Of a stretch of DNA of 64,000 bases, positions 1 to 64,000 are shown in pieces (within the stretch, counting starts at the first letter, position 1; the number at the start of each line of letters is the position of its first letter). The stretch is taken from assembly GCA_017502465.1 (NCBI GenBank), contig JAFVUY010000130.1, positions 44,940 to 108,939 of the forward strand, given 5' to 3'. The notes below the pieces were generated by a model. It was not told where the DNA came from and ran no database searches. It saw only the letters and a list, made by a program, of their open reading frames with translations. A program made the translations under genes and the position numbers. This DNA comes from Bacilli bacterium (GTDB taxonomy: Bacteria; Bacillota_I; Bacilli_A; RFN20; CAG-826).

Positions 1-197
1 TCTAAATGGTATGTCTTTTCTAAATATTCTTTTAATGAGATAGCTTTGTTAACATCAACATTTTTATTGGTTATTAAATAGGATCTAACCGTGGAAATAG
101 AGCATTTTAAAATATCCGCAAGTTTTTCATAACTGAAGTTATATTTTTCCCTTATGCTTCTTAAAACATCATTAAACCTTAGTAACACTATTTTCAT
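1..197 (-). CDS. XRE/Cro-type helix-turn-helix regulator, 3' part cut by window edge
   Basis: The complement ATG at 195-197 opens a frame that runs off position 1. The translation MKIVLLRFNDVLRSIREKYNFSYEKLADILKCSISTVRSYLITNKNV... has the typical HTH pattern (xxLAxxLxxSxxTVxxY). This ORF is not in the supplied track because it is partial. Confidence 0.4.
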   Translation of the reverse strand, partial: MKIVLLRFNDVLRSIREKYNFSYEKLADILKCSISTVRSYLITNKNVDVNKAISLKEYLEKTYHL

Positions 198-298
198 GTT
201 TATATTATAGTCCTTTTTCAAGAAAACTAACATATAAAACACAATATTTCCTGAAGTTTTAAATCCGTTAAATAATTATATCTATAAAATAGATATTC

Positions 299-1027
299 TT
301 AGTGTCCTTTTTCGGAAAAAGTAACATCTACGGCCTTAATAGCGATTTTTCTTTCTTGTTCAGTGATTGGCTCATCAAATCTATCAAATGAATTATTAGT
401 AATTGCTAATCCTGTCAGGGCTTTAAACCATGCGAGAGCGAGAATATATCTGCCAACACCCAAAGAAGCGTGAAAACCATCTCTATGGACTTTTATTCCT
501 TCTTTAGATGCTAAAAGCATCGCTTCTCCACAAGGAATAATCTTATAACCTCTAATTACCTCTACCGCGGATAAATATGCTTCTTTGATTTTATAAAACA
601 TTTCTTCATCACTTTTAAAACCAAGATTATGGAGTAAATCACTATTATTTTCATAAGCCCATGTTTGATGAATATATACTTTTGCCCTTGGACAAAGATT
701 TCTTATTGTTTTAGCGATTGATTCTAAAAAAGGTGTGTAAGTTTTAAAATCAGCGCTTTTAAAACTTGCTTGTTGAAGAGTAACAACATCCCAATCATCG
801 CTTAAAAGAGCTTCATTAATAGAAAAATATTTTTGAGTTTCATAACCATTTTGAAAACCAAGATAATTTTTAGAATCATTAATTAGATTTTCAAAATGCA
901 TTTCCAAAGAACAACCACCGATATATAAATTAGTGGTTTCTATTTCTACACCTTCTTCTTTTGCTAATTCGTATAGATATCTGTGTGCATCACATGAGAA
1001 ACTATTTCCGATAGATAAAACTTTCAT
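299..1027 (-). CDS. SGNH-fold esterase, DUF4886-like
   Basis: 242 aa. The N-terminal block VLSIGNSFS is the GNSFS variant of the GDS nucleophile block. The C-terminal RDGFHAS is a DxxH-type block V. Confidence 0.65.
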   Translation of the reverse strand: MKVLSIGNSFSCDAHRYLYELAKEEGVEIETTNLYIGGCSLEMHFENLINDSKNYLGFQNGYETQKYFSINEALLSDDWDVVTLQQASFKSADFKTYTPFLESIAKTIRNLCPRAKVYIHQTWAYENNSDLLHNLGFKSDEEMFYKIKEAYLSAVEVIRGYKIIPCGEAMLLASKEGIKVHRDGFHASLGVGRYILALAWFKALTGLAITNNSFDRFDEPITEQERKIAIKAVDVTFSEKGH

Positions 1028-1117
1028 AACTCTAGTATATTCTTATTATTTGAATATATTAAATAAATCAATTGTAAATATTTAATAAATATCCCTCTTG
1101 AATAGAACCTTTCTTTC

Positions 1118-1321
1118 TTATGTGCGTTTAACCCTGATTACTTCTATTGTCCCACCTAATATACGTAGAACATCTAAGATTTTATCCATCTTTAGTGTCT
1201 TCTTCCCTTGTTCTAATTCAACAATAAATTTTGTAGAGACTCCTGCATACATCGCAAGTCTTGCTTGAGTCAACCCAAGCATTTTACGATTTTCTTTAAC
1301 AAATTTAACAATATTTTCCAT
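1118..1321 (-). CDS. HipB/y4mF-type XRE helix-turn-helix regulator (67 aa)
   Basis: LGLTQARLAMYAGVSTKFIVELEQGKKTLKMDKILDVLRILGGTIEV matches the short couple_hipB-type HTH proteins as I remember them. No HipA-like kinase gene is adjacent. Confidence 0.7.
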   Translation of the reverse strand: MENIVKFVKENRKMLGLTQARLAMYAGVSTKFIVELEQGKKTLKMDKILDVLRILGGTIEVIRVKRT

Positions 1322-1325
1322 ACTT

Positions 1326-1399
1326 TTATCACCGTTCGGTTATATTTTGGCATGTTTTATAGAAAAAACAACGTTTTTATTACCGTTCGGTTATATTTT
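1326..1399. promoter_or_regulatory. Two 23-nt direct repeats (candidate operators) upstream of the HipB-like gene
   Basis: ttat[c/t]accgttcggttatatttt occurs at 1326-1348 and 1377-1399 (22/23 identical, 51-bp period). Each copy contains the small inverted repeat ACCG-tt-CGGT. The repeats sit 5-78 nt upstream of the start codon at 1321. Confidence 0.4.
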
Positions 1400-1529
1400 C
1401 ACCACTTTTTATTAGAAAAACATTTAAGAAAGATAAATAATTTAAGTTTTTATCAAAAGTTAGATTAATTAAAGCGAAACATAAACTGTATCTTTTTTTA
1501 TTTTAAAAAATAAAATAGAATAAAAACGT

Positions 1530-1907
1530 ATGAAAATTTTAAAACAGTTGTTAATAATTATTGGGTTTTCCTTAATTGGATCGTTAATATCTTACCTGCT
1601 TAGATTAATGAAGATAAATTTTCCCGGTTCTCTTATTGGGATGATACTTCTATTTATCTTCTTAATAATAGGCATAGTCAAAGAACATTCAATCAAAGAT
1701 GTCGCAACATTTTTCATAGATAATATGGGTATATTCTTTGTTCCAGGAGCAGTTGCTATTTTAAATAAACTGGAACTAATTAATGAAATATGGTGGAAGC
1801 TTGCAATTGTTATTTTAGTAGGTTTTCTAGTTTCGTTTATAGCAACATTTTTCTCTGTAAAATTAACTTTATATTTACAAGAAAAAAGGAGGAGAAAAAA
1901 TGATTAA
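1530..1907 (+). CDS. lrgA: CidA/LrgA-family holin-like membrane protein
   Basis: 125 aa with four hydrophobic segments. It overlaps the following LrgB-type gene by 8 nt, which is the classic lrgAB pairing. Confidence 0.8.
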   Translation: MKILKQLLIIIGFSLIGSLISYLLRLMKINFPGSLIGMILLFIFLIIGIVKEHSIKDVATFFIDNMGIFFVPGAVAILNKLELINEIWWKLAIVILVGFLVSFIATFFSVKLTLYLQEKRRRKND

Positions 1908-2631
1908 TATTCTTTCTAATCCTTTAATGTATTTAGGATTAACCGTTTTGTTTTATTTTGTTTTTGGTTTACTCCAAAAGAGATTTAAAACACCTTTATT
2001 TAATCCTTTGTTGTGGTCTATTATTTTTGTTATTGCCTATATATTATTTATTGTTTTTATTTCCAAAGGTAATATTAACGAAGAAAATATTGCTTTAGAG
2101 TATGAGAAATATGCTTCTTCTACGATGATATTTGATATTATGCTCGCCCCTGTCACGGTAGCTTTAGCTCTTCCTTTATATTTAAATAGAAACATCTTAA
2201 AAGAAAATTGGTTAGCAATATTAGTTGCTACAATTGTTGGAACAACTTCTTCTATTCTTACAGTAATTGGTTTGTCCCATATTTTGGGATTATCTAATGA
2301 TGTTATACTAGCCCTATATCCTAGAGGAGTTACTACCGCGATAGCAAAGGAAATAGGAGCGATTCTTGGAGTTAGTGAATATGAATCAATTACAGTTATT
2401 GTTGTCTGTTTAACTGGTGTTGTTGGTGCTGTTATTGGTCCATTATTAATTAAACTATTTGGTAAAAAAGATGATGTCGTGATTGGCTTATCTTTAGGAA
2501 GCGCCTCTCACGCGATTGGCACATCAAAATCGTTTGATTATTCTCAAAAAGCCGGCGCGATTGCGACAGTTTCAATTATCACAAACGGGTTATTGACTTT
2601 AATTATTTCTTTGATAATATCTTTAATTTAA
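1900..2631 (+). CDS. lrgB: LrgB/CidB-family membrane protein
   Basis: 243 aa polytopic membrane protein. It has the LrgB-like blocks RGVTTAIAKEIG and GSASHAIGTSK and is translationally coupled to lrgA. Confidence 0.8.
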   Translation: MINILSNPLMYLGLTVLFYFVFGLLQKRFKTPLFNPLLWSIIFVIAYILFIVFISKGNINEENIALEYEKYASSTMIFDIMLAPVTVALALPLYLNRNILKENWLAILVATIVGTTSSILTVIGLSHILGLSNDVILALYPRGVTTAIAKEIGAILGVSEYESITVIVVCLTGVVGAVIGPLLIKLFGKKDDVVIGLSLGSASHAIGTSKSFDYSQKAGAIATVSIITNGLLTLIISLIISLI

Positions 2632-2640
2632 TTAATTAAA

Positions 2641-4659
2641 TTAAAAATTATAGTCGAGTCTTGCTAGGATATGGTTTTGATATTTTGAATCTAATTCAAC
2701 AAAATATCCACTCCAACCCCAAACTCTAACAATAAGATTAGGATAATTTTCTGGATGTTTTTGAGCGTCCAATAAAGTTTCTTTGTTAATCGCATTTAAT
2801 TGGATTTGGTGGCCACCTAAACCAATAAACGTTTTAACTAACATCGCAACCTTTTTAATACCTTCATCATTTCTAAAAACAGTGTTATGAAGTTCGATTG
2901 TAAATGGGCCTCCGTTAGCAATGTTAGACAAATCATATTTAGTAAATGATTGAATCGCACTTAATAATCCTTGAGTTTTGACATGTAAGGAAGGGGAGAA
3001 GGATGAACTAAATGGATCTTTTGCTTTTCTGCCATCCGCAGTTGCCCCTACTTTCTCCGCGCTTAAAATGTATTCCATCGCGCTGCCGGTGCCTGCTCTA
3101 TAAACACCACCACGTGAATTTTTTCTTCCATTTAAATTAGAAGCAAATGTATCCATAACAAATGATGCAATATCATCTACGTAATCATCGTTATTGCCCA
3201 TCTTAGGAGCGTTAGCGAGTTCGTACCTTAATTGTTCATAGCCATCAAAATCAGAATGTAACGCGTCTAATAATGTTTCTTTTGAAACACTCTTTTCATC
3301 AAAGACTTTTAATTTAATCGCCGCTAATGCGTCTGATGCATTCGCGATACCTGCTCCATGAATTCCATCATTCGCATATTTAGAACCACCATAAAAGTGG
3401 TCTAAACCTCTTTCAATACATGGATTAATAAACATAGACATTAATGGTTCAGGCATATATTTCATATTGTTTCTATGTTCCACTAATGAATCTATTTCTC
3501 TAATTAATTCATCTTTAAAGTGGTCTTTAAATTCTTCAAACGTTTCAGAAGATAATAAATATTTATCTGTGGTTCTTTCGACAATTAATGGGAAATTCAT
3601 TGTTTCAGCGTTTGGTAAATCGCTAGCTAAACCAGAAGTAATTACTTCCCAGCACGCTGCCACACCATAATTAACTGCATCTTCATAGTCGTAACCAAGT
3701 TTTACCATAAACGGTATAACAACATCATCATTAGAATATTGAGGGAATCCTAAACCTTGTTTAGTTAATCTAGTAGCCCTTTCATAGAACTCTAATGGGG
3801 TGTTTTTATTAACTCTCAAATTGATTTTTGGATCAATTAATTTAAGTTCTTCAGAGGCAAATAAACAAATCTCAGTTAGATCAGAGAATACATCATTACC
3901 GTCTTTATCAATTCCACCTAACACCATTGATTGTCCATTGTCGCCTTTTTGAACACCATCATATAAATCTGTGTCGATATTCATTGAAATAAAGAACAAT
4001 TCTGTTAATTCAATTAATTCATCGCGTGAGATGCCTGCTTTAACTGACATATCAAAATAAGGTTTCATATAGACATCAAATCTACCTAATGTAATATGTT
4101 GGATTCTTGCTAAGCGAAGAATAAAAGATAAAAATCTAACGCAAATAAGAGCTTCATAATAATTTGTCGCGCCATTCATAGGAACATTTTCTAAAGCACT
4201 ATATAATTTAATATTATTTTCTTTTTTAGCTAGTTCTTTATATTTATTAACAATGTTTTCACATGACTTTAAACATAATTTCATGCAGTCATATAGTTCA
4301 GATGAGTCTTTATTAATCTCATAATATTTATCGATTTTATTTAAATAACCGTTGATACCGCCTTCTAAGAAAGTCGCATAATCAATAATCATATTTCCTG
4401 AAAATCTAATCGCTCCAGGAATCTTATCAACATGTTCGTCATGTGGGAGTTCTGTGTGATATCTATTAAAACCAAAAATATCATCTCCAAATAATAATGG
4501 AACCTCTCTATCACACGCTAGAGTGAAGAGTTTTGTGGTTTCCATCATAGGTGAGGCGTCTTTTAAAATATCAGTCACATCATATGGAACATTGACACGA
4601 TATTTGTGATAAGCCTTGGAATTAATATAATCTAGTCTATTCTTTACTCTTTCATTCAT
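2641..4659 (-). CDS. Glycyl radical enzyme, PFL-like superfamily, short form, unknown substrate
   Basis: 672 aa. The C-terminal glycyl-radical motif is NLIVRVWGWSGYFVEL (Gly648, nt 2716-2718), followed by a PFL-type tail. The Cys loop is GVAACWEV (Cys336-x-Glu338, nt 3652-3654 for Cys) and the conserved block MGNNDDYVDD is present. A GGAGG RBS lies 8 nt upstream of the ATG at 4659. Confidence 0.85.
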   Translation of the reverse strand: MNERVKNRLDYINSKAYHKYRVNVPYDVTDILKDASPMMETTKLFTLACDREVPLLFGDDIFGFNRYHTELPHDEHVDKIPGAIRFSGNMIIDYATFLEGGINGYLNKIDKYYEINKDSSELYDCMKLCLKSCENIVNKYKELAKKENNIKLYSALENVPMNGATNYYEALICVRFLSFILRLARIQHITLGRFDVYMKPYFDMSVKAGISRDELIELTELFFISMNIDTDLYDGVQKGDNGQSMVLGGIDKDGNDVFSDLTEICLFASEELKLIDPKINLRVNKNTPLEFYERATRLTKQGLGFPQYSNDDVVIPFMVKLGYDYEDAVNYGVAACWEVITSGLASDLPNAETMNFPLIVERTTDKYLLSSETFEEFKDHFKDELIREIDSLVEHRNNMKYMPEPLMSMFINPCIERGLDHFYGGSKYANDGIHGAGIANASDALAAIKLKVFDEKSVSKETLLDALHSDFDGYEQLRYELANAPKMGNNDDYVDDIASFVMDTFASNLNGRKNSRGGVYRAGTGSAMEYILSAEKVGATADGRKAKDPFSSSFSPSLHVKTQGLLSAIQSFTKYDLSNIANGGPFTIELHNTVFRNDEGIKKVAMLVKTFIGLGGHQIQLNAINKETLLDAQKHPENYPNLIVRVWGWSGYFVELDSKYQNHILARLDYNF

Positions 4660-4671
4660 AATATTAGCCTC

Positions 4672-6132
4672 CTACATAATCTTAACATTTATGTTAAATT
4701 TAGAGAAAATCGATGCATAATTATTTTCTTCTACTTGTTTATATTTTTCATCAAAGTCATAGTCCTCTAATAACCAAGAATATTTGCTACCGCTATATTT
4801 GTTATATGGGAGTAGTTCAATATTCTTAACCCCTAATGAATTCATCTTTCTAGCGATTGCTTCTAAATTATTAAAATTATCTATCACTACCGGAATTAAT
4901 GGGGTTCGGGTAATAAATTCAACATTAGAGTCCACTAATGTAGAATAGTTTTCTAATATCCATTCATTAGATACTCCACAGTATTTAATATGGTTAGAGT
5001 TATCTATAATTTTTAAATCGAATAAAACGTAATCTACATATTGAAGAAGTTCTTTAAAAGCTTCGGGTTTAAGATAGCCACATGTTTGTAAAGCGACATG
5101 AACTTTACCTTTTAATCTTTTACAAACTTCTATTAAGAATGAATATTGTAAGGTTGGTTCTCCTCCAGAAAAGGTTACTCCGCCGTTATTCATTTTATAT
5201 ATCTCTTGGTTTTTCAAAATTAAATTAACTAATTCATCCACACTGTAATCATCGCCACATAATTTAATTAAATTTCTAGGACAAGCTTCTTGGCTTTCTT
5301 TAGTTAAAACATATTTATCATTAACCTTAATTGCCTTATCTAAACATTTGTTACATTTTAAACATCCGTTTGGAGATCTAATATATTGCTTTTGAAAGAC
5401 TTTCCCTTCTGGATTATGACACCACTTACAAGAAAGTGGACAGCCTTTTAAAAAGAAAGTGCTTCTAATACCAGGACCGTCATATATTGAAAATTCTTCA
5501 ATAGAAAATATTCTACCTTTTGGAGTATTTGATATACTTAATTCCTTTAAAATTAATTCGGACATTTTCTTATGACCAAAGTAATTTAAATGCATACCAT
5601 CTTCGATAAAACAATTTTCTTTTTCTTGAAAATAATCAATATTTGCAGCGTTATCAATTATTTTAACCCCTAATTTAGATGCGCTTTCACGTAGTAAAGA
5701 ATTAAAATAATTGATCCTATTTCTAATAGAATAATATAAAGGCGAAATAACAGTAGTTAAGACATATATACTTGCATCAGGGAATATACCTCTTAACTTT
5801 TTTAAAAAACAAAGATAATCACTATAAACCTCTTCCGCTTTCGTGTCTTCTTCGTGATGAATATCATTAAAACCAAGATTAACGACAATCTTCTTGAACT
5901 TAGGAAAATAAGTTATTTCATCTAACAAATATAACCAGTCTTTAAATTTTGTAGAACCAACTCCGATATTTAAAGCCTTATGCTTTTCAAACAAAATAAA
6001 AAAGGAATAATCCATATACATTGGAGATTGTCTCAAAAGTTGAAAATATGAATCTCCTATAAATAAAATATCTGGATTAGTTATATCTTTTAAATCTTCG
6101 ATTTCTTCTTTGACTAAATTAAATTTTTTCAT
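4672..6132 (-). CDS. Fusion protein: N-terminal SGNH/GDSL hydrolase domain + C-terminal glycyl-radical-enzyme activating enzyme (radical SAM)
   Basis: The N-terminal ~200 aa carry all the SGNH blocks: FIGDSY (block I), NIGVGS (II), NLGFNDI (III) and EDGMHLN (V). The C-terminal part has the PflA-type DGPGIRSTFFLKGCPLSCKWCHNPEG CxxxCxxC cluster plus the extra Cys-rich insert CLKCNKCLDKA...ACPRN. The track ORF begins with TTG at 6138; the first ATG is at 6132, 3 nt after the GH43 stop. Confidence 0.85.
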   Translation of the reverse strand: MKKFNLVKEEIEDLKDITNPDILFIGDSYFQLLRQSPMYMDYSFFILFEKHKALNIGVGSTKFKDWLYLLDEITYFPKFKKIVVNLGFNDIHHEEDTKAEEVYSDYLCFLKKLRGIFPDASIYVLTTVISPLYYSIRNRINYFNSLLRESASKLGVKIIDNAANIDYFQEKENCFIEDGMHLNYFGHKKMSELILKELSISNTPKGRIFSIEEFSIYDGPGIRSTFFLKGCPLSCKWCHNPEGKVFQKQYIRSPNGCLKCNKCLDKAIKVNDKYVLTKESQEACPRNLIKLCGDDYSVDELVNLILKNQEIYKMNNGGVTFSGGEPTLQYSFLIEVCKRLKGKVHVALQTCGYLKPEAFKELLQYVDYVLFDLKIIDNSNHIKYCGVSNEWILENYSTLVDSNVEFITRTPLIPVVIDNFNNLEAIARKMNSLGVKNIELLPYNKYSGSKYSWLLEDYDFDEKYKQVEENNYASIFSKFNINVKIM

Positions 6133-6134
6133 AA

Positions 6135-6968
6135 TCAAAAATCAAATTTTTCTATGATTAATCTTTCTTTTCCTCTTGGAGAGTTTGGTTTATGACTAAC
6201 TAAACATCTCACATTATTAATATCGATTAACATTCCATGTCCGCGGTCGTCGGAAAACCTTGTGACGTCTTCTTGCTCCCAACCTTTAAAGAGGTTATCG
6301 CTAGTAGCGACCGCAAGAGAATAAGACATATCTTTATCAAATGAAGACCAAATCATTTTATATTTATTGTCTTCTTTAATAACAAATGGTCCATCAGTGA
6401 CAAAACCACCTCTATCATTTTCTCCAACCCATTTTGCATCGGTAGCGTTAAAGATTTTAATAGGTTCGCCTACTCTATGAGTGAGGTCGAGTGATAATTC
6501 TACAACTTTCATTCCTCCATCATGAACTTGTAGCCATTCATGACAGTAAATTAAATATGGAACTCCATTATCAACGAACAAAGTGCCATCTAAGGCTACT
6601 TCATCGCTTGGAGTGATGCTTTCTCCAGTTAAAGGTTTATAAGGACCTAAGATGGTCTTAGAAACAAAAATATAAGTCCCTCTGTTCTTGCCTTCTAATC
6701 TAATAGTCCCGAATAAATAATATTGGTCGTTATATTTATGAATTTCAGGCGCCCAATATTCAAATGAATCCCATTCATCAAAAAGGACATAAGGTCCATA
6801 GAAGTTTTCTAAATCATCGCTTGTATAGCAAAGAAAAGCATCTTGGTCATCAAAGTTTGGAGATAATCTATCTCCTTTGCCTCGAGAACCAGTTAAATAA
6901 TATTTACCATTTTCCTCTATGATAAAAGGATCTCTAATGCATAGTTCGTCTTTACGGTAGTTTCTCAT
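6135..6968 (-). CDS. GH43-like five-bladed beta-propeller glycosidase (cytoplasmic)
   Basis: 277 aa with no signal peptide. It has the GH43-like blocks IRDPFII (catalytic base Asp), YWAPEI and LDGTLFVD. At the usual EGP general-acid position it reads TDGPFV. Confidence 0.65.
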   Translation of the reverse strand: MRNYRKDELCIRDPFIIEENGKYYLTGSRGKGDRLSPNFDDQDAFLCYTSDDLENFYGPYVLFDEWDSFEYWAPEIHKYNDQYYLFGTIRLEGKNRGTYIFVSKTILGPYKPLTGESITPSDEVALDGTLFVDNGVPYLIYCHEWLQVHDGGMKVVELSLDLTHRVGEPIKIFNATDAKWVGENDRGGFVTDGPFVIKEDNKYKMIWSSFDKDMSYSLAVATSDNLFKGWEQEDVTRFSDDRGHGMLIDINNVRCLVSHKPNSPRGKERLIIEKFDF

Positions 6969-6979
6969 AATACTCCTAA

Positions 6980-8272
6980 TTAATTTTCTAAAGACTCTTC
7001 GCTTTCTTTGTCAAAGAGATAGATATAATCATTTTCAAATGAGAAGCTAATTTCTCCTCCTGAAGCGATTTGGGATAGAAGTTCTCCATCTAATCCAATT
7101 AATGGAACTTTAACCGCTAATTTGGTGTCATTTACATTCAAATGTAAATGATATTCAGTGCCCATCATTTCAGACACTAAAATATTGCCTTTAAATGTTT
7201 CTTTATCTTCTAAACCTAATTTGAAATGGTCTGGTCTAATACCAACATATACTTCTTTTTCTTCTGAAATATTTTTCTCTTTTAGTTTAGAAGAAAGGCG
7301 AGAATTTAATTTAACATCTACTCCAAAAACGTTAACGAAATAATGTCCATCTTTAATAATTAATTTTCCATCAAGGAAGTTCATTTGAGGTGTTCCAATG
7401 AAGCTTGCGACAAATTTGTTTTTTGGAGAATTAAATACTTCTGTAGGCGTTCCAACTTGTTGAACCACTCCGTCTTTCATAACGACAATGCGGTCACCTA
7501 ATGTCATAGCCTCAACTTGGTCATGGGTAACATAGATAAATGTTGTATTAATCTTTTTACGTAATAAAATTAACTCCGCGCGCATTTGGTTTCTAAGTTT
7601 TGCGTCTAAGTTAGATAATGGTTCGTCCATTAAGAAGACTTTTGGTTTTCTAACAATCGCTCTTCCAATCGCGACACGTTGTCTTTGACCACCTGAAAGA
7701 TTTTTTGGTTTTCTTTCTAGGTAATCTTCAATTTCAAGGATCGATGCGGCTTCCATAACTTTATCGTCAATTTCTTGGCGGGTATGTTTACGATATTTAA
7801 TAACTTCAACTTTATTTTGTTTCAAATAAGAAATTTCTTCTTGTAATTGTTTGATTTTTTCTTGGTTTTCAGGTTCGTTTTTAATTGTTAATTTAAGTTC
7901 TTTTGTTAAACTTCTAATCTTTTTTCTGTCGATAGCGAAAGCGGTGTATGGAATTTTCTTTAATTTAAGACCAAACGCCATATTATCGTAGACTGTCATA
8001 TGTGGATATAAAGCGTAGTTTTGGAAAACCATCGCGATATCTCTATCTTTTGGTTCTATATCATTAACTAATCTAGATTCAATATAAACTTCTCCACTAG
8101 AGATTTCTTCAAGACCCGCGACCATTCTTAAAGTTGTGGATTTACCACATCCAGAAGGCCCAACAAAAACCACGAATTCCTTATCTTTAATTTCCAAGTT
8201 GAAATCAATAACTGTAGGTTCGCTATTACCTGGATAGTATTTGTAAACATTTTTTAAAATTACGTCCGCCAT
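6980..8272 (-). CDS. Sugar ABC transporter ATP-binding protein (MalK/MsmK/UgpC type) with internal insertion
   Basis: Walker A is GPSGCGKST, the Q-loop is [12 protein letters not shown], the signature is LSGGQRQR and Walker B is [14 protein letters not shown]-terminal regulatory (TOBE-like) domain is present. About 58 extra residues lie between the Q-loop region and the signature motif. Confidence 0.9.
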
Positions 8273-8276
8273 AAGG

Positions 8277-8771
8277 TTAACTCCTTTTTTTCAGTATCCT
8301 TAATTCTTTTTTAGATAAATAAATATAAACAAATGGCATTGGGAGAACAAGTGCCACAAGTAATGTAATAAGTTTTGTGTGTTCTAATTGAAATCTTAAG
8401 AAAAGTTTCAAAGTAGAACTAATAAGTGAGACATAGAAAATCAAACCACAGATAGAAATAACTAAAATCATAATTTCCCAAAGTGGTCCAATCGATTCTA
8501 TTGGGAGATAAATATTTCCCCAAAAGCCATATAGACACGCAAGTGTGACAACAACAGTTAAAACAATAACTGTTCCGGTGTATTTTCTAACAGGAATGGT
8601 AAATACAGAAAATGTTCCACCGACTTTATTAATTAATTGAAAGGCATAGAAGGGCAAAAATGCCTTCCATGCCTTTTCATAGCCTAATTTTTTTAATACA
8701 AAATACGCGCCTATTGAATAATAGTACGAAAATCCTAATATTCCTAAGAAAACAAATAATGTATTAATCAT
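8277..8771 (-). CDS. Small polytopic membrane protein, unknown function
   Basis: 164 aa with four to five hydrophobic helices. It is wedged between the SBP and ATPase genes with 2-4 nt gaps. I recognise no motif. Confidence 0.5.
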
Positions 8772-8773
8772 AA

Positions 8774-10456
8774 TTAGATATCTTTTGCAGCTTCTTTTAA
8801 GTATTGATAAAGTTGATAAACTTCCATTGAATATTTAGAAGTATCTAATAAATATTTATTAACGATATTCATACGATCTTGATGGGAATATGTTTTACAT
8901 GATGTAAAATCACCATGTCCATCGTGAGAATGATCATTAACAAAGTTATATAAACCCGCCCAAATGTTAGATGTAAATGTATACATCGCTTTTCTATTTG
9001 AGAAATGTTTATTTAATTCTTCTTTATTATTTAAATAAAGTAAGTAATCAACTGAATCATTAATTAAATAATTTTCTTTCTTGTTTGCGTTAGCAATCCA
9101 AGATTTTTCTTCTTCAGTGTAACGAGCGTATTGTCTATTGGAAATCAATTGATTTTCGACAAGTGTCAAAATACCTGAATAAGGTTTATTTTCAACACTG
9201 TAACCTTCTGGATAATAATAATTACCGTTATCATCTAAGAAATAATGTGTACCTAAAACACCATAACGGCAAAGGTCATAATTTTCTTGAGAAGAATAGG
9301 CCCAGTTAATGAAAGATAAGATGTCTTTATAATCTTTTGTGTTTTTTGTGATAACAGCACCGAAAGTGGCAACACTGTTTCTCATAAATCCTTTAGATGT
9401 TGAAGAAGAATCTTTTGTCATTGCTTGAAGAACTGTAAATTCCGCATCTGGATTTTGTCTTTTACATAATCTAGCAACTTCGATTAAGTGTTCAACTGTT
9501 GGATTTTCTAAGAAAACACCTGTTTTTTCTGCGACAAAGTCAGCTTCGCAGTCATCGATGTGTTTGTCATCTGGTGATTTTGGAAGAATGCCATTTGCGA
9601 TCCATCTGGATTCAGTATCTAAAACATTAGAATAGTTGGAATCGATAAGTCCACCGATATCTAAAATGTTTTGTCCATTATATGTTCCAATAGATTTTGT
9701 GTAGTATCCTGCTGGAACATCAAAGGCACCTAAAATACCAGTTTTTTCGATTTCATAAATCGCACCACTGATTGTATAAGGCAAATTATAAGTTTCTTTC
9801 ATTGCCAAACACATTTCTTCGAATGTTACATAGTTATCGACAACTTTCCATTCTGGATGGCTAGCATCATAAACATCTGTATATCCACAAGCATTCATCC
9901 AGTCTTTTCTAACTAAAATACCGTATTTGTATGGATTAATAACAGATGGGATACCAATGATTTCATCATTTGATGTGAGTAATCTCGCTTTAGCGTTTAA
10001 AGTCAATGATTCATCTTCATTACTCCAGACCATATTTGCATTTAAATATTCATAGTCTTCAAAGTCATAATATAAATCACGATATAAACCATTTTGCATG
10101 ATCCAGTCATCGATACCGTCGCCACCTCCCGTATGGGAGATGACGATATCGATTTCACCAGTAGTGACATTGTTTGTAATCGTATTTTTCATGTTTTGGG
10201 TGAAAAATTGAGGATTAAATCTAACTTTTTTACCGGTTTCTTCGTAATACTTAGCTTCAACCGCGCGATAGACTTCTTCTTCTAAAGCACCCTTTCTCCA
10301 TGAATATTCAGCAGAACCACCCGCGTAAATAACAATTTCAGTCGCAGGAGTAGTATCAACTGATTCTGAATCTAAACTTTCACTTGTAGGTGTGGTTGGA
10401 CCACAACTAGTCAGCAAGAGGACTAACAATAACGGTATAATTAATTTATTTTTCAT
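8774..10456 (-). CDS. ABC transporter extracellular solute-binding lipoprotein (large, polysaccharide/oligosaccharide type)
   Basis: 560 aa. The signal peptide has a lipobox (LLLTSC followed by G). Size and composition fit LplA-type sugar-binding lipoproteins that pair with LplB/LplC-type permeases. Confidence 0.75.
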   Translation of the reverse strand: MKNKLIIPLLLVLLLTSCGPTTPTSESLDSESVDTTPATEIVIYAGGSAEYSWRKGALEEEVYRAVEAKYYEETGKKVRFNPQFFTQNMKNTITNNVTTGEIDIVISHTGGGDGIDDWIMQNGLYRDLYYDFEDYEYLNANMVWSNEDESLTLNAKARLLTSNDEIIGIPSVINPYKYGILVRKDWMNACGYTDVYDASHPEWKVVDNYVTFEEMCLAMKETYNLPYTISGAIYEIEKTGILGAFDVPAGYYTKSIGTYNGQNILDIGGLIDSNYSNVLDTESRWIANGILPKSPDDKHIDDCEADFVAEKTGVFLENPTVEHLIEVARLCKRQNPDAEFTVLQAMTKDSSSTSKGFMRNSVATFGAVITKNTKDYKDILSFINWAYSSQENYDLCRYGVLGTHYFLDDNGNYYYPEGYSVENKPYSGILTLVENQLISNRQYARYTEEEKSWIANANKKENYLINDSVDYLLYLNNKEELNKHFSNRKAMYTFTSNIWAGLYNFVNDHSHDGHGDFTSCKTYSHQDRMNIVNKYLLDTSKYSMEVYQLYQYLKEAAKDI

Positions 10457-10474
10457 AATAATTACCGCCGTTTA

Positions 10475-12220
10475 TTAAAATGAAGCTTTATGATATTGAA
10501 GATTGTCAACGTAGATGGTATTTTTAGGAGCCACTATGGAAAGATTACAATAACCAGCTCCACTAAAATCAGCAGTTAACCAATAAGAAATATCATAAGT
10601 AACAGTTAACCATGTGTCAGCTGGAACATTTTCTCCTTGAGTAATTTCTGTTCCATCAAGAGATAATTTAATTTGTGTAGAGAATGTTCCTCCATTAAAG
10701 CCGTTATAAGCAGCGCCTGCTTCGACTAAATGAGTTATTTGAGTAGTGGAAGGTCTAGATTGTAATCTAAGTGAAGCTCCAGTTGGAACATAAATATCAA
10801 ATGATATAGAAGAAATGTGTTGTTGTCTTACATAGGACCAAACATAATACCATGCATTTGCACCATTACCTGCGTTAGCTGGAGAGCCATTAGAAACAGA
10901 GAAATTAGCATCTATTTGATCTTTATAGGTTCCTGTTCCAGTAAAGGCATAACTACTTGTTCTGCCGCCAACATCATTAGAGTGTGGTCCAAATGTACCA
11001 ACATGATCAAGTAAAGTCGTTCCGTTATAAACATGTCCCCATACAAATTCTTCGTCCATTGTATCAATTGGGGCCGTATGCCAATATCTTAAATTGGATA
11101 AATAAATATCTCCTTTAGGTGTTGCTATTTCAGAACACGCAAATGTTGTAGTGTAAGGCCATGTTTCTCTATTGATGTAAGAGTAGTTGAATGAGACGGT
11201 ATACCATTGTTCAGCCTCAACTTTAGTGACTGGAACATTGTCCTTATAAATGAGAATGTCACTATTATTGCCATAAGTTATTGTGGAGCCAATGGATAAA
11301 CCAAAACCTTTATTAGCAACTTGCGTAGCAGATGGTCCGTATAGTCTTAATTGAGCGCCTGCTTTTAAATAAATATCAAATGTTATGTAATTAATATCGT
11401 AGTCGGAAATGTTGTCAGCATAAGCTCTTCCTGATTCGGTAACTAAACTTGGTTCAACCTTGTTGTTCCAGTTATTGTAGTCGTTTGCACCTTCGATTTT
11501 AATTGTGTTAGCAACTCCACCAATATCAACAGTTTGTTTTGTTAAAGTTAATGTAGAGTTTGTTTTTGGAACAACAATGAATTCGCCATTTCTATAGGTG
11601 TTAAATCCGTTTGGATCAACTCTTACTTCTGTGTAGTCACAGTATTGACATTTCCAAACTCTATCTTCGTCTGTACCATTTAAAACTGTTTCTTCTGTTT
11701 CTAAAAGATTGTGTTCTGTTTCAAATGAATGTAAGCAAGCATAAACTAAGGTAATTTCTTCAATTGTTGTTTCACTTAAAGCAACTAAAGAAATATAGTT
11801 ACCACATAAGGTAAGTTGAACCCCACTTGTGACTGAATAAGTTGTGACTTCTCCAGTTTCTTCAAATCTTGTTTCAACATTTAAAGAACCTTCGAATGTA
11901 ACATTGACGCATTCAAGCCCTAATGCTTCTTCAACTTTTGTAATTGCACCTCCTGCATCAAGTGTGCATAGTTTGTCTACCGCTGCTTTAACCTTTGTAT
12001 AAGTGTATTGGGAATGAGTTCCCCCAGCGATAATAGAATCAACATAAGTTGTTGAATCTGTAGGAGCATCAGCTTTGTCTAAAACCTCTGTGTAAACAGA
12101 TTCTGGGTCTTGGTTAGCGTTAACAAAATAACCATCAAAATTAATGGCTGCACCACTTATGATAGTGGCGCAAAAAGCGACGAAACCCAACAAAGTTAAT
12201 ACTGTTAGTTTTTTAGCCAT
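10475..12220 (-). CDS. Secreted/anchored protein with two copies of an uncharacterised CBM-like beta-sandwich module
   Basis: 581 aa with an N-terminal hydrophobic signal or anchor (LTVLTLLGFVAFCATIISGAA). There are two internal modules. One ends ..QWYTVSFNYSY..GDIYLSNLRYWH and the other ends ..TWLTVTYDISY..NTIYVDNLQYHKASF. Confidence 0.6.
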   Translation of the reverse strand: MAKKLTVLTLLGFVAFCATIISGAAINFDGYFVNANQDPESVYTEVLDKADAPTDSTTYVDSIIAGGTHSQYTYTKVKAAVDKLCTLDAGGAITKVEEALGLECVNVTFEGSLNVETRFEETGEVTTYSVTSGVQLTLCGNYISLVALSETTIEEITLVYACLHSFETEHNLLETEETVLNGTDEDRVWKCQYCDYTEVRVDPNGFNTYRNGEFIVVPKTNSTLTLTKQTVDIGGVANTIKIEGANDYNNWNNKVEPSLVTESGRAYADNISDYDINYITFDIYLKAGAQLRLYGPSATQVANKGFGLSIGSTITYGNNSDILIYKDNVPVTKVEAEQWYTVSFNYSYINRETWPYTTTFACSEIATPKGDIYLSNLRYWHTAPIDTMDEEFVWGHVYNGTTLLDHVGTFGPHSNDVGGRTSSYAFTGTGTYKDQIDANFSVSNGSPANAGNGANAWYYVWSYVRQQHISSISFDIYVPTGASLRLQSRPSTTQITHLVEAGAAYNGFNGGTFSTQIKLSLDGTEITQGENVPADTWLTVTYDISYWLTADFSGAGYCNLSIVAPKNTIYVDNLQYHKASF

Positions 12221-12318
12221 AATATAAACCTCCTTTTGTTAATTATGGTGTTAGTATTTTTAATTTCGACTAACTCGAAATATGTTGATAATTTATTATT
12301 AAGCCAAAGGCTTAAAAC

Positions 12319-15300
12319 CTAGTTGATTGAATCATGATAATATCTAATATCTGAGATATAACATGTTCCTTTGATATAGGCTAATTCGTGGCATGTATAG
12401 CCGCTTTTGTATTGACTTTCAAAGTTAGAATAATCAACGACGAGTCGATACCATGTATTAGCGTTAATTGTTGTGACCTCATCTCCGCTAGCGGTATAAA
12501 GATTAATATTTTCGTTGTTAGCAGAACTAAATGATGCGTTAACAGTAAGAGGAACTGTAGAGTGACCTCCATTTGGATTAACTGAAGCTGCTCTTAAATA
12601 AGTGCCTGGTGTTAATAAAATCCAATATTCAATAAAATCAATGTGACCGTTAATAATATTGTTTTTGCTACTTGCTGTAGAGGTGTGTTTGGTGTCAGAT
12701 ATATCTAATTTGTTGTTCCAGCTCGCAGCGGCAGCGGAGTATGCATATGGGTTACTAATTCCTTCAATAACTCCACTAACTTGAGAGTAGCTAGCAGGAT
12801 AAGTTGTATCTATAGAAGTGAATTCAAATGAGCCTTTTCTATATTTATTAAAGACATTAACTTTGAGGATTTGATGTTCGCTATTATCTGGGAGACTAAC
12901 TTTAATTTCTGCATCCCCCTCTTTCATAGCGGTAACCAAATTACCATCTAAGGAAACAAATTCTTCACCTGAAACAATTTCATAATTTAAGGCAGATGGA
13001 TTAATAAATTGTTTGTTAAATATCGCATATGGTTGAATTAAGTATTCTTTTTCAAAATAATCTTTATCGCCCGCGTATAAGGAGATGTTAGATTCAGTTA
13101 AAGAAAGCATATAATTGTTTTTAATAACAATTGAGATAGATTCTCTAATTTTGTAATCGCCATGTGTGATAACAAAACTGATGCTTATATCGCCAACTTC
13201 TTTAAGCAAAATTTCGCTTCCGCCTAAATAATCAACTTTTCTATTAGAGAAGATAAATCCAGAGATATTAGGGTTTTTAATAGCTTCTCCGTTATAGATA
13301 ACTGAGATTTGTTTCTTAAGATTGATAGTGTCTCCAACAAATCCAATATCAATATTGTCCACGAGCACCTTGAATGGAGCGTTATATGAATAATCTTTGA
13401 TATAGGAATTGTCTTTGTAATATGCAAATTCACCTATTTCAAAAACTGTATTTAAAGCGCTGGAAAGATATGTGGAATCATTAACCCTTCCATCGACCTT
13501 TACAACTACTGTACATAATTCGTCTTTGACGATTGTTTTAATAGGTTTTCCATCTTTATAGATAGAAACAAAATTATTTGGTTTAAAGTTATTATCTAAA
13601 CTTATTGTTTTAATTCCGTTTACAAAGTCATTAAAGTAAGAAAGTAATGGGGTGCCACTCCTATAAATATAGGAGAAGGCTAAATATTTATATCCTTTAT
13701 TAACCGCTAAACCATTTAATAAGTTATAAGCATTGATTTTGCTTCTTGATTCTCTATCTAATGCTTTTGCGTTTGAGGAATCATATTTATATAAATTAGA
13801 TGCTTCATCGTGTGTATAAGAAACATAGTTTGGAGAATAAACAACCATTTCATTTTCGGAGGTTGCTTTGTTAGGATTTTCGCCATCAATGGTTAATTCT
13901 CTTTCATCTGTATCAAAAACTAATTCAATATCATTAAGTGGAGAATAGTCGAAATAATAACGAATATTATCAAAATAAGAGACGTCTCCGATATAGCAAG
14001 GGCCAACATAAAGAGTAGCGGCGTCTTGTCCGATTGTCATAGATTTCAAAACAACTTCTGAAATGTTGATGTAGACTGTGTACCATTGATCGTTAGTTAA
14101 TATGTTTGTTGCTTTGCCTTCTTGATTGACTAATAACATATCAGTTCTATTGACTTGAACTTCGTTATAGAAATATTGCTTTGCAGGCGCTCCATAGGCT
14201 CCCATTAAGATACCTTTTTGTCCTAAGTAATAATAATCAAAGGATAAAAGTGTGTAGCCTTTTTCTACCATATAATCATAGGCGACAACGCCGTTTTTAT
14301 TTGTAGTTTCAAAGAACTCAATTCTTGAATCCCATGTAGCCCATGTAGGATTTGCAGCGTTTTTGTTCATATCGTGGTCTGTAATTTTGTATTTATAAGC
14401 ATTTGAATGTCCTTCAAATTCTTCATAACCAAACTCGATATCCGCGCGGAAAGTTTCAACAATTTCTTCGTGTGATAATTTAGCTTCGAAATTTGGATGA
14501 AGTCTAATTGTTGTTTTCGTGCTTACTTCTGGTTTTTCAATACAATAAACACTGACTTCATAAGAGAGCACTTCTTCACCTTTATATTGATTGATGACAC
14601 TAACTCTATTACCATCGCTAGATAAATATGGGTTAATGCCTAAATCCACTCCAACATTACCATCGAATGATTCGCCTCTTACAAAAATTTGGGCATTAAT
14701 ATCGACGTAATTTTTTCTCCTAGGAGAGGTTTCATCAACTGAATAAACATCATAAGATTCTTGGTCAAGGACAATTGAGTTTTCACTTTGAATTGTCGCG
14801 GTGAATTTCTTGCTCTTTAATGTTTTGTTTTTCCAAACACCGTTAACTTCAATATCAACTTCGCCTTCTTTAACACCTATGAATTGTCCATTTGTGTTAA
14901 CTGTAGCGATAGAGGTGTCTAAGCTTGTTAAGGTATAGTTTTCAAGAGGATAATAGTTTCCGTCATATCTAACTTCAACAACCGGAGTAACTGGAGTATT
15001 GACAAAACCTAAACAATCAGCAACTGAGATTGATGGATTAATCATTTGGTTCTTTATAGAGACTTCACATGTATCTTTTTCTTTGCCATGACTAACAGTA
15101 ATAGTTAATTCACCAACTTTACCTAAACAAGACATATGTCCGTTATTATCAATTGTCGCTAAAGTGGTGTCTGAAGAAGACCATGTATATTCAAGTTCTT
15201 CATTATAGTTAGTCAAAACAAAATCATATTCTGCATAAATGTCTACAGTGACATTGCTTTTTTCTAATTCTGGTTTATTAGAAGCGAAAACTTCGAAATA

Positions 15301-15381
15301 AGAAGAATTGTCAAAAGCGCTGATAGAGGCAAAAGAAACAGCCCCTAGACATGTAAGAAATAAAAATAGTTTGTTTTTCAT
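12319..15381 (-). CDS. Large secreted surface protein: Big_2 Ig-like domains + the same CBM-like modules
   Basis: 1020 aa with signal peptide MKNKLFLFLTCLGAVSFASISA. Big_2-type segments include WSSSDTTLATIDNNGHMSCLGKVGELTITV, SLDTSIATVNTNGQFIGVKEGEVDIEV and VSLDGNLVTAMKEGDAEIKV. Module ends are QWYTVYINISE..SYFDNIRYYF and TWYRLVVDYSNF..CYISDIRYYH. Confidence 0.7.
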   Translation of the reverse strand: MKNKLFLFLTCLGAVSFASISAFDNSSYFEVFASNKPELEKSNVTVDIYAEYDFVLTNYNEELEYTWSSSDTTLATIDNNGHMSCLGKVGELTITVSHGKEKDTCEVSIKNQMINPSISVADCLGFVNTPVTPVVEVRYDGNYYPLENYTLTSLDTSIATVNTNGQFIGVKEGEVDIEVNGVWKNKTLKSKKFTATIQSENSIVLDQESYDVYSVDETSPRRKNYVDINAQIFVRGESFDGNVGVDLGINPYLSSDGNRVSVINQYKGEEVLSYEVSVYCIEKPEVSTKTTIRLHPNFEAKLSHEEIVETFRADIEFGYEEFEGHSNAYKYKITDHDMNKNAANPTWATWDSRIEFFETTNKNGVVAYDYMVEKGYTLLSFDYYYLGQKGILMGAYGAPAKQYFYNEVQVNRTDMLLVNQEGKATNILTNDQWYTVYINISEVVLKSMTIGQDAATLYVGPCYIGDVSYFDNIRYYFDYSPLNDIELVFDTDERELTIDGENPNKATSENEMVVYSPNYVSYTHDEASNLYKYDSSNAKALDRESRSKINAYNLLNGLAVNKGYKYLAFSYIYRSGTPLLSYFNDFVNGIKTISLDNNFKPNNFVSIYKDGKPIKTIVKDELCTVVVKVDGRVNDSTYLSSALNTVFEIGEFAYYKDNSYIKDYSYNAPFKVLVDNIDIGFVGDTINLKKQISVIYNGEAIKNPNISGFIFSNRKVDYLGGSEILLKEVGDISISFVITHGDYKIRESISIVIKNNYMLSLTESNISLYAGDKDYFEKEYLIQPYAIFNKQFINPSALNYEIVSGEEFVSLDGNLVTAMKEGDAEIKVSLPDNSEHQILKVNVFNKYRKGSFEFTSIDTTYPASYSQVSGVIEGISNPYAYSAAAASWNNKLDISDTKHTSTASSKNNIINGHIDFIEYWILLTPGTYLRAASVNPNGGHSTVPLTVNASFSSANNENINLYTASGDEVTTINANTWYRLVVDYSNFESQYKSGYTCHELAYIKGTCYISDIRYYHDSIN

Positions 15382-17090
15382 AAGGTGTAATCTCCTTTAT
15401 GTATTAAGTTTTCGAAGTTCTTTAAAATGTTTTTCGCTTTTTCTTTTCTTTTGAAAATGTCTTTGTTATTGAAGTCAATTTCTTCAAAGAATCTTATAAA
15501 TTCTTTTTCTTTAGATTGACCAATTACTTCAACGTTATGGAAGTAATTATCAATAAATTGATAATCTCTCATCATTTTAATCGTGAATTTAATGTCGTTA
15601 TCTTTTAAGGAATAAAAGACATTATTAATATAGGTATGAGAGAAACAATATGTGCTTTCATCTTCTGTATTGATAACACTTTGACCTTTAATATCTCCGT
15701 TAATAAAGACAACGTTATCTTTAAATAAGGCGTGATCGCTTTCTCTAGCGATGGTTAAGAAAGCAGAACGAGTAGGATTTTCTTTTTGTCCGTTATTTAA
15801 GAAATAGTTGTTATAAATAACATTGTTAAACCATCTTCCAGTTATTTTTTCTTTAACAATTTCACCTTTTTCATCTAAGACTTCTCTTCCAAATTCATCA
15901 CGCTTAATAACTTGGGTAGCGAGGTTACAAATAAGAAGCCCTCCACCTTCGTTATGATGCGCGTAATTGTTTTGGAAAATAGTCTTAACACAGCAATTGT
16001 CTAAATCAAATCCTTGTCCATCTTCTGAACCACTTCTTTTATATGTGTAAGCTGCTTCGTTTAATTCAAATAAACAAACATCAACGTTATAAACCCAGAT
16101 AGAAGCGTTCCAATAACCTTTTCTACCTAGATAATTTGCAAAATAGCAGGTGTTGCCTTTGATATAGACGTTTTTCGCACTGGAAATAACAATCCCATCT
16201 GCTCCTGGACATTCAACATAATTATCTAAACAATAAATTCCATCAGATATAAAATAGCCAACGCCTGTTTCATAATTGTTTTCGCTTTCATAAGAAACCC
16301 ATTTGTTATATCCATATCCAACACCTGGTTTATCAACCCATTTGTTATAAACAGTGATTCCAGTTCTAGAAACGTTTTTAACAATGTTATTTACAATCCA
16401 AATGTTTTTAAATTCACTTGGTCCTATCTCGTTATGAGCGATAATACCTCCATAATAACGATAGAAATATCTTCCTTTTGTAACTCCATCTTCTTCATAT
16501 TCTGGAGTAACTTTTTCTAAATCTAATGTGTCTGGATTTACTAAAGAAGAATCTAATTCGTTTTCCCAAATCCAGTTGATATCATGGACATAACAATTTT
16601 TAACAACAATATTTTTCATCTCGCCTTTATGAGGGGTTGTAATATGAATTCCTCTATAAGCTTTAGTTCCTGTTACTTCGATAGAATCAACGATTACATT
16701 TGAATTATTGATTCTAATAACAGAGTCATCTCCGTTGATGACTGGTAATTTTCCTTCTCCGTAACTTCCTAAATAAGTTAGTAAATTGTCACTATTTCTT
16801 TCGAGTAAAATATTCCCCATAAATGTTGAATTTTTCTTTAAAAGGATTGCAATATTAACGTCTTTTGAAAGAATTTGAGGAATTTTTGTTAATGTTTTTA
16901 TTGGAGTATTTTTTGAAAGTCCGTCATTTGAATCGTTACCTAAAACACTATCAATGTAATAAATTTGATAGTTATTAAGATTAACTTCTTCCATCTTTCT
17001 TTCTCTAAGAGAGTAGATGGTTTCTACATCTTGCTTAGAAAGAAGTTCATCTTTATTTAAGATAAATCCGTGTTCAAATGAATGTTTCAT
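15378..17090 (-). CDS. Right-handed parallel beta-helix protein (pectate-lyase-fold), cytoplasmic paralogue
   Basis: 570 aa with no signal peptide. It is collinear with the next gene, sharing the blocks YIDSVLGNDSNDG, YGEGKLPVINGDD, CYVHDINW, GVGYGYNKW, ETGVGYF and YAHHNEGGGLLICN. Confidence 0.7.
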   Translation of the reverse strand: MKHSFEHGFILNKDELLSKQDVETIYSLRERKMEEVNLNNYQIYYIDSVLGNDSNDGLSKNTPIKTLTKIPQILSKDVNIAILLKKNSTFMGNILLERNSDNLLTYLGSYGEGKLPVINGDDSVIRINNSNVIVDSIEVTGTKAYRGIHITTPHKGEMKNIVVKNCYVHDINWIWENELDSSLVNPDTLDLEKVTPEYEEDGVTKGRYFYRYYGGIIAHNEIGPSEFKNIWIVNNIVKNVSRTGITVYNKWVDKPGVGYGYNKWVSYESENNYETGVGYFISDGIYCLDNYVECPGADGIVISSAKNVYIKGNTCYFANYLGRKGYWNASIWVYNVDVCLFELNEAAYTYKRSGSEDGQGFDLDNCCVKTIFQNNYAHHNEGGGLLICNLATQVIKRDEFGREVLDEKGEIVKEKITGRWFNNVIYNNYFLNNGQKENPTRSAFLTIARESDHALFKDNVVFINGDIKGQSVINTEDESTYCFSHTYINNVFYSLKDNDIKFTIKMMRDYQFIDNYFHNVEVIGQSKEKEFIRFFEEIDFNNKDIFKRKEKAKNILKNFENLIHKGDYTL

Positions 17091-17092
17091 AA

Positions 17093-18997
17093 CTATTTAT
17101 AAAACGCTCCTAAGTAAGGTAATAATCCTGTATCAACGCCCAAATAATCGTATTGAAGTTGAACTGGTAATTTTCTTGCGTATTCAAGTAAGGATGTAGA
17201 TGGAACAAATGTCTTTGAAACATCATATCCGTCATAATCATTTGGTAAAGTAAAATCCAATTGAGCGTCTAAAATCGCGTAAGCGTCATCGCTTAAAACA
17301 AGTTCACTTTGGATTTCATTACCGTCTTGAATGTTATGGTATAAATTACCTTCAAAAACAGGATCTAAGATTGTGTAATTTGCGAAAATTGGTTTTGCTT
17401 CTTCCGCATAAGAATAGAAAATGTTGTTTCTATAAATATGATTACGAGAAACTTTTGAATCTTCGCAGTTAATAATGTGTTGTTTTTCAATGTCTCCTCT
17501 AACTAGGACTGTGTTGTTTTCAGCGACAAAATCATCGCATTGTCTTGCAAGAGTAATAAACGCACTTCTATGTGAGTTTGTTTCGATACCGTTAAAGGCA
17601 AAGACATTGTTACGACAGTAATTGTTTTTCCAAATACCAAGTAATGACTGTTTTGAGGTATTCGCTAAAGTGCCGTCGATATTATATGTAAATAATGATG
17701 AGGTGTTATTACATAGTAATAAACCACCACCTTCATTATGATGAGCGTAGTTATAATAGAAATGGATATCTTCACACGCGATATCAATATCAAATCCTTC
17801 TCCATCTCCCGCACCGTGTTGAAGATATGTATAGGCCGCTTCGTTATAAAGCATATAACCACCTCTAACGTTATGTACCCAAATACCCGCGTTGAAATAG
17901 CCGCCTTTACCTAAATAAGATGCTTTGTAGGATGTGTTTCCAACAATCCAGGCGCCATCCGTGCCATCAACAACAATACCATCGCCACCTGTGCATAAGG
18001 TAAAGTTGTCTTTAACAACAACGTTCGTATATGGGAAATAACCAACTCCGGTTTCAAAGTTTTGATAATCAGGGTTTTCTGGAACATATTTGTTATATCC
18101 ATAACCAATTCCGCCTCTATTGACCCAATAATTGTAGAAGTTAATACCAATATGCGAGACGTTTTCAATTCTATTATTCTCTACGAAAACGTGGTCATAT
18201 GTAATAGGGCCAGCTTTAATAGAAGCTTCAACATCAATCGTTCCATTAAAGAATTCAATTCCTCCATAAAGACGACGATATCTTAAAACTCTATTTGTAG
18301 GTGTAACATTTTCAGGATTAATGTCTTTTGGATGTGTTTCGTTTGGACTTAAAGGATATTCCCAGTTCCAGTTGACATCGTGGACATAGCAACCTTTAAT
18401 AACGATGTTTTTATAAACACCAGATTTACGAGGTAATACATAAATACCTCTTGTGCAGGCTGGGCCTGTAATTTCAATATTATAGACGCGAGTGTTTTCT
18501 TCTCTAATCCATAAAATCGCGTTTGTAGTGACTGTAGAGTCATCTCCATCACCATGAATAACAGGCATATCACCTTCACCATAAGCATCTAAAATAAATG
18601 GATATTCTTCACTAGAGGTGTATCCAGTTAAAATTAGGTTTCCATAAAAATAGGAACCTCTTTTTAATAAGATTCTAATTGGGGAGAAATCCGCATAAGT
18701 AGAAATAATTGTTTCAACACTGCTAAGAGTTTTTTTAGGAGTGATTGGATCAAGACCTGTATTTGAATCATTGCCAAAAAGGGAATCGATATAGAATGTT
18801 CTATAGATGTTATTAATAACATCTTCGCTTATATCTTCATAAGTAGGTGCACTAGGTATGTTATAGACACCCGTTTCAACTTCTGGTTCTATAGACTCCG
18901 TTGTTGATTCAGTGTCAGAAGAATTAAAAAATCCAGTTGTCGTGCAAGAGACAAGTGATAGAGCTAATAAAGGGAATAATAGTAATGATTTTTTCAT
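17093..18997 (-). CDS. Right-handed parallel beta-helix protein, lipoprotein paralogue
   Basis: I prefer the start at ATG 18997 (MKKSLLLFPLLALSLVSC lipobox, GAAAGGA RBS) over the track start at 19069, which overlaps the permease gene. Shared blocks are YIDSLFGNDSNTG, YGEGDMPVIHGDGDD, CYVHDVNW, GIGYGYNKY, ETGVGYF and YAHHNEGGGLLLCN. Confidence 0.75.
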   Translation of the reverse strand: MKKSLLLFPLLALSLVSCTTTGFFNSSDTESTTESIEPEVETGVYNIPSAPTYEDISEDVINNIYRTFYIDSLFGNDSNTGLDPITPKKTLSSVETIISTYADFSPIRILLKRGSYFYGNLILTGYTSSEEYPFILDAYGEGDMPVIHGDGDDSTVTTNAILWIREENTRVYNIEITGPACTRGIYVLPRKSGVYKNIVIKGCYVHDVNWNWEYPLSPNETHPKDINPENVTPTNRVLRYRRLYGGIEFFNGTIDVEASIKAGPITYDHVFVENNRIENVSHIGINFYNYWVNRGGIGYGYNKYVPENPDYQNFETGVGYFPYTNVVVKDNFTLCTGGDGIVVDGTDGAWIVGNTSYKASYLGKGGYFNAGIWVHNVRGGYMLYNEAAYTYLQHGAGDGEGFDIDIACEDIHFYYNYAHHNEGGGLLLCNNTSSLFTYNIDGTLANTSKQSLLGIWKNNYCRNNVFAFNGIETNSHRSAFITLARQCDDFVAENNTVLVRGDIEKQHIINCEDSKVSRNHIYRNNIFYSYAEEAKPIFANYTILDPVFEGNLYHNIQDGNEIQSELVLSDDAYAILDAQLDFTLPNDYDGYDVSKTFVPSTSLLEYARKLPVQLQYDYLGVDTGLLPYLGAFYK

Positions 18998-19002
18998 ATT
19001 TG

Positions 19003-19965
19003 TTATCCTTTCACAGATCCTAAAGTCAAACCTTTTTGGAAATATTTTTGAACGAATGGGAATATACACATAAGTGGGATGATTGTGATAATAATAGTCG
19101 CAGATTGGACAACATATTTAGACATAACTCCGTCTTCTGTGTTGGTCTTAAAGTCCATAAGCATGTTCATAATGACGTATTGAACGGTCCAAAGATCTTT
19201 GTTGTCTGGAGAGATGTAATATAAGACATCTAAATAAGAGTTCCATTTAAGAACAAACGCCATCATGCCTGTTGTTGCAATAATTGGAAGAGAGACAGGC
19301 AAAATAACCTTAAAGAAAACTCTAATTTGACCCGCACCATCAATAATCGCGGCTTCTTTTAAAGATTTTGGAATGGAATAAATATAGTTTCTGATTAATA
19401 AAATGTTATAAACATTGATGACTCCAGGAATAACTAATGCCCAGAATTGATTGTATAAACCTATGGTTCTAATAACTAAAACGATAGGCACCATACCTGT
19501 TGAGAAAAGCATTGTAAAGACAAATAATCCGTTAAAGAATTTATGTCCAGGCATATCTTTTTCACTTAATGCATAGGCTGCAAGAGTGTTAACGAACATA
19601 GAAGCAACAGTGACTAAAATAGTCACCAATGTGGATAAACCTAATCCTTTTAAAATTTGAGGATCTTTAAAGATATAGACATATCCTTCTAGTGAGAATG
19701 ATTGAATAAAGACTGAGTAGCCTGTTTTAATAAAGCTCACTGAATCACTAAGAGATGCGCATAAAACAATCCAAAGTGGAAGAATAAAGAATAATGATAA
19801 TAAAGAAATAATTAATATTCTTGTAATTAACGCAAATACTCTTTCAATTTTTGTTTTTAAAACAATAGGCATCTTGAAAGGATTGATCATAACAAGAATG
19901 TAACTAATCGCGAACAAGACAAGTATGGCCGCGAACACTATTAGAAAAATACCAAAACCAGTCAT
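19003..19965 (-). CDS. Carbohydrate ABC transporter permease (LplC/YtcP-like)
   Basis: Six-TM BPD_transp_1-type permease with the EAA-like loop SLKEAAIIDGAGQIRVFFKVILP. ATG 19965 has a GAGGGG RBS and lies 1 nt after the upstream stop. The track start at 20001 is a TTG inside the upstream gene. Confidence 0.85.
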   Translation of the reverse strand: MTGFGIFLIVFAAILVLFAISYILVMINPFKMPIVLKTKIERVFALITRILIISLLSLFFILPLWIVLCASLSDSVSFIKTGYSVFIQSFSLEGYVYIFKDPQILKGLGLSTLVTILVTVASMFVNTLAAYALSEKDMPGHKFFNGLFVFTMLFSTGMVPIVLVIRTIGLYNQFWALVIPGVINVYNILLIRNYIYSIPKSLKEAAIIDGAGQIRVFFKVILPVSLPIIATTGMMAFVLKWNSYLDVLYYISPDNKDLWTVQYVIMNMLMDFKTNTEDGVMSKYVVQSATIIITIIPLMCIFPFVQKYFQKGLTLGSVKG

Positions 19966-19966
19966 A

Positions 19967-21820
19967 TTACATAATCCCCTCGTTATCAGTTTTCTTAACA
20001 ATCGCGTTTGTTAACATGACTAATGCACAGCCAATAACACCTTGGATTAAACCAATTGCGGTCGCACTACCAAAGTTGCCATCTCTTAACGATGTAAACG
20101 AAATTCTTCCTACAACGTCCACTGTTTCTTGAATTGCGCCGATAGTTTGACCATTAATCATCGCAAAGATTTGATCGTAATTATCTCTCATAATATTTGC
20201 TGTATCCAAAATGAGTTGTAAACAAACAACACCCATAATGCCAGGTAAAGTAACTGTGAAAGCTTGTCTAATCGGACCACATCCATCGATTCTTGCTGCC
20301 TCGTATTGTTCTGGATCGATTGAACACATCGCCGCGATATAAACAATCGCGGACCAACCCATACCCTTCCATAAGGAAGATAAGGACAATAATGCCCACC
20401 ATGGGTCAGGTGTGTGATACCAGTCGATAGTTAATCCTAATAGTCGGTTAACTAGACCAGATTCGGAATTCAATAAGGAATAGAATAGCCCTCCTACTGC
20501 AACCCAAGATAAGAAATATGGTATCAATGACAAACTTTGGAATATTGTCTTAGGTCTTTTACTCTTCATTGAGTTAATAACCATTGCTAGGAATAGAATA
20601 AATGGAATATTAGACGCAATTCTAATTACAGAAATAAAGATTGTGTTTCTAAATATTCGATACATTTCAGGAGTGTTTTGGGCCATAAAAATCGATTTAA
20701 AATATTTAAGACCTACCCACTCACTGTTAAGACCTTCTAATAGGTCATATTCCATAAATCCTGCACCTAACCACGCCATAGGCATGTATCTAAAAATAAT
20801 TAATAAGATAAGAGCAGGAACTAATAAGACAAATAAATATCTAAATTTAAAAAGTTTTCTTAAGTTTTTAAGACAGAATATTTTCTTAAAATATCCTTTG
20901 AAAATACCAAAATATAAAATGGTAATTAAAAGAATAGAGCCAGTGATAATTAAAGAGATCACTACTGGAGAAATGTTTTGTTCATAGGCAAAATAACCAA
21001 TGAAAATATTTGTATCAACTGTCTCTGTTGTACTTGCATCTCCAACAAAAACTGTCTTTTTCGCTGTGCAAGGAATTGGGGTAATAGTAATCTTATTTCC
21101 TTCCACTTTGATGTTTTGATTTTCAATAACTTCGTCGTTATAGACAAGTTTAGAAATAAATCTAATCTTGCCGTCAACTTTGAAAGAGATTTCATCAATT
21201 AAACTAAAGTCAATTAATTTAAAGGAGATAAAATGTGCACCTTTTTTACTGACCATTTGTTTCGCGGAGTCTAAAGAGGCAATTTGAACTTCGTCTTCTT
21301 TTTCATCAACGATATTTAATCTATAAGGTCTATTTAATTTAACATCCTTGTAATTGGCTTTTGTCTTATCTAATAATAAACGAGTGAAATTTTCTCTGAT
21401 TTTGCCATCATAGTTATATTCGAAGGTATCAACATTATTCGTGCTGTGTTCAAAATAATTTTGACTTAAACCATAGGTGATATTGCCTAATCCACCTAGT
21501 TTATCAACACGTCTTGTGTGAACTACAACTTTATATGCATCGCTGGTTTCTTTATAACTACCAGATTGATAAAAATCATCTACTGTATTGTTTTTACACT
21601 GATCATTTAATAAATCTAAATAATCATCAAAAAATGTTTTAAATTCGCCTAAATCTTTAATATTGTCTTCTACTTTTGTTTTTTCTACTGTTAATTCAAT
21701 ATTTAATTTGCCGTCTCTCATATCATCAGTTTTAAATATGAAAATTCCTGCGATAAAAATCGCGATTAAAGCAACAATATAAGTAAATATACAAAGTTTA
21801 GATTTAAGCTTAGGTTTCAT
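19967..21820 (-). CDS. Carbohydrate ABC transporter permease (LplB-like) with ~290-aa N-terminal TM-ectodomain-TM extension
   Basis: 617 aa. The C-terminal ~310 aa form a typical permease core with the loop EQYEAARIDGCGPIRQAFTVTLP. The N-terminus has one TM (aa ~10-30), a ~250-aa hydrophilic domain, then a second TM. Confidence 0.8.
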   Translation of the reverse strand: MKPKLKSKLCIFTYIVALIAIFIAGIFIFKTDDMRDGKLNIELTVEKTKVEDNIKDLGEFKTFFDDYLDLLNDQCKNNTVDDFYQSGSYKETSDAYKVVVHTRRVDKLGGLGNITYGLSQNYFEHSTNNVDTFEYNYDGKIRENFTRLLLDKTKANYKDVKLNRPYRLNIVDEKEDEVQIASLDSAKQMVSKKGAHFISFKLIDFSLIDEISFKVDGKIRFISKLVYNDEVIENQNIKVEGNKITITPIPCTAKKTVFVGDASTTETVDTNIFIGYFAYEQNISPVVISLIITGSILLITILYFGIFKGYFKKIFCLKNLRKLFKFRYLFVLLVPALILLIIFRYMPMAWLGAGFMEYDLLEGLNSEWVGLKYFKSIFMAQNTPEMYRIFRNTIFISVIRIASNIPFILFLAMVINSMKSKRPKTIFQSLSLIPYFLSWVAVGGLFYSLLNSESGLVNRLLGLTIDWYHTPDPWWALLSLSSLWKGMGWSAIVYIAAMCSIDPEQYEAARIDGCGPIRQAFTVTLPGIMGVVCLQLILDTANIMRDNYDQIFAMINGQTIGAIQETVDVVGRISFTSLRDGNFGSATAIGLIQGVIGCALVMLTNAIVKKTDNEGIM

Positions 21821-22503
21821 TAAATTAATTCCCCTTCTTCTAGGATTCTTAAAGCAATAGCTTCCATCCCTTTGTCATTTGGGTGAATTTCAACACCAGG
21901 ATGTTCAAATTCTCCTAATGCTTTATTACTTGGATCTGCTCCGATATCACCTAATTTGACAAGTTTATAATTGTTTTGTTCACAAACTTTGTGAATTGGG
22001 TCATCGATTGTGTCCCAACTCCAAAAGTCATCTGTAACAATTATTTTTGATTTTTCGTTAGTGAAGAATTTGATCATATAATCCCAATATTTTTCAAGTG
22101 GTAATTCTTCTAATCTATTTCTTACACCCCAAACATTTTCCGCGATACGGACAATAACTATGTCAGCGTCGAAATCAACCGCGGCTTGATATTCTTTTAA
22201 TATGTCTAGATTCCAATATTCTCTTTCCCATTTAGATAAGGAACAGATACAGTAATCTACTGGTCCATATTTTTCTTCAAGATGACGTAGCATGACATGG
22301 ACATAGTCATTTTCTAAACAAGACGCCGCCATACCCCAGTCATGAACCCAACCGATTTCTGGTTTAGGCATATGACGAGTAATGGAATTACCTAAAAAGG
22401 TAATTTTAAGTTTTCCACCTTGTTTAACTATCATTACTTGTTTGTCATCGCTAACTTGTTTAGTCGCGGCGACTGTATTTAATTGGTTATCGTTTGTTTT
22501 CAT
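21820..22503 (-). CDS. SGNH/GDSL-family hydrolase (esterase)
   Basis: 227 aa with block I ITFLGNSIT and block V EIHPNDKGM. It is collinear with the ORF at 34447-35115. Its stop overlaps the permease start (TAATG). Confidence 0.7.
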   Translation of the reverse strand: MKTNDNQLNTVAATKQVSDDKQVMIVKQGGKLKITFLGNSITRHMPKPEIGWVHDWGMAASCLENDYVHVMLRHLEEKYGPVDYCICSLSKWEREYWNLDILKEYQAAVDFDADIVIVRIAENVWGVRNRLEELPLEKYWDYMIKFFTNEKSKIIVTDDFWSWDTIDDPIHKVCEQNNYKLVKLGDIGADPSNKALGEFEHPGVEIHPNDKGMEAIALRILEEGELI

Positions 22504-23945
22504 CTGACAATTACACTTTCAATTCCTAAGGAATCTGCAATTTTCCTAATAGTTTCGGCTTTATGACCAAGACCTAATGCGTAGTGGTGGGTTGGGCCTT
22601 CCATGCACCATCTTTTAATAAAGTCTTTCGTATCAGGTGGGAAATAACCTCTTGTGTTAGTGTTTCCGGTTGGAGGAATTGGACCAACTTTGGAATATCC
22701 TTCTCCAATAACGAATTTGAATCTTCCATCATGTGTTTGAGTAATACCTAACATGGTGATAGGTCCTTCTTTTAATTTAAATTCAACAGAAGCTCCTGAA
22801 CCTGGTTTTCCATGATATTTGATTAAAGAACGTAAAATTGGTTTTCCGTTTGCAATCTTAATGTGATGTGGGCCATCGTGACCAATAAGAATTGTGTTGT
22901 CATTAAAATCAAATGGGTGTAATTCCGCAAAAGAACCACCGATATCTAATTGATCCATGATATACATTGCTAAATTTGTTTTGATATCGAATTCTCCACA
23001 CATAGGTGTACCTTGGGCGTTTAAAATGGAGTTACCAACAATTAATGATGTAGCAACTTTTCTTTGAACGCTGCCTTCTTTTCCTTCATAGTAATAGGCC
23101 ATTCCGTTTAGATTGAATTTCTTAACTAACCTATCAAGGGCCGCTGCACCTTTCGCAGAATTGAGTAAATCAGTTTCAGTTAATTTGCATGTAACTGGGT
23201 CGCTAACTGGGTTTGGCATTTCAAATTCTTCGTTAATTAACGCGACTTTTGCAGCAATTTCTTCTTCTGTTGCTTCGTTATAACATTCCACTAAGTCTTC
23301 AATTTCAATTAATGGAACGTGAACTCCAAACGCTGCTGATAATGCGGTTGGGTCGCAGTGCATATCATACATCGCTTCTAAAACATGTCCCATTAATCCA
23401 AGTCTTGCACCTTTTAAAGCGTGAAGGACAATAGCGACATCGCACCAGTCAGAGATTTGTTTATCTGCTTCTTCATCGTCATAAAGTGTCCCGATAATGA
23501 TATCCGCAATCTTTTTACCAAATCTAATTGCAACACCTGTAAATTCTGGAACGGAACAAATATTATCATTTTCAAGTTGCATGAATGTGTTTGCTTTTGT
23601 GTAGTCCATAGCGGATCTTGGTTGAAGGGCTAAAAGAACCATAGGAGCATTAACGCTTTTCATAATTGGGGCGAATACGCTACTAGTCGCGTATGTAATC
23701 ATGTTGCAGAAGCAAACATCTGGACTAATTTTTTGAATCTCGTTAGCAACTTCAAAAGCTTTTTCAGAAGAATCAACAAAACCAAAATCAATAACCTCAA
23801 CATTGTTAGCTTGGATTTTTTCTAATAATTCTCTATGGTATCTACGTAAGTTTTCTTCTAAACCTGGAAATTGTTCAAAATAAATACCGTGGATAACAGC
23901 AAAATACGCAATTTTAGCAGTTCTTGTGTTAGTTCTATTTATCAT
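22500..23945 (-). CDS. L-fucose/L-arabinose isomerase-family sugar isomerase (substrate unknown)
   Basis: ~481 aa with an AraA/FucI-superfamily layout. The N-terminal Rossmann-like part is KIAYFAVIHGIYF..VCFCNMITYATSS and the C-terminal barrel ends HHYALGLGH. ATG 23945 follows an AGGAGA RBS; the track start at 23960 is also possible. Confidence 0.6.
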   Translation of the reverse strand: MINRTNTRTAKIAYFAVIHGIYFEQFPGLEENLRRYHRELLEKIQANNVEVIDFGFVDSSEKAFEVANEIQKISPDVCFCNMITYATSSVFAPIMKSVNAPMVLLALQPRSAMDYTKANTFMQLENDNICSVPEFTGVAIRFGKKIADIIIGTLYDDEEADKQISDWCDVAIVLHALKGARLGLMGHVLEAMYDMHCDPTALSAAFGVHVPLIEIEDLVECYNEATEEEIAAKVALINEEFEMPNPVSDPVTCKLTETDLLNSAKGAAALDRLVKKFNLNGMAYYYEGKEGSVQRKVATSLIVGNSILNAQGTPMCGEFDIKTNLAMYIMDQLDIGGSFAELHPFDFNDNTILIGHDGPHHIKIANGKPILRSLIKYHGKPGSGASVEFKLKEGPITMLGITQTHDGRFKFVIGEGYSKVGPIPPTGNTNTRGYFPPDTKDFIKRWCMEGPTHHYALGLGHKAETIRKIADSLGIESVIVR

Positions 23946-25074
23946 TTTCTTTCTCCTCATCTAAAACTTTTTTAATCGCTTCAAGGTAAGCATATCCAAC
24001 ACCAAATTCAGGTTCTAAATAGTTACCTTCGGTCCATTCGTTCCAAATAGTAGTTACGTATGTTCCTCTATATTTATCTGATAATGCAATTTTTCTCATT
24101 TCTTTAAATGCTATTTCATAAGCGATTGGTGAATGGTTAACAACAACCGCGTACCATGGATAAAGATTCATGTTTTCATACATTTCAGATTGAATTGTTC
24201 TTGGAGATTGATCTAGGCCACTCATGACGTGAGCGATACTTGGACAATCATAAATGTCTTGGTCTTCCCATGTTGCTTTAATACCAGCTTCAAGGAAGTC
24301 GTAATAATCAACAGTTAAACGTGTATCTTTGTATTTAACTGGCCACCAATAACGAACGTTTTCGTCGATACTTAATGTTTTTAAAATTCTATTAATTTCG
24401 TTTTTATCTTCAGTAACATCTTCAATAATCGCCGCAACGGTAGCTAAATGTAATTCGCCTAATCCCGCGTCTCTAACTCTTCGTCTTAAACCTTCAAAGA
24501 TTCTCGCACATTCAGTTTCCCCACCTAATTCTCTAGTTAATTTTTCGACGTTATAAATTGCAAAATAGATTTTGCCATTAATACGAATATAGTTTGGTTG
24601 GTTGAAATAGTTATTAATAAAGTAATTTGTAATTTCGATAAATTGTTCTTCGTTTACAACACTGCTGCAAACTGATGGGGCAACACCGATTCTTGGTGAT
24701 GGATGTGAATAAATCGCATCGTGGTTGCACCACAAAATACCGAATTCTATATCTTGGCAGTTTTTAGCTTTTAAGAAACCTTCATTTAAGCACTTAAGAC
24801 GATAAGAACCACTTGCGTAGTAATATGTATCAAAAATAAAACCGTCAATGCCATATTTCTTTGCGGTTGCGATTTTCTTTTCCATTACTTTTGGATCGGA
24901 TTCATCTTCATAACCCCAAAGAGGTACTCTTGGTTGATGATGTCCTTCAAATCTTGCCCTTGCGCATTTTGTGACTTCCCATTCGGTCCAGCCTTTTCCG
25001 TGCCACTCCTCGTTTCTTTGGTCTACGTGCCAATTAGGAAAATAATAAGAATAAACTTTTATGTTTTTTTTCAT
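23935..25074 (-). CDS. GH99-like / WbsX-family (PF14307-type) protein
   Basis: 379 aa. The N-terminus YYFPNWHVDQRNEEWHGKGWTEWEVT..GIDGFIFDTYYY matches the WbsX / GH99-like signature as I recall it. It is the first gene of the long minus-strand run. Confidence 0.65.
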   Translation of the reverse strand: MKKNIKVYSYYFPNWHVDQRNEEWHGKGWTEWEVTKCARARFEGHHQPRVPLWGYEDESDPKVMEKKIATAKKYGIDGFIFDTYYYASGSYRLKCLNEGFLKAKNCQDIEFGILWCNHDAIYSHPSPRIGVAPSVCSSVVNEEQFIEITNYFINNYFNQPNYIRINGKIYFAIYNVEKLTRELGGETECARIFEGLRRRVRDAGLGELHLATVAAIIEDVTEDKNEINRILKTLSIDENVRYWWPVKYKDTRLTVDYYDFLEAGIKATWEDQDIYDCPSIAHVMSGLDQSPRTIQSEMYENMNLYPWYAVVVNHSPIAYEIAFKEMRKIALSDKYRGTYVTTIWNEWTEGNYLEPEFGVGYAYLEAIKKVLDEEKENDK

Positions 25075-25211
25075 AAATCAAAAACTCCTTCTTATGTAAA
25101 AAACAAATGTCGCTTAGTTAATTTAATTTTACGTATTAAGAAAAACTTAATAAATGAATAAAACAAAGAAGAAATGTGGACAAAATAAAGATTTAACAAT
25201 ATGATTAAAGC

Positions 25212-26084
25212 ATGAAGCAAAAAATATCCTTTAAAGAAATAAGACCATTTGTCAGGTTTTCTGCCACTCAATTATTAGACATTAACGCACCTTTTATTAA
25301 AAACAATTATGTTATGGGTTATGACCATAGAATTTATTTCTGTGTTGAGGGTGAAGGCGTTATGTCAGTTAAAAACCAACAATATAAATTAACACCTAAT
25401 TCTTTACTCATTTGGAAGTCTGGAATTAAGTATAAATGTTTAGAATCTACAAGTAATTTTACTTGTATTACTGCAAATTTTGATTTTTTGAGCTCTAAAG
25501 AAGGCTATGTTTACCCAATCGCTCCACAAGAAGCAAAAAGTTTTACTTATGACCTTATCTTTGAAAAAGACATCGAGTTTATTGATAATGACTTATTTAA
25601 CGATGTTATTTATATCAGCCATATCCCAGACGCTGACTCTATTATGAAGGAAATAGTTAAAACTTATCGTGAAGGTTTTACCTTTAACAAACTATTTTTA
25701 AGTGGATTAGTTATCTATCTTTTCAAAACAATTATGGATAATAATTCTAAGAGTATTAACTATTCTGGTGACAAAATAAACATTAACTCGATTGTTAAAT
25801 ACGTTCATGATAATTACGATAAAGACATATCTAATGTATCAATCGCGAAGTTATTTAATTATCACCCAAACTATTTATCTAAACTGTTTTTAGAGCATAC
25901 CGGATATTCTCTTTATAATTACATTATTAAATATAGATTATCGCGCGCGGTTAAATTGCTGATGTCATCCAATTTACCTGTTTCCAAAATATGTGAAATG
26001 GTTAACATCCAAGATCAGCATTACTTCTCTCGCTTATTTAAAAAATATTACAAAGTATCACCTAGTGAGTTTAGGAAAAAATAA
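25212..26084 (+). CDS. AraC-family transcriptional regulator
   Basis: 290 aa. It has an N-terminal cupin-like sensor and a C-terminal double HTH (ISNVSIAKLFNYHPNYLSKLF ... ICEMVNIQDQHYFSRLFKKYYKVSPSEFR). It is divergent from the glycan operon. Confidence 0.85.
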   Translation: MKQKISFKEIRPFVRFSATQLLDINAPFIKNNYVMGYDHRIYFCVEGEGVMSVKNQQYKLTPNSLLIWKSGIKYKCLESTSNFTCITANFDFLSSKEGYVYPIAPQEAKSFTYDLIFEKDIEFIDNDLFNDVIYISHIPDADSIMKEIVKTYREGFTFNKLFLSGLVIYLFKTIMDNNSKSINYSGDKININSIVKYVHDNYDKDISNVSIAKLFNYHPNYLSKLFLEHTGYSLYNYIIKYRLSRAVKLLMSSNLPVSKICEMVNIQDQHYFSRLFKKYYKVSPSEFRKK

Positions 26085-26249
26085 TTCATTGTATTAACTA
26101 TTTTATATTTATCGTAAACAGATCTTCTATCACTTTTAGTTCAAACAATAACATTATATTGGTCCTGCGGCAGAAGAAAATGGATCTAAATGGGGTGCTT
26201 AGGCTAAACCAAATCCAATGATTGGTGAGGAATTTAAAAACAAGCCAAT

Positions 26250-26285
26250 AAAAACAAAAAAGAAGTGATTTTGATATATCACTTC
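26250..26285 (-). terminator. Rho-independent terminator downstream of the HTH-Vat gene
   Basis: In minus sense, an 8-bp stem (gaagtgat/atcacttc, 26262-26285) is followed by TTTTTTGTTTTT (complement of 26250-26261). Confidence 0.5.
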
Positions 26286-26370
26286 ATCTCTTTCATAATG
26301 TCTTTCGTATATCTAATGCACCAATTTTAAGAGCGAGAATTAACTCTGTATACCACATGATACCTTAAAT

Positions 26371-27267
26371 TTACGCATCCCTACTGATGATGTGTTTGAT
26401 TTCTTCTTTGACATAATTAATATCGTTATTAGAAAGAAGAGGAATAAGCTTTTGAATTTTATTGATTGATAGATTCCACCACTCTAGTTTTTCTAATAAT
26501 TCAATCATTTCATCATCAAATCTTTTTCTTATCACTTTCGCGGGGTTACCAACCACAACTGAATAAGGAGGAATATCGGAAGCCACTACTGCGTTAGCCC
26601 CAATAATACATCCATCACCCACATGTACCCCTGGTAGGAATGTGACATTTTGTCCAATCCAAACGTCATTGCCAATTACCGTATCTCCTTTATATGGAAG
26701 TTCTTCTTTTTTAGGAGGCTCTTGTTCCCATCCTTTAAAGATATAGAAAGGATAAGTAGAAACACTATTCATTTGGTGATTTGCACCATTCATAATGAAT
26801 TCTACATTTCTTCCAATTTGACAGAATTTACCAATAATTAATTTATCACCAATAAAGTCATAATGATGTGTTACTCGACTAGTGAAATTTTGCCCATCAT
26901 AATATGTATATTCTCCAACTTGAATATTTTTAATACCAATTAATGTTGGCTTAATATAAGTGACGCTTTCATCTCTGCTTTTAAGTGGATGAATCCTTTT
27001 CCAATCTGGCTTATCCGCTTTATGAGCGTCATCCATTAGTTTATTTGTTTCTGCATCAGATAAATCTAAAAATTCTGCAGCGTTAACATTAAATTCTAAT
27101 ATTAATCTAATAACTACATCAAAAGATATATCGGTTTGGCCTGTTTCAATTTTATTAATCATTGATTTATGGGTATAACCTAATGCCTCCGCAAATTCTT
27201 GCTGAGTCATATTATTTTCTAAACGAATCTTTTTAATTCTATCACCTAATACTTTGTATGCTGGCAT
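26371..27267 (-). CDS. Fusion: N-terminal XRE HTH domain + Vat-family (xenobiotic/streptogramin-A-type) hexapeptide acetyltransferase
   Basis: Aa 1-65 are HTH_3-like (IRLENNMTQQEFAEALGYTHKSMINKIETGQ). Aa ~90-298 have the Vat/XAT layout: FIGDKLIIGKFCQIG, MNGANHQMNSVSTYPF, VIGNDVWIGQNVTFLPGVHVGDGCIIGANAVV and VVGNPAKVIRKRFDDE. An AAGGAGA RBS is present. Confidence 0.75.
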   Translation of the reverse strand: MPAYKVLGDRIKKIRLENNMTQQEFAEALGYTHKSMINKIETGQTDISFDVVIRLILEFNVNAAEFLDLSDAETNKLMDDAHKADKPDWKRIHPLKSRDESVTYIKPTLIGIKNIQVGEYTYYDGQNFTSRVTHHYDFIGDKLIIGKFCQIGRNVEFIMNGANHQMNSVSTYPFYIFKGWEQEPPKKEELPYKGDTVIGNDVWIGQNVTFLPGVHVGDGCIIGANAVVASDIPPYSVVVGNPAKVIRKRFDDEMIELLEKLEWWNLSINKIQKLIPLLSNNDINYVKEEIKHIISRDA

Positions 27268-27287
27268 ATTTGTCTCCTTTTTATACC

Positions 27288-27303
27288 GCGTCGAATTCGA
27301 CGC
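27288..27303. promoter_or_regulatory. Perfect 16-bp palindrome upstream of the HTH-Vat gene
   Basis: gcgtcgaattcgacgc lies 21-36 nt upstream of the start codon at 27267 and 25 nt downstream of the rhuM-like stop. It could be an operator or a T-run-less hairpin. Confidence 0.3.
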
Positions 27304-27327
27304 CTTTAAGCGCTTTTTTCAAATAAT

Positions 27328-28203
27328 TTATTTCTCTAGTTTTTTTATTATCAAATCTATTATTTCTTTTTCCGTTATATTATTTACTGCAAACACTCTT
27401 TTTCCCATATAGTTTAAAGATGTTCCAAGCGAATAACAGATTGAATCATCAATAATCAAATATCTATCGTGAAATGCATTAGTTTTAACAATTTCTAACT
27501 GTCCATATTGTTTTCTAAAGATATCGACATCACTTTTATCTAGCTTGCTTCTATCAGAAATACAAACACATAGTTTTACTCCATCTTTTCTCTTTTTAAA
27601 ATAACGTAAACCAGTCTCATCTAAATATGGATCGATTATAATAATCGACTTATTTGCACCAAATATTAGTGAGCAAATAAAATCATATGCATCAAAATAT
27701 TGCCCATCATAAAATAACCTTTGCTTAATCGGTTCAATAAATGTTTTTTCTTTGATCTCGGCTATTTCGTTTTTAATCTCTCTAACGTTGTTTTCTAGTT
27801 CGAGGAACAATTCTTTTGTAACAGTCACTCGGTCACCATCGATAACATAGCCTTTCAATAAATATTGTTTTAGAACATTATTTGCCCATTTTCTAAAGAT
27901 GATTCCCCTTTTTGACTTGACTCTATATCCAACAGAAATAATGACATCTAAATTATAATAATTTGATTCATATAACCTATTTCTTGATTGAGGAACATGT
28001 GCATTTTTTGCACGTGTACTTTTTTCATCAAGTTCTCCTTCTTTATAAATATTATTTATATGTTTTGAAATAACGGTTCTATCTCTTTCAAATAATAAGG
28101 CAATTTCATCCTTAGTGAGCCAAACTGTATCTTCTTCTGGTGACACATTGACATCTAATTCAAATTCATTATCTTTAAATTTAATAAGTTTATAATGATT
28201 CAT
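27328..28203 (-). CDS. RhuM-family protein with C-terminal PLD-like (HDR motif) domain
   Basis: 291 aa. The N-terminal part TVWLTKDEIALLFERDRTVISKHINNIYKEGEL ... YYNLDVIISVGYRVKSKRGIIFRKWANNVLKQYLLKGY is the RhuM signature as I remember it. The C-terminus has IIIIDPYLD ... FHDRYLIIDD..YSLGTSLNYMGKRVFAV. Confidence 0.65.
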   Translation of the reverse strand: MNHYKLIKFKDNEFELDVNVSPEEDTVWLTKDEIALLFERDRTVISKHINNIYKEGELDEKSTRAKNAHVPQSRNRLYESNYYNLDVIISVGYRVKSKRGIIFRKWANNVLKQYLLKGYVIDGDRVTVTKELFLELENNVREIKNEIAEIKEKTFIEPIKQRLFYDGQYFDAYDFICSLIFGANKSIIIIDPYLDETGLRYFKKRKDGVKLCVCISDRSKLDKSDVDIFRKQYGQLEIVKTNAFHDRYLIIDDSICYSLGTSLNYMGKRVFAVNNITEKEIIDLIIKKLEK

Positions 28204-28312
28204 AAAAAGTCTCCTCCTCGCTTTTTATTCTACCATAATATATTCTTTAATTCTACTTATAATGTACCAATTTGCTTAATTGCGCCGATACTTTGGGAAA
28301 AGCGGTCAATAA

Positions 28313-28534
28313 ATAAGAAAATGGACTTGTCCAGAATGTGGATCAGTCCATGATAGAGATTGTAACGCTGCTAAAAATATACTCAGTAAGGGAATTGAAA
28401 TACTTACAAAGGATGGGACACATCCGGATAGCTTGTTTATGCTTGATTCAATAGAGTCATCGAGCAAGAAGCCCCACTTCGATAAGTGGTGGAATGTCAC
28501 TAGTTTGGAGATAATTAAAGCTATAGTTTGCTAA
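28313..28534 (+). pseudogene. C-terminal remnant of an IS200/IS605-family TnpB (OrfB zinc-ribbon end)
   Basis: The plus-strand frame reads IRKWTCPECGSVHDRDCNAAKNILSKGIEIL... This is the canonical TnpB terminal motif (WxCxxCGxxHDRDxNAAxNI) with no upstream RuvC body. A stop codon lies at 28310-28312, and degenerate frameshifted traces may extend back to ~28262. The 64-aa minus-strand track ORF here is its antisense shadow. Confidence 0.6.
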
Positions 28535-28571
28535 TATTAATCATTGATTAGTGCAGTTATAAGTTATCTCC

Positions 28572-30377
28572 CTATTTCCTTATATTTTTATACATAGGGC
28601 CATAGGCTTCGCACGCTCTATAATCTTGCCCTTCCTTATCCATGCCAAAGGCGTTCCAAGAAGATGGGCGATAAATTTTCGATTCATCAACATTGTGCAT
28701 GCAAACCGGAATTCTCAAAATAGAAGCCAGCGTAATTAAATCCGCACCGATATGGCCATAGCTAATAGCACCGTGATTTGCCCCCCAGTTATTCATCACA
28801 TCATATGCTGATGTAAATGGATATTTGCCAGTAATTCTAGGAGTAAACCATGTACATGGCCAAGTATAATCAGTTCTCTTCCATAATGTATCAGTGACTT
28901 CATCAGGAAGCTTAACACTCCATCCTTCAACAATTTGTAAAACTGGTCCTAAGCCTTTAATGATATTTAATCTAATCATGGTCATAGGCATTTCAGCTTT
29001 TGTTACAAACCTAGAAGAATATCCACCGCCTCTGAAATATCCGAGATCAGCATATGGCCAAGTAGTGTGATCCATCATGGTCTTAATATCTTTATCGGTA
29101 ACTTCCCACCACTTCTTCATAATGGGATTACCGTTTTCATCTTTGCATTCACCACATGCATCAACACAAGTGGCACCACTATTAATCAAATGTAAGAAAC
29201 CATCTGCTTCTTTAGCGTGGCCATCGATTTCATAACCAGTGACTCTTTTAACGGATTCACTAGACCAATAAGTTCTCACATCAGAAAACATTTGGGCACG
29301 GCCTGTTAATAATTTCATAAATAACATGCTGGTAGCGTTTAAAGTGTCATTTTCGGTTCCTAAAACAAATGGTTCTCTTGCTCCATTCCAGTCAAATGTG
29401 GAATTAAGAATTGATTCAGGGAAGTCGCAATTAGGATAGAAGTCTGTCCATTGTCTTTGGCCTTGGAATCCACCGACAATCGCGTTATGGCCAACCATTT
29501 CTTCTTCTCTTCCTTCTGGCAAGTTTTTATTTCCGTTAAATAAGTCTTCGATAATGCAGGCCATTTTAACAGTAAATTCCCAGTCTTTTTCTTTTTGTTC
29601 AGGGGATTTTTGCAGTTCTTTTGGATTTTTATCAAAATCAGGTTTACAATATTCTTTGACCCATTTTAAAGCTTTTTCGTATTCTTTTTGATCATAGATG
29701 CCTTGTTCCATTCGACGGATGATTTCTACTTCATCAACAGATTCAACACGCATACCTAAATATTCTTCAAAGAAATTAGGATCAATAATCGAACCACCTA
29801 TACCCATGGTAACAGAACCAATTTGTAAATATGATTTTCCTCTCATAGTTGCCGCGGCAACTGCTGCACGAGCAAATCTTAATATCTTTTCTTTAACATC
29901 TTCAGGAATTTCTGTGTCATCAGCATCTTGGACTTCATGACCATAAATGCCAAAAGCAGGTAATCCTTTTTGGGAGTGTGTTGCTAAAACACTGGCAAGA
30001 TAAACGGCCCCTGGTCTTTCGGTGCCATTAAATCCCCAGACTGCTTTAATAGTCATAGGATCCATATCCATTGTTTCCGCACCATAGCACCAGCAAGGAG
30101 TAACAGTTAAAGTGATATCAACTCCACATTTTTTAAATTTATCAGCACATGCTGCTGCTTCTGCTACTCTACCAATTGTGGTATCCGCAATAACAACTTT
30201 TACAGGTTCACCATTAGAATATCTAATATTTTCTTCTAATAATTTCTTGGCGGCTTTTGCCATATTCATGGTTTGTTCTTCTAAGGATTCTCTAACTTTA
30301 ATTTTTCCTCTTCTACCATCAATTGTGGGGCGAATACCAATAACAGGATAATCACCAATAAGTCTACTTTTAGCCAT
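28572..30377 (-). CDS. fucI: L-fucose isomerase
   Basis: 601 aa. The N-terminus [52 protein letters not shown] and the length are typical of FucI. Confidence 0.9.
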
Positions 30378-30406
30378 AGTTTTAAACTCCTTTAAAATTT
30401 ATTACA

Positions 30407-32848
30407 TCAAATATACATTTCATCTTTTTCTTTTAATGAATTATCATCATAAACAATTGTTTTGACTTCATATTTATTAAAAACTAACAAAATCGTTTGT
30501 GCGCCGATTTTCAATGTGGTTTTTTGAGAAAATGATGCGTTGTTTTGTAATCTAATGATATAACCATCAATTTGTTCGCCTTTTTTCATTGTTACTAAAT
30601 TAATATTAGGATTATCAATATTTACTTCTAAGCCATTATCTATTTTTTCCTCTTTTGTTGGGAAGACATTTAAGCAATATGGCTTTTCAATAAATAAGTC
30701 CGCTTTTTTCTTTAATTCTTCTTCTTTAGAAATTGTTAATCTGAAATCAAAACTACGTAATCCCGAATCAATTTTTTTAAGATATATATTATCCGGGACA
30801 ATTGGTCCGTTATATGTTGGGTGAGCACAATATGTTGCACTTCTTAATAGAGTAATCATCATCTTGTTATCTTTATAAGAAGACCCATAAGTTGATGGGG
30901 TGATTAATTGAATAAAATTACCATTTTCTTGTTTTAATGTTAAATAATTATGGGCCACACATTCATCGCCATTATCATATAGTTTTTCAAATCCAAACAT
31001 TTCTTCTCCGGAAAAATCTTTTCCCGTTAAAGGAAGATGTAATTTATATGCTTTATTAATATCACCAGGGAAAAGATCAACGTGTACATCAATATCTGTT
31101 CCCTCTTTATAAATTTTATAAAGTATTCTGACCATAGAATCTTGATATTCAAAGAAACATTCCACACCTAAATATATACTTCCATCCTCAATCACTTCTA
31201 AAGAATGGAGATTATTAAATATGCCATGTGGCTTTTTCATCATAGCCATCGGTGTGGGGTTACTACCAACATATCGATAATTCATTCCCCACGGATCTTC
31301 ATAATCTTCATAAACATTTAATTCAAATAAATTTCCTAAAGATATTTGTTTTCCATTTATTGATAAAGACTCAATTAATCCCGTTTTTGCAGAAATTTTT
31401 AACTTTTTATCACCATTATCAAAATAAATATCTTCATCCATTTTGTTTTGTTTATTTTCTTTTAAGACTGCATGATATTTAGCAACAAATTTAGTTAATC
31501 CTAATGGCTTTAATTTGCCTTTAAATATAACGCGTTTTCTCCATTCAACGCAAATAGAAGATTCTTCTTTGATATTTTGAGAGGTCAATAAATTTCCTTC
31601 TTCATCATAAACATCGATAATAGCAACGTATCTACTATTATCGAAATCTCCAGGAGTAACTAAGCATAATTCCGCTTCAATAAGTTGTTCACTTTCATAA
31701 GCTTTGGGATTAAAAGCATATAGGAAATATTCATCTTCTTTTGAGGGAGCTTCTCCTTTTAATAATCCAAAATAGGCTTTGGCGCGAGCCTGATTTAATA
31801 AATGCATGGCGTGGCCAATATAATCCAAAGCATTATCTTCTCCTGCTTTAATTGTGGTACCCGCTAAAACATCATGGAACTCGACATTTAACATATCTTC
31901 CACAGCTTCTTTAATTTCGTTAGTTGGGTAATTAATACAACCTTTTAAAGAAGCAATTGAACTAATTTTTTCCGTGAAGAATAATTCTTTTTCTAAATTA
32001 CGATATTTTTGTTTTAATTCCACCATGGAGGTATAACAGCCAACCATACAAGAAATCAAAGATTTATCCCATTTAGCTACTGGATTAATGTCATTAAAAT
32101 ATTCATCAGCAGTAGAATGAATAATTTCTATATTTTTATTTTCATTAATGAAATTATCTATATCTTTTAAATCTTTTCTTGATGGTCCACCACCATGATT
32201 ACCAACACCCCAAGTTGATAAAATAACATCATAATCTTTTAAATTATCAATATCTTTTTTTATCTTATCAACGGCAAAGCCGAGCCCTGTTCCATAGGAA
32301 CTACATCTAGTGGCCTTAATAAGCGAACCATCATATCCTTCCCATAAAAACTCTTCTTTAGGGAGCTCTAATTGATATTTTTTAGGATCTACAAACCAAT
32401 TATACGGACGCACGAAAATATAGTTTTCTTGCCCACATTTTTTAATGATTTGCACTAAACCACGGGAATGACCAAATGGATCAAAATTTATCGCAGTTTT
32501 AGGGAATTGGTTAAATTTATTTAAAAAATATTGTTTGCCTGTTTGAATTTGTCTAACAATTGCTTCACCAGAAGGCATTAAACAATCGGGTTGAAGATAC
32601 CAACCACCCATAATATTCCATTTACCTTCTTTTACTTTTTGTTCAATATCTTTAAATAAAGATGGGGCAAGTTGCTCGGTGTATTTATAAACAACAACTT
32701 CATTGTGGTTGAATCTATAATCAAATTCTTCTAATAAATTAGCAGCGCTTTGAAAGGTTGATAAGGCGCATGAAGCTCCTTCTTCCCATTCCCATTGCCA
32801 AATCGGATCGATGTGAGCATTACATAATAGATGAACTTTTTTTACCAT
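30407..32848 (-). CDS. GH38 alpha-mannosidase (cytoplasmic)
   Basis: 813 aa with no signal peptide. The N-terminus KVHLLCNAHIDPIWQWEWEEG matches the clostridial-type GH38 N-terminal metal-binding block. Confidence 0.8.
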   Translation of the reverse strand: MVKKVHLLCNAHIDPIWQWEWEEGASCALSTFQSAANLLEEFDYRFNHNEVVVYKYTEQLAPSLFKDIEQKVKEGKWNIMGGWYLQPDCLMPSGEAIVRQIQTGKQYFLNKFNQFPKTAINFDPFGHSRGLVQIIKKCGQENYIFVRPYNWFVDPKKYQLELPKEEFLWEGYDGSLIKATRCSSYGTGLGFAVDKIKKDIDNLKDYDVILSTWGVGNHGGGPSRKDLKDIDNFINENKNIEIIHSTADEYFNDINPVAKWDKSLISCMVGCYTSMVELKQKYRNLEKELFFTEKISSIASLKGCINYPTNEIKEAVEDMLNVEFHDVLAGTTIKAGEDNALDYIGHAMHLLNQARAKAYFGLLKGEAPSKEDEYFLYAFNPKAYESEQLIEAELCLVTPGDFDNSRYVAIIDVYDEEGNLLTSQNIKEESSICVEWRKRVIFKGKLKPLGLTKFVAKYHAVLKENKQNKMDEDIYFDNGDKKLKISAKTGLIESLSINGKQISLGNLFELNVYEDYEDPWGMNYRYVGSNPTPMAMMKKPHGIFNNLHSLEVIEDGSIYLGVECFFEYQDSMVRILYKIYKEGTDIDVHVDLFPGDINKAYKLHLPLTGKDFSGEEMFGFEKLYDNGDECVAHNYLTLKQENGNFIQLITPSTYGSSYKDNKMMITLLRSATYCAHPTYNGPIVPDNIYLKKIDSGLRSFDFRLTISKEEELKKKADLFIEKPYCLNVFPTKEEKIDNGLEVNIDNPNINLVTMKKGEQIDGYIIRLQNNASFSQKTTLKIGAQTILLVFNKYEVKTIVYDDNSLKEKDEMYI

Positions 32849-32907
32849 ATTATACCTCCAGCATTATGAACTAAAATTAAAAGCTGGTTTACCAAAAAAG
32901 ATTAAGA

Positions 32908-34125
32908 TTATTTCAGTTTGAAACGAACAACACGTGTATGTAGACTTGTTCCATATCTAAAAGGAAGAACAGGGAATGATTTAGTTTTATTATCAACGAC
33001 AACTTTTTGCTTTTTATCATCCACATAAGTTGCATCGACAATTCTTTTATTAGTGTGAATAGTAACATTGGGTCTAGATTGTTTACGCGCGACATTTTCA
33101 TTGGAACTCATAGGGACATCTTTAATAACAGCATAATAATATTTATCATCTTCAAATATCAAAGCATTATCCGCTTCTAGATTAGAAGCAAGAGTATCAA
33201 ATATTAGATGGTTATTGGTTTTTACCCATCTACCAAATTCTAAAAGTGTTTCTTTTTCTATTCCTCTTAATAGACCATTTTTTAATGGACCAACATTAAG
33301 AAGCAAATTTACTTGGTGTTTTCTACAATCAATTAATTCATCAATTAAATATGGGATGCTTTTAATACAGATATCGTTTTTAGCATAGCCCCAGTGATCA
33401 GTTAAAGAATCACAGACTTCACCAGTTCTATCTTTACCATCATTATTGGAAACATTAAATGGGTTACCTCTTTCAAAAGTGACAGCATCTATTTCATAAT
33501 GGCTGACTTCTCCTAATGCGGATAGACCAGTGTTATTGATAATAATGGCGTCTGGTTGATATTTTCTAATCGTGCTATAGAGTCTATCAAATTGCCAATT
33601 TTCATTAGGTTTATCCCAATAACCATCAAACCAAAAGCCGCCTATTTTACCATAGTTTTTGCATAATATTTCTATTGATTTAATAAGGTAATCAATATAT
33701 TTAGGGAAGTTGTTTTGATAATCAGGATGCTGCCAATCTAACAATGTGTGATAAAAGAAAGGAACGATTCCTTCTTTATTACATTCATCTACAAATTCTT
33801 TTATTAAGTCTCTATGACACACGCTGTGTGGAGCATCATAATCACTTAATCCACATGTATCATATAAGGAAAAACCATCATGATGTCTAGCGGTGATATT
33901 GATATATTTAAATCCTGCTTTTTTAGCGGTTTTAACTAACTGTTTTGCCCAATTATTATTAATTTTGAAAGATTTCATCAAAGAACGATAGCCATCAGGG
34001 TCCATTCCTTCTTCATGCATTACAGAATAAAACCATTCACCTTTGCCCATTTGGCTATATAAACCAAAATGAACAAATAGGCCAAGGCCCATTTTTTTAA
34101 ATTGTTCAATTCTAATCCCGTTCAT
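32908..34125 (-). CDS. GH29 alpha-L-fucosidase (cytoplasmic)
   Basis: 405 aa with the GH29 blocks GLGLFVHFGLYSQMGKGEW and KYINITARHHDGFSLYDT. Confidence 0.85.
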   Translation of the reverse strand: MNGIRIEQFKKMGLGLFVHFGLYSQMGKGEWFYSVMHEEGMDPDGYRSLMKSFKINNNWAKQLVKTAKKAGFKYINITARHHDGFSLYDTCGLSDYDAPHSVCHRDLIKEFVDECNKEGIVPFFYHTLLDWQHPDYQNNFPKYIDYLIKSIEILCKNYGKIGGFWFDGYWDKPNENWQFDRLYSTIRKYQPDAIIINNTGLSALGEVSHYEIDAVTFERGNPFNVSNNDGKDRTGEVCDSLTDHWGYAKNDICIKSIPYLIDELIDCRKHQVNLLLNVGPLKNGLLRGIEKETLLEFGRWVKTNNHLIFDTLASNLEADNALIFEDDKYYYAVIKDVPMSSNENVARKQSRPNVTIHTNKRIVDATYVDDKKQKVVVDNKTKSFPVLPFRYGTSLHTRVVRFKLK

Positions 34126-34446
34126 AATTTAAAATTATTTTAATATAAGTCGCGAAAAAAATCATTAATACATATTATCTTTTATTTGCATTTTTTGTTG
34201 GAATTTATATAAATAATATTTTCTTTTTTCCATAAAATTGTTTTTAGAAAAGACCGAATTTTATATATAAACGACACACCAAAATTCATAAAGCCCTTCA
34301 TTATATTTTGCCTTATCTTGGCACCTTGATTCAATTGCTTATCTGCTTTAAGTAATCACCATTTCAAAAATTATGACCGCAAAACTTTTTGATTTCGTTA
34401 TTTTTGCGGTTAATTATAATTGACCAAAATTTGGAATTTTCATTCA

Positions 34447-35115
34447 TTACTTGCTGGTGTTTTTAAATACATTTTGTTCTAGAGAATCAATGATTCTATC
34501 TGCAATTCTCTTCATCCCTAAGTCACCCGGATGACTAGCGACATCAAAATTTTCAAATAATCCGATGGCTTTGTTTTCAGGAGTGTTTAGGTCTCTTATA
34601 TCTACATAAAACGCATCATTATCTTTAACGGTTCTTAGAATAACATTATCAATAACGTCATTCGCCCAGAATAAGGAAGTCACAAACACGTGTTTAGCGG
34701 TTTGTTTAGCAAACTCCAGTAGTTTATTAAATGTTGGATATAAATCATGGCCAAATTTTTGTAGTGCTGGGTATGTGTTTTCACCAATTCTAATAATGAC
34801 GATATCAGGTTGATATAGTTTTATTTCATTAAGAACATAATCTAGGTTCTCAAACTTGTAATAATCTAATTCCCAGAGCTTACCACTATAAACATAGACA
34901 GATAGCTTATCTTCTTTTTGTTCTAGATATCTAATAACATGATGAACATAGTCATTCTCTAAAGAAGAGGCTGCCATACCACACACTCTAGTCCAGCCTA
35001 ATTCTGGTCTAACCTCATGCACGGTTATAGAATTACCAATAAACATAACTCTTAGTTTGGCTTCTTTAGATGGAACACCAACATAGTATTTTGGGAAAAA
35101 ATCAATAGTTTCCAT
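34447..35115 (-). CDS. SGNH/GDSL-family hydrolase, paralogue of 21820-22503
   Basis: It has block I VMFIGNSIT and shares GMAASSLENDYVHHVIRYLEQK and block V SHPGDLGM with the paralogue. ATG 35115 is preceded by AAAGGTGA; the track start at 35124 is a GTG inside that RBS. Confidence 0.7.
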   Translation of the reverse strand: METIDFFPKYYVGVPSKEAKLRVMFIGNSITVHEVRPELGWTRVCGMAASSLENDYVHHVIRYLEQKEDKLSVYVYSGKLWELDYYKFENLDYVLNEIKLYQPDIVIIRIGENTYPALQKFGHDLYPTFNKLLEFAKQTAKHVFVTSLFWANDVIDNVILRTVKDNDAFYVDIRDLNTPENKAIGLFENFDVASHPGDLGMKRIADRIIDSLEQNVFKNTSK

Positions 35116-35175
35116 AATTATCACCTTTAATTAACATGTCATCTGGATTTACACTTTCATCTTTTGTATATCCTA

Positions 35176-36480
35176 TTAATCATCACCACCCAATAACCAC
35201 TCTTTTAAGCTTATAACTTCAATACCTTCTTCAGTGATAAATTTTTTAAAGTTATCTTTTACAATAATCACTTTTCTAAAATTATCCTTTATATTAAGCA
35301 AAGATTTTTTTTCTTGATTTTGTTTGTCTAATGATTCCATTGAATAAACAGATTGAATATATATTTTTTCATTGAATTTATTACAAATAAAATCGGTTTC
35401 AAGTTGTTTTGAAACATAATTACCCTTTTCATTTTTAATATTGATTTCAACGATTCCAACATCAACGCTATATCCTCTATATAACAACTCATTGTAGATA
35501 ATATTTTCCATTATATGTGTTGGTTCGTTTTGCCTAAAATTAATTAAAGCATTTCTAAGGCCAATGTCTGTGAAATAATATTTTGAATTAGATCCGATGT
35601 ATTTTCTTCCTTTTATGTCATATCTTTTAGCTTCTGATATCAAAAATGCATCCTTTATATATTCTATGTGATTTTTAATTGCTACATGACCATAAGCAAC
35701 ATTTTCAACGCTTTTAAATGTTTTCTCTAAATTGGTAGGATTAGTATAAGAGCCAATTGAACTAGATAATACACATAATAGTTTTTCAAATGACTCAATA
35801 TCTTTAATTCCATTTCTTTCAGTAATATCCTTGATATAAATTTCAGAGAATAATTGTTTTAAATATTCTTGTTTTCTTTCATCGTTATTTAAATTAATTA
35901 AATATGGCATACCTCCGTAATATTGGTATTCCAGATAAGCTTCTTCAAACGTTAAGTTGGAAGAATCATAAAACTCTTTAAATGATAAAGGATAGATGTG
36001 AATTTGATCTCCTCTACCTCTAAATTCGGTAATAACATCTTTAGAAAGCATTTTTGAATTACTTCCAGTAACATAAATATCAAAATTGTCATGGCTTAAT
36101 AAGCCATTTAGAGCAAGTACAAAATTATCTAAAAGCTGTATTTCATCAAGTAATAAATAATAATCTTTATTCTCTTTTGTTAAATCACTAATATAAAGAA
36201 TAAACTTTTTAGAATTAACAACATAATTATTTTTAGAATCATAAATAAGTGTTGACTCATTAGGCATATATTTGTCTAATTTCATAACATCTTCTAAATT
36301 ATCAAATGCAAAAGTAATAATTTGTGACTCTAAAATATTGTGTTCTAGTAAATATGATTTATATAGTTTGTTAAGTAAATATGATTTACCAGATCTTCTT
36401 AAACCCGTAATAACTTTAATTAGATTATTATTCTTCCTTTCAATAATCTCGTCTAAATACTTTTCTCTTTTTATTTCCAT
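35176..36480 (-). CDS. AAA-family ATPase with DUF4143-type C-terminal domain
   Basis: 434 aa. Walker A is in IKVITGLRRSGKS and Walker B in YLLLDEIQ. The layout is typical of AAA_14/DUF4143 ATP-binding proteins. Confidence 0.7.
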   Translation of the reverse strand: MEIKREKYLDEIIERKNNNLIKVITGLRRSGKSYLLNKLYKSYLLEHNILESQIITFAFDNLEDVMKLDKYMPNESTLIYDSKNNYVVNSKKFILYISDLTKENKDYYLLLDEIQLLDNFVLALNGLLSHDNFDIYVTGSNSKMLSKDVITEFRGRGDQIHIYPLSFKEFYDSSNLTFEEAYLEYQYYGGMPYLINLNNDERKQEYLKQLFSEIYIKDITERNGIKDIESFEKLLCVLSSSIGSYTNPTNLEKTFKSVENVAYGHVAIKNHIEYIKDAFLISEAKRYDIKGRKYIGSNSKYYFTDIGLRNALINFRQNEPTHIMENIIYNELLYRGYSVDVGIVEINIKNEKGNYVSKQLETDFICNKFNEKIYIQSVYSMESLDKQNQEKKSLLNIKDNFRKVIIVKDNFKKFITEEGIEVISLKEWLLGGDD

Positions 36481-36488
36481 TATTTCTC

Positions 36489-36584
36489 CTACTTTTTTTG
36501 CAAGTTTTTGCTTTTTTCGTAGTTAGATTATACTTTATAAAATTTATTTAATCAAGTTTCTATCTACTTTTTTTGCAAGTTTTT
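36489..36584. repeat. Two identical 21-nt direct repeats in the ATPase leader region
   Basis: ctactttttttgcaagttttt occurs at 36489-36509 and 36564-36584. The first copy contains the complement of the ATPase RBS (GTAGGAGA). Confidence 0.6.
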
Positions 36585-36988
36585 ATAAAAATTGTAGTAA
36601 GAACACCGATGATTTATTAATATTTATTTACAAAATTCGTTTTATCGTTCTACTAAAGAAAAAAGTGATACAGTTAAGGTATCACTCTATACATCTCGAA
36701 TTGGTGGATCCAAAGGGTTGCGATGATAACCCGCTACTCTTATATTAACGTGTCAACACAACTGGCTGACACGTTTTGTTTTTGGCTTTGATAGTATTAT
36801 GGACTTCATATTGAGTCCGTCGCGCTTGGATGTTCCTATATTAAGATGGTTATGGCTCAATATTAAGCACTTCATAACGCTGGCGCGAAAAGTTTCCACC
36901 ACTAATGAGTTTTGAATATCACTAAAAGGTCTTTAAAAATACAGTTTTTGAAACTTTGATTGAATGTTTGAAAAATGTATAACAATAA

Positions 36989-37299
36989 CTAGAGAAGTAT
37001 TTGATAATTGCTCATTCCATAAAGAACCCTAGCGATTTGAATTTCGTAGCCTCTAATACGATAGAAGGCAATGTAATTTTTGATAAGAAGCTTACGCAGC
37101 GACTTATCTTTTACATATTCGTTATAAACTAATGGATTACTCTCTGGAAAATAACGCAGATTATCAAAGCCTCACGAAAAGCATAAATTAAATCAATAGC
37201 AGCTTTTGGATTAGATAAATCTTTGTAAATATAGGCGAAGATTTTGTCCAAATCTAGTTGTGCAGATGGATAAATGTTTAAAGTATAATTACTTTCCAT
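36989..37299 (-). pseudogene. RelE/ParE-family toxin, inactivated by a 1-nt frameshift
   Basis: ATG 37299 overlaps the phd stop by 11 nt. Frame 0 gives MESNYTLNIYPSAQLDLDKIFAYIYKDLSNPKAAIDLIYAFREAL and then hits TAG at 37129-37131. The -1 frame continues from ~37165 as DNLRYFPESNPLVYNEYVKDKSLRKLLIKNYIAFYRIRGYEIQIARVLYGMSNYQILL* and stops at 36989-36991. A TGA in that frame at 37172-37174 confines the lesion to 37163-37172. Confidence 0.8.
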
Positions 37300-37564
37300 A
37301 CTTCTTGTTCATACGATTAAAGAATTCATCGCCATCCATACCTTTAGCGCCTTTTTCAATTTCATCAATTCCTTCATTAATTAAAGCAGCTGCTTGAACC
37401 TTAGCGAACAATTCTTCAAAAAGAGCAATGCTCATCATGACAGCTTCTCCATAACCGTTTCTAGTAATAACAATAGGAACTGGGCTTTCTTGGCATATTT
37501 TCATTATATTGGCTGTATTCTTAAGTTCATTAACTGGTAGTACCTTAGGTAACGCTTGTGTCAT
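37289..37564 (-). CDS. Phd/YefM-family type II antitoxin
   Basis: 91 aa. LPVNELKNTANIMKICQESPVPIVITRNGYGEAVMMSIALFEEL is the Phd/YefM N-terminal fold pattern. It is coupled to the parE-like frame. Confidence 0.8.
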   Translation of the reverse strand: MTQALPKVLPVNELKNTANIMKICQESPVPIVITRNGYGEAVMMSIALFEELFAKVQAAALINEGIDEIEKGAKGMDGDEFFNRMNKKYGK

Positions 37565-37595
37565 AGATAATCCTCAACTTTATTATGGCTTTATT

Positions 37596-37617
37596 ATACC
37601 ATATTTATACCATATTT
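37596..37617. promoter_or_regulatory. Tandem 11-nt repeat upstream of phd (candidate operator)
   Basis: ataccatattt occurs twice, head to tail, at 37596-37606 and 37607-37617. This is 32-53 nt upstream of the phd start. Confidence 0.35.
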
Positions 37618-37705
37618 CAATTGGAAGAATTATTTAATAATCAAAAATATTCAATTTTAAGTTTGAATGAAACTGTTATTTGACTAACACGTTTTTTCGT
37701 GGCAG

Positions 37706-37733
37706 CAAAACAAAAGCCCCGATTTCTCGAGGC
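37706..37733 (-). terminator. Rho-independent terminator downstream of tRNA-Ala
   Basis: In minus sense, the stem gcctcg/cggggc (one G-U pair) has a 6-nt loop and is followed by TTTTGTTTTG. Confidence 0.45.
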
Positions 37734-37803
37734 TATTCACTATCTAAACCTTCATTTCATTGTACCGGATTGGTCCAATAAATGGGGGGTATCTTCAAAT
37801 TTA

Positions 37804-37879
37804 TGGTGGATCCGACGAGGATCGAACTCGCTACCTCCTCCATGCCATGGAGGCGCTCTCCCAGGTGAGCTACGGACCC
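37804..37879 (-). tRNA. tRNA-Ala (anticodon GGC)
   Basis: The reverse complement folds as a 76-nt cloverleaf. The acceptor stem is GGGTCCG/CGGATCC with the G3:U70 alanine identity pair, the anticodon stem-loop is CCTCC-ATGGCAT-GGAGG, and the T-arm contains GGTTCGATCC-like GAGTTCGATCCTC. The 3' CCA is encoded. Confidence 0.9.
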
Positions 37880-37971
37880 ATAACCGCAAAAGAATAATAA
37901 TACCTTAACGAAATTAAATCAACATTTTTGTTGTTTATTAGACATAAACCTTTAAATATTTCTCCTTTCCG

Positions 37972-37999
37972 TTGACTTTTAAATACAAAGTGATAATAT
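37972..37999 (+). promoter_or_regulatory. Candidate sigma-A promoter for the antiporter gene
   Basis: The -35 is TTGACT (37972-37977), the spacer is 16 nt, and TGaTAATAT forms an extended -10 (hexamer 37994-37999). This would give a ~105-nt leader before the AGGAGG RBS. Confidence 0.35.
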
Positions 38000-38110
38000 T
38001 TATGCCGTTATTAAGAGTTAACCTTTGTAAAAAGCCTTTTGAAAACGTATATTGATAATCATTTCCAACAAGACTGATTAACTCAAAAAAACGAAACCTA
38101 GGAGGCTTTT

Positions 38111-39415
38111 ATGTCTATATCTGAAACCGGAAGTATTATATTAAGTTTATCTATTGCCCTATTAGCAGGATTGTTGTTATCTAGACTTGCTAAAAAAGTT
38201 AAATTGCCTGCAGTTACAGCCTATTTAATAGCAGGTGTACTTGTAGGCCCATTTTTATTAGGTTCTTTAAAGATTCCAGGAATTGGCATTACTCAATCAC
38301 AATTAGATAATTTAGGCTTTATCTCTGATTTAGCGTTAGGATTTATCGCATTCGCGATGGGTAATGAATTTAGATTATCTCAGCTTAAAAAAGTAGGAAG
38401 ACAGGCCGCGATTATTGGGGTGTTTCAAGCTATTTTTACCACGATTATTGTGGACGCTGCATTAATCGGTTTACACTTTATAATCCCAGAACATCTTTCT
38501 CTTCCTGCCGCAATTGTTCTTGCCTCTATTGCTACTGCGACTGCTCCTGCTGCTACATTAATGGTTATTAAGCAATATAAAGCAAAAGGGCCAGTTACTA
38601 ATGTCTTATTGCCAGTAGTAGCGTTAGATGACGCTGTTGGTTTAGTAATTTTTGCTATATCATTTGGAATTGCAAAATCATTAAGTTTAGGTAGTGTAGA
38701 TGTCTTATCTGTTGTTTTAGAACCTATTGTCGAAGTTGTCATGTCTCTTGCTTTAGGTTTTGTTATGGGATTTCTTTTCACATTTTGTGAAAGATTCTTC
38801 CATTCGCGTTCAAAACGTATGGCGGTCTCTGTAACTTTTGTTATGATGACAGTCGCATTATCTTGTATTAATTTTAAAATTGGTAATGTCCATTTTGCAT
38901 TTTCTTCACTTCTTTCATGTATGATGCTTGGCACGGTGTTTTGCAATATGTGCGATGTGTCTGAGGAACTTATGGAACGCGCGGATAGATGGACTGCACC
39001 TATATTAATTCTTTTCTTTGTTATTAGTGGAGCGAAATTAGACTTACTTGTCTTTAAAGAATGGCCAATTGTGTTGATTGGAATTGTATATATAATTTCT
39101 CGCTCTATCGGTAAATATTTCGGTGCAGGCATTTCTGCCTCTATAACTAAATCAGAAAGCAATATTAGAAAATATTTAGGTATTACTCTTCTTCCTCAAG
39201 CAGGAGTTGCTCTTGGAATGGCGATTAAAGCAATGGAATTAGGACCAGAAGGCGAAATTGTTCGTAATATCACACTTTTTGCAGTCCTTATTTATGAAAT
39301 TGTTGGACCATTCCTCACCAAACTTGCTTTAGCAAAATCAGGCGAAATCAAAGAAGAAGATAGAAAAAGCGCAAGAGATGAACATATCGCTAATAAAGCG
39401 CTAAATAACAAATAA
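38111..39415 (+). CDS. Cation:proton antiporter (CPA family, Na_H_Exchanger-type membrane domain only)
   Basis: 434 aa with ~12 TM segments. The N-terminal LLLSRLAKKVKLPAVTAYLIAGVLVGP is typical of KefB/NapA-like CPA2 antiporters. There is no TrkA-N domain. Confidence 0.75.
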   Translation: MSISETGSIILSLSIALLAGLLLSRLAKKVKLPAVTAYLIAGVLVGPFLLGSLKIPGIGITQSQLDNLGFISDLALGFIAFAMGNEFRLSQLKKVGRQAAIIGVFQAIFTTIIVDAALIGLHFIIPEHLSLPAAIVLASIATATAPAATLMVIKQYKAKGPVTNVLLPVVALDDAVGLVIFAISFGIAKSLSLGSVDVLSVVLEPIVEVVMSLALGFVMGFLFTFCERFFHSRSKRMAVSVTFVMMTVALSCINFKIGNVHFAFSSLLSCMMLGTVFCNMCDVSEELMERADRWTAPILILFFVISGAKLDLLVFKEWPIVLIGIVYIISRSIGKYFGAGISASITKSESNIRKYLGITLLPQAGVALGMAIKAMELGPEGEIVRNITLFAVLIYEIVGPFLTKLALAKSGEIKEEDRKSARDEHIANKALNNK

Positions 39416-39623
39416 TATTTCTTTCAATTATTAGAAATTTTGAAAAAAGTTGTTATAGTTTTAAGCGTTTTTCCCGTTAAACTAATAATAAATTTTATTC
39501 ATAAAAAGCTCTAAATATAACAAAAACGAGACGGTTGTTTATCTGAAACTCGTTCTCTATTAATATAACTTGGAGACAATTGACTAAAGGTCATTGTAAA
39601 TTTATTTTCCATAATATTCTTCT

Positions 39624-39674
39624 TTTTTTGTTAGGTTTGTTAGATTTAGTTTTTTGTTAGGTTTGTTAGATTTA
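39624..39674. repeat. Tandem 25-nt repeat (period 26) built from four TTTGTTAG sub-units
   Basis: ttttttgttaggtttgttagattta occurs at 39624-39648 and 39650-39674. The layout is iteron-like. It lies just upstream (minus sense) of a 33-codon orphan ORF at 39511-39612. Confidence 0.6.
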
Positions 39675-39909
39675 TGCGGTCACGAAAATGCTTGGGAATC
39701 AATATAAAAACCATGTCCAGATAGCTATGTATTTTTTGTCCATATACATTTCATCTTGGTTAGTCATTATTAAAATCGATTACAGCACTCCAAATCACAG
39801 GTGGGCTATCTAAGGTTGGGGGAGCAAACAAAAGCCAAACATTCCGTCACAAGTGGAATAATCTTTTCATAAGCAGTCCGACAGTTCAAACTGCTACGAC
39901 GAAATGACG

Positions 39910-39990
39910 TTAATAATATAAGGAAATGACATTCCCCTTTGAGTCGTTTTTCCATTTTAATAATTCAGAATATATTTTTCTTTTAAGCAT
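39910..39990 (-). pseudogene. N-terminal stub of an AAA/DUF4143-type ATPase gene
   Basis: MLKRKIYSELLKWKNDSKGNV resembles the conserved N-terminus of DUF4143 ATPases (..L..WK......). It then terminates after 26 codons. Confidence 0.3.
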
Positions 39991-40041
39991 TTGATTTACC
40001 TCAACATTATAATACAACGAATATATAACTTGAATTTGCAA

Positions 40042-40125
40042 AAAGTTAGGTTTATTGGGAATGAACACAATATGATACTTACAGTTCCATAGTGTATGTG
40101 CTAAACTAAATTCGTCTTTAGACAT
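40042..40125 (-). pseudogene. 5' fragment of an IS200/IS605-family tnpA (Y1 transposase)
   Basis: A GAAAGGAG RBS precedes ATG 40125. MSKDEFSLAHTLWNCKYHIVFIP matches the invariant TnpA N-terminus (SLAHTxWNCKYHIVFxPKYR). Similarity ends after ~24 aa, and hairpins lie upstream at 40211-40227 and ~40239-40257. Confidence 0.65.
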
Positions 40126-40265
40126 ATATCTCCTTTCAAATTAACGCGTTGGTCCGCATTGATATTGTAAGGAGATTTTATTTTGGGCAAAACTATAAGT
40201 TTTACCTCCACCCCAGACTATCTGGGGTTTTAACTCGCTCAGTTCCTTTCGGAAACTGGCTCAGA

Positions 40266-40298
40266 CAACAAAAACGAGACGGTTGCTATCGTCTCGTT
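40266..40298 (-). terminator. Rho-independent terminator after the ToxN-like gene
   Basis: In minus sense, a 9-bp stem (aacgagacg/cgtctcgtt, 40273-40298) with an 8-nt loop runs into TTTTTGTTG. It lies 28 nt after the stop at 40326. Confidence 0.6.
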
Positions 40299-40325
40299 AT
40301 CTTTAAGTGTCTTGGTGTAACTAAG

Positions 40326-40793
40326 TTAATAATTTAGATCATTTAACAAAATTTCATCAAAATATTTGAGAGTAGAAAACAGATATCTTCTAGCAATGTA
40401 TTCATTCCCACCATTCTTCATAAATGAAATATAGTCGGTTACGTACTTCTTGAATTTTTTGATAATGAAAAATGCTTTTTCTTGTAGTTCAAGGTATTCT
40501 TTGTCGTTAATATCGGCTTTTTCACCCAAATAACTATCATTAGATATCACTACCGCTTTGCTAAAATCGATACCAGTTGATGATTTGGTTTCGCGATCTG
40601 ATGTTTTAAATTTGTAGCAAAAAGAATGACGAATATTGGTTCTTAACGGAATTGCAAATTTTACATTATTAATTTCCACAAGCAAAACAACATAAGGCCT
40701 ACTTAATTTAGATTCCATCTCCGGAAATTCGTTGTGAGGATAAGCCTTATAAAACTCTTTTGATAGTTTTCTTAATTCTACGATTTTAGCCAT
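40326..40793 (-). CDS. ToxN/AbiQ-like type III toxin (putative endoribonuclease)
   Basis: 155 aa. SRPYVVLLVEINNVKFAIPLRTNIRH...STGIDFSKAVVI resembles the conserved core of ToxN/AbiQ/CptN-type toxins from memory. Its genomic context (a tandem RNA repeat plus hairpin immediately upstream on the same strand) is diagnostic. No obvious SD precedes the ATG. Confidence 0.65.
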   Translation of the reverse strand: MAKIVELRKLSKEFYKAYPHNEFPEMESKLSRPYVVLLVEINNVKFAIPLRTNIRHSFCYKFKTSDRETKSSTGIDFSKAVVISNDSYLGEKADINDKEYLELQEKAFFIIKKFKKYVTDYISFMKNGGNEYIARRYLFSTLKYFDEILLNDLNY

Positions 40794-40796
40794 AAA

Positions 40797-40823
40797 GATA
40801 ATAAAAGCTTGGAATATCCAAGC
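40797..40823 (-). terminator. Hairpin + T-tract between repeat array and toxin gene (attenuator)
   Basis: In minus sense, gcttgga-tat-tccaagc (7-bp stem, 40807-40823) is followed by TTTTATTATCTTT, which runs directly into the ATG at 40793. Confidence 0.55.
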
Positions 40824-40827
40824 AAGT

Positions 40828-40915
40828 TCGTTTGGGATTTCTTTTTAAGGTCTTACCCTCAGACCATATCATCGTTTGGGATTTCTTTTTAAGGTCTTAC
40901 CCTCAGACCATATCT
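40828..40915 (-). ncRNA. Candidate type III antitoxin RNA: 2 x 44-nt tandem direct repeat (ToxI/CptI-like)
   Basis: 40828-40871 and 40872-40915 are 43/44 identical (tcgtttgggatttctttttaaggtcttaccctcagaccatatc[a/t]) and no ORF covers them. The minus-sense unit is UGAUAUGGUCUGAGGGUAAGACCUUAAAAAGAAAUCCCAAACGA, with a GGUCU/AGACC stem and an A-rich tract. Confidence 0.7.
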
Positions 40916-40949
40916 ATCAAGAGGTTGCCCTTTTGATACTTTTATAATA

Positions 40950-40977
40950 CAAAATAAAACCCTATTTTTCAATAGGG
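40950..40977 (-). terminator. Rho-independent terminator after tRNA-Arg
   Basis: In minus sense, ccctatt-gaaa-aataggg (7-bp stem, 40960-40977) is followed by TTTTATTTTG. It lies 11 nt after the tRNA 3' end. Confidence 0.6.
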
Positions 40978-40987
40978 AATTAAGTTT

Positions 40988-41064
40988 TGGCGTCCCTGAA
41001 TGGATTCGAACCATCGGCAGACCGCTTAGGAGGCGGTTCCTCTATCCAACTGAGGTACAGGGAC
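40988..41064 (-). tRNA. tRNA-Arg (anticodon CCT)
   Basis: The reverse complement forms a 77-nt cloverleaf. The acceptor stem is GTCCCTG/CAGGGAC, the D-arm is CCTC-AGTTGGATA-GAGG, the anticodon arm is ACCGC-CTCCTAA-GCGGT and the T-arm is GATGG-TTCGAAT-CCATT. The discriminator is G and the 3' CCA is encoded. Confidence 0.9.
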
Positions 41065-41082
41065 GTCTCTAAATAGAATTAT

Positions 41083-42018
41083 TTAGATTTTGTTTTTCTT
41101 ATCAATTTCGTGTTTAAAGAATTCCACGACATCTTGATAAACAATTTCTCTATTCGTTTCATTTAAGATTTCGTGTCTCATTCCTTCATATAATTTTGTG
41201 TGAACACTTGTTAAACCTAAGCCTTTGTACATAGTTTCAAGTTTTTCAACATCTTTACCGAAGTTAGAAACTGGGTCTTCTTTACCAGAGATAATTAAAA
41301 CATCTAAATCTTTACGAATCTTTTGAAGGAATCTTTTCTTATATAAACGATTTAATCCTTTTAAAAATTCTAAACAGAAGCCATTTGTTGGTCCAAAACC
41401 ACATAATGGATCTTCGATATATTTATTAACGTTTTCTTCATTGTATGAAAGCCAATCAAATGGAGTTTTTGGATTTTCAATTCCTTTGTTAAAAGAACCA
41501 AACATTAATTTATTCATCAAACCAGCTTTTTTGTTTCTGCCTCTAAAGAAAGTAACACATCTAGATAATGGGTAAGCAATTTTAACAAGAGGATTTTTCG
41601 CCCCACTTCCGCATAAAACAACTTTAGAAACGTGATGGGTATATCTTTGCATAAAGTCTTGCGCCATAAAAGAACCCATAGAATGTGCGAAGATAAATGT
41701 TGGGCGGCAAGAAATACGTAATTCTTTAACCACTCTATCAACAGCTTGAACTTGTTTTCTAAAGCCTGATTTTGGCCAAATACCGACGTTGGAATAATCT
41801 GGTAAGACGTTTAAACCTTGTCCATATGGATCTAAACCATAAACATTAAATCCATTGTCCACTAAATAGTTTGCGAATTCATCATATCTATATGAATGTT
41901 CTTCCATACCAGGCATAATAATTACGTTTGCAAGTGCGTTGTCACACTTCCAATTTAAACCATATAAAACGTCTCCGTTTTTAAGTTTGATAGAAAATTT
42001 AATAGGTGTTGTACTCAT
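41083..42018 (-). CDS. Alpha/beta hydrolase (lysophospholipase/monoacylglycerol-lipase-like)
   Basis: It has the nucleophile elbow FAHSMGSF and the HG-type oxyanion region IIMPGMEEHS. ATG 42018 (MSTTPIKF) follows an AAGGAGA RBS. The longer track ORF would overlap galE. Confidence 0.75.
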   Translation of the reverse strand: MSTTPIKFSIKLKNGDVLYGLNWKCDNALANVIIMPGMEEHSYRYDEFANYLVDNGFNVYGLDPYGQGLNVLPDYSNVGIWPKSGFRKQVQAVDRVVKELRISCRPTFIFAHSMGSFMAQDFMQRYTHHVSKVVLCGSGAKNPLVKIAYPLSRCVTFFRGRNKKAGLMNKLMFGSFNKGIENPKTPFDWLSYNEENVNKYIEDPLCGFGPTNGFCLEFLKGLNRLYKKRFLQKIRKDLDVLIISGKEDPVSNFGKDVEKLETMYKGLGLTSVHTKLYEGMRHEILNETNREIVYQDVVEFFKHEIDKKNKI

Positions 42019-42028
42019 AAGTTTCTCC

Positions 42029-43045
42029 TTATTTATCAAATCCATTAGGATTATTTTTTTGCCAGTTCCATGAATCTCTACAAGCATCCACGATTGTGTG
42101 AGTTGCTTTCCAATTCATTTCTTCATATGCCTTAGTTGCATCAGCGTAGCTAGTTGCGATATCACCTGGTCTTCTTGGTCCAATTACATATTTAACTTCA
42201 ATATTATTAGCTTCTTCAAATGCATGGACTAATTCAAGAACGCTTGTGCCTTTTCCAGTACCTAAGTTATAGATAACTAAACCTGGGTTTTCATTTAATT
42301 TATTAAGAGCGGCGAGGTGTCCTAAGGCTAAGTCTACAACGTGAATGTAGTCTCTAACACCTGTACCATCAGGTGTATCATAGTCATCGCCGTAAACATT
42401 AAGATATTCTCTTTTGCCAACAGCAACTTGAGTAATATATGGCATTAAGTTATTTGGGATACCTTCAGGGTCTTCACCTATAAGACCGCTTTTATGGGCC
42501 CCGATAGGATTGAAGTATCTAAGAATAGCGATATTTGTGTCTTTATGTTGTTTGTTATAGTCGATTAAAAGATATTCTATATCTAGTTTTGTTTGACCAT
42601 ATGGATTTGTGCATCCTCCAACTGGATCAGTTTCTCTAAGAGGGACATGTTCTGCAAGTCCATAAACTGTCGCGCTGGAAGAGAAGACTAAATTCTTAAC
42701 TCCATATTCGTTCATAAGTTTAATTAATACTTTTGTAGAACCGATATTGTTATCGATATAAAGTTGAGGTTTTGCAACACTTTCTGAAACAGATTTTAAT
42801 CCCGCGAAGTGAATGACTGAGGTAATATTTTCTTTTTCAAAAACTTCTCTCATTTTTTCTTCATCTTGAACAGAAACCTTGTAAAACTTAGGTTTTTTGC
42901 CAGAAATTTGATAAATTCTATCTAAAACTTCAATTTTAGAATTGCAAAGATTATCAACAATAACAACTTCTTGATTAATCGCATGTAATTCAACAACTGT
43001 GTGTGAACCAATATAGCCGGTTCCGCCTGTAACTAAAATCGCCAT
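42029..43045 (-). CDS. galE: UDP-glucose 4-epimerase
   Basis: 338 aa with VTGGTGYIGSH, a YGQTK catalytic YxxxK and the typical GalE length. Confidence 0.9.
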   Translation of the reverse strand: MAILVTGGTGYIGSHTVVELHAINQEVVIVDNLCNSKIEVLDRIYQISGKKPKFYKVSVQDEEKMREVFEKENITSVIHFAGLKSVSESVAKPQLYIDNNIGSTKVLIKLMNEYGVKNLVFSSSATVYGLAEHVPLRETDPVGGCTNPYGQTKLDIEYLLIDYNKQHKDTNIAILRYFNPIGAHKSGLIGEDPEGIPNNLMPYITQVAVGKREYLNVYGDDYDTPDGTGVRDYIHVVDLALGHLAALNKLNENPGLVIYNLGTGKGTSVLELVHAFEEANNIEVKYVIGPRRPGDIATSYADATKAYEEMNWKATHTIVDACRDSWNWQKNNPNGFDK

Positions 43046-43051
43046 TACTAG

Positions 43052-44476
43052 TTATCTCCTTTTGAGTTCTTCAACAATCATTTTATTTGTAAGTGCTGGG
43101 TTAGCTTTGCCTTGTGATTTTTTCATTACTTGTCCAACAAGGAATCCAACCGCGCGATCTTTACCATTTTTATAATCCACTACTGATTGAGGATTCGCGT
43201 CAATAACTTCTTTAACTAAGCTTTCAATCAGTGATGTATCAGAAATTTGAGAAGCACCTAATGAATCAATAATTTTATTTATATCATCATCACTTTCAAG
43301 CATCTTATTAAAGACATCACGTGCTTGTTTATTAGAAATTTTGCCAGATTCAACAATTTTAATAAGTTCACCTAAACGAGTTGGAGAAATTCTAAATTGT
43401 TTAATTGAGATGTTTTGTTTATTTAAGATTGCTTGGACATCTCCAATAACCCAGTTAGCCACTAATTTATAGGAAGCACCTGTTTTTAAGGCTTCATCAT
43501 AATAAACAGATATATCCTTATCTGAAATTAAAATTGAGGCATCATAATCACTTAAACCAAGTTCTTTATATCTAATTAATTTAGATTCAGCGAGTTCTGG
43601 AGAGGTTTCAATCGCCTCTTTAACAAATTCGTCACTTAATTTAATAGGAGCGATGTTGGTTTCTGGGAAATATTTATAATCTACAGAGTCGGTTTTTACT
43701 CTCATTAAAATAGTTGATTTTGTGGCTTCGTCAAACCTTCTAGTTTCTTGGATAATTTCTTCGTTATTTAAAATCATCGCTTCTTGTCTTGCTATTTCAA
43801 ATTCAATCGCCTTTTGGACATTTGCGATACTATTCAAATTTTTAATTTCAACTTTCGTACCGAATTTTGTTTCTCCTATTTCTCTAAGAGAAATATTAAC
43901 GTCACACCTAAGGGAACCTTCTTCCATTTTGCCATCACTGACATCTAAAAATGAAACGATAGAGCGAATCTTTTCAACATATTTCGCAGCTTCTTCACCA
44001 CTTCTTAAATCTGGTTTTGAAACTATTTCAATAAGTGGAATTCCCGCGCGATTATAGTCTAAAAGCGAACAATCCCATGAGTGAAGTTGTTTACATGTAT
44101 CTTCTTCTAAATGGAGTCTTTCAATTCCAATTCTTTTAATTCCGTTAGAGGTTTCAATATCCATATATCCTTCATAACCAATAGGTCTATCATTTTGGGT
44201 AATTTGGAAACCCTTTGGAAGATCGCTATAAAAATAGTTTTTACGATCGAAATGTAAAACATTGTCTATAGACATATGAAGGGCGTTACTAACTCTAATC
44301 GCATTAATAACTGCTCTTTTATTAACAGTAGGAAGTGTGCCTGGGAAGGCTAAATCAACAGGAGAAAGAGAAGTGTTAGGTAATTCTCCATATGTGACTT
44401 TGGAGGCTGAAAACATTTTAGATTTTGTTTTCATTTCAACGTGGATTTCTAATCCAATAATTGCTTCAAACGCCAT
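43052..44476 (-). CDS. gatB: Asp/Glu-tRNA(Asn/Gln) amidotransferase subunit B
   Basis: 474 aa beginning FEAIIGLEIHVEMKTKSKMFS. It lies in gatCAB order. Confidence 0.95.
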   Translation of the reverse strand: MAFEAIIGLEIHVEMKTKSKMFSASKVTYGELPNTSLSPVDLAFPGTLPTVNKRAVINAIRVSNALHMSIDNVLHFDRKNYFYSDLPKGFQITQNDRPIGYEGYMDIETSNGIKRIGIERLHLEEDTCKQLHSWDCSLLDYNRAGIPLIEIVSKPDLRSGEEAAKYVEKIRSIVSFLDVSDGKMEEGSLRCDVNISLREIGETKFGTKVEIKNLNSIANVQKAIEFEIARQEAMILNNEEIIQETRRFDEATKSTILMRVKTDSVDYKYFPETNIAPIKLSDEFVKEAIETSPELAESKLIRYKELGLSDYDASILISDKDISVYYDEALKTGASYKLVANWVIGDVQAILNKQNISIKQFRISPTRLGELIKIVESGKISNKQARDVFNKMLESDDDINKIIDSLGASQISDTSLIESLVKEVIDANPQSVVDYKNGKDRAVGFLVGQVMKKSQGKANPALTNKMIVEELKRR

Positions 44477-45934
44477 TTATTTGTCCTCCTTTGCAACGAT
44501 ATTTTTTAAACCTGTATGTTTTTCTAAGGCTGTTGCGATTTGGAATAAATCCGCTTCAGTAAATGCTTTAGATGTGAAATTAGCGCCAAAAGGCATACCT
44601 TCATTAAAACCAATAGGAAGAGTAATGCTTGGTAAACCAGCAAAGTTCATAACACCCAAATGGTTGTCACCAACTAAATATTCGCCAGAAAGTTTTTCGC
44701 TTTGGCTTCCAAATAATGGAGCGACTGTTGGGGAGGCTGGAAGGTAAATTGCGTCATATTCTTTTAAGATGTTGTTATACGCATCAACAATTAGTCTTCT
44801 ACATTTTTGAGCTTTTAAGAATAAATCTTTTTGGTTTGCTTTTAAAAGAGAGAAACCACCGATAACGAATCTACGTTTGATAAGTTCAGAGAAACCTTTG
44901 GTTCTCGTATTTGTCATAATTTCTTGATATGTATTTCCGTTTTCTCTAACACCAAATTTAATGCCGTCTAAATTCGCGTTATTACTTGTTGCTTCCGCGC
45001 ATGAAATAACGATATAGGTAGGATAAATAGCTCTAAGTAATTTATCATCAACGCTGACAAAGTCAACTGTCGCACCTTCCATCTTAAGATAGTCAAGGGT
45101 TTCTAAAAATCTTGCTTTGATGACAGGATCAATTGTGTAATCAACAATCTCTTTAATAACCGCTATTTTTTTACCTTTAATGCCATTGGAAATGTTTTCT
45201 AAATAGTTATCAACTTTAACAAATGAGGATGTTGCATCTTTGTTGTCTCTACCCGCTAAAAGATTAAGAGTAATAGCAGAATCGATAACGTTTCTTGTAA
45301 AGTACGCAACATGATCCATACTTGTTGCAAATGGGAATAATCCATAACGAGAAATTCTACCCCATGTTGGTTTGAATCCAACTAGTCCAGCGTAGCTTGC
45401 TGGCTTGCGTACGCTATCTCCTGTATCGCTACCTAATGCAAGCGGGACGATACCAGCGCTTATCGCAGCAGCGCTTCCACACGAAGACCCGCCTACATGA
45501 CGCTTATGAGTTTTGTCCCAAGGATTAAATGTGATACCAAGGTGCCCGGTTGTGCCACTACCACCCATTGCTAATTCATCTAATGTTGTTTTAGCAATAG
45601 GAATAGCTTTGCTATTTAAAAGTCTTTGATAAACTTCTGAAGAATAAATAGGTACATAATCTTTTAAGATATTGCTAGAAGCTGTTGTAGGAACATCTTT
45701 TGTAGAAAAGTTATCTTTGATAACAAAAGGAATACCCCATAGTAAATTATGTTCTTCTGGTTCGCCTAAAGATGAAGCAATTTCAATAGCTTCTTTTTCC
45801 ATGATATATTCAAAGGCATTATTGTTATCCTTTTTTGCGTTTTCAATCACGGCTTTAGTTAAGTCTAAAGGTGTAATCTCTTTGCTGACTAAAAGAGAAT
45901 GAAGTTCTTGAATTGATAAAGTTCTATAGTCCAT
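44477..45934 (-). CDS. gatA: Glu-tRNA(Gln) amidotransferase subunit A
   Basis: It carries the amidase signature GGSSCGSAAAISAG. ATG 45934 (MDYRTLSIQELH) lies 1 nt after the gatC stop. The track start at 45973 overlaps gatC. Confidence 0.95.
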   Translation of the reverse strand: MDYRTLSIQELHSLLVSKEITPLDLTKAVIENAKKDNNNAFEYIMEKEAIEIASSLGEPEEHNLLWGIPFVIKDNFSTKDVPTTASSNILKDYVPIYSSEVYQRLLNSKAIPIAKTTLDELAMGGSGTTGHLGITFNPWDKTHKRHVGGSSCGSAAAISAGIVPLALGSDTGDSVRKPASYAGLVGFKPTWGRISRYGLFPFATSMDHVAYFTRNVIDSAITLNLLAGRDNKDATSSFVKVDNYLENISNGIKGKKIAVIKEIVDYTIDPVIKARFLETLDYLKMEGATVDFVSVDDKLLRAIYPTYIVISCAEATSNNANLDGIKFGVRENGNTYQEIMTNTRTKGFSELIKRRFVIGGFSLLKANQKDLFLKAQKCRRLIVDAYNNILKEYDAIYLPASPTVAPLFGSQSEKLSGEYLVGDNHLGVMNFAGLPSITLPIGFNEGMPFGANFTSKAFTEADLFQIATALEKHTGLKNIVAKEDK

Positions 45935-45935
45935 A

Positions 45936-46232
45936 TTATCCCACCACCTTTGGAAGTCTAATTTGACCATCAACTACGTCTTTTGCGTTTTTAAGAGCAG
46001 CGTCTCTATCAAGAGGTTCTTCTGGTTCGTCTTCTCTTAAATAATCATTTGTTACTTCGAATGGGAAAGACATAGGTTCAACTTCTTCTAAACCTTTAAT
46101 TTCTGACATGAGTTCAAATTGTTTCACTAAAATATCAAATTCGTTTAACAATGTTTCATATTCATCATCAGTCATGTCAAACATTAAATTGTTTGCCACT
46201 TTCTTTAATACGTCTTTGTTAATTTTTTCCAT
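45936..46232 (-). CDS. gatC: Asp/Glu-tRNA amidotransferase subunit C
   Basis: 98 aa. The GatC-like tail is LREDEPEEPLDRDAALKNAKDVVDGQIRLPKVV. Confidence 0.9.
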   Translation of the reverse strand: MEKINKDVLKKVANNLMFDMTDDEYETLLNEFDILVKQFELMSEIKGLEEVEPMSFPFEVTNDYLREDEPEEPLDRDAALKNAKDVVDGQIRLPKVVG

Positions 46233-46306
46233 AAATGCACCTACCTTACGGCTTTTAAAATTGTATCACAATATATGATTTTTTTTAATTAAAAATCAAT
46301 ATTTTC

Positions 46307-46346
46307 AAAAAAGAAAACCAAAACTCATTTTTTAAGTCTTGGTTTC
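46307..46346 (-). terminator. Candidate terminator after ligA
   Basis: In minus sense, the stem gaaaccaa/ttggtttc (one bulged A) has a long ~17-nt loop and is followed by TTTTTTG. It lies 26 nt after the ligA stop. Confidence 0.35.
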
Positions 46347-46371
46347 TTTAAATAATTTTATTTATGGTAGG

Positions 46372-50582
<4,211 letters not shown>

Positions 50583-50649
50583 AGAATAATTTTATCATAA
50601 ATAAGCCCTATATTCATTAAAATATTCAAAAAACTTATTGTAGGTAAAA

Positions 50650-51084
50650 TTAACTATAATAATCTAAAACAGATAATATTTCTTTTGAACCTGCTATATT
50701 CAATATTAGATAACCGTTTTTAATTTGTAACAAACTAGGCGTTCCCTTGATTACGACATCTACATAACTACTAGATCCTATGCAATCTTCGATATTATTT
50801 GATATTGGTATATCTTTTGTGCATTCAATTAAATATGTAGGATATTTTTCACTAATAACAAAACTAATAATCTCTTCCTTAATATTTTGGCAGTGTAAGC
50901 AACTTAAGCTATAAATATAAACAAAATACTCGGAATTTGACTGCGAAAATAAGTCTTTCCAAGTAATTTGATATTCTTCTAGTTGATTATAGTCTTCATA
51001 TATCAAGTCTGAATCATTTGTAATTGAGCAACTTGATAATAAGGTTAAAAATGTGAATGTTAATGATAATAATTTCTTTTTCAT
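50650..51084 (-). CDS. Thioredoxin-fold lipoprotein
   Basis: 144 aa with the lipobox LLSSC and a CLHC (CxxC) motif in FVYIYSLSCLHCQNIK. Confidence 0.6.
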   Translation of the reverse strand: MKKKLLSLTFTFLTLLSSCSITNDSDLIYEDYNQLEEYQITWKDLFSQSNSEYFVYIYSLSCLHCQNIKEEIISFVISEKYPTYLIECTKDIPISNNIEDCIGSSSYVDVVIKGTPSLLQIKNGYLILNIAGSKEILSVLDYYS

Positions 51085-51143
51085 AAATCCCTCCTAAATA
51101 GTCTCTATTATAAATAGGGTGGATTTTTGAAATTTTACCGAAA

Positions 51144-51581
51144 TTATTTTATTTTATTTAAAAGATTTACTCTTTCTTGGTGTCTTCCGCCTTCGAACTC
51201 TGTTTCTAAGAAGATATGAACTCTTCTTTCAACATCTTCGTAGGACATAAATTTTTGTCCAAAGGAAATAACGTTCGCGTCATTATGTTGTCTCATGAGT
51301 TTTGATACTTCGTCGTTATAACCAATTCCGCATCTAACGCCTTCGACTTTATTCGCTGACATCATAATACCTTCACCAGAGGTGCAAATAACAACGCCAA
51401 AATTAGCACAGCCAGACGCGACACATCTAGCGACATTCTCTCCATAAATAGGATAGTGAACAGATTCTTCAGAATATGTTCCACAGTCCAAAACTAAATA
51501 GCCAAGTTGGCCTAAATGATAAATTAATTTTTGTTTATAATCAAAACCGCCGTGATCTGAACCAATTGCAATTGTTAACAT
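51144..51581 (-). CDS. rpiB: Ribose-5-phosphate isomerase B
   Basis: 145 aa with the RpiB/LacAB blocks IAIGSDHGGFDYK and VICTSGEGIMMSANK. Confidence 0.9.
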   Translation of the reverse strand: MLTIAIGSDHGGFDYKQKLIYHLGQLGYLVLDCGTYSEESVHYPIYGENVARCVASGCANFGVVICTSGEGIMMSANKVEGVRCGIGYNDEVSKLMRQHNDANVISFGQKFMSYEDVERRVHIFLETEFEGGRHQERVNLLNKIK

Positions 51582-51586
51582 AGTTG

Positions 51587-52216
51587 TTATTCTCCTTTTA
51601 GGACTTTATCAATCATTTCTTTAGTAATAGGGCCTTCACGAACAATCTTATAATGTTCTCCGGTCATATCCACTATAGTGGAAGGTGCTCCGCCTTCCGC
51701 GGTGCCTTCAACGATATAATCTAATTCGTCATTAAAGATTTCTCTAACTTCATCAGAACTCATCGCAGGTTTTTCTCCACTTCTATTCGCAGATGGAGCA
51801 AGTAATGGTTTTCCTGTATATGTAAGCATTGTAATAGTGTCAGGATAAGATGTGACTCTAATACCGATTACACCTGTGTTATGTGTAACCCAAGGTGGAA
51901 CACTACCCTTTGCAGGAAGTAACATAGTTAAAGGCCCAGGTAAAAACGCATTAGCGATTTTCATTCCTTCTTCATTTACTTTTGCAAATAAAGGAATTTG
52001 TTCAGGATCTTGAAGCATTAGAGCGTATGGTTTATCTTCGGGTCTTCTTTTAATAATATTTAAACGATTGTAGGCAAATTCATCATCATAAACTACCCCA
52101 ATACCCATGACTGTTTCAGTAGGGAAGGCTACCACTCCGTGGTTATTTAGGTGGTGAGCAGCTTCTTGTATTTGAGCGTCTATATGTAATTCATCTTCTT
52201 TAAGAAATTTTCTCAT
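51587..52216 (-). CDS. tsaC: L-threonylcarbamoyladenylate synthase (Sua5/YrdC/YwlC family, short form)
   Basis: 209 aa with VVAFPTETVMGIG, LLAPSANRSGEKP and STIVDMT. Confidence 0.85.
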   Translation of the reverse strand: MRKFLKEDELHIDAQIQEAAHHLNNHGVVAFPTETVMGIGVVYDDEFAYNRLNIIKRRPEDKPYALMLQDPEQIPLFAKVNEEGMKIANAFLPGPLTMLLPAKGSVPPWVTHNTGVIGIRVTSYPDTITMLTYTGKPLLAPSANRSGEKPAMSSDEVREIFNDELDYIVEGTAEGGAPSTIVDMTGEHYKIVREGPITKEMIDKVLKGE

Positions 52217-52223
52217 AAAAGTT

Positions 52224-53069
52224 TTACCTTTCGTCTCTTATTATAATAAGAAATCTAGTTTTATCATAGATATCTTTATAAAAATTGTATACGGCTTTAC
52301 TAAAATATTTATTCACTAAAAGGGTTAATGACTCTTCCATATCTTCTCCAATTTCTAAACAAATTAATCCTAATTTATTTAAAACCTTAGGAGCGTCTTT
52401 AAACAATTGTTCATAAAAATATGTTGAAGGACTTGCAAATAAAGCTAAATGTGGTTCATATATTAAAGTAGATTCTTCCACTGTATCAATGCTTGGGATA
52501 TATGGGGGGTTACAAACAATAACGTCCGCTTTTAAAGCTTTGGCAATAAATGGGGATAACATATCTCCTTCTAAAAGAGTAACATCAACGTTTAATTTAT
52601 CCTTATTTTTAGTCGCCACCTCTAAAGCAAGAGGAGAAATATCGCTGAGATAAACATCAGAATCTAGAAACGCCTTTTTTAAGGAAATGCCTATACATCC
52701 TGAACCACAACACACATCAAAGATTTGTACATTTTGGCGATTATAGATTTCTTTAATTTTATTAATTGTTAATTTGGTTAATTCTTCAGTTTCATTCCTA
52801 GGAATGAGAACATTAGAATTTACATAAAACTCTTCATTTAAAAAATAGGCTTTATTCAAAATATATTGAAGAGATTTTCCGTTTTTAAGTTCTTCAATAT
52901 ATTTATCAATCAATTCTTCATTGATACATTCTTCATCAAATCGAGAAAGCAAAGAAAAATCTGTATCGATATTATTAACCGACATTAAGATTTGTTTAAT
53001 TGCGTTTTCGTTTACATATTTATTGTTAATTTTTTTAAGTTCGAAATATTTGTTTCTAATAGAAGACAT
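52224..53069 (-). CDS. prmC: Release-factor glutamine methyltransferase
   Basis: 281 aa with the SAM motif FDVCCGSGCIG and the NPPY motif (VCNPPYIP). It lies directly downstream of prfA with a 1-nt overlap. Confidence 0.9.
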   Translation of the reverse strand: MSSIRNKYFELKKINNKYVNENAIKQILMSVNNIDTDFSLLSRFDEECINEELIDKYIEELKNGKSLQYILNKAYFLNEEFYVNSNVLIPRNETEELTKLTINKIKEIYNRQNVQIFDVCCGSGCIGISLKKAFLDSDVYLSDISPLALEVATKNKDKLNVDVTLLEGDMLSPFIAKALKADVIVCNPPYIPSIDTVEESTLIYEPHLALFASPSTYFYEQLFKDAPKVLNKLGLICLEIGEDMEESLTLLVNKYFSKAVYNFYKDIYDKTRFLIIIRDER

Positions 53070-54145
53070 TATTCTTCACCAGCCATTTTTTGAGCTTGGT
53101 CGTAATGGACCAACGCGTCAATAACTTCATCTAATTCACCTTCGATAACTCTATCTAATTTTTGAATTGTGAAACCAATGCGGTGGTCGGTAACTCTGTT
53201 TTGTGGATAGTTATAGGTACGAATCTTTTCACTTCTTTCACCAGTGCCGACTTTTAATTTTCTTTCATTTCCAATTTTTTCTTGTTGTTCTTCTAAAAGT
53301 GTCGCATACATTTTTGCTCTTAACATTTGCATAGCGATTTCTCTATTTTGAATTTGAGACTTTTCAGTTTGACATGCGACAACAATACCTGTTGGTATGT
53401 GGGTAATTCTAACCGCAGATTCGGTTTTATTAACGTTTTGACCGCCCGCACCTTGAGAGTGATATGTATCAACTTGCAAATCCGCTGTATTGATTTCAAC
53501 GTCGATTGCATCCGCTTCTGGCATAACTAAAACTGTCGCGGTGGATGTATGGATACGTCCACTTGCTTCTGTTTTTGGAACTCTTTGAACTCTATGGGCT
53601 CCACTTTCAAACTTTAGTTTGGAGTAAACCATATCGCCTTTAATCATAAACGAGATAGTGGAGAAGCCACCTGCTTCAGATGGATTCGCGTCCATCATTT
53701 GGATTTTCCAACCTTGGCTTTCCGCATATCTTGTATACATTCTAAATAGGTCACCTGCAAAAATATTAGCCTCATCTCCACCTGCTGCACCTCTAATTTC
53801 AACAACGATGTTTTTGTCATCATTAGGGTCTCTAGGCAAGAGTAAAACACGGAGTTTTTCGATAATATCTTCTTCTTCTATAGAAATTGCTTTAAGTTCT
53901 TCTTTTCCTAGTTCAGAGATTTCTGGATCGGAATCATTAGTCATTTCAAGAGCTTGTTCTTTATCTGATTGAAGTTTGTTGTAGCGATGGAAAAGTTCCA
54001 CTTGTGGTTCAAGTGTACTTCTTTCTTTAGATATTTCTTTGAAATGTTTAAGGTCTCTTGTAACATTTTCATCCATTAATTCTTCATCAATTTCCGCGAG
54101 TCTTTTTTCCGCGGCTTTAAGTCTTAGATACATGCTCTCTTCCAT
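53069..54145 (-). CDS. prfA: Peptide chain release factor 1
   Basis: It has the GGQ motif (SQGAGGQNVNK) and an RF1-type PxT tripeptide region (RVQRVPKTE). ATG 54145 is preceded by an AGAGGAG RBS. The track start at 54184 is less likely. Confidence 0.95.
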   Translation of the reverse strand: MEESMYLRLKAAEKRLAEIDEELMDENVTRDLKHFKEISKERSTLEPQVELFHRYNKLQSDKEQALEMTNDSDPEISELGKEELKAISIEEEDIIEKLRVLLLPRDPNDDKNIVVEIRGAAGGDEANIFAGDLFRMYTRYAESQGWKIQMMDANPSEAGGFSTISFMIKGDMVYSKLKFESGAHRVQRVPKTEASGRIHTSTATVLVMPEADAIDVEINTADLQVDTYHSQGAGGQNVNKTESAVRITHIPTGIVVACQTEKSQIQNREIAMQMLRAKMYATLLEEQQEKIGNERKLKVGTGERSEKIRTYNYPQNRVTDHRIGFTIQKLDRVIEGELDEVIDALVHYDQAQKMAGEE

Positions 54146-54240
54146 AACTAACTCCTCTTTTTTAGGCGTTTTTAATTCTATCACATATATTCAAATAGAA
54201 AAAGCAAGAAAACATTTATCCTTAATATTAATATTAATCC

Positions 54241-54269
54241 TTCAAACGACCAGGAAAATTGTGTATAAT
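54241..54269 (+). promoter_or_regulatory. Candidate sigma-A promoter for the dnaX operon
   Basis: The -35 is TTCAAA (54241-54246), the spacer is 17 nt and the -10 is TATAAT (54264-54269). Caveat: the predicted leader would be very short, starting about at the AGGTGA RBS. Confidence 0.3.
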
Positions 54270-54286
54270 CTTTTCAGGTGAGTAAA

Positions 54287-56002
54287 ATGGCATATAAAGC
54301 TTTGTATCGTACATATCGTCCAACAACATTTGACGAGGTTGCTGGACAAGAACATATCGTCAAAACTCTCAAAAACGCTTTAGCGACTGGAAAAATCGCT
54401 CATGCATATCTTTTTGCTGGACCAAGAGGGACAGGCAAAACTTCTATGGCGAAATTACTCGCCAAAGCATTAAACTGCGAAGATGGTATCGGACATCAAT
54501 GTAATACATGTAAAAACTGTGTATCGATTACCGATGGAACTCATCCAGATGTTATTGAAATTGACGCTGCTAGCAATAACGGTGTTGAACAAGTTCGTGA
54601 CTTAATTGACAAAGTCAAATACGGAACAATTTTAGGTAAATATAAAGTTTATATTATTGATGAAGTTCACATGATGTCTCCAGGTGCTTTTAACGCACTT
54701 CTTAAAACACTTGAAGAACCACCTTCACACGTAATATTCATTTTAGCGACAACAGAGCCTCATAAAATTCTTCCAACTATTCTTTCTAGATGTCAAAGAT
54801 ATGATTTTTCAAAACTTAGTCCAGAAGAAATTACCGGAAGACTTAAAACCGTTTTAGAAGCCGAAAAAATTGAATATAACGAAGAGGCAGTTAAATTAAT
54901 TGTCGCACTTTCCGATGGAGGAATGAGAGACGCTTTATCTATTCTTGACCAAGTTCTCGCATATTCTGGAGACACATTAAACGTTCAAGACCTTTTAGAT
55001 ATCTTCGCTCTTGAAAGTGTTGATGAAAAGATTTCTCTAATTAATTCCATTATTAATGGAAATGTCAGCGATGTCTTAAATAGACTTAATAACTATATTT
55101 CTAGAGGCACTGATATCAAAAGACTTACAAATGATTTATTAATCATCTTAAAAGATACTTTGATCTACTCTAATACTAGAGATCCTAAATTCTTAGAGCA
55201 ATTAACAATGCTTCAAGCAACCGCTTTAGCGAAATTTATTAGAAAAGACGCTCTTTTAAAGATGATTGAAATTTTAATGGAAACTTCAAAAGACTACAAA
55301 TATGTCACATCTATTAACCCAGTCTTTGAAATCACATTACTCAAATTAGTAAATATGTTTGAACCAAAGATTAAAGAAGATGACTCTGACATTGTTATTG
55401 AACCAGAAATCTTCGAAGAAGATGTCGAGGAAGAAACAATTCAAGTTGAACCTACACCTATTAAAGAAGAAATTAAAGTTGTTCCTACCCCAAAAGAAAC
55501 AATTGAAACCACTCAAGGTTCTATCTTTGATCAAATAGAAGAACCTATCAAATTAAATGAAGATATTATCGTCTTAAAAGACGCGATTAACGATGACTTC
55601 TATTCAATTGATGATGACCTTATGGTCAAAATCATGGTTATCGCTAAAAAAGACATGAAAAATAACATGTTATCTACTTGGGTAAATCTTAAAAAATACG
55701 TTGCTCATCCAAAACTAGGAAAAGTGGCCTCTATTCTTTCAGATTCTCACCCGCTTGTCGTTGCTAAAAATATCCTTGTTCTTGAATGTGGGCTTCAAAC
55801 TATCGCTGAAAAGGTAAATGACAGAAATAATCAATTAGATTTACAAACAATTATTAATACAGTTTTTGGAGAAAGAATGTTTGTTTATGGAGTTAGCAGA
55901 AAAGATTCTGTTAGACTTCAACAAAAATACATCAATCTTTTACAATTATCAAAACTTCCAAAAGCTGACACAATTGAACTTGAATTTATAGGAGAAAAAT
56001 AA
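54287..56002 (+). CDS. dnaX: DNA polymerase III subunit gamma/tau
   Basis: It has YRPTTFDEVAGQEHI, Walker A GPRGTGKTS, Zn-module cysteines CNTCKNC and the SRC motif (LSRCQRY). ATG 54287 lies after AGGTGA; the track start at 54278 is a GTG inside the RBS. Confidence 0.95.
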   Translation: MAYKALYRTYRPTTFDEVAGQEHIVKTLKNALATGKIAHAYLFAGPRGTGKTSMAKLLAKALNCEDGIGHQCNTCKNCVSITDGTHPDVIEIDAASNNGVEQVRDLIDKVKYGTILGKYKVYIIDEVHMMSPGAFNALLKTLEEPPSHVIFILATTEPHKILPTILSRCQRYDFSKLSPEEITGRLKTVLEAEKIEYNEEAVKLIVALSDGGMRDALSILDQVLAYSGDTLNVQDLLDIFALESVDEKISLINSIINGNVSDVLNRLNNYISRGTDIKRLTNDLLIILKDTLIYSNTRDPKFLEQLTMLQATALAKFIRKDALLKMIEILMETSKDYKYVTSINPVFEITLLKLVNMFEPKIKEDDSDIVIEPEIFEEDVEEETIQVEPTPIKEEIKVVPTPKETIETTQGSIFDQIEEPIKLNEDIIVLKDAINDDFYSIDDDLMVKIMVIAKKDMKNNMLSTWVNLKKYVAHPKLGKVASILSDSHPLVVAKNILVLECGLQTIAEKVNDRNNQLDLQTIINTVFGERMFVYGVSRKDSVRLQQKYINLLQLSKLPKADTIELEFIGEK

Positions 56003-56004
56003 TT

Positions 56005-56307
56005 ATGAACATGCAACAAATGATGATGCAAGCTCAAAAAATGCAAAGAGAACTTAAAAAGGCAAAAGATGAACTTGCAAAACAAGAATTCGAAATCACA
56101 AAAGGTGGTGCGGTCACAGTTGTTATGATGGGTAATGGCACGATTAAATCCATCTCAATTGATGAAGACGCCTTTGAAGCTGACAACAAGGAAATGATTG
56201 AAGATATGATCACCCTTGCTATCAACGAGCTTCTCCAAAAGGTTGCTTTGGCAGACCAAAAAATCGAAGAAAGAATTACCGGTAGAGCAGGCGGATTTGG
56301 TTTCTAG
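56005..56307 (+). CDS. ybaB: YbaB/EbfC-family nucleoid-associated protein
   Basis: 100 aa beginning MQQMMMQAQKMQRELKKAKDEL, with the conserved position between dnaX and recR. Confidence 0.9.
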   Translation: MNMQQMMMQAQKMQRELKKAKDELAKQEFEITKGGAVTVVMMGNGTIKSISIDEDAFEADNKEMIEDMITLAINELLQKVALADQKIEERITGRAGGFGF

Positions 56308-56309
56308 TT

Positions 56310-56906
56310 ATGGCGTATCTTAAAGCTTTAGAAAGATTAATAGAATCACTTAGTAAACTTCCAAGTGTTGGTAAAAAATCCGCAGAACGTATGGCGTTTG
56401 CGATTTTAAACATGGATGAAGATGATGTTTTAGAATTTTCTGAAGCTCTAAAGAATGTTAAAGAAAAAATCCATACTTGCCCTATTTGTGGCAATTATTC
56501 TGAAGAAGAAATATGCGAGATTTGCAGCGATAATACAAGGGACACCTCAAAATTAATGATTGTTTCTTATCCTAAAGATGTTATCGCTTTTGAAACCGCG
56601 GAAGGTTATAAAGGACTATATCATGTCCTTAACGGAGTTATCGCCCCTACTAGAGGAAAAGGTATTGAAGACCTTAATTTCACATCTTTAATTAAAAGAA
56701 TTGAAGAAGGGAATATCAAAGAAGTTATCATTGCCACTAATCCTACAGTAGAAGGGGAAACCACCGGATTATATATCGCTAAAAAATTAGAAAATTACGA
56801 TATAGAAATTACACGTCTTGCCTATGGTTTACAAATGGGTGGGGCGCTTGATTACACTGATTCTCTTACTCTCGTTAGAGCGCTTGAGGGAAGAAGAAAA
56901 TTATAG
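56310..56906 (+). CDS. recR: Recombination protein RecR
   Basis: 198 aa with an HhH N-terminus, a C4 zinc finger (CPICGNYSEEEICEIC) and a Toprim domain. Confidence 0.95.
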   Translation: MAYLKALERLIESLSKLPSVGKKSAERMAFAILNMDEDDVLEFSEALKNVKEKIHTCPICGNYSEEEICEICSDNTRDTSKLMIVSYPKDVIAFETAEGYKGLYHVLNGVIAPTRGKGIEDLNFTSLIKRIEEGNIKEVIIATNPTVEGETTGLYIAKKLENYDIEITRLAYGLQMGGALDYTDSLTLVRALEGRRKL

Positions 56907-56920
56907 GAGGCGTCGCTATT

Positions 56921-57541
56921 ATGTTTATTACTATTGAAGGACCAGAAGGTTCAGGAAAATCTACAGCAGTTAACACCGCTGTTAAACATTTAGAAACATT
57001 AGGTTATAAAATTGTTAGAACTAGAGAGCCAGGCGGCACTCCCATTTCTGAAAAAATTAGAGAAGTTATTTTAGATAAAGGTAACACAATGATGGATCCA
57101 AGAACTGAAGCTCTTCTTTACGCCGCTAGTAGAAGACAACATCTTGTCGAAAAAGTTTGGCCTGCTCTTGAAAGAGGAGAAATCGTTGTTTGCGATAGAT
57201 ATTTAGACTCTTCTTTAGCCTATCAAGGTGGAGCAAGACATCTTGGAATTGATGAAGTATTAAACATTAACTTATTCGCCACCGAACACACATATCCAGA
57301 TTTAACTCTTTTATTTGATATTGAACCTGAATTAGGTTTAGCGAGAATCGCTGCTAATTCAAATAGAGAAGTTAATCGTTTAGATTTAGAAAAATTAGAA
57401 TTCCATAAAACAGTTAGGGACACTTTCCTCCTTTTAGCTAAGCGTTATCCTGAACGTTATGTAATTATTGATGCATCTAAATCTGTTGAAGATGTTGCTA
57501 ATGCAACAATTGAGGCAATCTTAAATAGATTATGCAAATAG
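56921..57541 (+). CDS. tmk: Thymidylate kinase
   Basis: 206 aa with the P-loop IEGPEGSGKST and the DRY motif (CDRYLDSSLAYQG). Confidence 0.95.
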   Translation: MFITIEGPEGSGKSTAVNTAVKHLETLGYKIVRTREPGGTPISEKIREVILDKGNTMMDPRTEALLYAASRRQHLVEKVWPALERGEIVVCDRYLDSSLAYQGGARHLGIDEVLNINLFATEHTYPDLTLLFDIEPELGLARIAANSNREVNRLDLEKLEFHKTVRDTFLLLAKRYPERYVIIDASKSVEDVANATIEAILNRLCK

Positions 57542-58524
57542 AAGAATATTTAAAGACATATCAAAACGTAATTTATAAAACATTTGTTAATTCTTTTAAT
57601 AACAAATCTCTTTCGCATGCCTATTTACTTGTGGGCAATCCTGGAACCCCATTATTAGAAGTCGCCACCTTTTTAGCGAAATCTATTTTATGTGATGACC
57701 CAAGTCCATTCGCGTGTAATTCATGTATCACATGCCTCCGCGTAGATGATAACAATTATCCAGACTTCTTGGTTTTCGATGGACAAAAAGGAACAATTAA
57801 AAAAGATGATGTTATTCAAATTGAATCCCAATTTGATAAAAAAGCATTTGAGTCAAAAGGTATAAGAATTTATATTCTTAATCTTGTTGAAAATATGACA
57901 GAAGAGGCTGTTAACTCATTATTAAAATTCTTAGAGGAACCTCATGAAAATATTTATGCGTTTTTAACAACAAATAACGAATCTAATGTCTTGCCTACGA
58001 TTGTAAGTAGATGCCAAACCTTATATTTAAAAAGCATTTCTAGAAACAAAATCATTAATGACTCAATTAACTTAGGGGTCAATCTTGAAGATGCGGAATT
58101 ATTATCGTTTTTTATTAATAATGCGGAACTTTTATATGAATTTGTAAATGATAAAAATCAATATGAGCCTTTTGATAACACCAAAAAGGCATTAATTACA
58201 ATTTTAGATGCTCTAGTGAACGATAAAAAAGAGGCCGTCTATTTAAGCCAAACACTTTTAAATAAAGTTGTGACTTCTAAAGAAGACGCACGATTTTATT
58301 TAGATATGTTATCTCAATTTATTGAGGATATTTTAAATTTTCAACATCATGGAGATATTATCTTAAAATCTTATGAACAATTAATTAGCGAGTTAAGTGA
58401 AGTGATCTTAAATCCTCAAGAACTTCTTCTAGAAGTTTTAAAATTAAGAGGAATTCTTAACATCAATGTTAATATTCCACTTCTTCTTGATCACTTAATC
58501 TTTTTCATAACAAAGGAGAAATAA
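57532..58524 (+). CDS. holB: DNA polymerase III subunit delta'
   Basis: 330 aa with SHAYLLVGNPG, a Cys cluster CNSCITC and TIVSRCQ. It overlaps tmk by 10 nt. Confidence 0.85.
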   Translation: MQIEEYLKTYQNVIYKTFVNSFNNKSLSHAYLLVGNPGTPLLEVATFLAKSILCDDPSPFACNSCITCLRVDDNNYPDFLVFDGQKGTIKKDDVIQIESQFDKKAFESKGIRIYILNLVENMTEEAVNSLLKFLEEPHENIYAFLTTNNESNVLPTIVSRCQTLYLKSISRNKIINDSINLGVNLEDAELLSFFINNAELLYEFVNDKNQYEPFDNTKKALITILDALVNDKKEAVYLSQTLLNKVVTSKEDARFYLDMLSQFIEDILNFQHHGDIILKSYEQLISELSEVILNPQELLLEVLKLRGILNINVNIPLLLDHLIFFITKEK

Positions 58525-58525
58525 A

Positions 58526-59398
58526 ATGACTATTGAACAAACACCTTTAAATACATTTACTGGTTATGTTGGAATTAAATTTGATTCCACACCTAGAGAA
58601 TATTTCTTTGGAATCAAAGCAAACCAAAAATTAGAAGTAGGAAACCCAGTTGTTGTCGAAACAGTTCGAGGTATGGAATTAGGACTAGTTACAAGTGGAC
58701 CTTTTGACATTGCTTTATATAAATCCGAACTTGGTTTAAAACCAGTTTTAAGAAAAGCGACAGATATTGATATTAAAACTAATGCGATGAACAAAGAAGA
58801 CGCGAAAGTTGCTTTAGCAATTTGCCAAAAGGAAATTCAAAATCTCAAATTAGATATGCATTTAATCTCATGCGAATACACCCTTGATAGGAGCAAAGTA
58901 CAATTCTCATATCTCGCGGATGAAAGAGTAGACTTTAGAGAACTTCTGAAGGTTTTAGCCTCTAAATTACATACAAGGATTGAATTAAGACAAGTCGGCA
59001 CAAGAGACAAAGCAAAAATGGTTGGAGGTATCGGAGTGTGTGGCCTCCCACTTTGCTGTTCTTCCTTCTTAAATGAATTTGATGGTATTTCTATTTCAAG
59101 AGCAAAAAACCAAATGCTCGCGATTAATATTCCAAAACTTTCCGGCCACTGCGGAAAACTTATTTGCTGTTTAAAATTTGAAGACGATACATATACTTTA
59201 GAGAAAGAAAAATTCCCTGAATTAGGTAGTAAAGTCTTTATTGATAAAATTGAATATACTGTCACATCTATAAACGTCATTTCTACAATTGTTAAAGTAG
59301 AAAACGCAGAAGATGTTAAGTATCTTCCTTTGGAAGAACTTAAAAAACAAGCGACTTATAAAAAAAAGAAAGATAAAAGAAACGATGAGAAGAAATAA
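58526..59398 (+). CDS. ricT: PSP1-domain protein RicT/YaaT
   Basis: 290 aa with a PSP1 C-terminal domain carrying the Cys cluster GVCGLPLCCSSFL...GHCGKLICCLKFE. The position after holB is conserved. Confidence 0.85.
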   Translation: MTIEQTPLNTFTGYVGIKFDSTPREYFFGIKANQKLEVGNPVVVETVRGMELGLVTSGPFDIALYKSELGLKPVLRKATDIDIKTNAMNKEDAKVALAICQKEIQNLKLDMHLISCEYTLDRSKVQFSYLADERVDFRELLKVLASKLHTRIELRQVGTRDKAKMVGGIGVCGLPLCCSSFLNEFDGISISRAKNQMLAINIPKLSGHCGKLICCLKFEDDTYTLEKEKFPELGSKVFIDKIEYTVTSINVISTIVKVENAEDVKYLPLEELKKQATYKKKKDKRNDEKK

Positions 59399-60236
59399 AT
59401 CTTTTGATGGCAAATCACCTCTTTTATATTTAATTGCAGTCCCTATTGGAAACCTTAAAGAAATGACACCTCGCGCGTTAGAGGTCATTTCAGAATGTGA
59501 TTTAATTGCCTCAGAAGACACAAGAAACACAAAAGCATTATTATCTAAATTTAACATTAGAAAAGATGTTGTTTCTTTAAGAGAACATAACGAAGTAAAA
59601 GCTTCTATGGACCTTATTGAAAAGATTAAAAGCGGATTAAAAGTTGCCTATATGAGCGACGCGGGATACCCAGGTATTTCAGATCCTGGAAAGATCTTAG
59701 TCCAAAAAGCTAAAGAAAATGGGATTGTCGTGTCCACGATATCAGGTTCATGTGCATTTATTAATGCATTAACTTCTTCTTTTCTCCCATCTAATAGATT
59801 TTATTTCCATGGCTTTTTAAATCCCGTTGAAAATAAAGCCAAACAAGAATTAGAAGACCTAAAAGATAGAAAAGAAACTCTTATTTTTTATGAAAGCCCA
59901 CATAGAATTGATAAGACAATAATGGTCTTATATAAAGTACTAGGAAATAGAGAAGCGACAATCGCAAGAGAACTTACAAAAATTAATGAAGAATTTATTG
60001 AAGGCACGCTTGAAGAATTAACCCACTTAGATAAAGAAACCCTTATTGGTGAAATGGTGGTTATCGTCTCTGGAAACAAAGAGGAAAATAAAGAGATTGA
60101 TGAATCTATTATCTTAAATGAACTAAATATTTTAATCGAATCTGGAATGAGTAAAAAAGATGCGATTAAAGAAGTTTCTAATAAATTAAAAATCGCTAAA
60201 AACCGTGTTTACGATTTAGCGAATTCTATTAAATAA
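59385..60236 (+). CDS. rsmI: 16S rRNA (cytidine1402-2'-O)-methyltransferase
   Basis: It has LLYLIAVPIGNLKEMTPRALEVISECDLIASEDTRNT and a TP-methylase fold. ATG 59385 (MRRNKSF) is a more plausible start than the track start at 59313, which lies deep inside ricT. Confidence 0.9.
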   Translation: MRRNKSFDGKSPLLYLIAVPIGNLKEMTPRALEVISECDLIASEDTRNTKALLSKFNIRKDVVSLREHNEVKASMDLIEKIKSGLKVAYMSDAGYPGISDPGKILVQKAKENGIVVSTISGSCAFINALTSSFLPSNRFYFHGFLNPVENKAKQELEDLKDRKETLIFYESPHRIDKTIMVLYKVLGNREATIARELTKINEEFIEGTLEELTHLDKETLIGEMVVIVSGNKEENKEIDESIILNELNILIESGMSKKDAIKEVSNKLKIAKNRVYDLANSIK

Positions 60237-60256
60237 TATCAAATTTCTTTGCAATA

Positions 60257-63200
60257 TTAACGTTTTAAATCAAATAATAAAGTCTTTTTGTCGTTATTAA
60301 AAGATATGTAAATATAAGAAACAAAACTTACAAAATATAACATTCCTCCAATAATAGATATGGTATTACCTAATCTTAAATATGGGGTTTCATATTTCAT
60401 TGTATATTTTGTAAATCCATTCAAAGAAACAAAACCGACAAAACCACCTTGAGTTAAATATGTTTTAACCTCTTTTGTTTCTCCGATTGACGAAGTTGCG
60501 ATTACTTTCCAGCCTTTATCAAAGGCTATTTGAGTGCAGACAAATCTATTCTCATCAAAGTCAGTGGTAAAGCTGAATTCATTTGTGTTATATGTGACAT
60601 TTTCAATTGGATTGTCTCTAATTTCATCCATATATAAATTATCTCTTACGGAAGATAATTGATAAGAGATTGGATAATATGGTTTTTCTCCTGAAAGATA
60701 AATTCCTCCATATCTAGGCGCTAAAACGATTTTCTTTAATCTAGGAGCAGGGGAATAAGTTCCATCGCTATTTCTAATTGGTTTTAAATAAAAGCCTCTA
60801 ACGTCTCTTCTATTATTGCCATCTGTTACATAATTGTCAGAATGTCTATCCATTGTGATAAGTTCATCATTTTCTCCAATAAAATAAACATCATGTTTGT
60901 AATTAATAACGTAGTTAATATCCATATAGAAAACAACTCCATTAGGATCATAAGGGAATTCATTAGATGGCCCTGGCTCTATACAAAGTAAAAGCTTATC
61001 GTCTCTTTCTCCGTTTAATGGAAGAGGAGCTTTAGAACCTTTAATCGTATCTAAAATTTGAGAATAAGAGATATTTCTATTATTAATTCCATTAAGGTTA
61101 TTTTTATAAATATTAATGTTGTATGGTTGGTTAGATGTGTTATAAGTCACATTTAAAGTTGAAATAGAATCAGAATAAGGTCTTCCGTATAAAGTCTTTT
61201 TAGTGAGGTTAGGATAAAGATTAATTACTTCTTCAACGTCTTTATAATCTAAAATCGCATCAGTTAAATACATTTCTTCATTAACCGCCTCTAAGAAAGT
61301 TGAATTAGATGACAAAAAGCCTTGAGGGTTTTCCTCATCGTTATAATTAATGATTGAATCATAAGAGAAAGCAAAGTTAATGTGATCAAATGATTTATGG
61401 ACTAAGAATCTATCGTTAATAAACTCAGAAGAGATATCGTATACACCTAAAGGTGTATTAGGAGTGTAACTAACTCCTAATCTTTCATAATCTAAATTTT
61501 CTTTAAGAATGTAATAATATTTCATTCCTAAGAAGGTATCTAAATCTTGTCTTTTTTCAACATAACTTCCAGACCACCCATTACGTGAATTAACAATTTT
61601 AGACCATTCAATAAAATTTCTAGTATTAAAGTTATAAATAGAATGGAAGAAAGAAGCAGAATTATAATTATTTCTCATTCCATCGTTTTTTGCAGAATCA
61701 CCTTCAATACCTGAATATGAACGGAAATATGATTTATCTTGTTTGTTAACAAGGCTAACAACATCATATAAAGCATTGTTATTAGTTAATCCATTATTAG
61801 CATATTTATACTCTGTTAATCCATGTCCAAAGACGGTAAACGCTCCCATAAGAACTGCTTCTAAAGCGATAGTAGCATTAATAATTGTGTGGGCGTATTT
61901 TTTAGAATGTACAATTCTTAAAACAATAACCACAATTGAGGTATACGCGACCATAAGGAATAACACTAGGGGAATATTAACTCTCGCGGTCATTTTTTCA
62001 TAATTATTTATAATAATTGTCGCAAGTGTCGCGGCAATTATCTCCCCTAAAATAGCGATGACTCCCCCAATAGTAATTAAGTTAATAGAATCTTCTTTGA
62101 ATTTATCTAAATATTTACCAACATAGGCAATTAATGAGGCAACTACAAATAAATACCATCTAGAATAGGCTTGGGTGAAACCAAAGAATAAATAATAAAC
62201 AAATGGACTAAATAAAGAGATTAAGAATAAACCAAATGCTATGAAGTGAGAATATTTCTTTTCTTTAAATGACCTCACTAATGCAGGTGTTAATAAAATA
62301 ATCATCGGAGTAAAGCAGAATAATCCACCCGCGACATTATCATATGTTTCATTACCAAGTTTAGTTAAAGGGGTTCCTCTATCAGAGGTTACTGGATAGA
62401 AAAATTCAATAATAGGATATAGGCTTCTATATTCCTTATTTCCATCGATATTCGCCCATGAAAACATCATGTTAAAAACCTTACCTATATTGCCGTTAGA
62501 AATTGAAGTTAAAAGAATATCTAAGTAGCTAGAATCCACCGCGCGATCACTTTCTAAGGCCACCATTGTGCTAGGTAAAACAACTACCGCGCCCATCAAT
62601 AAACCAATCGCAAAACCCGCTATACCTATTGCTAAAATCAAAAGATTTTCCTTAGTTTTGCAAGTTTTTATCCGTTGGAAATATCTAAATAAGGCGTAAA
62701 TCACTCCGCACACAAGAAGTGCGAACATAAAGAAAAAGTTAGTTAATCCACTTAATAAAATTGAAGCGCTTAAGATGAGAGGATTCTTCTCTTTGATAAC
62801 CTTTTCGACACCTATAAAAATTAAAGGTAAACAGATAATAATTTCAGTAAAATGGTTAAACCATAAATACCAAGCGGTCCAGCCAGAAAATGCATACGCA
62901 GTTGCAGCGATTTTTGAAGAAGCTTTGCTTGTTCCAATAACCCTCATAAATGCGTAGAAGGCAAGTCCGCCTGTTGCCATTTTAAATATTGTAAGGACCG
63001 CCATTCCTTGAGGAACAAATTCTCTTGGGAATAATAAAATAGGCATAAAGAATGGGTCGAACAAATAATAGAAAGAGTTAGATCCAATATTATTCGCACC
63101 TAAAAATGTATTCGTGTCATAAAGAACAAATTCACCAGTTCTGAAAAAATGCCACCAATCATCATAACCATTCGTATAGAAAGCAAATTGTTGAGAACAA

Positions 63201-63382
63201 TAATCTCCTCCAAAAGGAGTGGTGAAATCATTAAACAAAATAGCTGTGCATAAATAAAGGAAACCAATGCCTAATAGAATTAAATAAAATCCTAAAAGTG
63301 GTTTAGGTTTTTTAAAGAAATTTATTATGTTTGAAAACTCAAATTTATTAGAGTTTTTATCTTTTTTTAAGACAACCGCCAT
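60257..63382 (-). CDS. YfhO-family polytopic membrane protein (putative glycosyltransferase)
   Basis: 1041 aa. The N-terminal ~520 aa have ~13 TM helices in a YfhO-like arrangement (FGGDYCSQQFAFY near the start), followed by a large extracytoplasmic domain and a terminal TM. Confidence 0.6.
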   Translation of the reverse strand: MAVVLKKDKNSNKFEFSNIINFFKKPKPLLGFYLILLGIGFLYLCTAILFNDFTTPFGGDYCSQQFAFYTNGYDDWWHFFRTGEFVLYDTNTFLGANNIGSNSFYYLFDPFFMPILLFPREFVPQGMAVLTIFKMATGGLAFYAFMRVIGTSKASSKIAATAYAFSGWTAWYLWFNHFTEIIICLPLIFIGVEKVIKEKNPLILSASILLSGLTNFFFMFALLVCGVIYALFRYFQRIKTCKTKENLLILAIGIAGFAIGLLMGAVVVLPSTMVALESDRAVDSSYLDILLTSISNGNIGKVFNMMFSWANIDGNKEYRSLYPIIEFFYPVTSDRGTPLTKLGNETYDNVAGGLFCFTPMIILLTPALVRSFKEKKYSHFIAFGLFLISLFSPFVYYLFFGFTQAYSRWYLFVVASLIAYVGKYLDKFKEDSINLITIGGVIAILGEIIAATLATIIINNYEKMTARVNIPLVLFLMVAYTSIVVIVLRIVHSKKYAHTIINATIALEAVLMGAFTVFGHGLTEYKYANNGLTNNNALYDVVSLVNKQDKSYFRSYSGIEGDSAKNDGMRNNYNSASFFHSIYNFNTRNFIEWSKIVNSRNGWSGSYVEKRQDLDTFLGMKYYYILKENLDYERLGVSYTPNTPLGVYDISSEFINDRFLVHKSFDHINFAFSYDSIINYNDEENPQGFLSSNSTFLEAVNEEMYLTDAILDYKDVEEVINLYPNLTKKTLYGRPYSDSISTLNVTYNTSNQPYNINIYKNNLNGINNRNISYSQILDTIKGSKAPLPLNGERDDKLLLCIEPGPSNEFPYDPNGVVFYMDINYVINYKHDVYFIGENDELITMDRHSDNYVTDGNNRRDVRGFYLKPIRNSDGTYSPAPRLKKIVLAPRYGGIYLSGEKPYYPISYQLSSVRDNLYMDEIRDNPIENVTYNTNEFSFTTDFDENRFVCTQIAFDKGWKVIATSSIGETKEVKTYLTQGGFVGFVSLNGFTKYTMKYETPYLRLGNTISIIGGMLYFVSFVSYIYISFNNDKKTLLFDLKR

Positions 63383-63510
63383 ATAGACATTATATATGGG
63401 AAAAATAAAAAAGTTTATTTTTTATTGATTCAAAATTTATAAGTAAAAATTTTTCTTGCAATATATGATTTGCTTTTCTATTATTAGAAAAGTCTAAGGA
63501 ATTAATGCTT

Positions 63511-64000
63511 ATGAAAACTAGAAATATTGCAATTATCGCTCACGTTGACCACGGAAAGACCACACTTGTTGACCAATTATTAAAAACAGGTGGTGCTTTT
63601 AGAAGTAATGAAGAAATCGATGACCGTGTTATGGATAGCAACGATATCGAAAGAGAAAGAGGTATCACTATTCTTGCTAAAACTACATGCGTTTATTATC
63701 AAGACTATAAAATTAATATTTTAGACACTCCAGGACACGCGGACTTTGGAGGAGAAGTTGAACGCATCATGAATATGGTGGATGGTTGTCTTCTTCTTGT
63801 TGATGCTTTTGAAGGAACAATGCCTCAAACTAGATTTGTTCTTAAAAAAGCTCTTGAAGCCCATGTTAAACCAATTGTCTGTATCAATAAGATTGATAGA
63901 CCAAATATTGATGTTGAAAAAGTGTTAGACGAAGTCCTTACATTATTTATTGAATTAGGAGCACCTGATGAATTCTTAGACTTTAAAGTTGTTTATACCT
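63511..64000 (+). CDS. typA: Translational GTPase TypA/BipA (5' part, runs off window)
   Basis: It reads [25 protein letters not shown]...[14 protein letters not shown]...NKIDR, containing the G1-G4 motifs. An alternative ATG lies at 63505. Confidence 0.9.

Follow-up and report, generated by a model that had tools for sequence, protein, structure and literature searches.

A compact clade of glycyl radical enzymes in gut bacteria, putatively acting on glycan-derived sugars or polyols

Glycyl radical enzymes (GREs) give strict anaerobes reactions that would otherwise need oxygen or B12, and newly assigned members have exposed gut metabolism of choline to TMA, of hydroxyproline, of sulfonates to H2S and of anhydro-sugars. 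The solved structures closest to the enzyme described here are the B12-independent glycerol dehydratase of C. butyricum (GD; 1r8w) and the 1,2-propanediol dehydratase of R. inulinivorans (PD; 5i2a/5i2g; 9rco). GRE eliminases and isomerases retain a Cys-x-Glu (CxE) motif (PMC13450708). Among characterised GREs, only PflD and YbiW (8id0, 8yjo, 8id7) use sugars as substrates; they have a CxE loop as here and isomerise 1,5-anhydro-hexitol 6-phosphates (PMC13450708), converting 1,5-anhydromannitol-6-P and 1,5-anhydroglucitol-6-P to 1-deoxyfructose-6-P. A radical step on sugars, which the initial annotation considered unusual, is therefore no longer without precedent among GREs.

We analysed a 64,000-nucleotide stretch of Bacilli DNA, referred to as the window, which encodes an unusually short GRE (Table 1). 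The Pfam profile search that the initial annotation had proposed matches both GRE domains to this ORF, the PFL-like domain PF02901 at aa 87-525 (E 6.5e-94) and the Gly_radical domain PF01228 at aa 551-654 (E 2.5e-21). The published GRE fingerprint, RVxG[FWY]x6-8[IL]x4Qx2[IV]x2R, matches exactly near the C terminus. The Cys loop reads YGVAACWEVITS and contains Cys336 and Glu338; C336-W337-E338 aligns with C433-V-E435 of GD, and an MGNNDDYVDD block begins at aa 487. All of the motifs first described for this ORF (the intact Gly648 motif, the Cys-x-Glu loop and MGNNDDYVDD) are thus borne out by sequence and Pfam. The ribosome-binding site is strong, as claimed, but not alone in being the strongest in the region, since the gene at 10475-12220 carries AGGAGG too.

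Table 1. Coordinates of the GRE locus within the window
Feature	Position	Strand	Basis
Compact GRE, 672 aa, PFL-like barrel and glycyl radical domain	2641..4659	-	ORF, ATG start
Glycyl radical fingerprint RVWGWSGYFVELDSKYQNHILAR, aa 645-667, radical site Gly648	2659..2727	-	Regex
Cys loop A-A-C336-W337-E338, putative thiyl radical Cys and catalytic Glu	3646..3660	-	Alignment to GD
Asn89 codon, aligned with the general acid GD His164	4393..4395	-	Alignments to GD, PD, PflD
Shine-Dalgarno AGGAGG, 8 nt 5' of GRE ATG	4668..4673	-	Overlaps activase stop codon
GRE-activating radical-SAM domain, aa ~205-488 of fusion	4675..5526	-	TIGR02494, Foldseek
SGNH/GDSL acetylesterase-like domain, N-terminal in activase, aa ~24-200	5539..6069	-	Pfam, Foldseek
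GH43 glycoside hydrolase	6135..6968	-	PF04616, E 1.2e-31; end overlaps activase ORF by 4 nt
Rest of co-directional array	6980..25074	-	ORF spacing; Pfam, NCBIfam, PDB matches
Divergent AraC-family regulator	25212..26084	+	Pfam HTH_18, HTH_AraC

The GRE gene is the last, at the 3' end, of 16 closely spaced co-directional genes running from 25074 to 2641, which agrees with its first description as the terminal gene of a glycan operon; a scan for terminators downstream of the gene found none. Upstream of GH43, the array encodes a MalK-like ABC ATPase, a small membrane protein, a lipoprotein that is likely to be the binding protein and two ABC permeases, together with a 581-aa protein, a 1020-aa (Big_2) protein, two GH136-like proteins, a GDSL-like protein, an AraA/FucI-like isomerase and a WbsX-like protein. 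The carbohydrate setting noted at the outset therefore stands, with GH43, ABC importer parts, SGNH esterases, GH136-like proteins and the isomerase all in one array.

The enzyme is 90-180 aa shorter than any characterised PFL-like GRE, as had been recognised. The accompanying idea that 100-180 N-terminal residues are missing did not survive alignment with MAFFT: the deficit is 115 residues relative to GD (787 aa) and lies inside the N-terminal region and in loops. Up to about residue 63 the protein aligns with the canonical N terminus, ~63 residues are lost between aa 63 and 80 (canonical ~70-150) within the N-terminal helical region, and the internal loops have lost ~45 through deletions of 6, 11, 4, 15 and 5 aa, these boundaries being approximate because the alignment was made at low identity. 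As aligned, the protein is no simple N-terminal truncation, and its reduced helical region could alter the canonical GRE dimer. Nor does the loss appear to leave it unfoldable, a doubt raised earlier: the AlphaFold2 model is confident (pLDDT 91.1, pTM 0.92), and Foldseek matches it to GD, PD, CutC, HypD, PflD and YbiW at TM 0.81-0.90.

This architecture is shared by many relatives. A homology search with a 420-aa query found over 100 clusters of 656-693 aa at the 90% identity level, and about 30 at 50%; they come from gut and rumen bacteria and are common in Clostridia of human, ruminant and other animal guts. The C, W and E of the Cys loop are invariant among these compact GREs, as is R645-F653 in 46 of 46 members. 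The radical glycine is surrounded by RVWGW, in which W647 and W649 distinguish the family from canonical GREs, where A and Y stand at these positions. Asn89 is likewise found in all 46 members, whereas 44 of 47 canonical representatives have His; Pro349-Asn350 stands where canonical relatives have His-Asp, Gly525 replaces a canonical Tyr, and Arg521 and Lys278 are both invariant and specific to the family. These active-site positions were mapped on sequence alignments at 20-28% identity. Asn89, Asp240, Trp337, Asn350, Arg/Lys521 and RVWG are common to a wider clade of 660-745 aa. Because sister clades bearing the same signature sit in polysaccharide-biosynthesis loci, the signature alone is no sign of catabolism.

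Several lines of comparison set the compact GREs apart from assigned families. By profile score (GD 387 bits, PD 363 and PflD 362, with decarboxylases lower at 183-231 bits and PFL also farther), they lie closest to eliminase and isomerase GREs. The window GRE reaches no curated NCBIfam equivalog threshold, and its identity to solved GREs is no more than 20-28%. A characterised family of the same length, which would have undercut the novelty first claimed, did not emerge: equivalogs are missed about 3- to 4-fold, and a 2026 review contains no characterised GRE family of compact length. We found no publication on the family. Judged by sequence, GREs of ~660-690 aa are a distinct, hitherto uncharacterised clade of PFL-like GREs.

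GD and PD are the best matches in sequence and fold (E 4e-79). Both share with the window GRE the barrel (TM 0.81-0.89), the Cys-x-Glu loop, in which the invariant Cys336 aligns with GD Cys433, the Gly loop and the type of activase, but the window GRE is about 115-170 aa shorter and differs at the residues that define these dehydratases. GD His164 (PD His166) corresponds to Asn89, GD His-Asp447 to Pro349-Asn350 and GD Tyr640 to Gly525; the loop before the strand bearing GD Tyr339 is 5 residues shorter, and the position of GD Ser282 is deleted. We rejected membership of the GD/PD group because His164, Asp447 and Tyr640 are all replaced, and the TIGR01774 score falls well below its threshold (333 bits against 678). 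The CxE assignment made at the outset holds, C336-W-E338 providing the Cys-x-Glu expected of a GRE 1,2-eliminase or isomerase. A dehydratase role cannot be read from CxE alone: where the glycerol, propanediol and hydroxyproline dehydratases have their general-acid His, the compact family has an invariant Asn.

Resemblance to other groups is similarly partial. PflD scores close to GD, and its FPTGYT loop equals in length the corresponding GDNGQS, but PflD retains the His (GQGHIIIDY), His-Asp and Tyr that are Asn, Pro-Asn and Gly in the compact family; its equivalog, NF007437, gives 291 bits against a cutoff of 1109, and the phosphorylated substrates of PflD and YbiW have no counterpart in the context seen for the compact GREs. 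HypD (6vxc; trans-4-hydroxy-L-proline dehydratase) and CutC (5fau; choline TMA-lyase) share the fold (TM 0.81-0.89) and the CxE loop; neither equivalog cutoff is reached (308 bits, cutoff 1100; 258 bits, cutoff 1050), and the compact GREs, unlike them, lie in no proline or choline context. Across HypD, CutC, HpsG/HpfG, IAD and HPAD, equivalog scores of 170-308 bits compare with cutoffs of 1000-1150. A PFL or keto-acid formate-lyase is contradicted by Ala335-Cys336, where there is no Cys-Cys pair, and by TIGR01255 (84 bits against 994).

The adjacent gene had been described as a dedicated activase. A radical-SAM activase is indeed present, but the protein is a 488-aa fusion with an SGNH esterase domain that had been overlooked. 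Its C-terminal 284 aa resemble TIGR02494 activases (251 bits, above the cutoff of 174) and PFL-AE (3cb8, TMt 0.85 by Foldseek), with a CX3CX2C motif (C233x3C237x2C240) and a four-Cys auxiliary set (C259/C262/C265/C286), the Cys residues being invariant. Unlike PFL-AE, it bears an N-terminal domain that matches PF13472 (38.2 bits, cutoff 32.9) and, by Foldseek, PAF-AH Ib, sialate O-acetylesterase and Axe2. Blocks I (GDS, with Ser30), III (GxND) and V (DxxH, here DGMH) are present, as predicted for an SGNH/GDSL hydrolase, and FIGDSYF, NLGFND and DGMHLN are kept in all fusion homologues. The fusion recurs in independent assemblies but is confined to three 90%-identity clusters when the best-scoring 120 of 7,945 matching activases are considered. 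The words 'fusion' and 'fused' do not occur in the text of a 2026 review, and we found no earlier description of an esterase-activase fusion in the literature. Such a protein would tie O-deacetylation to the pathway.

Carbohydrate genes accompany compact GREs well beyond the window, as neighbourhoods of 33 GRE loci show. The cognate activase adjoins the GRE in 28 of the 33, AraC regulator homologues in 14 and LacI in 3. GH36-like enzymes occur in 8/33 loci and GH43, GH51 or GH127 arabinofuranosidases in 6/33; GH78, GH35, GH2, GH88 and GH94 are found in some, and GH31 in only 2. SGNH esterases lie near the GRE in three unrelated arrangements. A DUF4867 protein, a cupin tied to ketose and aldose metabolism (PMC11968277), is also among the neighbours, and one locus (L013) combines a monosaccharide-type ABC importer with genes for an Fe-alcohol dehydrogenase (Fe-ADH) and a kinase of the xylulokinase type (486 bits on TIGR01312, cutoff 380). 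Elsewhere, HAD phosphatases occur together with Fe-ADH. The first impression that this is not a microcompartment (BMC) locus is upheld, with no BMC shell gene in 39 loci, a coarse check made with a PduA sequence as the query; aldehyde dehydrogenase and phosphotransacylase are absent from the annotated loci. The neighbours are heterogeneous and indicate no single sugar: many loci consist of regulator, activase and GRE only, and in a prevalent Ruminococcaceae lineage the GRE genes lie among housekeeping genes.

We favour, with somewhat better than even confidence, a functional GRE of the compact clade that is a putative CxE eliminase or isomerase, with a sugar or polyol from glycans as its substrate. 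Sugar-degrading neighbours and an active-site signature of its own make it probable that the enzyme performs a so far undescribed radical reaction, free of oxygen, on a molecule that derives from a sugar. By homology with known GREs, the radical-SAM activase would take a hydrogen from Gly648 to leave a stable glycyl radical, which in turnover would move to Cys336. The resulting thiyl radical would take a hydrogen from a hydroxyl-bearing carbon of the substrate while Glu338 deprotonates that hydroxyl. The ketyl radical would then expel or migrate a group on the adjacent carbon, by 1,2-elimination or ring-opening isomerisation as modelled on the glycerol and propanediol dehydratases, CutC, YbiW and PflD, and return of hydrogen from Cys336 would close the cycle. 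Most likely, the enzyme acts on a small, polyhydroxylated compound derived from glycans (a pentose, hexose or ketose in free form, a deoxysugar or a polyol), which in the window lineage may be freed after O-deacetylation; the product is probably a keto or aldehyde compound that is reduced or phosphorylated elsewhere.

The invariant Asn89, Asn350, Asp240-Asn241, Arg521 and Gly525 suggest a larger and more polar pocket and a handling of the leaving group unlike that of the known dehydratases. Our inferences from these comparisons concern the size and polarity of the pocket, the chemistry of the leaving group and the sequence of steps in the pathway, and the lost general-acid His could even point to chemistry outside the eliminase and isomerase types. 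A bolder reading, which we hold tentatively and at less than even confidence, is that the compact family and the 660-745 aa clade together form a new functional class of GRE with an undescribed reaction on unphosphorylated sugars, ketoses, cyclitols or sugar nucleotides. If so, dehydration or deoxygenation, or ring C-O cleavage, would proceed without the usual His general acid, serving gut glycan catabolism and, in the sister clades, polysaccharide (deoxysugar) biosynthesis.

Other readings compete with that of a sugar- or polyol-acting eliminase or isomerase. Length alone might suggest that a longer GRE has decayed or lost catalysis, but over 100 clusters keep the same length, the catalytic residues show no variation, the activase gene is retained, the predicted fold is confident and dN/dS against an 83%-identical homologue is ~0.10; because the compact GRE is so conserved, this reading is effectively refuted. 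A more substantial, though still unlikely, alternative is a short-chain diol dehydratase (for 1,2-propanediol, glycerol or ethylene glycol) serving as a redox sink, in which breakdown of fucose, rhamnose or pentoses would yield a diol and then an aldehyde for reduction by Fe-ADH. The closest solved structures are of this type, FucI and a GH29 fucosidase are encoded at 28572-34125, GH78 rhamnosidases lie near relatives and Fe-ADH adjoins the GRE in L013 and L093/L094. Set against this, the GD/PD-defining residues are replaced by others that are themselves invariant, Ser282 has no counterpart owing to a deletion, the scores fall short of every NCBIfam dehydratase model, BMC shell, aldehyde dehydrogenase and phosphotransacylase genes are absent as described above, and the window has neither a fuculokinase nor an aldolase.

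About as improbable, and perhaps slightly more so, is that the enzyme serves as a lyase for sugars in anionic form (a phosphate, sulfosugar, sulfate ester or uronate), with Arg521 and Lys278 binding the leaving or anchoring group; if that leaving group were a good anionic one, the enzyme could dispense with the general-acid His. This would fit the Asn in its place and the conservation and specificity of both basic residues. The C-S lyases IslA, IseG and HpsG hold sulfonate by Arg residues (PMC13450708), DUF4867 (SftX) is found in sulfoglycolysis clusters (PMC11968277), and HAD phosphatases (L093) or GH88 (L019) accompany some GREs. But HypD has an Arg at the 521 position with no obvious anion-binding role, the ABC importers bring unphosphorylated sugars, kinases are rare neighbours and GH31 is as scarce as noted. 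A sulfosugar C-S lyase in particular was set aside, since most DUF4867 members occur outside sulfo-contexts, in ordinary aldose and ketose settings (PMC11968277), and no sulfite reductase, exporter or sulfoglycolysis gene was seen near the GRE. Direct cleavage of glycosidic or ester bonds by radical beta-elimination, in which abstraction of the C2 hydrogen would expel the C1 aglycone to leave an anhydro-ketose, would make the GRE a radical counterpart of glycoside hydrolases and lyases rather than a free-sugar enzyme. YbiW and PflD perform similar chemistry, abstracting at C2 and breaking the C1-O bond, the Gly residues at 523 and 525 hint that a bigger ligand could fit, and many different GH families are co-located. 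The proposal is purely a chemical analogy, however, GRE active sites are buried, and the monosaccharide-type importer and kinase of L013 argue for a monosaccharide-sized substrate; we regard it as very improbable.

Two specific substrates were considered for the favoured sugar- or polyol-acting enzyme and not adopted. L-arabinose as a unifying substrate would cover fewer than half of the loci, and myo-inositol, prompted by raffinose-synthase-like GH36 neighbours and the IolB/IolD-like context of a sister protein (P0390), is speculative. Clues pointing to L-arabinose include GH43, GH51, GH127, a GH36 resembling beta-L-arabinopyranosidase, an AraA-like isomerase and a XylB-type kinase.

The catalytic residues of the compact GREs differ from those of all assigned GREs, and assignment of the clade could reveal a radical step in the fermentation of plant or host glycans, or a new redox sink. 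At ~670 aa these proteins may approach a minimal GRE scaffold, useful for probing the role of the N-terminal helices and the dimer. One carrier is in culture, Acetatifactor aquisgranensis DSM 110981 (L011), which opens the compact GRE to direct testing.

The open reading frame that closes the operon certainly encodes a glycyl radical enzyme (GRE), and one that probably works like an eliminase or isomerase. Pfam assigns residues 87–525 to a PFL-like domain (profile positions 157–638 of 647) and residues 551–654 to a glycyl radical domain, and residues 645–667, with Gly648 among them, match the published GRE fingerprint exactly. The reading frame, the glycine motif, the Cys-x-Glu loop (AAC336WE338) and the MGNNDDYVDD block, which starts at residue 487, are all present as the initial annotation had described them. 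Its claim that the gene has the strongest ribosome-binding site of the region stands for the site itself, AGGAGG, which lies 8 nt 5' of the start codon and shares bases with the preceding gene's stop codon, but not for its uniqueness, as the gene at 12220 ties with it. The residues of the radical machinery are surrounded by three invariant tryptophans: Trp337 separates Cys from Glu, and Trp647 and Trp649 take the positions on either side of the radical glycine, which are usually Ala and Tyr.

Features of the window and of related loci discussed here
Feature	Position	Strand	Remarks
GRE ORF	2641-4659	-	672 codons
Three invariant Trp	2659-2727 and 3646-3660	-	Val, Ala, Tyr in most canonical GREs
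SGNH-activase fusion	4672-6138	-	488 aa; 486 aa from gene callers' start
16-gene array	25074 to 2641		GRE last
AraC regulator	25212-26084		divergent from array
Two large proteins	15378-19069	-	570 and 658 aa
ABC permease	19967-21820	-	617 aa
Fucosidase/mannosidase cluster	28572-34125	-	just upstream of operon
HTH_3/hexapeptide-repeat protein	26371-27267	-	298 aa
DUF4886 protein	299-1027	-	beyond convergent LrgAB pair
Candidatus Limivicinus MAG locus	L013:870-12536		
Ruminococcaceae locus	L093:7519-14086		24 contigs
Activase-GRE-DUF4867 cassette	L086:88-3691; L087:1-3294		
Sister GRE P0390	L088:8001-10160		719 aa
Sister GRE P0387	L090:1641-3869		
Sister GRE P0416	L092:3130-5262		

Which GRE this is proved harder to say from curated models, none of which it passes when scored against their cutoffs: TIGR01774 (333 bits versus 678), HypD (308 versus 1100), the PflD-type NF007437 (291 versus 1109), CutC (258 versus 1050) and PFL (84 versus 994). 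By profile comparison it lies about equally near B12-independent glycerol dehydratase (GD; 387 bits), propanediol dehydratase (PD; 363) and PflD (362), with decarboxylases and succinate synthases more distant. Whereas formate-lyases carry a Cys-Cys pair, the window GRE has none and keeps the Cys-x-Glu motif that is retained in 1,2-eliminases and isomerases (PMC13450708). That June 2026 review lists six C-O eliminases, CutC, three C-S lyases and three isomerases, including the sugar-phosphate isomerases YbiW and PflD, along with decarboxylases, succinate synthases and formate-lyases, and it stresses that whole GRE clades are still unassigned (PMC13450708). None of its enzymes matches the compact family in length, signature or model score, and a literature search found no publication on such a family, which by the tests of membership falls outside every assigned GRE family.

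The initial annotation had allowed that so short a protein might be an unfoldable relic. The window GRE, 115 residues shorter than GD (787 aa), is no relic. Its AlphaFold2 model is confident (pLDDT 91.1, pTM 0.92) and superimposes by Foldseek on GD, PD, CutC, HypD, PflD and YbiW with query TM-scores of 0.81–0.90 at 20–28% identity. The identical protein occurs on three assembled contigs, one of which, a metagenome scaffold of ruminant-gut style, is evidently where the window comes from. Among genomes sampled at one per species, about 30 loci carry relatives of about 655–700 aa that align over residues 1–672 at 40–62% identity; below these, similarity falls steeply to about 30% and begins only at residue ~88, and such matches are ordinary GREs. 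When residues 1–420 served as the query, a protein search gave more than 100 clusters (90% identity); nearly all have 656–693 aa, and public sources name them only 'pyruvate formate-lyase'. Of the 2,367 GRE clusters that a profile search of 1.84 billion representatives gave at E<1e-30, about 30 (clustered at 50% identity) matched the profile over its whole length. Against an 83%-identical homologue dN/dS is ~0.10 (dN 0.127; dS 1.29, near saturation), and the 46 aligned members of the family agree at every catalytic residue and at many further positions.

Where the length is lost was clarified by aligning the family with 47 canonical (755–860 aa) and 34 mid-length representatives. The canonical N-terminus pairs with the first ~63 residues of the compact family, a gap of ~63 residues (canonical ~70–150) falls between window residues 63 and 80, and five internal loops are shorter by 6, 11, 4, 15 and 5 residues. 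As the conserved GRE dimer interface is formed by the helices preceding the barrel (PMC13450708), the region from which these ~63 residues are missing, the compact family may dimerise differently. Across the superfamily, lengths are not bimodal, and many uncharacterised GREs fall at 700–750 aa.

In alignments, residues that line the active sites of solved GREs are replaced in the compact family, and the replacements are invariant. GD His164, which is proposed to protonate the leaving hydroxyl and is also His in PD and PflD, becomes Asn89 (Asn in 46/46 members; His in 44/47 canonical representatives). The His-Asp that follows the Cys loop (GD Asp447) becomes Pro349-Asn350, GD Tyr640 (Tyr in PflD too) becomes Gly525 and GD Gln636 becomes Arg521. 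Because a wider set of GREs, of 700–745 aa and at 28–39% identity, shares the signature N, D, N/T, W-E, N, R/K, W, the compact family is the short end of a larger unassigned clade.

The residues, fold and partner needed for the GRE mechanism are present and conserved in the compact family. By homology, the activase would generate the Gly648 radical, and Cys336 would act as the working thiyl radical; in a polyhydroxylated substrate it would remove hydrogen from a carbinol carbon, the hydroxyl of which Glu338 would deprotonate; the resulting ketyl radical would eliminate or shift a neighbouring C-O (or other C-X) group, with hydrogen returned at the end of the cycle. Together, the His-to-Asn change, Gly523/Gly525 and the polar invariant residues (Asp240, Asn241, Gln237, Gln243, Asn350, Arg521, Lys278 and His188) suggest a polar, C5–C6-sized substrate and a leaving group that would be treated differently. 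The earlier interpretation of a GRE acting on a carbohydrate-derived substrate is supported in part, and we favour, with moderate confidence, a functional CxE-type enzyme acting on a glycan-derived sugar or polyol. As GRE clades without a characterised member are to be expected and GREs that act on sugars exist, the family is a good target for the specialist rather than a shock; its interest is raised by the replaced general acid, the compact scaffold, an esterase-activase fusion and its extension to biosynthetic loci.

The fusion joins an acetylesterase-like SGNH domain (residues ~24–200; GDS with Ser30, GxND and DGMH blocks intact) to a GRE activase (residues 205–488) with a CX3CX2C motif and one four-Cys auxiliary motif. 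In its model (pLDDT 86) the activase half matches PFL-AE, and the SGNH half matches PAF acetylhydrolase Ib, a Phocaeicola sialate O-acetylesterase and the acetyl-xylooligosaccharide esterase Axe2. The fusion is found in independent assemblies and kept down to 61% identity. Of 7,945 matching activases, the 120 that score best include only three clusters (90% identity) with the fusion, the others listed being stand-alone proteins of about 281 aa. Separate SGNH esterase genes adjoin the GRE in two other arrangements. We read it as a Rosetta-stone fusion that would tie O-deacetylation to the pathway of the GRE.

The window GRE ends a run of 16 co-directional genes that overlap or are separated by at most 18 nt, save for one gap of 98 nt. 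Besides the activase and GRE, they encode a WbsX-like protein, a divergent sugar isomerase of the AraA/FucI/SftI type, a GDSL-like protein, two ABC permeases, a MalK-like ATPase, a lipoprotein that is probably the binding protein, a Big_2 protein, a GH43 and two large proteins. These two have no Pfam match, show weak local similarity to GH136 (beta-helix lacto-N-biosidase) and may be divergent beta-helix glycosidases. One permease shows BPD_transp_1 only from residue ~409, leaving ~400 N-terminal residues unexplained, part of which may be an overcall, as its start is the first possible start codon. A separate cluster lies just upstream, with genes for an alpha-L-fucosidase (GH29), an alpha-mannosidase (GH38) and a genuine L-fucose isomerase that scores 1055 bits on NF008220; the window contains neither a fuculokinase nor an aldolase or lactaldehyde reductase. 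A further protein, encoded between the genes for the AraC regulator and a RhuM-family protein, combines an N-terminal HTH_3 with hexapeptide (acyltransferase-like) repeats.

Across 33 loci of the compact family, an activase adjoins the GRE in 28, and AraC (14) or LacI (3) regulators lie nearby. Neighbours include a raffinose-synthase-like GH36 (8/33), a second GH36 with beta-L-arabinopyranosidase as best model (3/33) and GH43, GH51 or GH127 arabinofuranosidases (6/33); GH78 rhamnosidases, GH35, GH2, GH88, GH94, sugar ABC importers, DUF4886 and GDSL esterases and DUF4867 also recur. DUF4867 denotes a cupin metalloprotein (PDB 9gyy); according to a 2025 study, most of its genes belong to aldose/ketose clusters, alongside fucose-isomerase-family and FGGY genes, and others to sulfoglycolysis clusters (PMC11968277). 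An Fe-alcohol dehydrogenase accompanies the GRE in two unrelated arrangements. One, in Candidatus Limivicinus, runs Fe-alcohol dehydrogenase, CUT2-like monosaccharide-type ABC importer, LacI, activase, GRE and a kinase that passes the xylulokinase model; the other, in a prevalent Ruminococcaceae lineage, begins with two HAD phosphatases, followed by activase and GRE and, beyond a short convergent DUF1934 gene, the dehydrogenase. The presence of the dehydrogenase and of the xylulokinase-type kinase would suit a product with a keto or aldehyde group, which would then be reduced or phosphorylated. A coarse check with a PduA query found no BMC shell gene in 39 loci (661 kb), and no locus annotated gene by gene held an aldehyde dehydrogenase or phosphotransacylase.

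Sister clades widen this picture. P0390 shares the signature of the compact family and is flanked by a GH4 gene on one side and by SIS, PfkB and GatZ-like genes on the other; upstream are IolB-like (KduI), IolD-like (TPP) and LacI genes, and the locus resembles an inositol or ketose pathway in which the GRE replaces a missing step. P0394, another sister GRE, is preceded by a SorC-type sugar regulator. P0387 and P0416 (710–742 aa; Asn89/CWE/Asn350/RVWG) sit with their activases in polysaccharide-biosynthesis loci with GT4 glycosyltransferases, a pyruvyl transferase, a Wzx-type flippase, UDP-galactopyranose mutase and an NDP-sugar epimerase/dehydratase, which may point to radical chemistry in the making of sugar nucleotides or glycans. 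The theme common to these clades is carbohydrate chemistry, not catabolism alone.

The activase-GRE-DUF4867 cassette, whose GRE is 62% identical to that of the window, adjoins Rep_trans, HTH and serine recombinase genes, which suggests carriage on a mobile element. The DUF4886 protein of the window is SGNH-like with a GNSFS motif, its PDB relative being 4i8i ('hypothetical protein'), and homologues occur in the GRE operons of three other loci (L015, L016 and L018).

Follow-up and report, generated by a model that had tools for sequence, protein, structure and literature searches.

The activating enzymes of glycyl-radical enzymes (GREs) are described in a 2026 review as consisting only of a radical-SAM domain, to which a ferredoxin-like domain may be added; where it occurs, this second domain usually carries eight cysteines. 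The insert is not strictly defining for activases, because PFL-AE is without the domain. To our knowledge E. coli PFL-AE (PDB 3C8F/3CB8) is the only solved example of the PFLE_PFLC subfamily, TIGR02494. The roles of the DGPGIR loop and of the GGE SAM-binding motif are those established for PFL-AE. Among the GREs themselves, a Cys-x-Glu (CXE) motif marks the eliminase and isomerase classes according to a review, and sugar-acting members (YbiW and PflD) are now known.

The window analysed here (the whole stretch of DNA, 64,000 nucleotides) contains a gene in which an activase is joined to an esterase of the SGNH/GDSL type. An earlier note, made from the sequence, had taken this to be an undescribed architecture. 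Literature searches for SGNH/GDSL domains fused to glycyl-radical or radical-SAM proteins gave no description of an SGNH–activase fusion, leaving the conserved activase–hydrolase fusion as a domain architecture without a description in the literature searched. A protein of identical sequence (P0291; contig up to 220 kb) is present in NCBI nr, so the fusion is unnoticed rather than unseen. The gene content indicates a low-GC Bacillota, with 32% GC, TGA as a stop codon and pcrA-ligA-gatAB and dnaX-ybaB-recR-tmk-holB gene arrays. Rfam and tRNA scans returned two tRNAs and nothing else; neither bears on the fusion.

Organization of the fused gene

The coordinates of the features are collected in Table 1. 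The fused gene lies on the minus strand; a plus-strand reading of 4672–6132 was rejected, as it is full of stops. The mechanical start of the open reading frame is a TTG at 6138, two codons 5′ of the ATG. Starting at the N terminus, the polypeptide forms the SGNH domain, passes through a short linker and continues as the activase. The reading of a single frame comprising an SGNH hydrolase and a full activase is borne out, both domains lying above curated family thresholds, and every motif quoted for it in the earlier note was located (GDSY, NIGVGS, NLGFND, DGMHLN and CPLSCKWC). The full-length AlphaFold2 model (pTM 0.64) does not reliably orient the two domains relative to each other; around the linker it has a helix (residues 184–198) followed by a strand (residues 205–215). 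No Shine–Dalgarno sequence was found before the fused gene, which abuts the stop codon of the upstream GH43 gene, whereas the GRE gene has AGGAGG. This arrangement fits an accessory, low-abundance protein.

Table 1. Features of the fused gene and its surroundings (positions in the window)
Feature	Position	Strand	Remarks
Further SGNH candidate, DUF4886	299-1027		
Cognate short GRE, 672 aa, PFL-like and Gly_radical domains (PF02901, PF01228)	2641..4659	-	own AGGAGG RBS
Fused ORF: SGNH esterase, short linker, GRE-activating enzyme	4672..6132	-	486 aa + stop, ATG start
GRE-activating enzyme domain, aa 206-486	4675..5517	-	
Ferredoxin-like insert, 5 Cys (C257, C260, C263, C284, C292)	5257..5364	-	
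Radical-SAM CX3CX2C, C231/C235/C238	5419..5442	-	CPLSCKWC, aa 231-238
Interdomain linker SISNTPK, aa 199-205 (~7 residues)	5518..5538	-	
Predicted SGNH/GDSL esterase domain, aa 1-198	5539..6132	-	closest to PAF-AH Ib and sialate O-acetylesterase
SGNH block V, DGMHLN, aa 178-183	5584..5601	-	triad Asp178 and His181
SGNH block III, NLGFND, aa 85-90	5863..5880	-	oxyanion Asn89
SGNH block II, NIGVGS, aa 55-60	5953..5970	-	
SGNH block I, GDSY, aa 26-29	6046..6057	-	nucleophile Ser28
GH43 glycoside hydrolase, 277 aa	6135..6968	-	directly upstream of the fusion
Rest of same-strand glycan-utilisation gene array	6980..25074	-	
Further SGNH candidate, GDSL_2, sub-threshold	21820-22503		23.6 bits against cut-off 32.9
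AraC-family regulator, divergent	25212..26084	+	

The SGNH half

The N-terminal domain scores above the gathering cut-off of Pfam Lipase_GDSL_2 (PF13472; residues 24–188, 38.2 bits against 32.9) and above that of PF00657 (24.4 bits against 23.6). In a PDB sequence search its best match is the beta subunit of PAF-AH Ib (1fxw_F, E 1.3e-07). Modelled alone with AlphaFold2 (pLDDT 94, pTM 0.91) the domain adopts the three-layer α/β/α SGNH fold, which Foldseek superposes on 7pzh/7pzg, 1wab/1bwq, Axe2 and 4ppy with TM scores of 0.70–0.75 and a probability of 1.00. The nearest structures are acetyl-esterases. A signal peptide is absent from the domain. By its sequence the N-terminal half is a predicted cytoplasmic SGNH serine esterase of the PAF-AH-Ib, sialate-O-acetylesterase or Axe2 type.

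The residues of the catalytic site are strongly conserved. G26, S28, N89 and H181 are invariant in 68 sequences of the subfamily and D178 is conserved in at least 90%; Ser28, Asn89, Asp178 and His181 are kept in all the fusions. Asn89 aligns with the PAF-AH residue that we take to be Asn104. All four SGNH blocks had been described as present and the domain as intact-looking. Their motifs are indeed all present, but the position of the canonical oxyanion glycine in block II is occupied by Ser60. Gly57 in the same block is conserved, and Ser60 aligns with the oxyanion glycine of PAF-AH Ib, presumably Gly74 in that numbering. The column of Ser60 is glycine in at least 90% of the subfamily, and is serine in exactly the GH43-linked clade, which includes both fused and stand-alone proteins (among the latter the operon-linked P0121 and P0132). 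The oxyanion contact in SGNH enzymes is made by a backbone NH, and that at the position of Ser60 could still serve.

The SGNH half would most likely strip O-acetyl groups from oligosaccharides imported by the ABC importer of the operon, acting alongside GH43. We infer both the esterase activity and the acetyl specificity from the nearest structures and from the glycan-operon context.

The activase half

Residues 208–470 match NCBIfam TIGR02494 (‘glycyl-radical enzyme activating protein’) with 251.2 bits against a cut-off of 174.35, and the Pfam Fer4_12 and Radical_SAM families are matched over residues 218–416. C231, C235 and C238 of the CX3CX2C motif lie in GCPLSCKWCHNPEG, and are invariant across the aligned fused and stand-alone relatives. 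Also invariant in the relatives are DGPGIR (residues 218–223), just upstream of the CX3CX2C motif, and GGE (residues 323–325). The ferredoxin-like cysteine insert that had been noted is present, but with five cysteines, enough for one auxiliary cluster, against the usual eight; neither the fused proteins nor the closest stand-alone activases vary at these five positions. Foldseek aligns the domain with PFL-AE with TMt values of 0.83–0.86 (0.86 for 3cb8). By its motifs, the C-terminal half is a predicted GRE-activating radical-SAM enzyme of the ordinary kind, and a complete one.

The domain is 55–60% identical to the stand-alone activases of short GREs from Clostridia, which are ~281 aa in length. 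The view that activases are stand-alone proteins of ~250–310 aa agrees with the best 120 relatives, all of which are 275–311 aa in length and lack an extension. The fusion, with 486 aa and an N-terminal SGNH domain, departs from the single-function activase of ~245–310 aa and is a variant architecture. It adjoins a GRE with a Gly-radical domain, the 672-aa protein encoded 12 nt downstream. The [4Fe-4S] cluster held by C231, C235 and C238 would, together with SAM, abstract a hydrogen atom from Gly648 of this GRE, an assignment based on family membership.

The partner glycyl-radical enzyme

The short GRE contains Cys336-x-Glu338 (in AACWE) and Gly648 (in RVWGWSG), and both loops are conserved across the six family members compared. 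It reaches none of the NCBIfam equivalog cut-offs. The best model is the TIGR01774 subfamily (333 bits against 678), and the protein is far below the cut-offs of each of the HypD, PflD-like, CutC and HpfG models. Residues 88–670 align with glycerol dehydratase (270 bits). Short GREs of this kind (656–693 aa) occur in gut and rumen Clostridia and in low-GC Bacillota; they, and the GRE of the window, are labelled in databases only as ‘pyruvate formate-lyase’.

Operon context

The fused gene directly follows a GH43 gene, whose TGA stop ends 2 nt before the ATG of the fusion. The same GH43 neighbour is found in the loci L001, L002, L003/4, L052/53, L006 and L015. The rest of the array encodes a MalK-type ATPase, a solute-binding lipoprotein, two permeases and large surface proteins, together with a second SGNH-like ORF, an AraA-like isomerase and a WbsX-like protein. 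Three further SGNH-type esterases had been proposed for the locus; two candidates were confirmed (Table 1). A subfamily HMM search found no second copy of the SGNH type of the fusion in the window. An AraC regulator, such as the one that stands divergently beyond the array, also precedes the unfused activase–GRE pair in Clostridia (L010 and L011).

Fused relatives

Fused ORFs of 484–488 aa form three sequence clusters, at 98, 69 and 61% identity, with at least 21 listed members of full length from many ENA, Logan and NCBI metagenome contigs. The order GH43–fusion–672-aa GRE is found wherever enough flank was assembled, and in every locus with sufficient flanking sequence the fusion adjoins the short GRE. 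The sequence and the length of the linker differ among the three clades. The dN/dS ratios are 0.06–0.39 for the SGNH half and 0.10–0.18 for the activase half, and the synonymous to non-synonymous counts for the closest pair are 10:3 and 16:7. On these ratios both halves are evidently under purifying selection.

A scan of the GTDB representative genomes retrieved no fusion, only a stand-alone Clostridia activase (L005, 52% identity). Two short sequences, P0305 (161 aa) and P0312 (289 aa), were considered as natural split versions and rejected as contig-end or chimeric fragments. Several proteins of 400–500 aa with an N-terminal SGNH domain (P0218, P0270, P0198, P0204, P0212 and others), from a scan of 1.84 billion representatives, are not fusions of this type, having no radical-SAM domain.

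Unfused relatives

In one related operon (L006) the two halves are encoded by two adjacent genes, the pattern of a Rosetta-stone pair, although with an activase–GRE pair of a different subtype. This locus comprises GH43, an SGNH protein of 201 aa (P0121) and an activase of 283 aa, both stand-alone, and a GRE; a TAA stop and 1 nt lie between the SGNH gene and the ATG of the activase. The gene order and the GxGST block II of the SGNH are the same as those of the fusion, and identity to the window is 68% for GH43, 52% for the SGNH and 60% for the upstream MalK-type gene. In contrast, its activase shares only 46% identity with the activase domain of the window and has an eight-cysteine insert, and the N terminus of its GRE is only 27% identical to that of the window GRE. 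The GRE fragment of this locus has no PDB or NCBIfam match. In L015 too, GH43 is followed by SGNH.

The pair of short GRE and activase is very widespread in Clostridia. Across the sequence recovered, none of eight unfused short-GRE loci has an SGNH match. Among them are three Clostridia-type contigs with wide flanks and a GC content of 44–55% (L005, L010 and L011), a short contig of 52% GC (L013) and the closest unfused relative (L012, 32% GC, 487 nt upstream of the activase); L054, with 87 nt upstream of the activase, and L055, where the contig ends within the activase, show little about the upstream region. In both L054 and L055 the pair adjoins Rep_trans and serine-recombinase genes, which suggests that the activase–GRE pair is a mobile cassette.

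The relatives of the SGNH domain are either stand-alone proteins of ~200 aa or proteins of ~350 aa with a MORN-like region followed by SGNH. Neither an activase nor a GRE was found near them, in 374 matches among 1.84 billion representatives and at 36 metagenome loci. These 36 loci, found with the SGNH profile, have at most 43% identity, with an activase or GRE within 6 kb at 0/36, and that scan yielded no further operons, fused or unfused.

Origin of the fusion

The fused protein is probably a bifunctional polypeptide derived from merged neighbouring cistrons of a glycan-utilisation operon, in which the halves keep their usual jobs and are not chemically coupled. A merger is the best reading because L006 has the SGNH and the activase as adjacent separate genes. 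The activities of the two halves would be independent, and the fusion would only lock the co-expression of esterase and activase. The linker may be the remnant of a very short intergenic gap. A stop codon may have been lost, or a mobile activase–GRE cassette may have been captured in frame; stop-codon loss is not demonstrated, because L006, with its divergent activase, eight-cysteine insert and GRE N terminus, is not the direct ancestor. The fusion has persisted over at least 39% protein divergence with no reversion, which means that it does no harm and may even confer an advantage.

That a missed stop, a frameshift or a chimeric assembly joined two genes, a concern of the earlier note, is virtually out of the question. 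Comparison excludes an artefact: independent projects and assemblers have produced dozens of contigs in which the fused ORF is in frame and identical or nearly so, the three divergent clades carry different linker sequences, and dN/dS is well below one. A few truncated or chimeric members (P0303, P0312 and P0313) that might have been taken to support an artefact were rejected as contig-end fragments. It is very improbable that the SGNH half is catalytically dead and serves the activase only as a module for structure, docking or solubility. The replacement of the oxyanion glycine by Ser60 in the GH43-linked clade and the modest Pfam score (38 bits) would fit such a loss, but the same serine is found in the stand-alone P0121 and P0132, the contact uses a backbone NH, the catalytic residues are conserved as described above, in the subfamily as in the fusions, and the dN/dS of this half is low. 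A docking or regulatory role for the SGNH module, which had also been suggested, is not supported by the separate genes of L006 or by the eight unfused loci. Distinctly improbable is a single translated chain that works as separate units, an internal start at Met190 or proteolysis of the linker freeing the activase and the fusion being a matter of genetic packaging. The in-frame ATG of Met190, in the last SGNH helix, is conserved in all three fused clades, and the linker is variable and probably flexible. Against this, no Shine–Dalgarno-like sequence precedes Met190, an activase started there would carry 15 residues of the SGNH helix, and the original start codon of the activase has been lost in all clades.

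Functional coupling, in which the SGNH de-O-acetylates or senses the sugar substrate of the GRE and the tether couples activation of the GRE, or delivery of its substrate, with esterase turnover, has more in its favour and is still unlikely. A GH43–SGNH module precedes two different activase–GRE pairs, that of the window and that of L006, which could mean a real functional tie between esterase and GRE. Moreover, fused proteins with as little as 61% identity still have intact catalytic residues, the CXE motif that marks eliminases and isomerases is present in the GRE, sugar-acting GREs (YbiW and PflD) are now known, and genes of sugar-isomerase type accompany the short GRE (AraA-like in the window, DUF4867 in L054 and L055). 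However, an activase acts on the GRE protein rather than on a small-molecule substrate and is needed only catalytically, so a tethered esterase has no obvious path for channelling; nor does the full-length model give any inter-domain contact information. The proposal that the fusion serves to channel a deacetylated sugar to the radical enzyme finds no support in the separate genes of L006, in the eight unfused loci or in the SGNH subfamily, which is otherwise never near an activase or GRE. The more specific idea, that the SGNH deacetylates or senses the carbohydrate substrate of a new sugar-acting short GRE and that the tether makes activation depend on substrate supply, is less likely still. 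If the SGNH were tied to the radical system, the fusion would rank as the first activase to contain its own substrate-processing or regulatory domain, and a GRE reaction new to glycan catabolism would be indicated.

Taken as a probable merger of neighbouring genes, the fusion is of use chiefly as a Rosetta-stone link. It links the widespread, uncharacterised short GREs to the cytoplasmic processing of acetylated glycans, in a setting of GH43, sugar-isomerase-like genes and an ABC importer. GRE enzymologists in search of a new radical reaction on carbohydrates gain a specific operon and a handful of candidate substrates from it, with the recent ‘anhydroglycolysis’ of YbiW and PflD as a precedent.

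Comparison with known systems

The fusion has in common with PFL-AE and the other TIGR02494 activases the CX3CX2C, DGPGIR and GGE motifs and the partial TIM-barrel radical-SAM fold, and like theirs its gene lies immediately upstream of that of the GRE. It differs in the added N-terminal SGNH esterase domain of ~200 aa, and in an insert with five cysteines and not eight.

The short GRE shares the Cys-x-Glu and RVxG loops with the CXE-type enzymes glycerol dehydratase (1R8W), HypD (6VXC) and propanediol dehydratase (5I2A), and also with the sugar-phosphate C–O lyases PflD and YbiW (8ID0/8YJO and 8ID7). It is ~100–130 residues shorter than the CXE-type enzymes at the N terminus and its glycine loop reads RVWGWSGYF. 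The residues aligned with His164 and Asp447 of glycerol dehydratase are both asparagine.

The SGNH half has the fold of PAF-AH Ib, of the Phocaeicola vulgatus sialate O-acetylesterase (7PZG/7PZH/6NJC) and of Geobacillus Axe2 (3W7V). The Ser-Asp-His triad and the block III asparagine occur in the same order and with the same spacing as in PAF-AH Ib and the bacterial SGNH acetyl-esterases, at a sequence identity of only 13–25%. What sets the fusion apart from these enzymes is Ser60 in place of the oxyanion glycine, and a radical-SAM domain as its partner.

Architecture of the fused protein

The fusion gene lies on the minus strand; a plus-strand reading of 4672-6132 is full of stops and was rejected. 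The mechanical reading frame opens with TTG, and the start is likely the ATG at 6132, 2 nt beyond the point where the upstream GH43 gene ends in TGA. The earlier note was correct that an esterase and an activase are joined in a single ORF, as seen from the Pfam and NCBIfam domains, the motifs and the adjoining glycyl radical enzyme (GRE), and all the motifs that it quoted occur in the sequence. On every sequence criterion testable here the C-terminal half belongs to the GRE-activase family. The N-terminal half belongs to the SGNH superfamily, with block II as its one doubtful point. The motifs noted for the four catalytic blocks (I, II, III and V) are all found, with the refinement that block II carries Ser60 where the oxyanion glycine of PAF-AH Ib aligns. 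This substitution (GxGST) is confined to SGNH domains of the GH43-linked clade, both fused and stand-alone (P0121, P0132); the remaining subfamily has GxGGT.

Features of the fusion and its surroundings, with positions in the window unless another contig is named
Feature	Position (strand)	Fusion residues	Details
DUF4886 (SGNH-like) gene	299-1027 (-)		Beyond LrgA/LrgB pair
LrgA/LrgB-type membrane pair	1530-2631 (+)		Convergent with GRE
Short GRE	2641-4659 (-)		672 aa; PFL-like + Gly_radical; begins 12 nt downstream of fusion
GRE start region	4660-4684 (-)		Strong AGGAGG 8 nt before ATG
Fusion, mechanical ORF	4672..6138 (-)		TTG start
Fusion, likely ORF	4672-6132 (-)		486 aa
Lipase_GDSL_2		24-188	Pfam 38.2 bits, cut-off 32.9
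GDSY		26-29	Ser28
NIGVGS	5953-5970 (-)	55-60	Gly57, Ser60
NLGFND		85-90	Asn89
DGMHLN		178-183	Asp178, His181
In-frame ATG	5563-5565 (-)	Met190	Last SGNH helix
TIGR02494 'glycyl-radical enzyme activating protein'		208-470	NCBIfam 251.2 bits, cut-off 174.35
Fer4_12 + Radical_SAM		218-416	Pfam
DGPGIR		218-223	
CPLSCKWC		231-238	C231, C235, C238
Ferredoxin-like insert	5257-5364 (-)		5 Cys, CxxCxxC...CP...C
GGE		323-325	
Fusion start region	6108-6141 (-)		ATG abuts GH43 stop
Paralogous proteins	15378-17090 (-), 17093-19069 (-)		570 and 658 aa
Operon head	21820-25074 (-)		WbsX-like protein, AraA-like isomerase, weak SGNH-like ORF
AraC regulator	25212-26084 (+)		Divergent from operon
Separate sugar block	28572-34125 (-)		L-fucose isomerase, GH38 alpha-mannosidase, GH29 alpha-L-fucosidase; RhuM-like and HTH-hexapeptide genes nearby
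L046, contig without GRE	6001-7999		SGNH, GH43, second SGNH
L054, unfused locus	88-7930		Activase, short GRE, DUF4867 cupin, then Rep_trans, HTH, serine recombinase
L055, unfused locus	1-7533		As L054

Recurrence and conservation of the fusion

A search of 5.8 billion proteins returned three clusters of the same architecture, P0001 (98%, 486 aa), P0002 (69%, 484 aa) and P0003 (61%, 488 aa). These hold 28, 10 and 3 member sequences, with at least 21 full length among the members listed; the other matches listed (P0004-P0120) are all stand-alone activases of 275-311 aa. The members are spread over many contigs (ENA, Logan and NCBI; up to 220 kb), the short ones being contig-end fragments or chimeras. 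One protein identical to the window fusion (P0291) is already public in NCBI nr. The fused clades have different linkers (SISNTPKG, NKKEDVG and NAPHIEKKG); all remain in frame and have lost the original activase start codon. The gene order GH43, fusion, 672-aa GRE is found at every locus with enough flank, so that the fusion does neighbour the short GRE wherever this can be seen. On the fused-clade contigs L001 and L052 the entire upstream transporter and surface-protein array is conserved too.

Nei-Gojobori dN/dS is 0.06-0.39 for the SGNH half and 0.10-0.18 for the activase half, with synonymous to non-synonymous ratios of 10:3 and 16:7 respectively in the closest pair; neither half is decaying. 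Three in-frame fused clades, varied linkers, many contigs and low dN/dS rule out an assembly or frameshift artefact. The missed stop or frameshift raised in the earlier note is thereby answered through related contigs, and the fusion is genuine.

The esterase and activase halves

Modelled alone with 68 homologues, the SGNH domain gives a pLDDT of 94 and pTM of 0.91. Its nearest solved structures are acetyl-esterases (TM 0.70-0.75), among them the PAF-AH Ib catalytic subunits, Axe2 of Geobacillus (an acetyl-xylooligosaccharide esterase) and a sialic-acid O-acetylesterase from Phocaeicola vulgatus; a sequence search of the PDB gave significant matches to PAF-AH Ib subunits only. G26, S28, G87, N89 and H181 are invariant in 68 subfamily members, and D178 nearly so. 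No signal peptide was seen on inspection of the fusion sequence. From these structural neighbours, the conserved catalytic residues and the lack of a signal peptide, the SGNH half is a predicted cytoplasmic esterase, and its inferred specificity is probably for acetyl groups.

The full-length fusion model has a pLDDT of 85.5, and its activase domain overlays E. coli PFL-AE at TMt 0.83-0.86. This domain shares 55-60% identity with the free-standing activases that accompany short GREs in Clostridia. The ferredoxin-like cysteine insert described earlier is present, but has five cysteines; according to a 2026 GRE review eight is the norm, PFL-AE and RNR-AE excepted. All five are invariant in the fused proteins and their nearest stand-alone relatives, and therefore this activase subtype probably carries one auxiliary cluster. 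Stand-alone activases from the short-GRE family share the pattern.

The partner GRE

The GRE has a Cys-x-Glu loop (C336, E338), a signature of the 1,2-eliminase and isomerase classes; its glycine loop is RVWG648WSGYF. Its best alignment is to B12-independent glycerol dehydratase (270 bits), ahead of HypD, propanediol dehydratase and PflD, yet it falls far below every NCBIfam equivalog cut-off. Both His164 and Asp447 of glycerol dehydratase align with Asn, and some 100-130 N-terminal residues of characterised GREs are absent. The short-GRE family is very large, with at least 120 clusters at 51% identity or more, mostly of 656-693 aa, from Clostridia, Ruminococcaceae and Oscillospiraceae MAGs and annotated only as 'pyruvate formate-lyase'. 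The VAACWE and RVWGWSGYF loops are invariant in the family (window, L005, L010-L013, L052-L055). The short GRE is probably a CXE-type eliminase or isomerase that has yet to be characterised. As a lead only, a carbohydrate-derived substrate is suggested by the AraA-like isomerase encoded in the window operon, by a DUF4867 protein (a family with a proposed role in ketose metabolism) after the GRE of L054/L055, and by the precedent of YbiW and PflD, known GREs acting on sugar phosphates.

Surrounding genes

The AraA-like isomerase has weak similarity to L-arabinose isomerase and the sulfoquinovose isomerase SftI. An AraC regulator also stands before an unfused Clostridia activase-GRE pair. The 570- and 658-aa paralogues, which have motifs such as NNYAHHNEGGGLL in common, match nothing in Pfam. 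Both are conserved in the operons of L001 and L052, the N-terminus of one resembles that of a lipoprotein, and they may be beta-helix enzymes acting on glycans. L001 also has the LrgB gene and a portion of the gene at the LrgA position. LrgAB relatives include small-carboxylate transporters, and so the pair could carry a GRE-pathway product out of or into the cell.

Specificity and origin of the association

Among 1.84 billion representative proteins, 374 match the SGNH part at E <= 0.001, and of these only P0002 has the fused length with an N-terminal SGNH domain; no radical-SAM domain occurs in the other matches of 400-500 aa. No activase or GRE lies within 6 kb of the distant SGNH relatives at 36 metagenome loci, and no SGNH match was found at the eight unfused short-GRE loci examined (among them L005, L010-L013, L054 and L055), although for L054 and L055 the recovered sequence extends very little beyond the activase on its upstream side. 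The short-GRE system therefore does not have the esterase as a general partner, and the link is limited to a narrow low-GC Bacillota group (GC 29-32%). Sample labels and a sheep-rectum relative indicate that the carriers are probably ruminant-gut organisms. In L046 the GH43 (39% identical to that of the window) stands between two SGNH genes, and the GH43-SGNH pairing therefore recurs outside a GRE context.

The SGNH part alone finds the stand-alone 201-aa P0121 (52% identity). Other matches are mostly proteins of ~350 aa in which MORN-like repeats at the N-terminus precede the SGNH domain; a few are shorter, either stand-alone SGNH proteins or fragments. The MORN-like paralogues (P0122, P0136, P0144 and others; L007-L009, L016-L040) are from low-GC gut bacteria, in unrelated gene contexts. 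P0121 lies on L006 in the order MalK-type gene, GH43, SGNH, 283-aa activase, GRE, with the SGNH stop codon and activase ATG one base apart; on L015 a GH43 is followed by an SGNH gene cut by the contig end. The two halves thus occur as adjacent cistrons in a related operon. The L006 MalK-type gene is 60% identical to that of fused-clade contig L002, and its GH43 68% identical to that of the window. However, the activases of L006 and the window do not correspond directly: the L006 protein is only 46% identical to the window domain and has the full eight-Cys insert rather than five, and the identity between the two GREs is only 27% over the first 143 alignable residues. The closest unfused GREs (66-67%) are in L012 and L054/L055, each accompanied by a 281-aa activase, and neither GH43 nor SGNH was matched in the sequence recovered there. 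The L054/L055 pair lies beside Rep_trans and serine-recombinase genes, and the cassette may travel on a mobile element. Given the adjacent cistrons of L006, the closer Clostridia-type activase and the mobile-looking pair, the fusion most likely arose either by stop-codon loss in an L006-type operon or by in-frame capture of a mobile activase-GRE cassette behind an SGNH gene, with neither route favoured over the other.

Mechanism and expression

In the best-supported account the two chemistries would be independent. The SGNH domain would remove O-acetyl groups from imported oligosaccharides alongside GH43, the C-terminal domain would activate the short GRE at Gly648, and the fusion would be a product of operon proximity that fixes co-expression. 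No Shine-Dalgarno sequence precedes the fusion ATG, in contrast to the AGGAGG of the GRE. This suggests translational coupling and low expression of the fusion with high expression of the GRE, and would fit a low-abundance accessory role for the fusion protein.

Some functional tie between esterase and GRE chemistry is a less likely reading; in its favour, the GH43-SGNH module stands before two different activase-GRE pairs (window and L006 types) and the fusion has been retained across long divergence. Contrary to a channelling role, GRE activases act catalytically, and on the GRE polypeptide rather than a metabolite (2026 GRE review). A separate activase could in principle be made from an internal start at Met190, which is conserved in all three fused clades, although no ribosome-binding-site-like sequence lies upstream of it. 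Under the account with independent chemistries the likely mechanism is mundane.

Comparison with known systems

The 2026 review of the GRE superfamily makes no mention of a fused activase, and a targeted search, mainly of literature outside subscription journals, found no published SGNH-activase fusion. Within that literature the earlier view that the architecture is undescribed holds, the protein sequence itself being public. Each half belongs to a known family and it is their combination for which no description was found; together with its operon, the fusion offers a tangible starting point for work on a large GRE family that lacks annotation.
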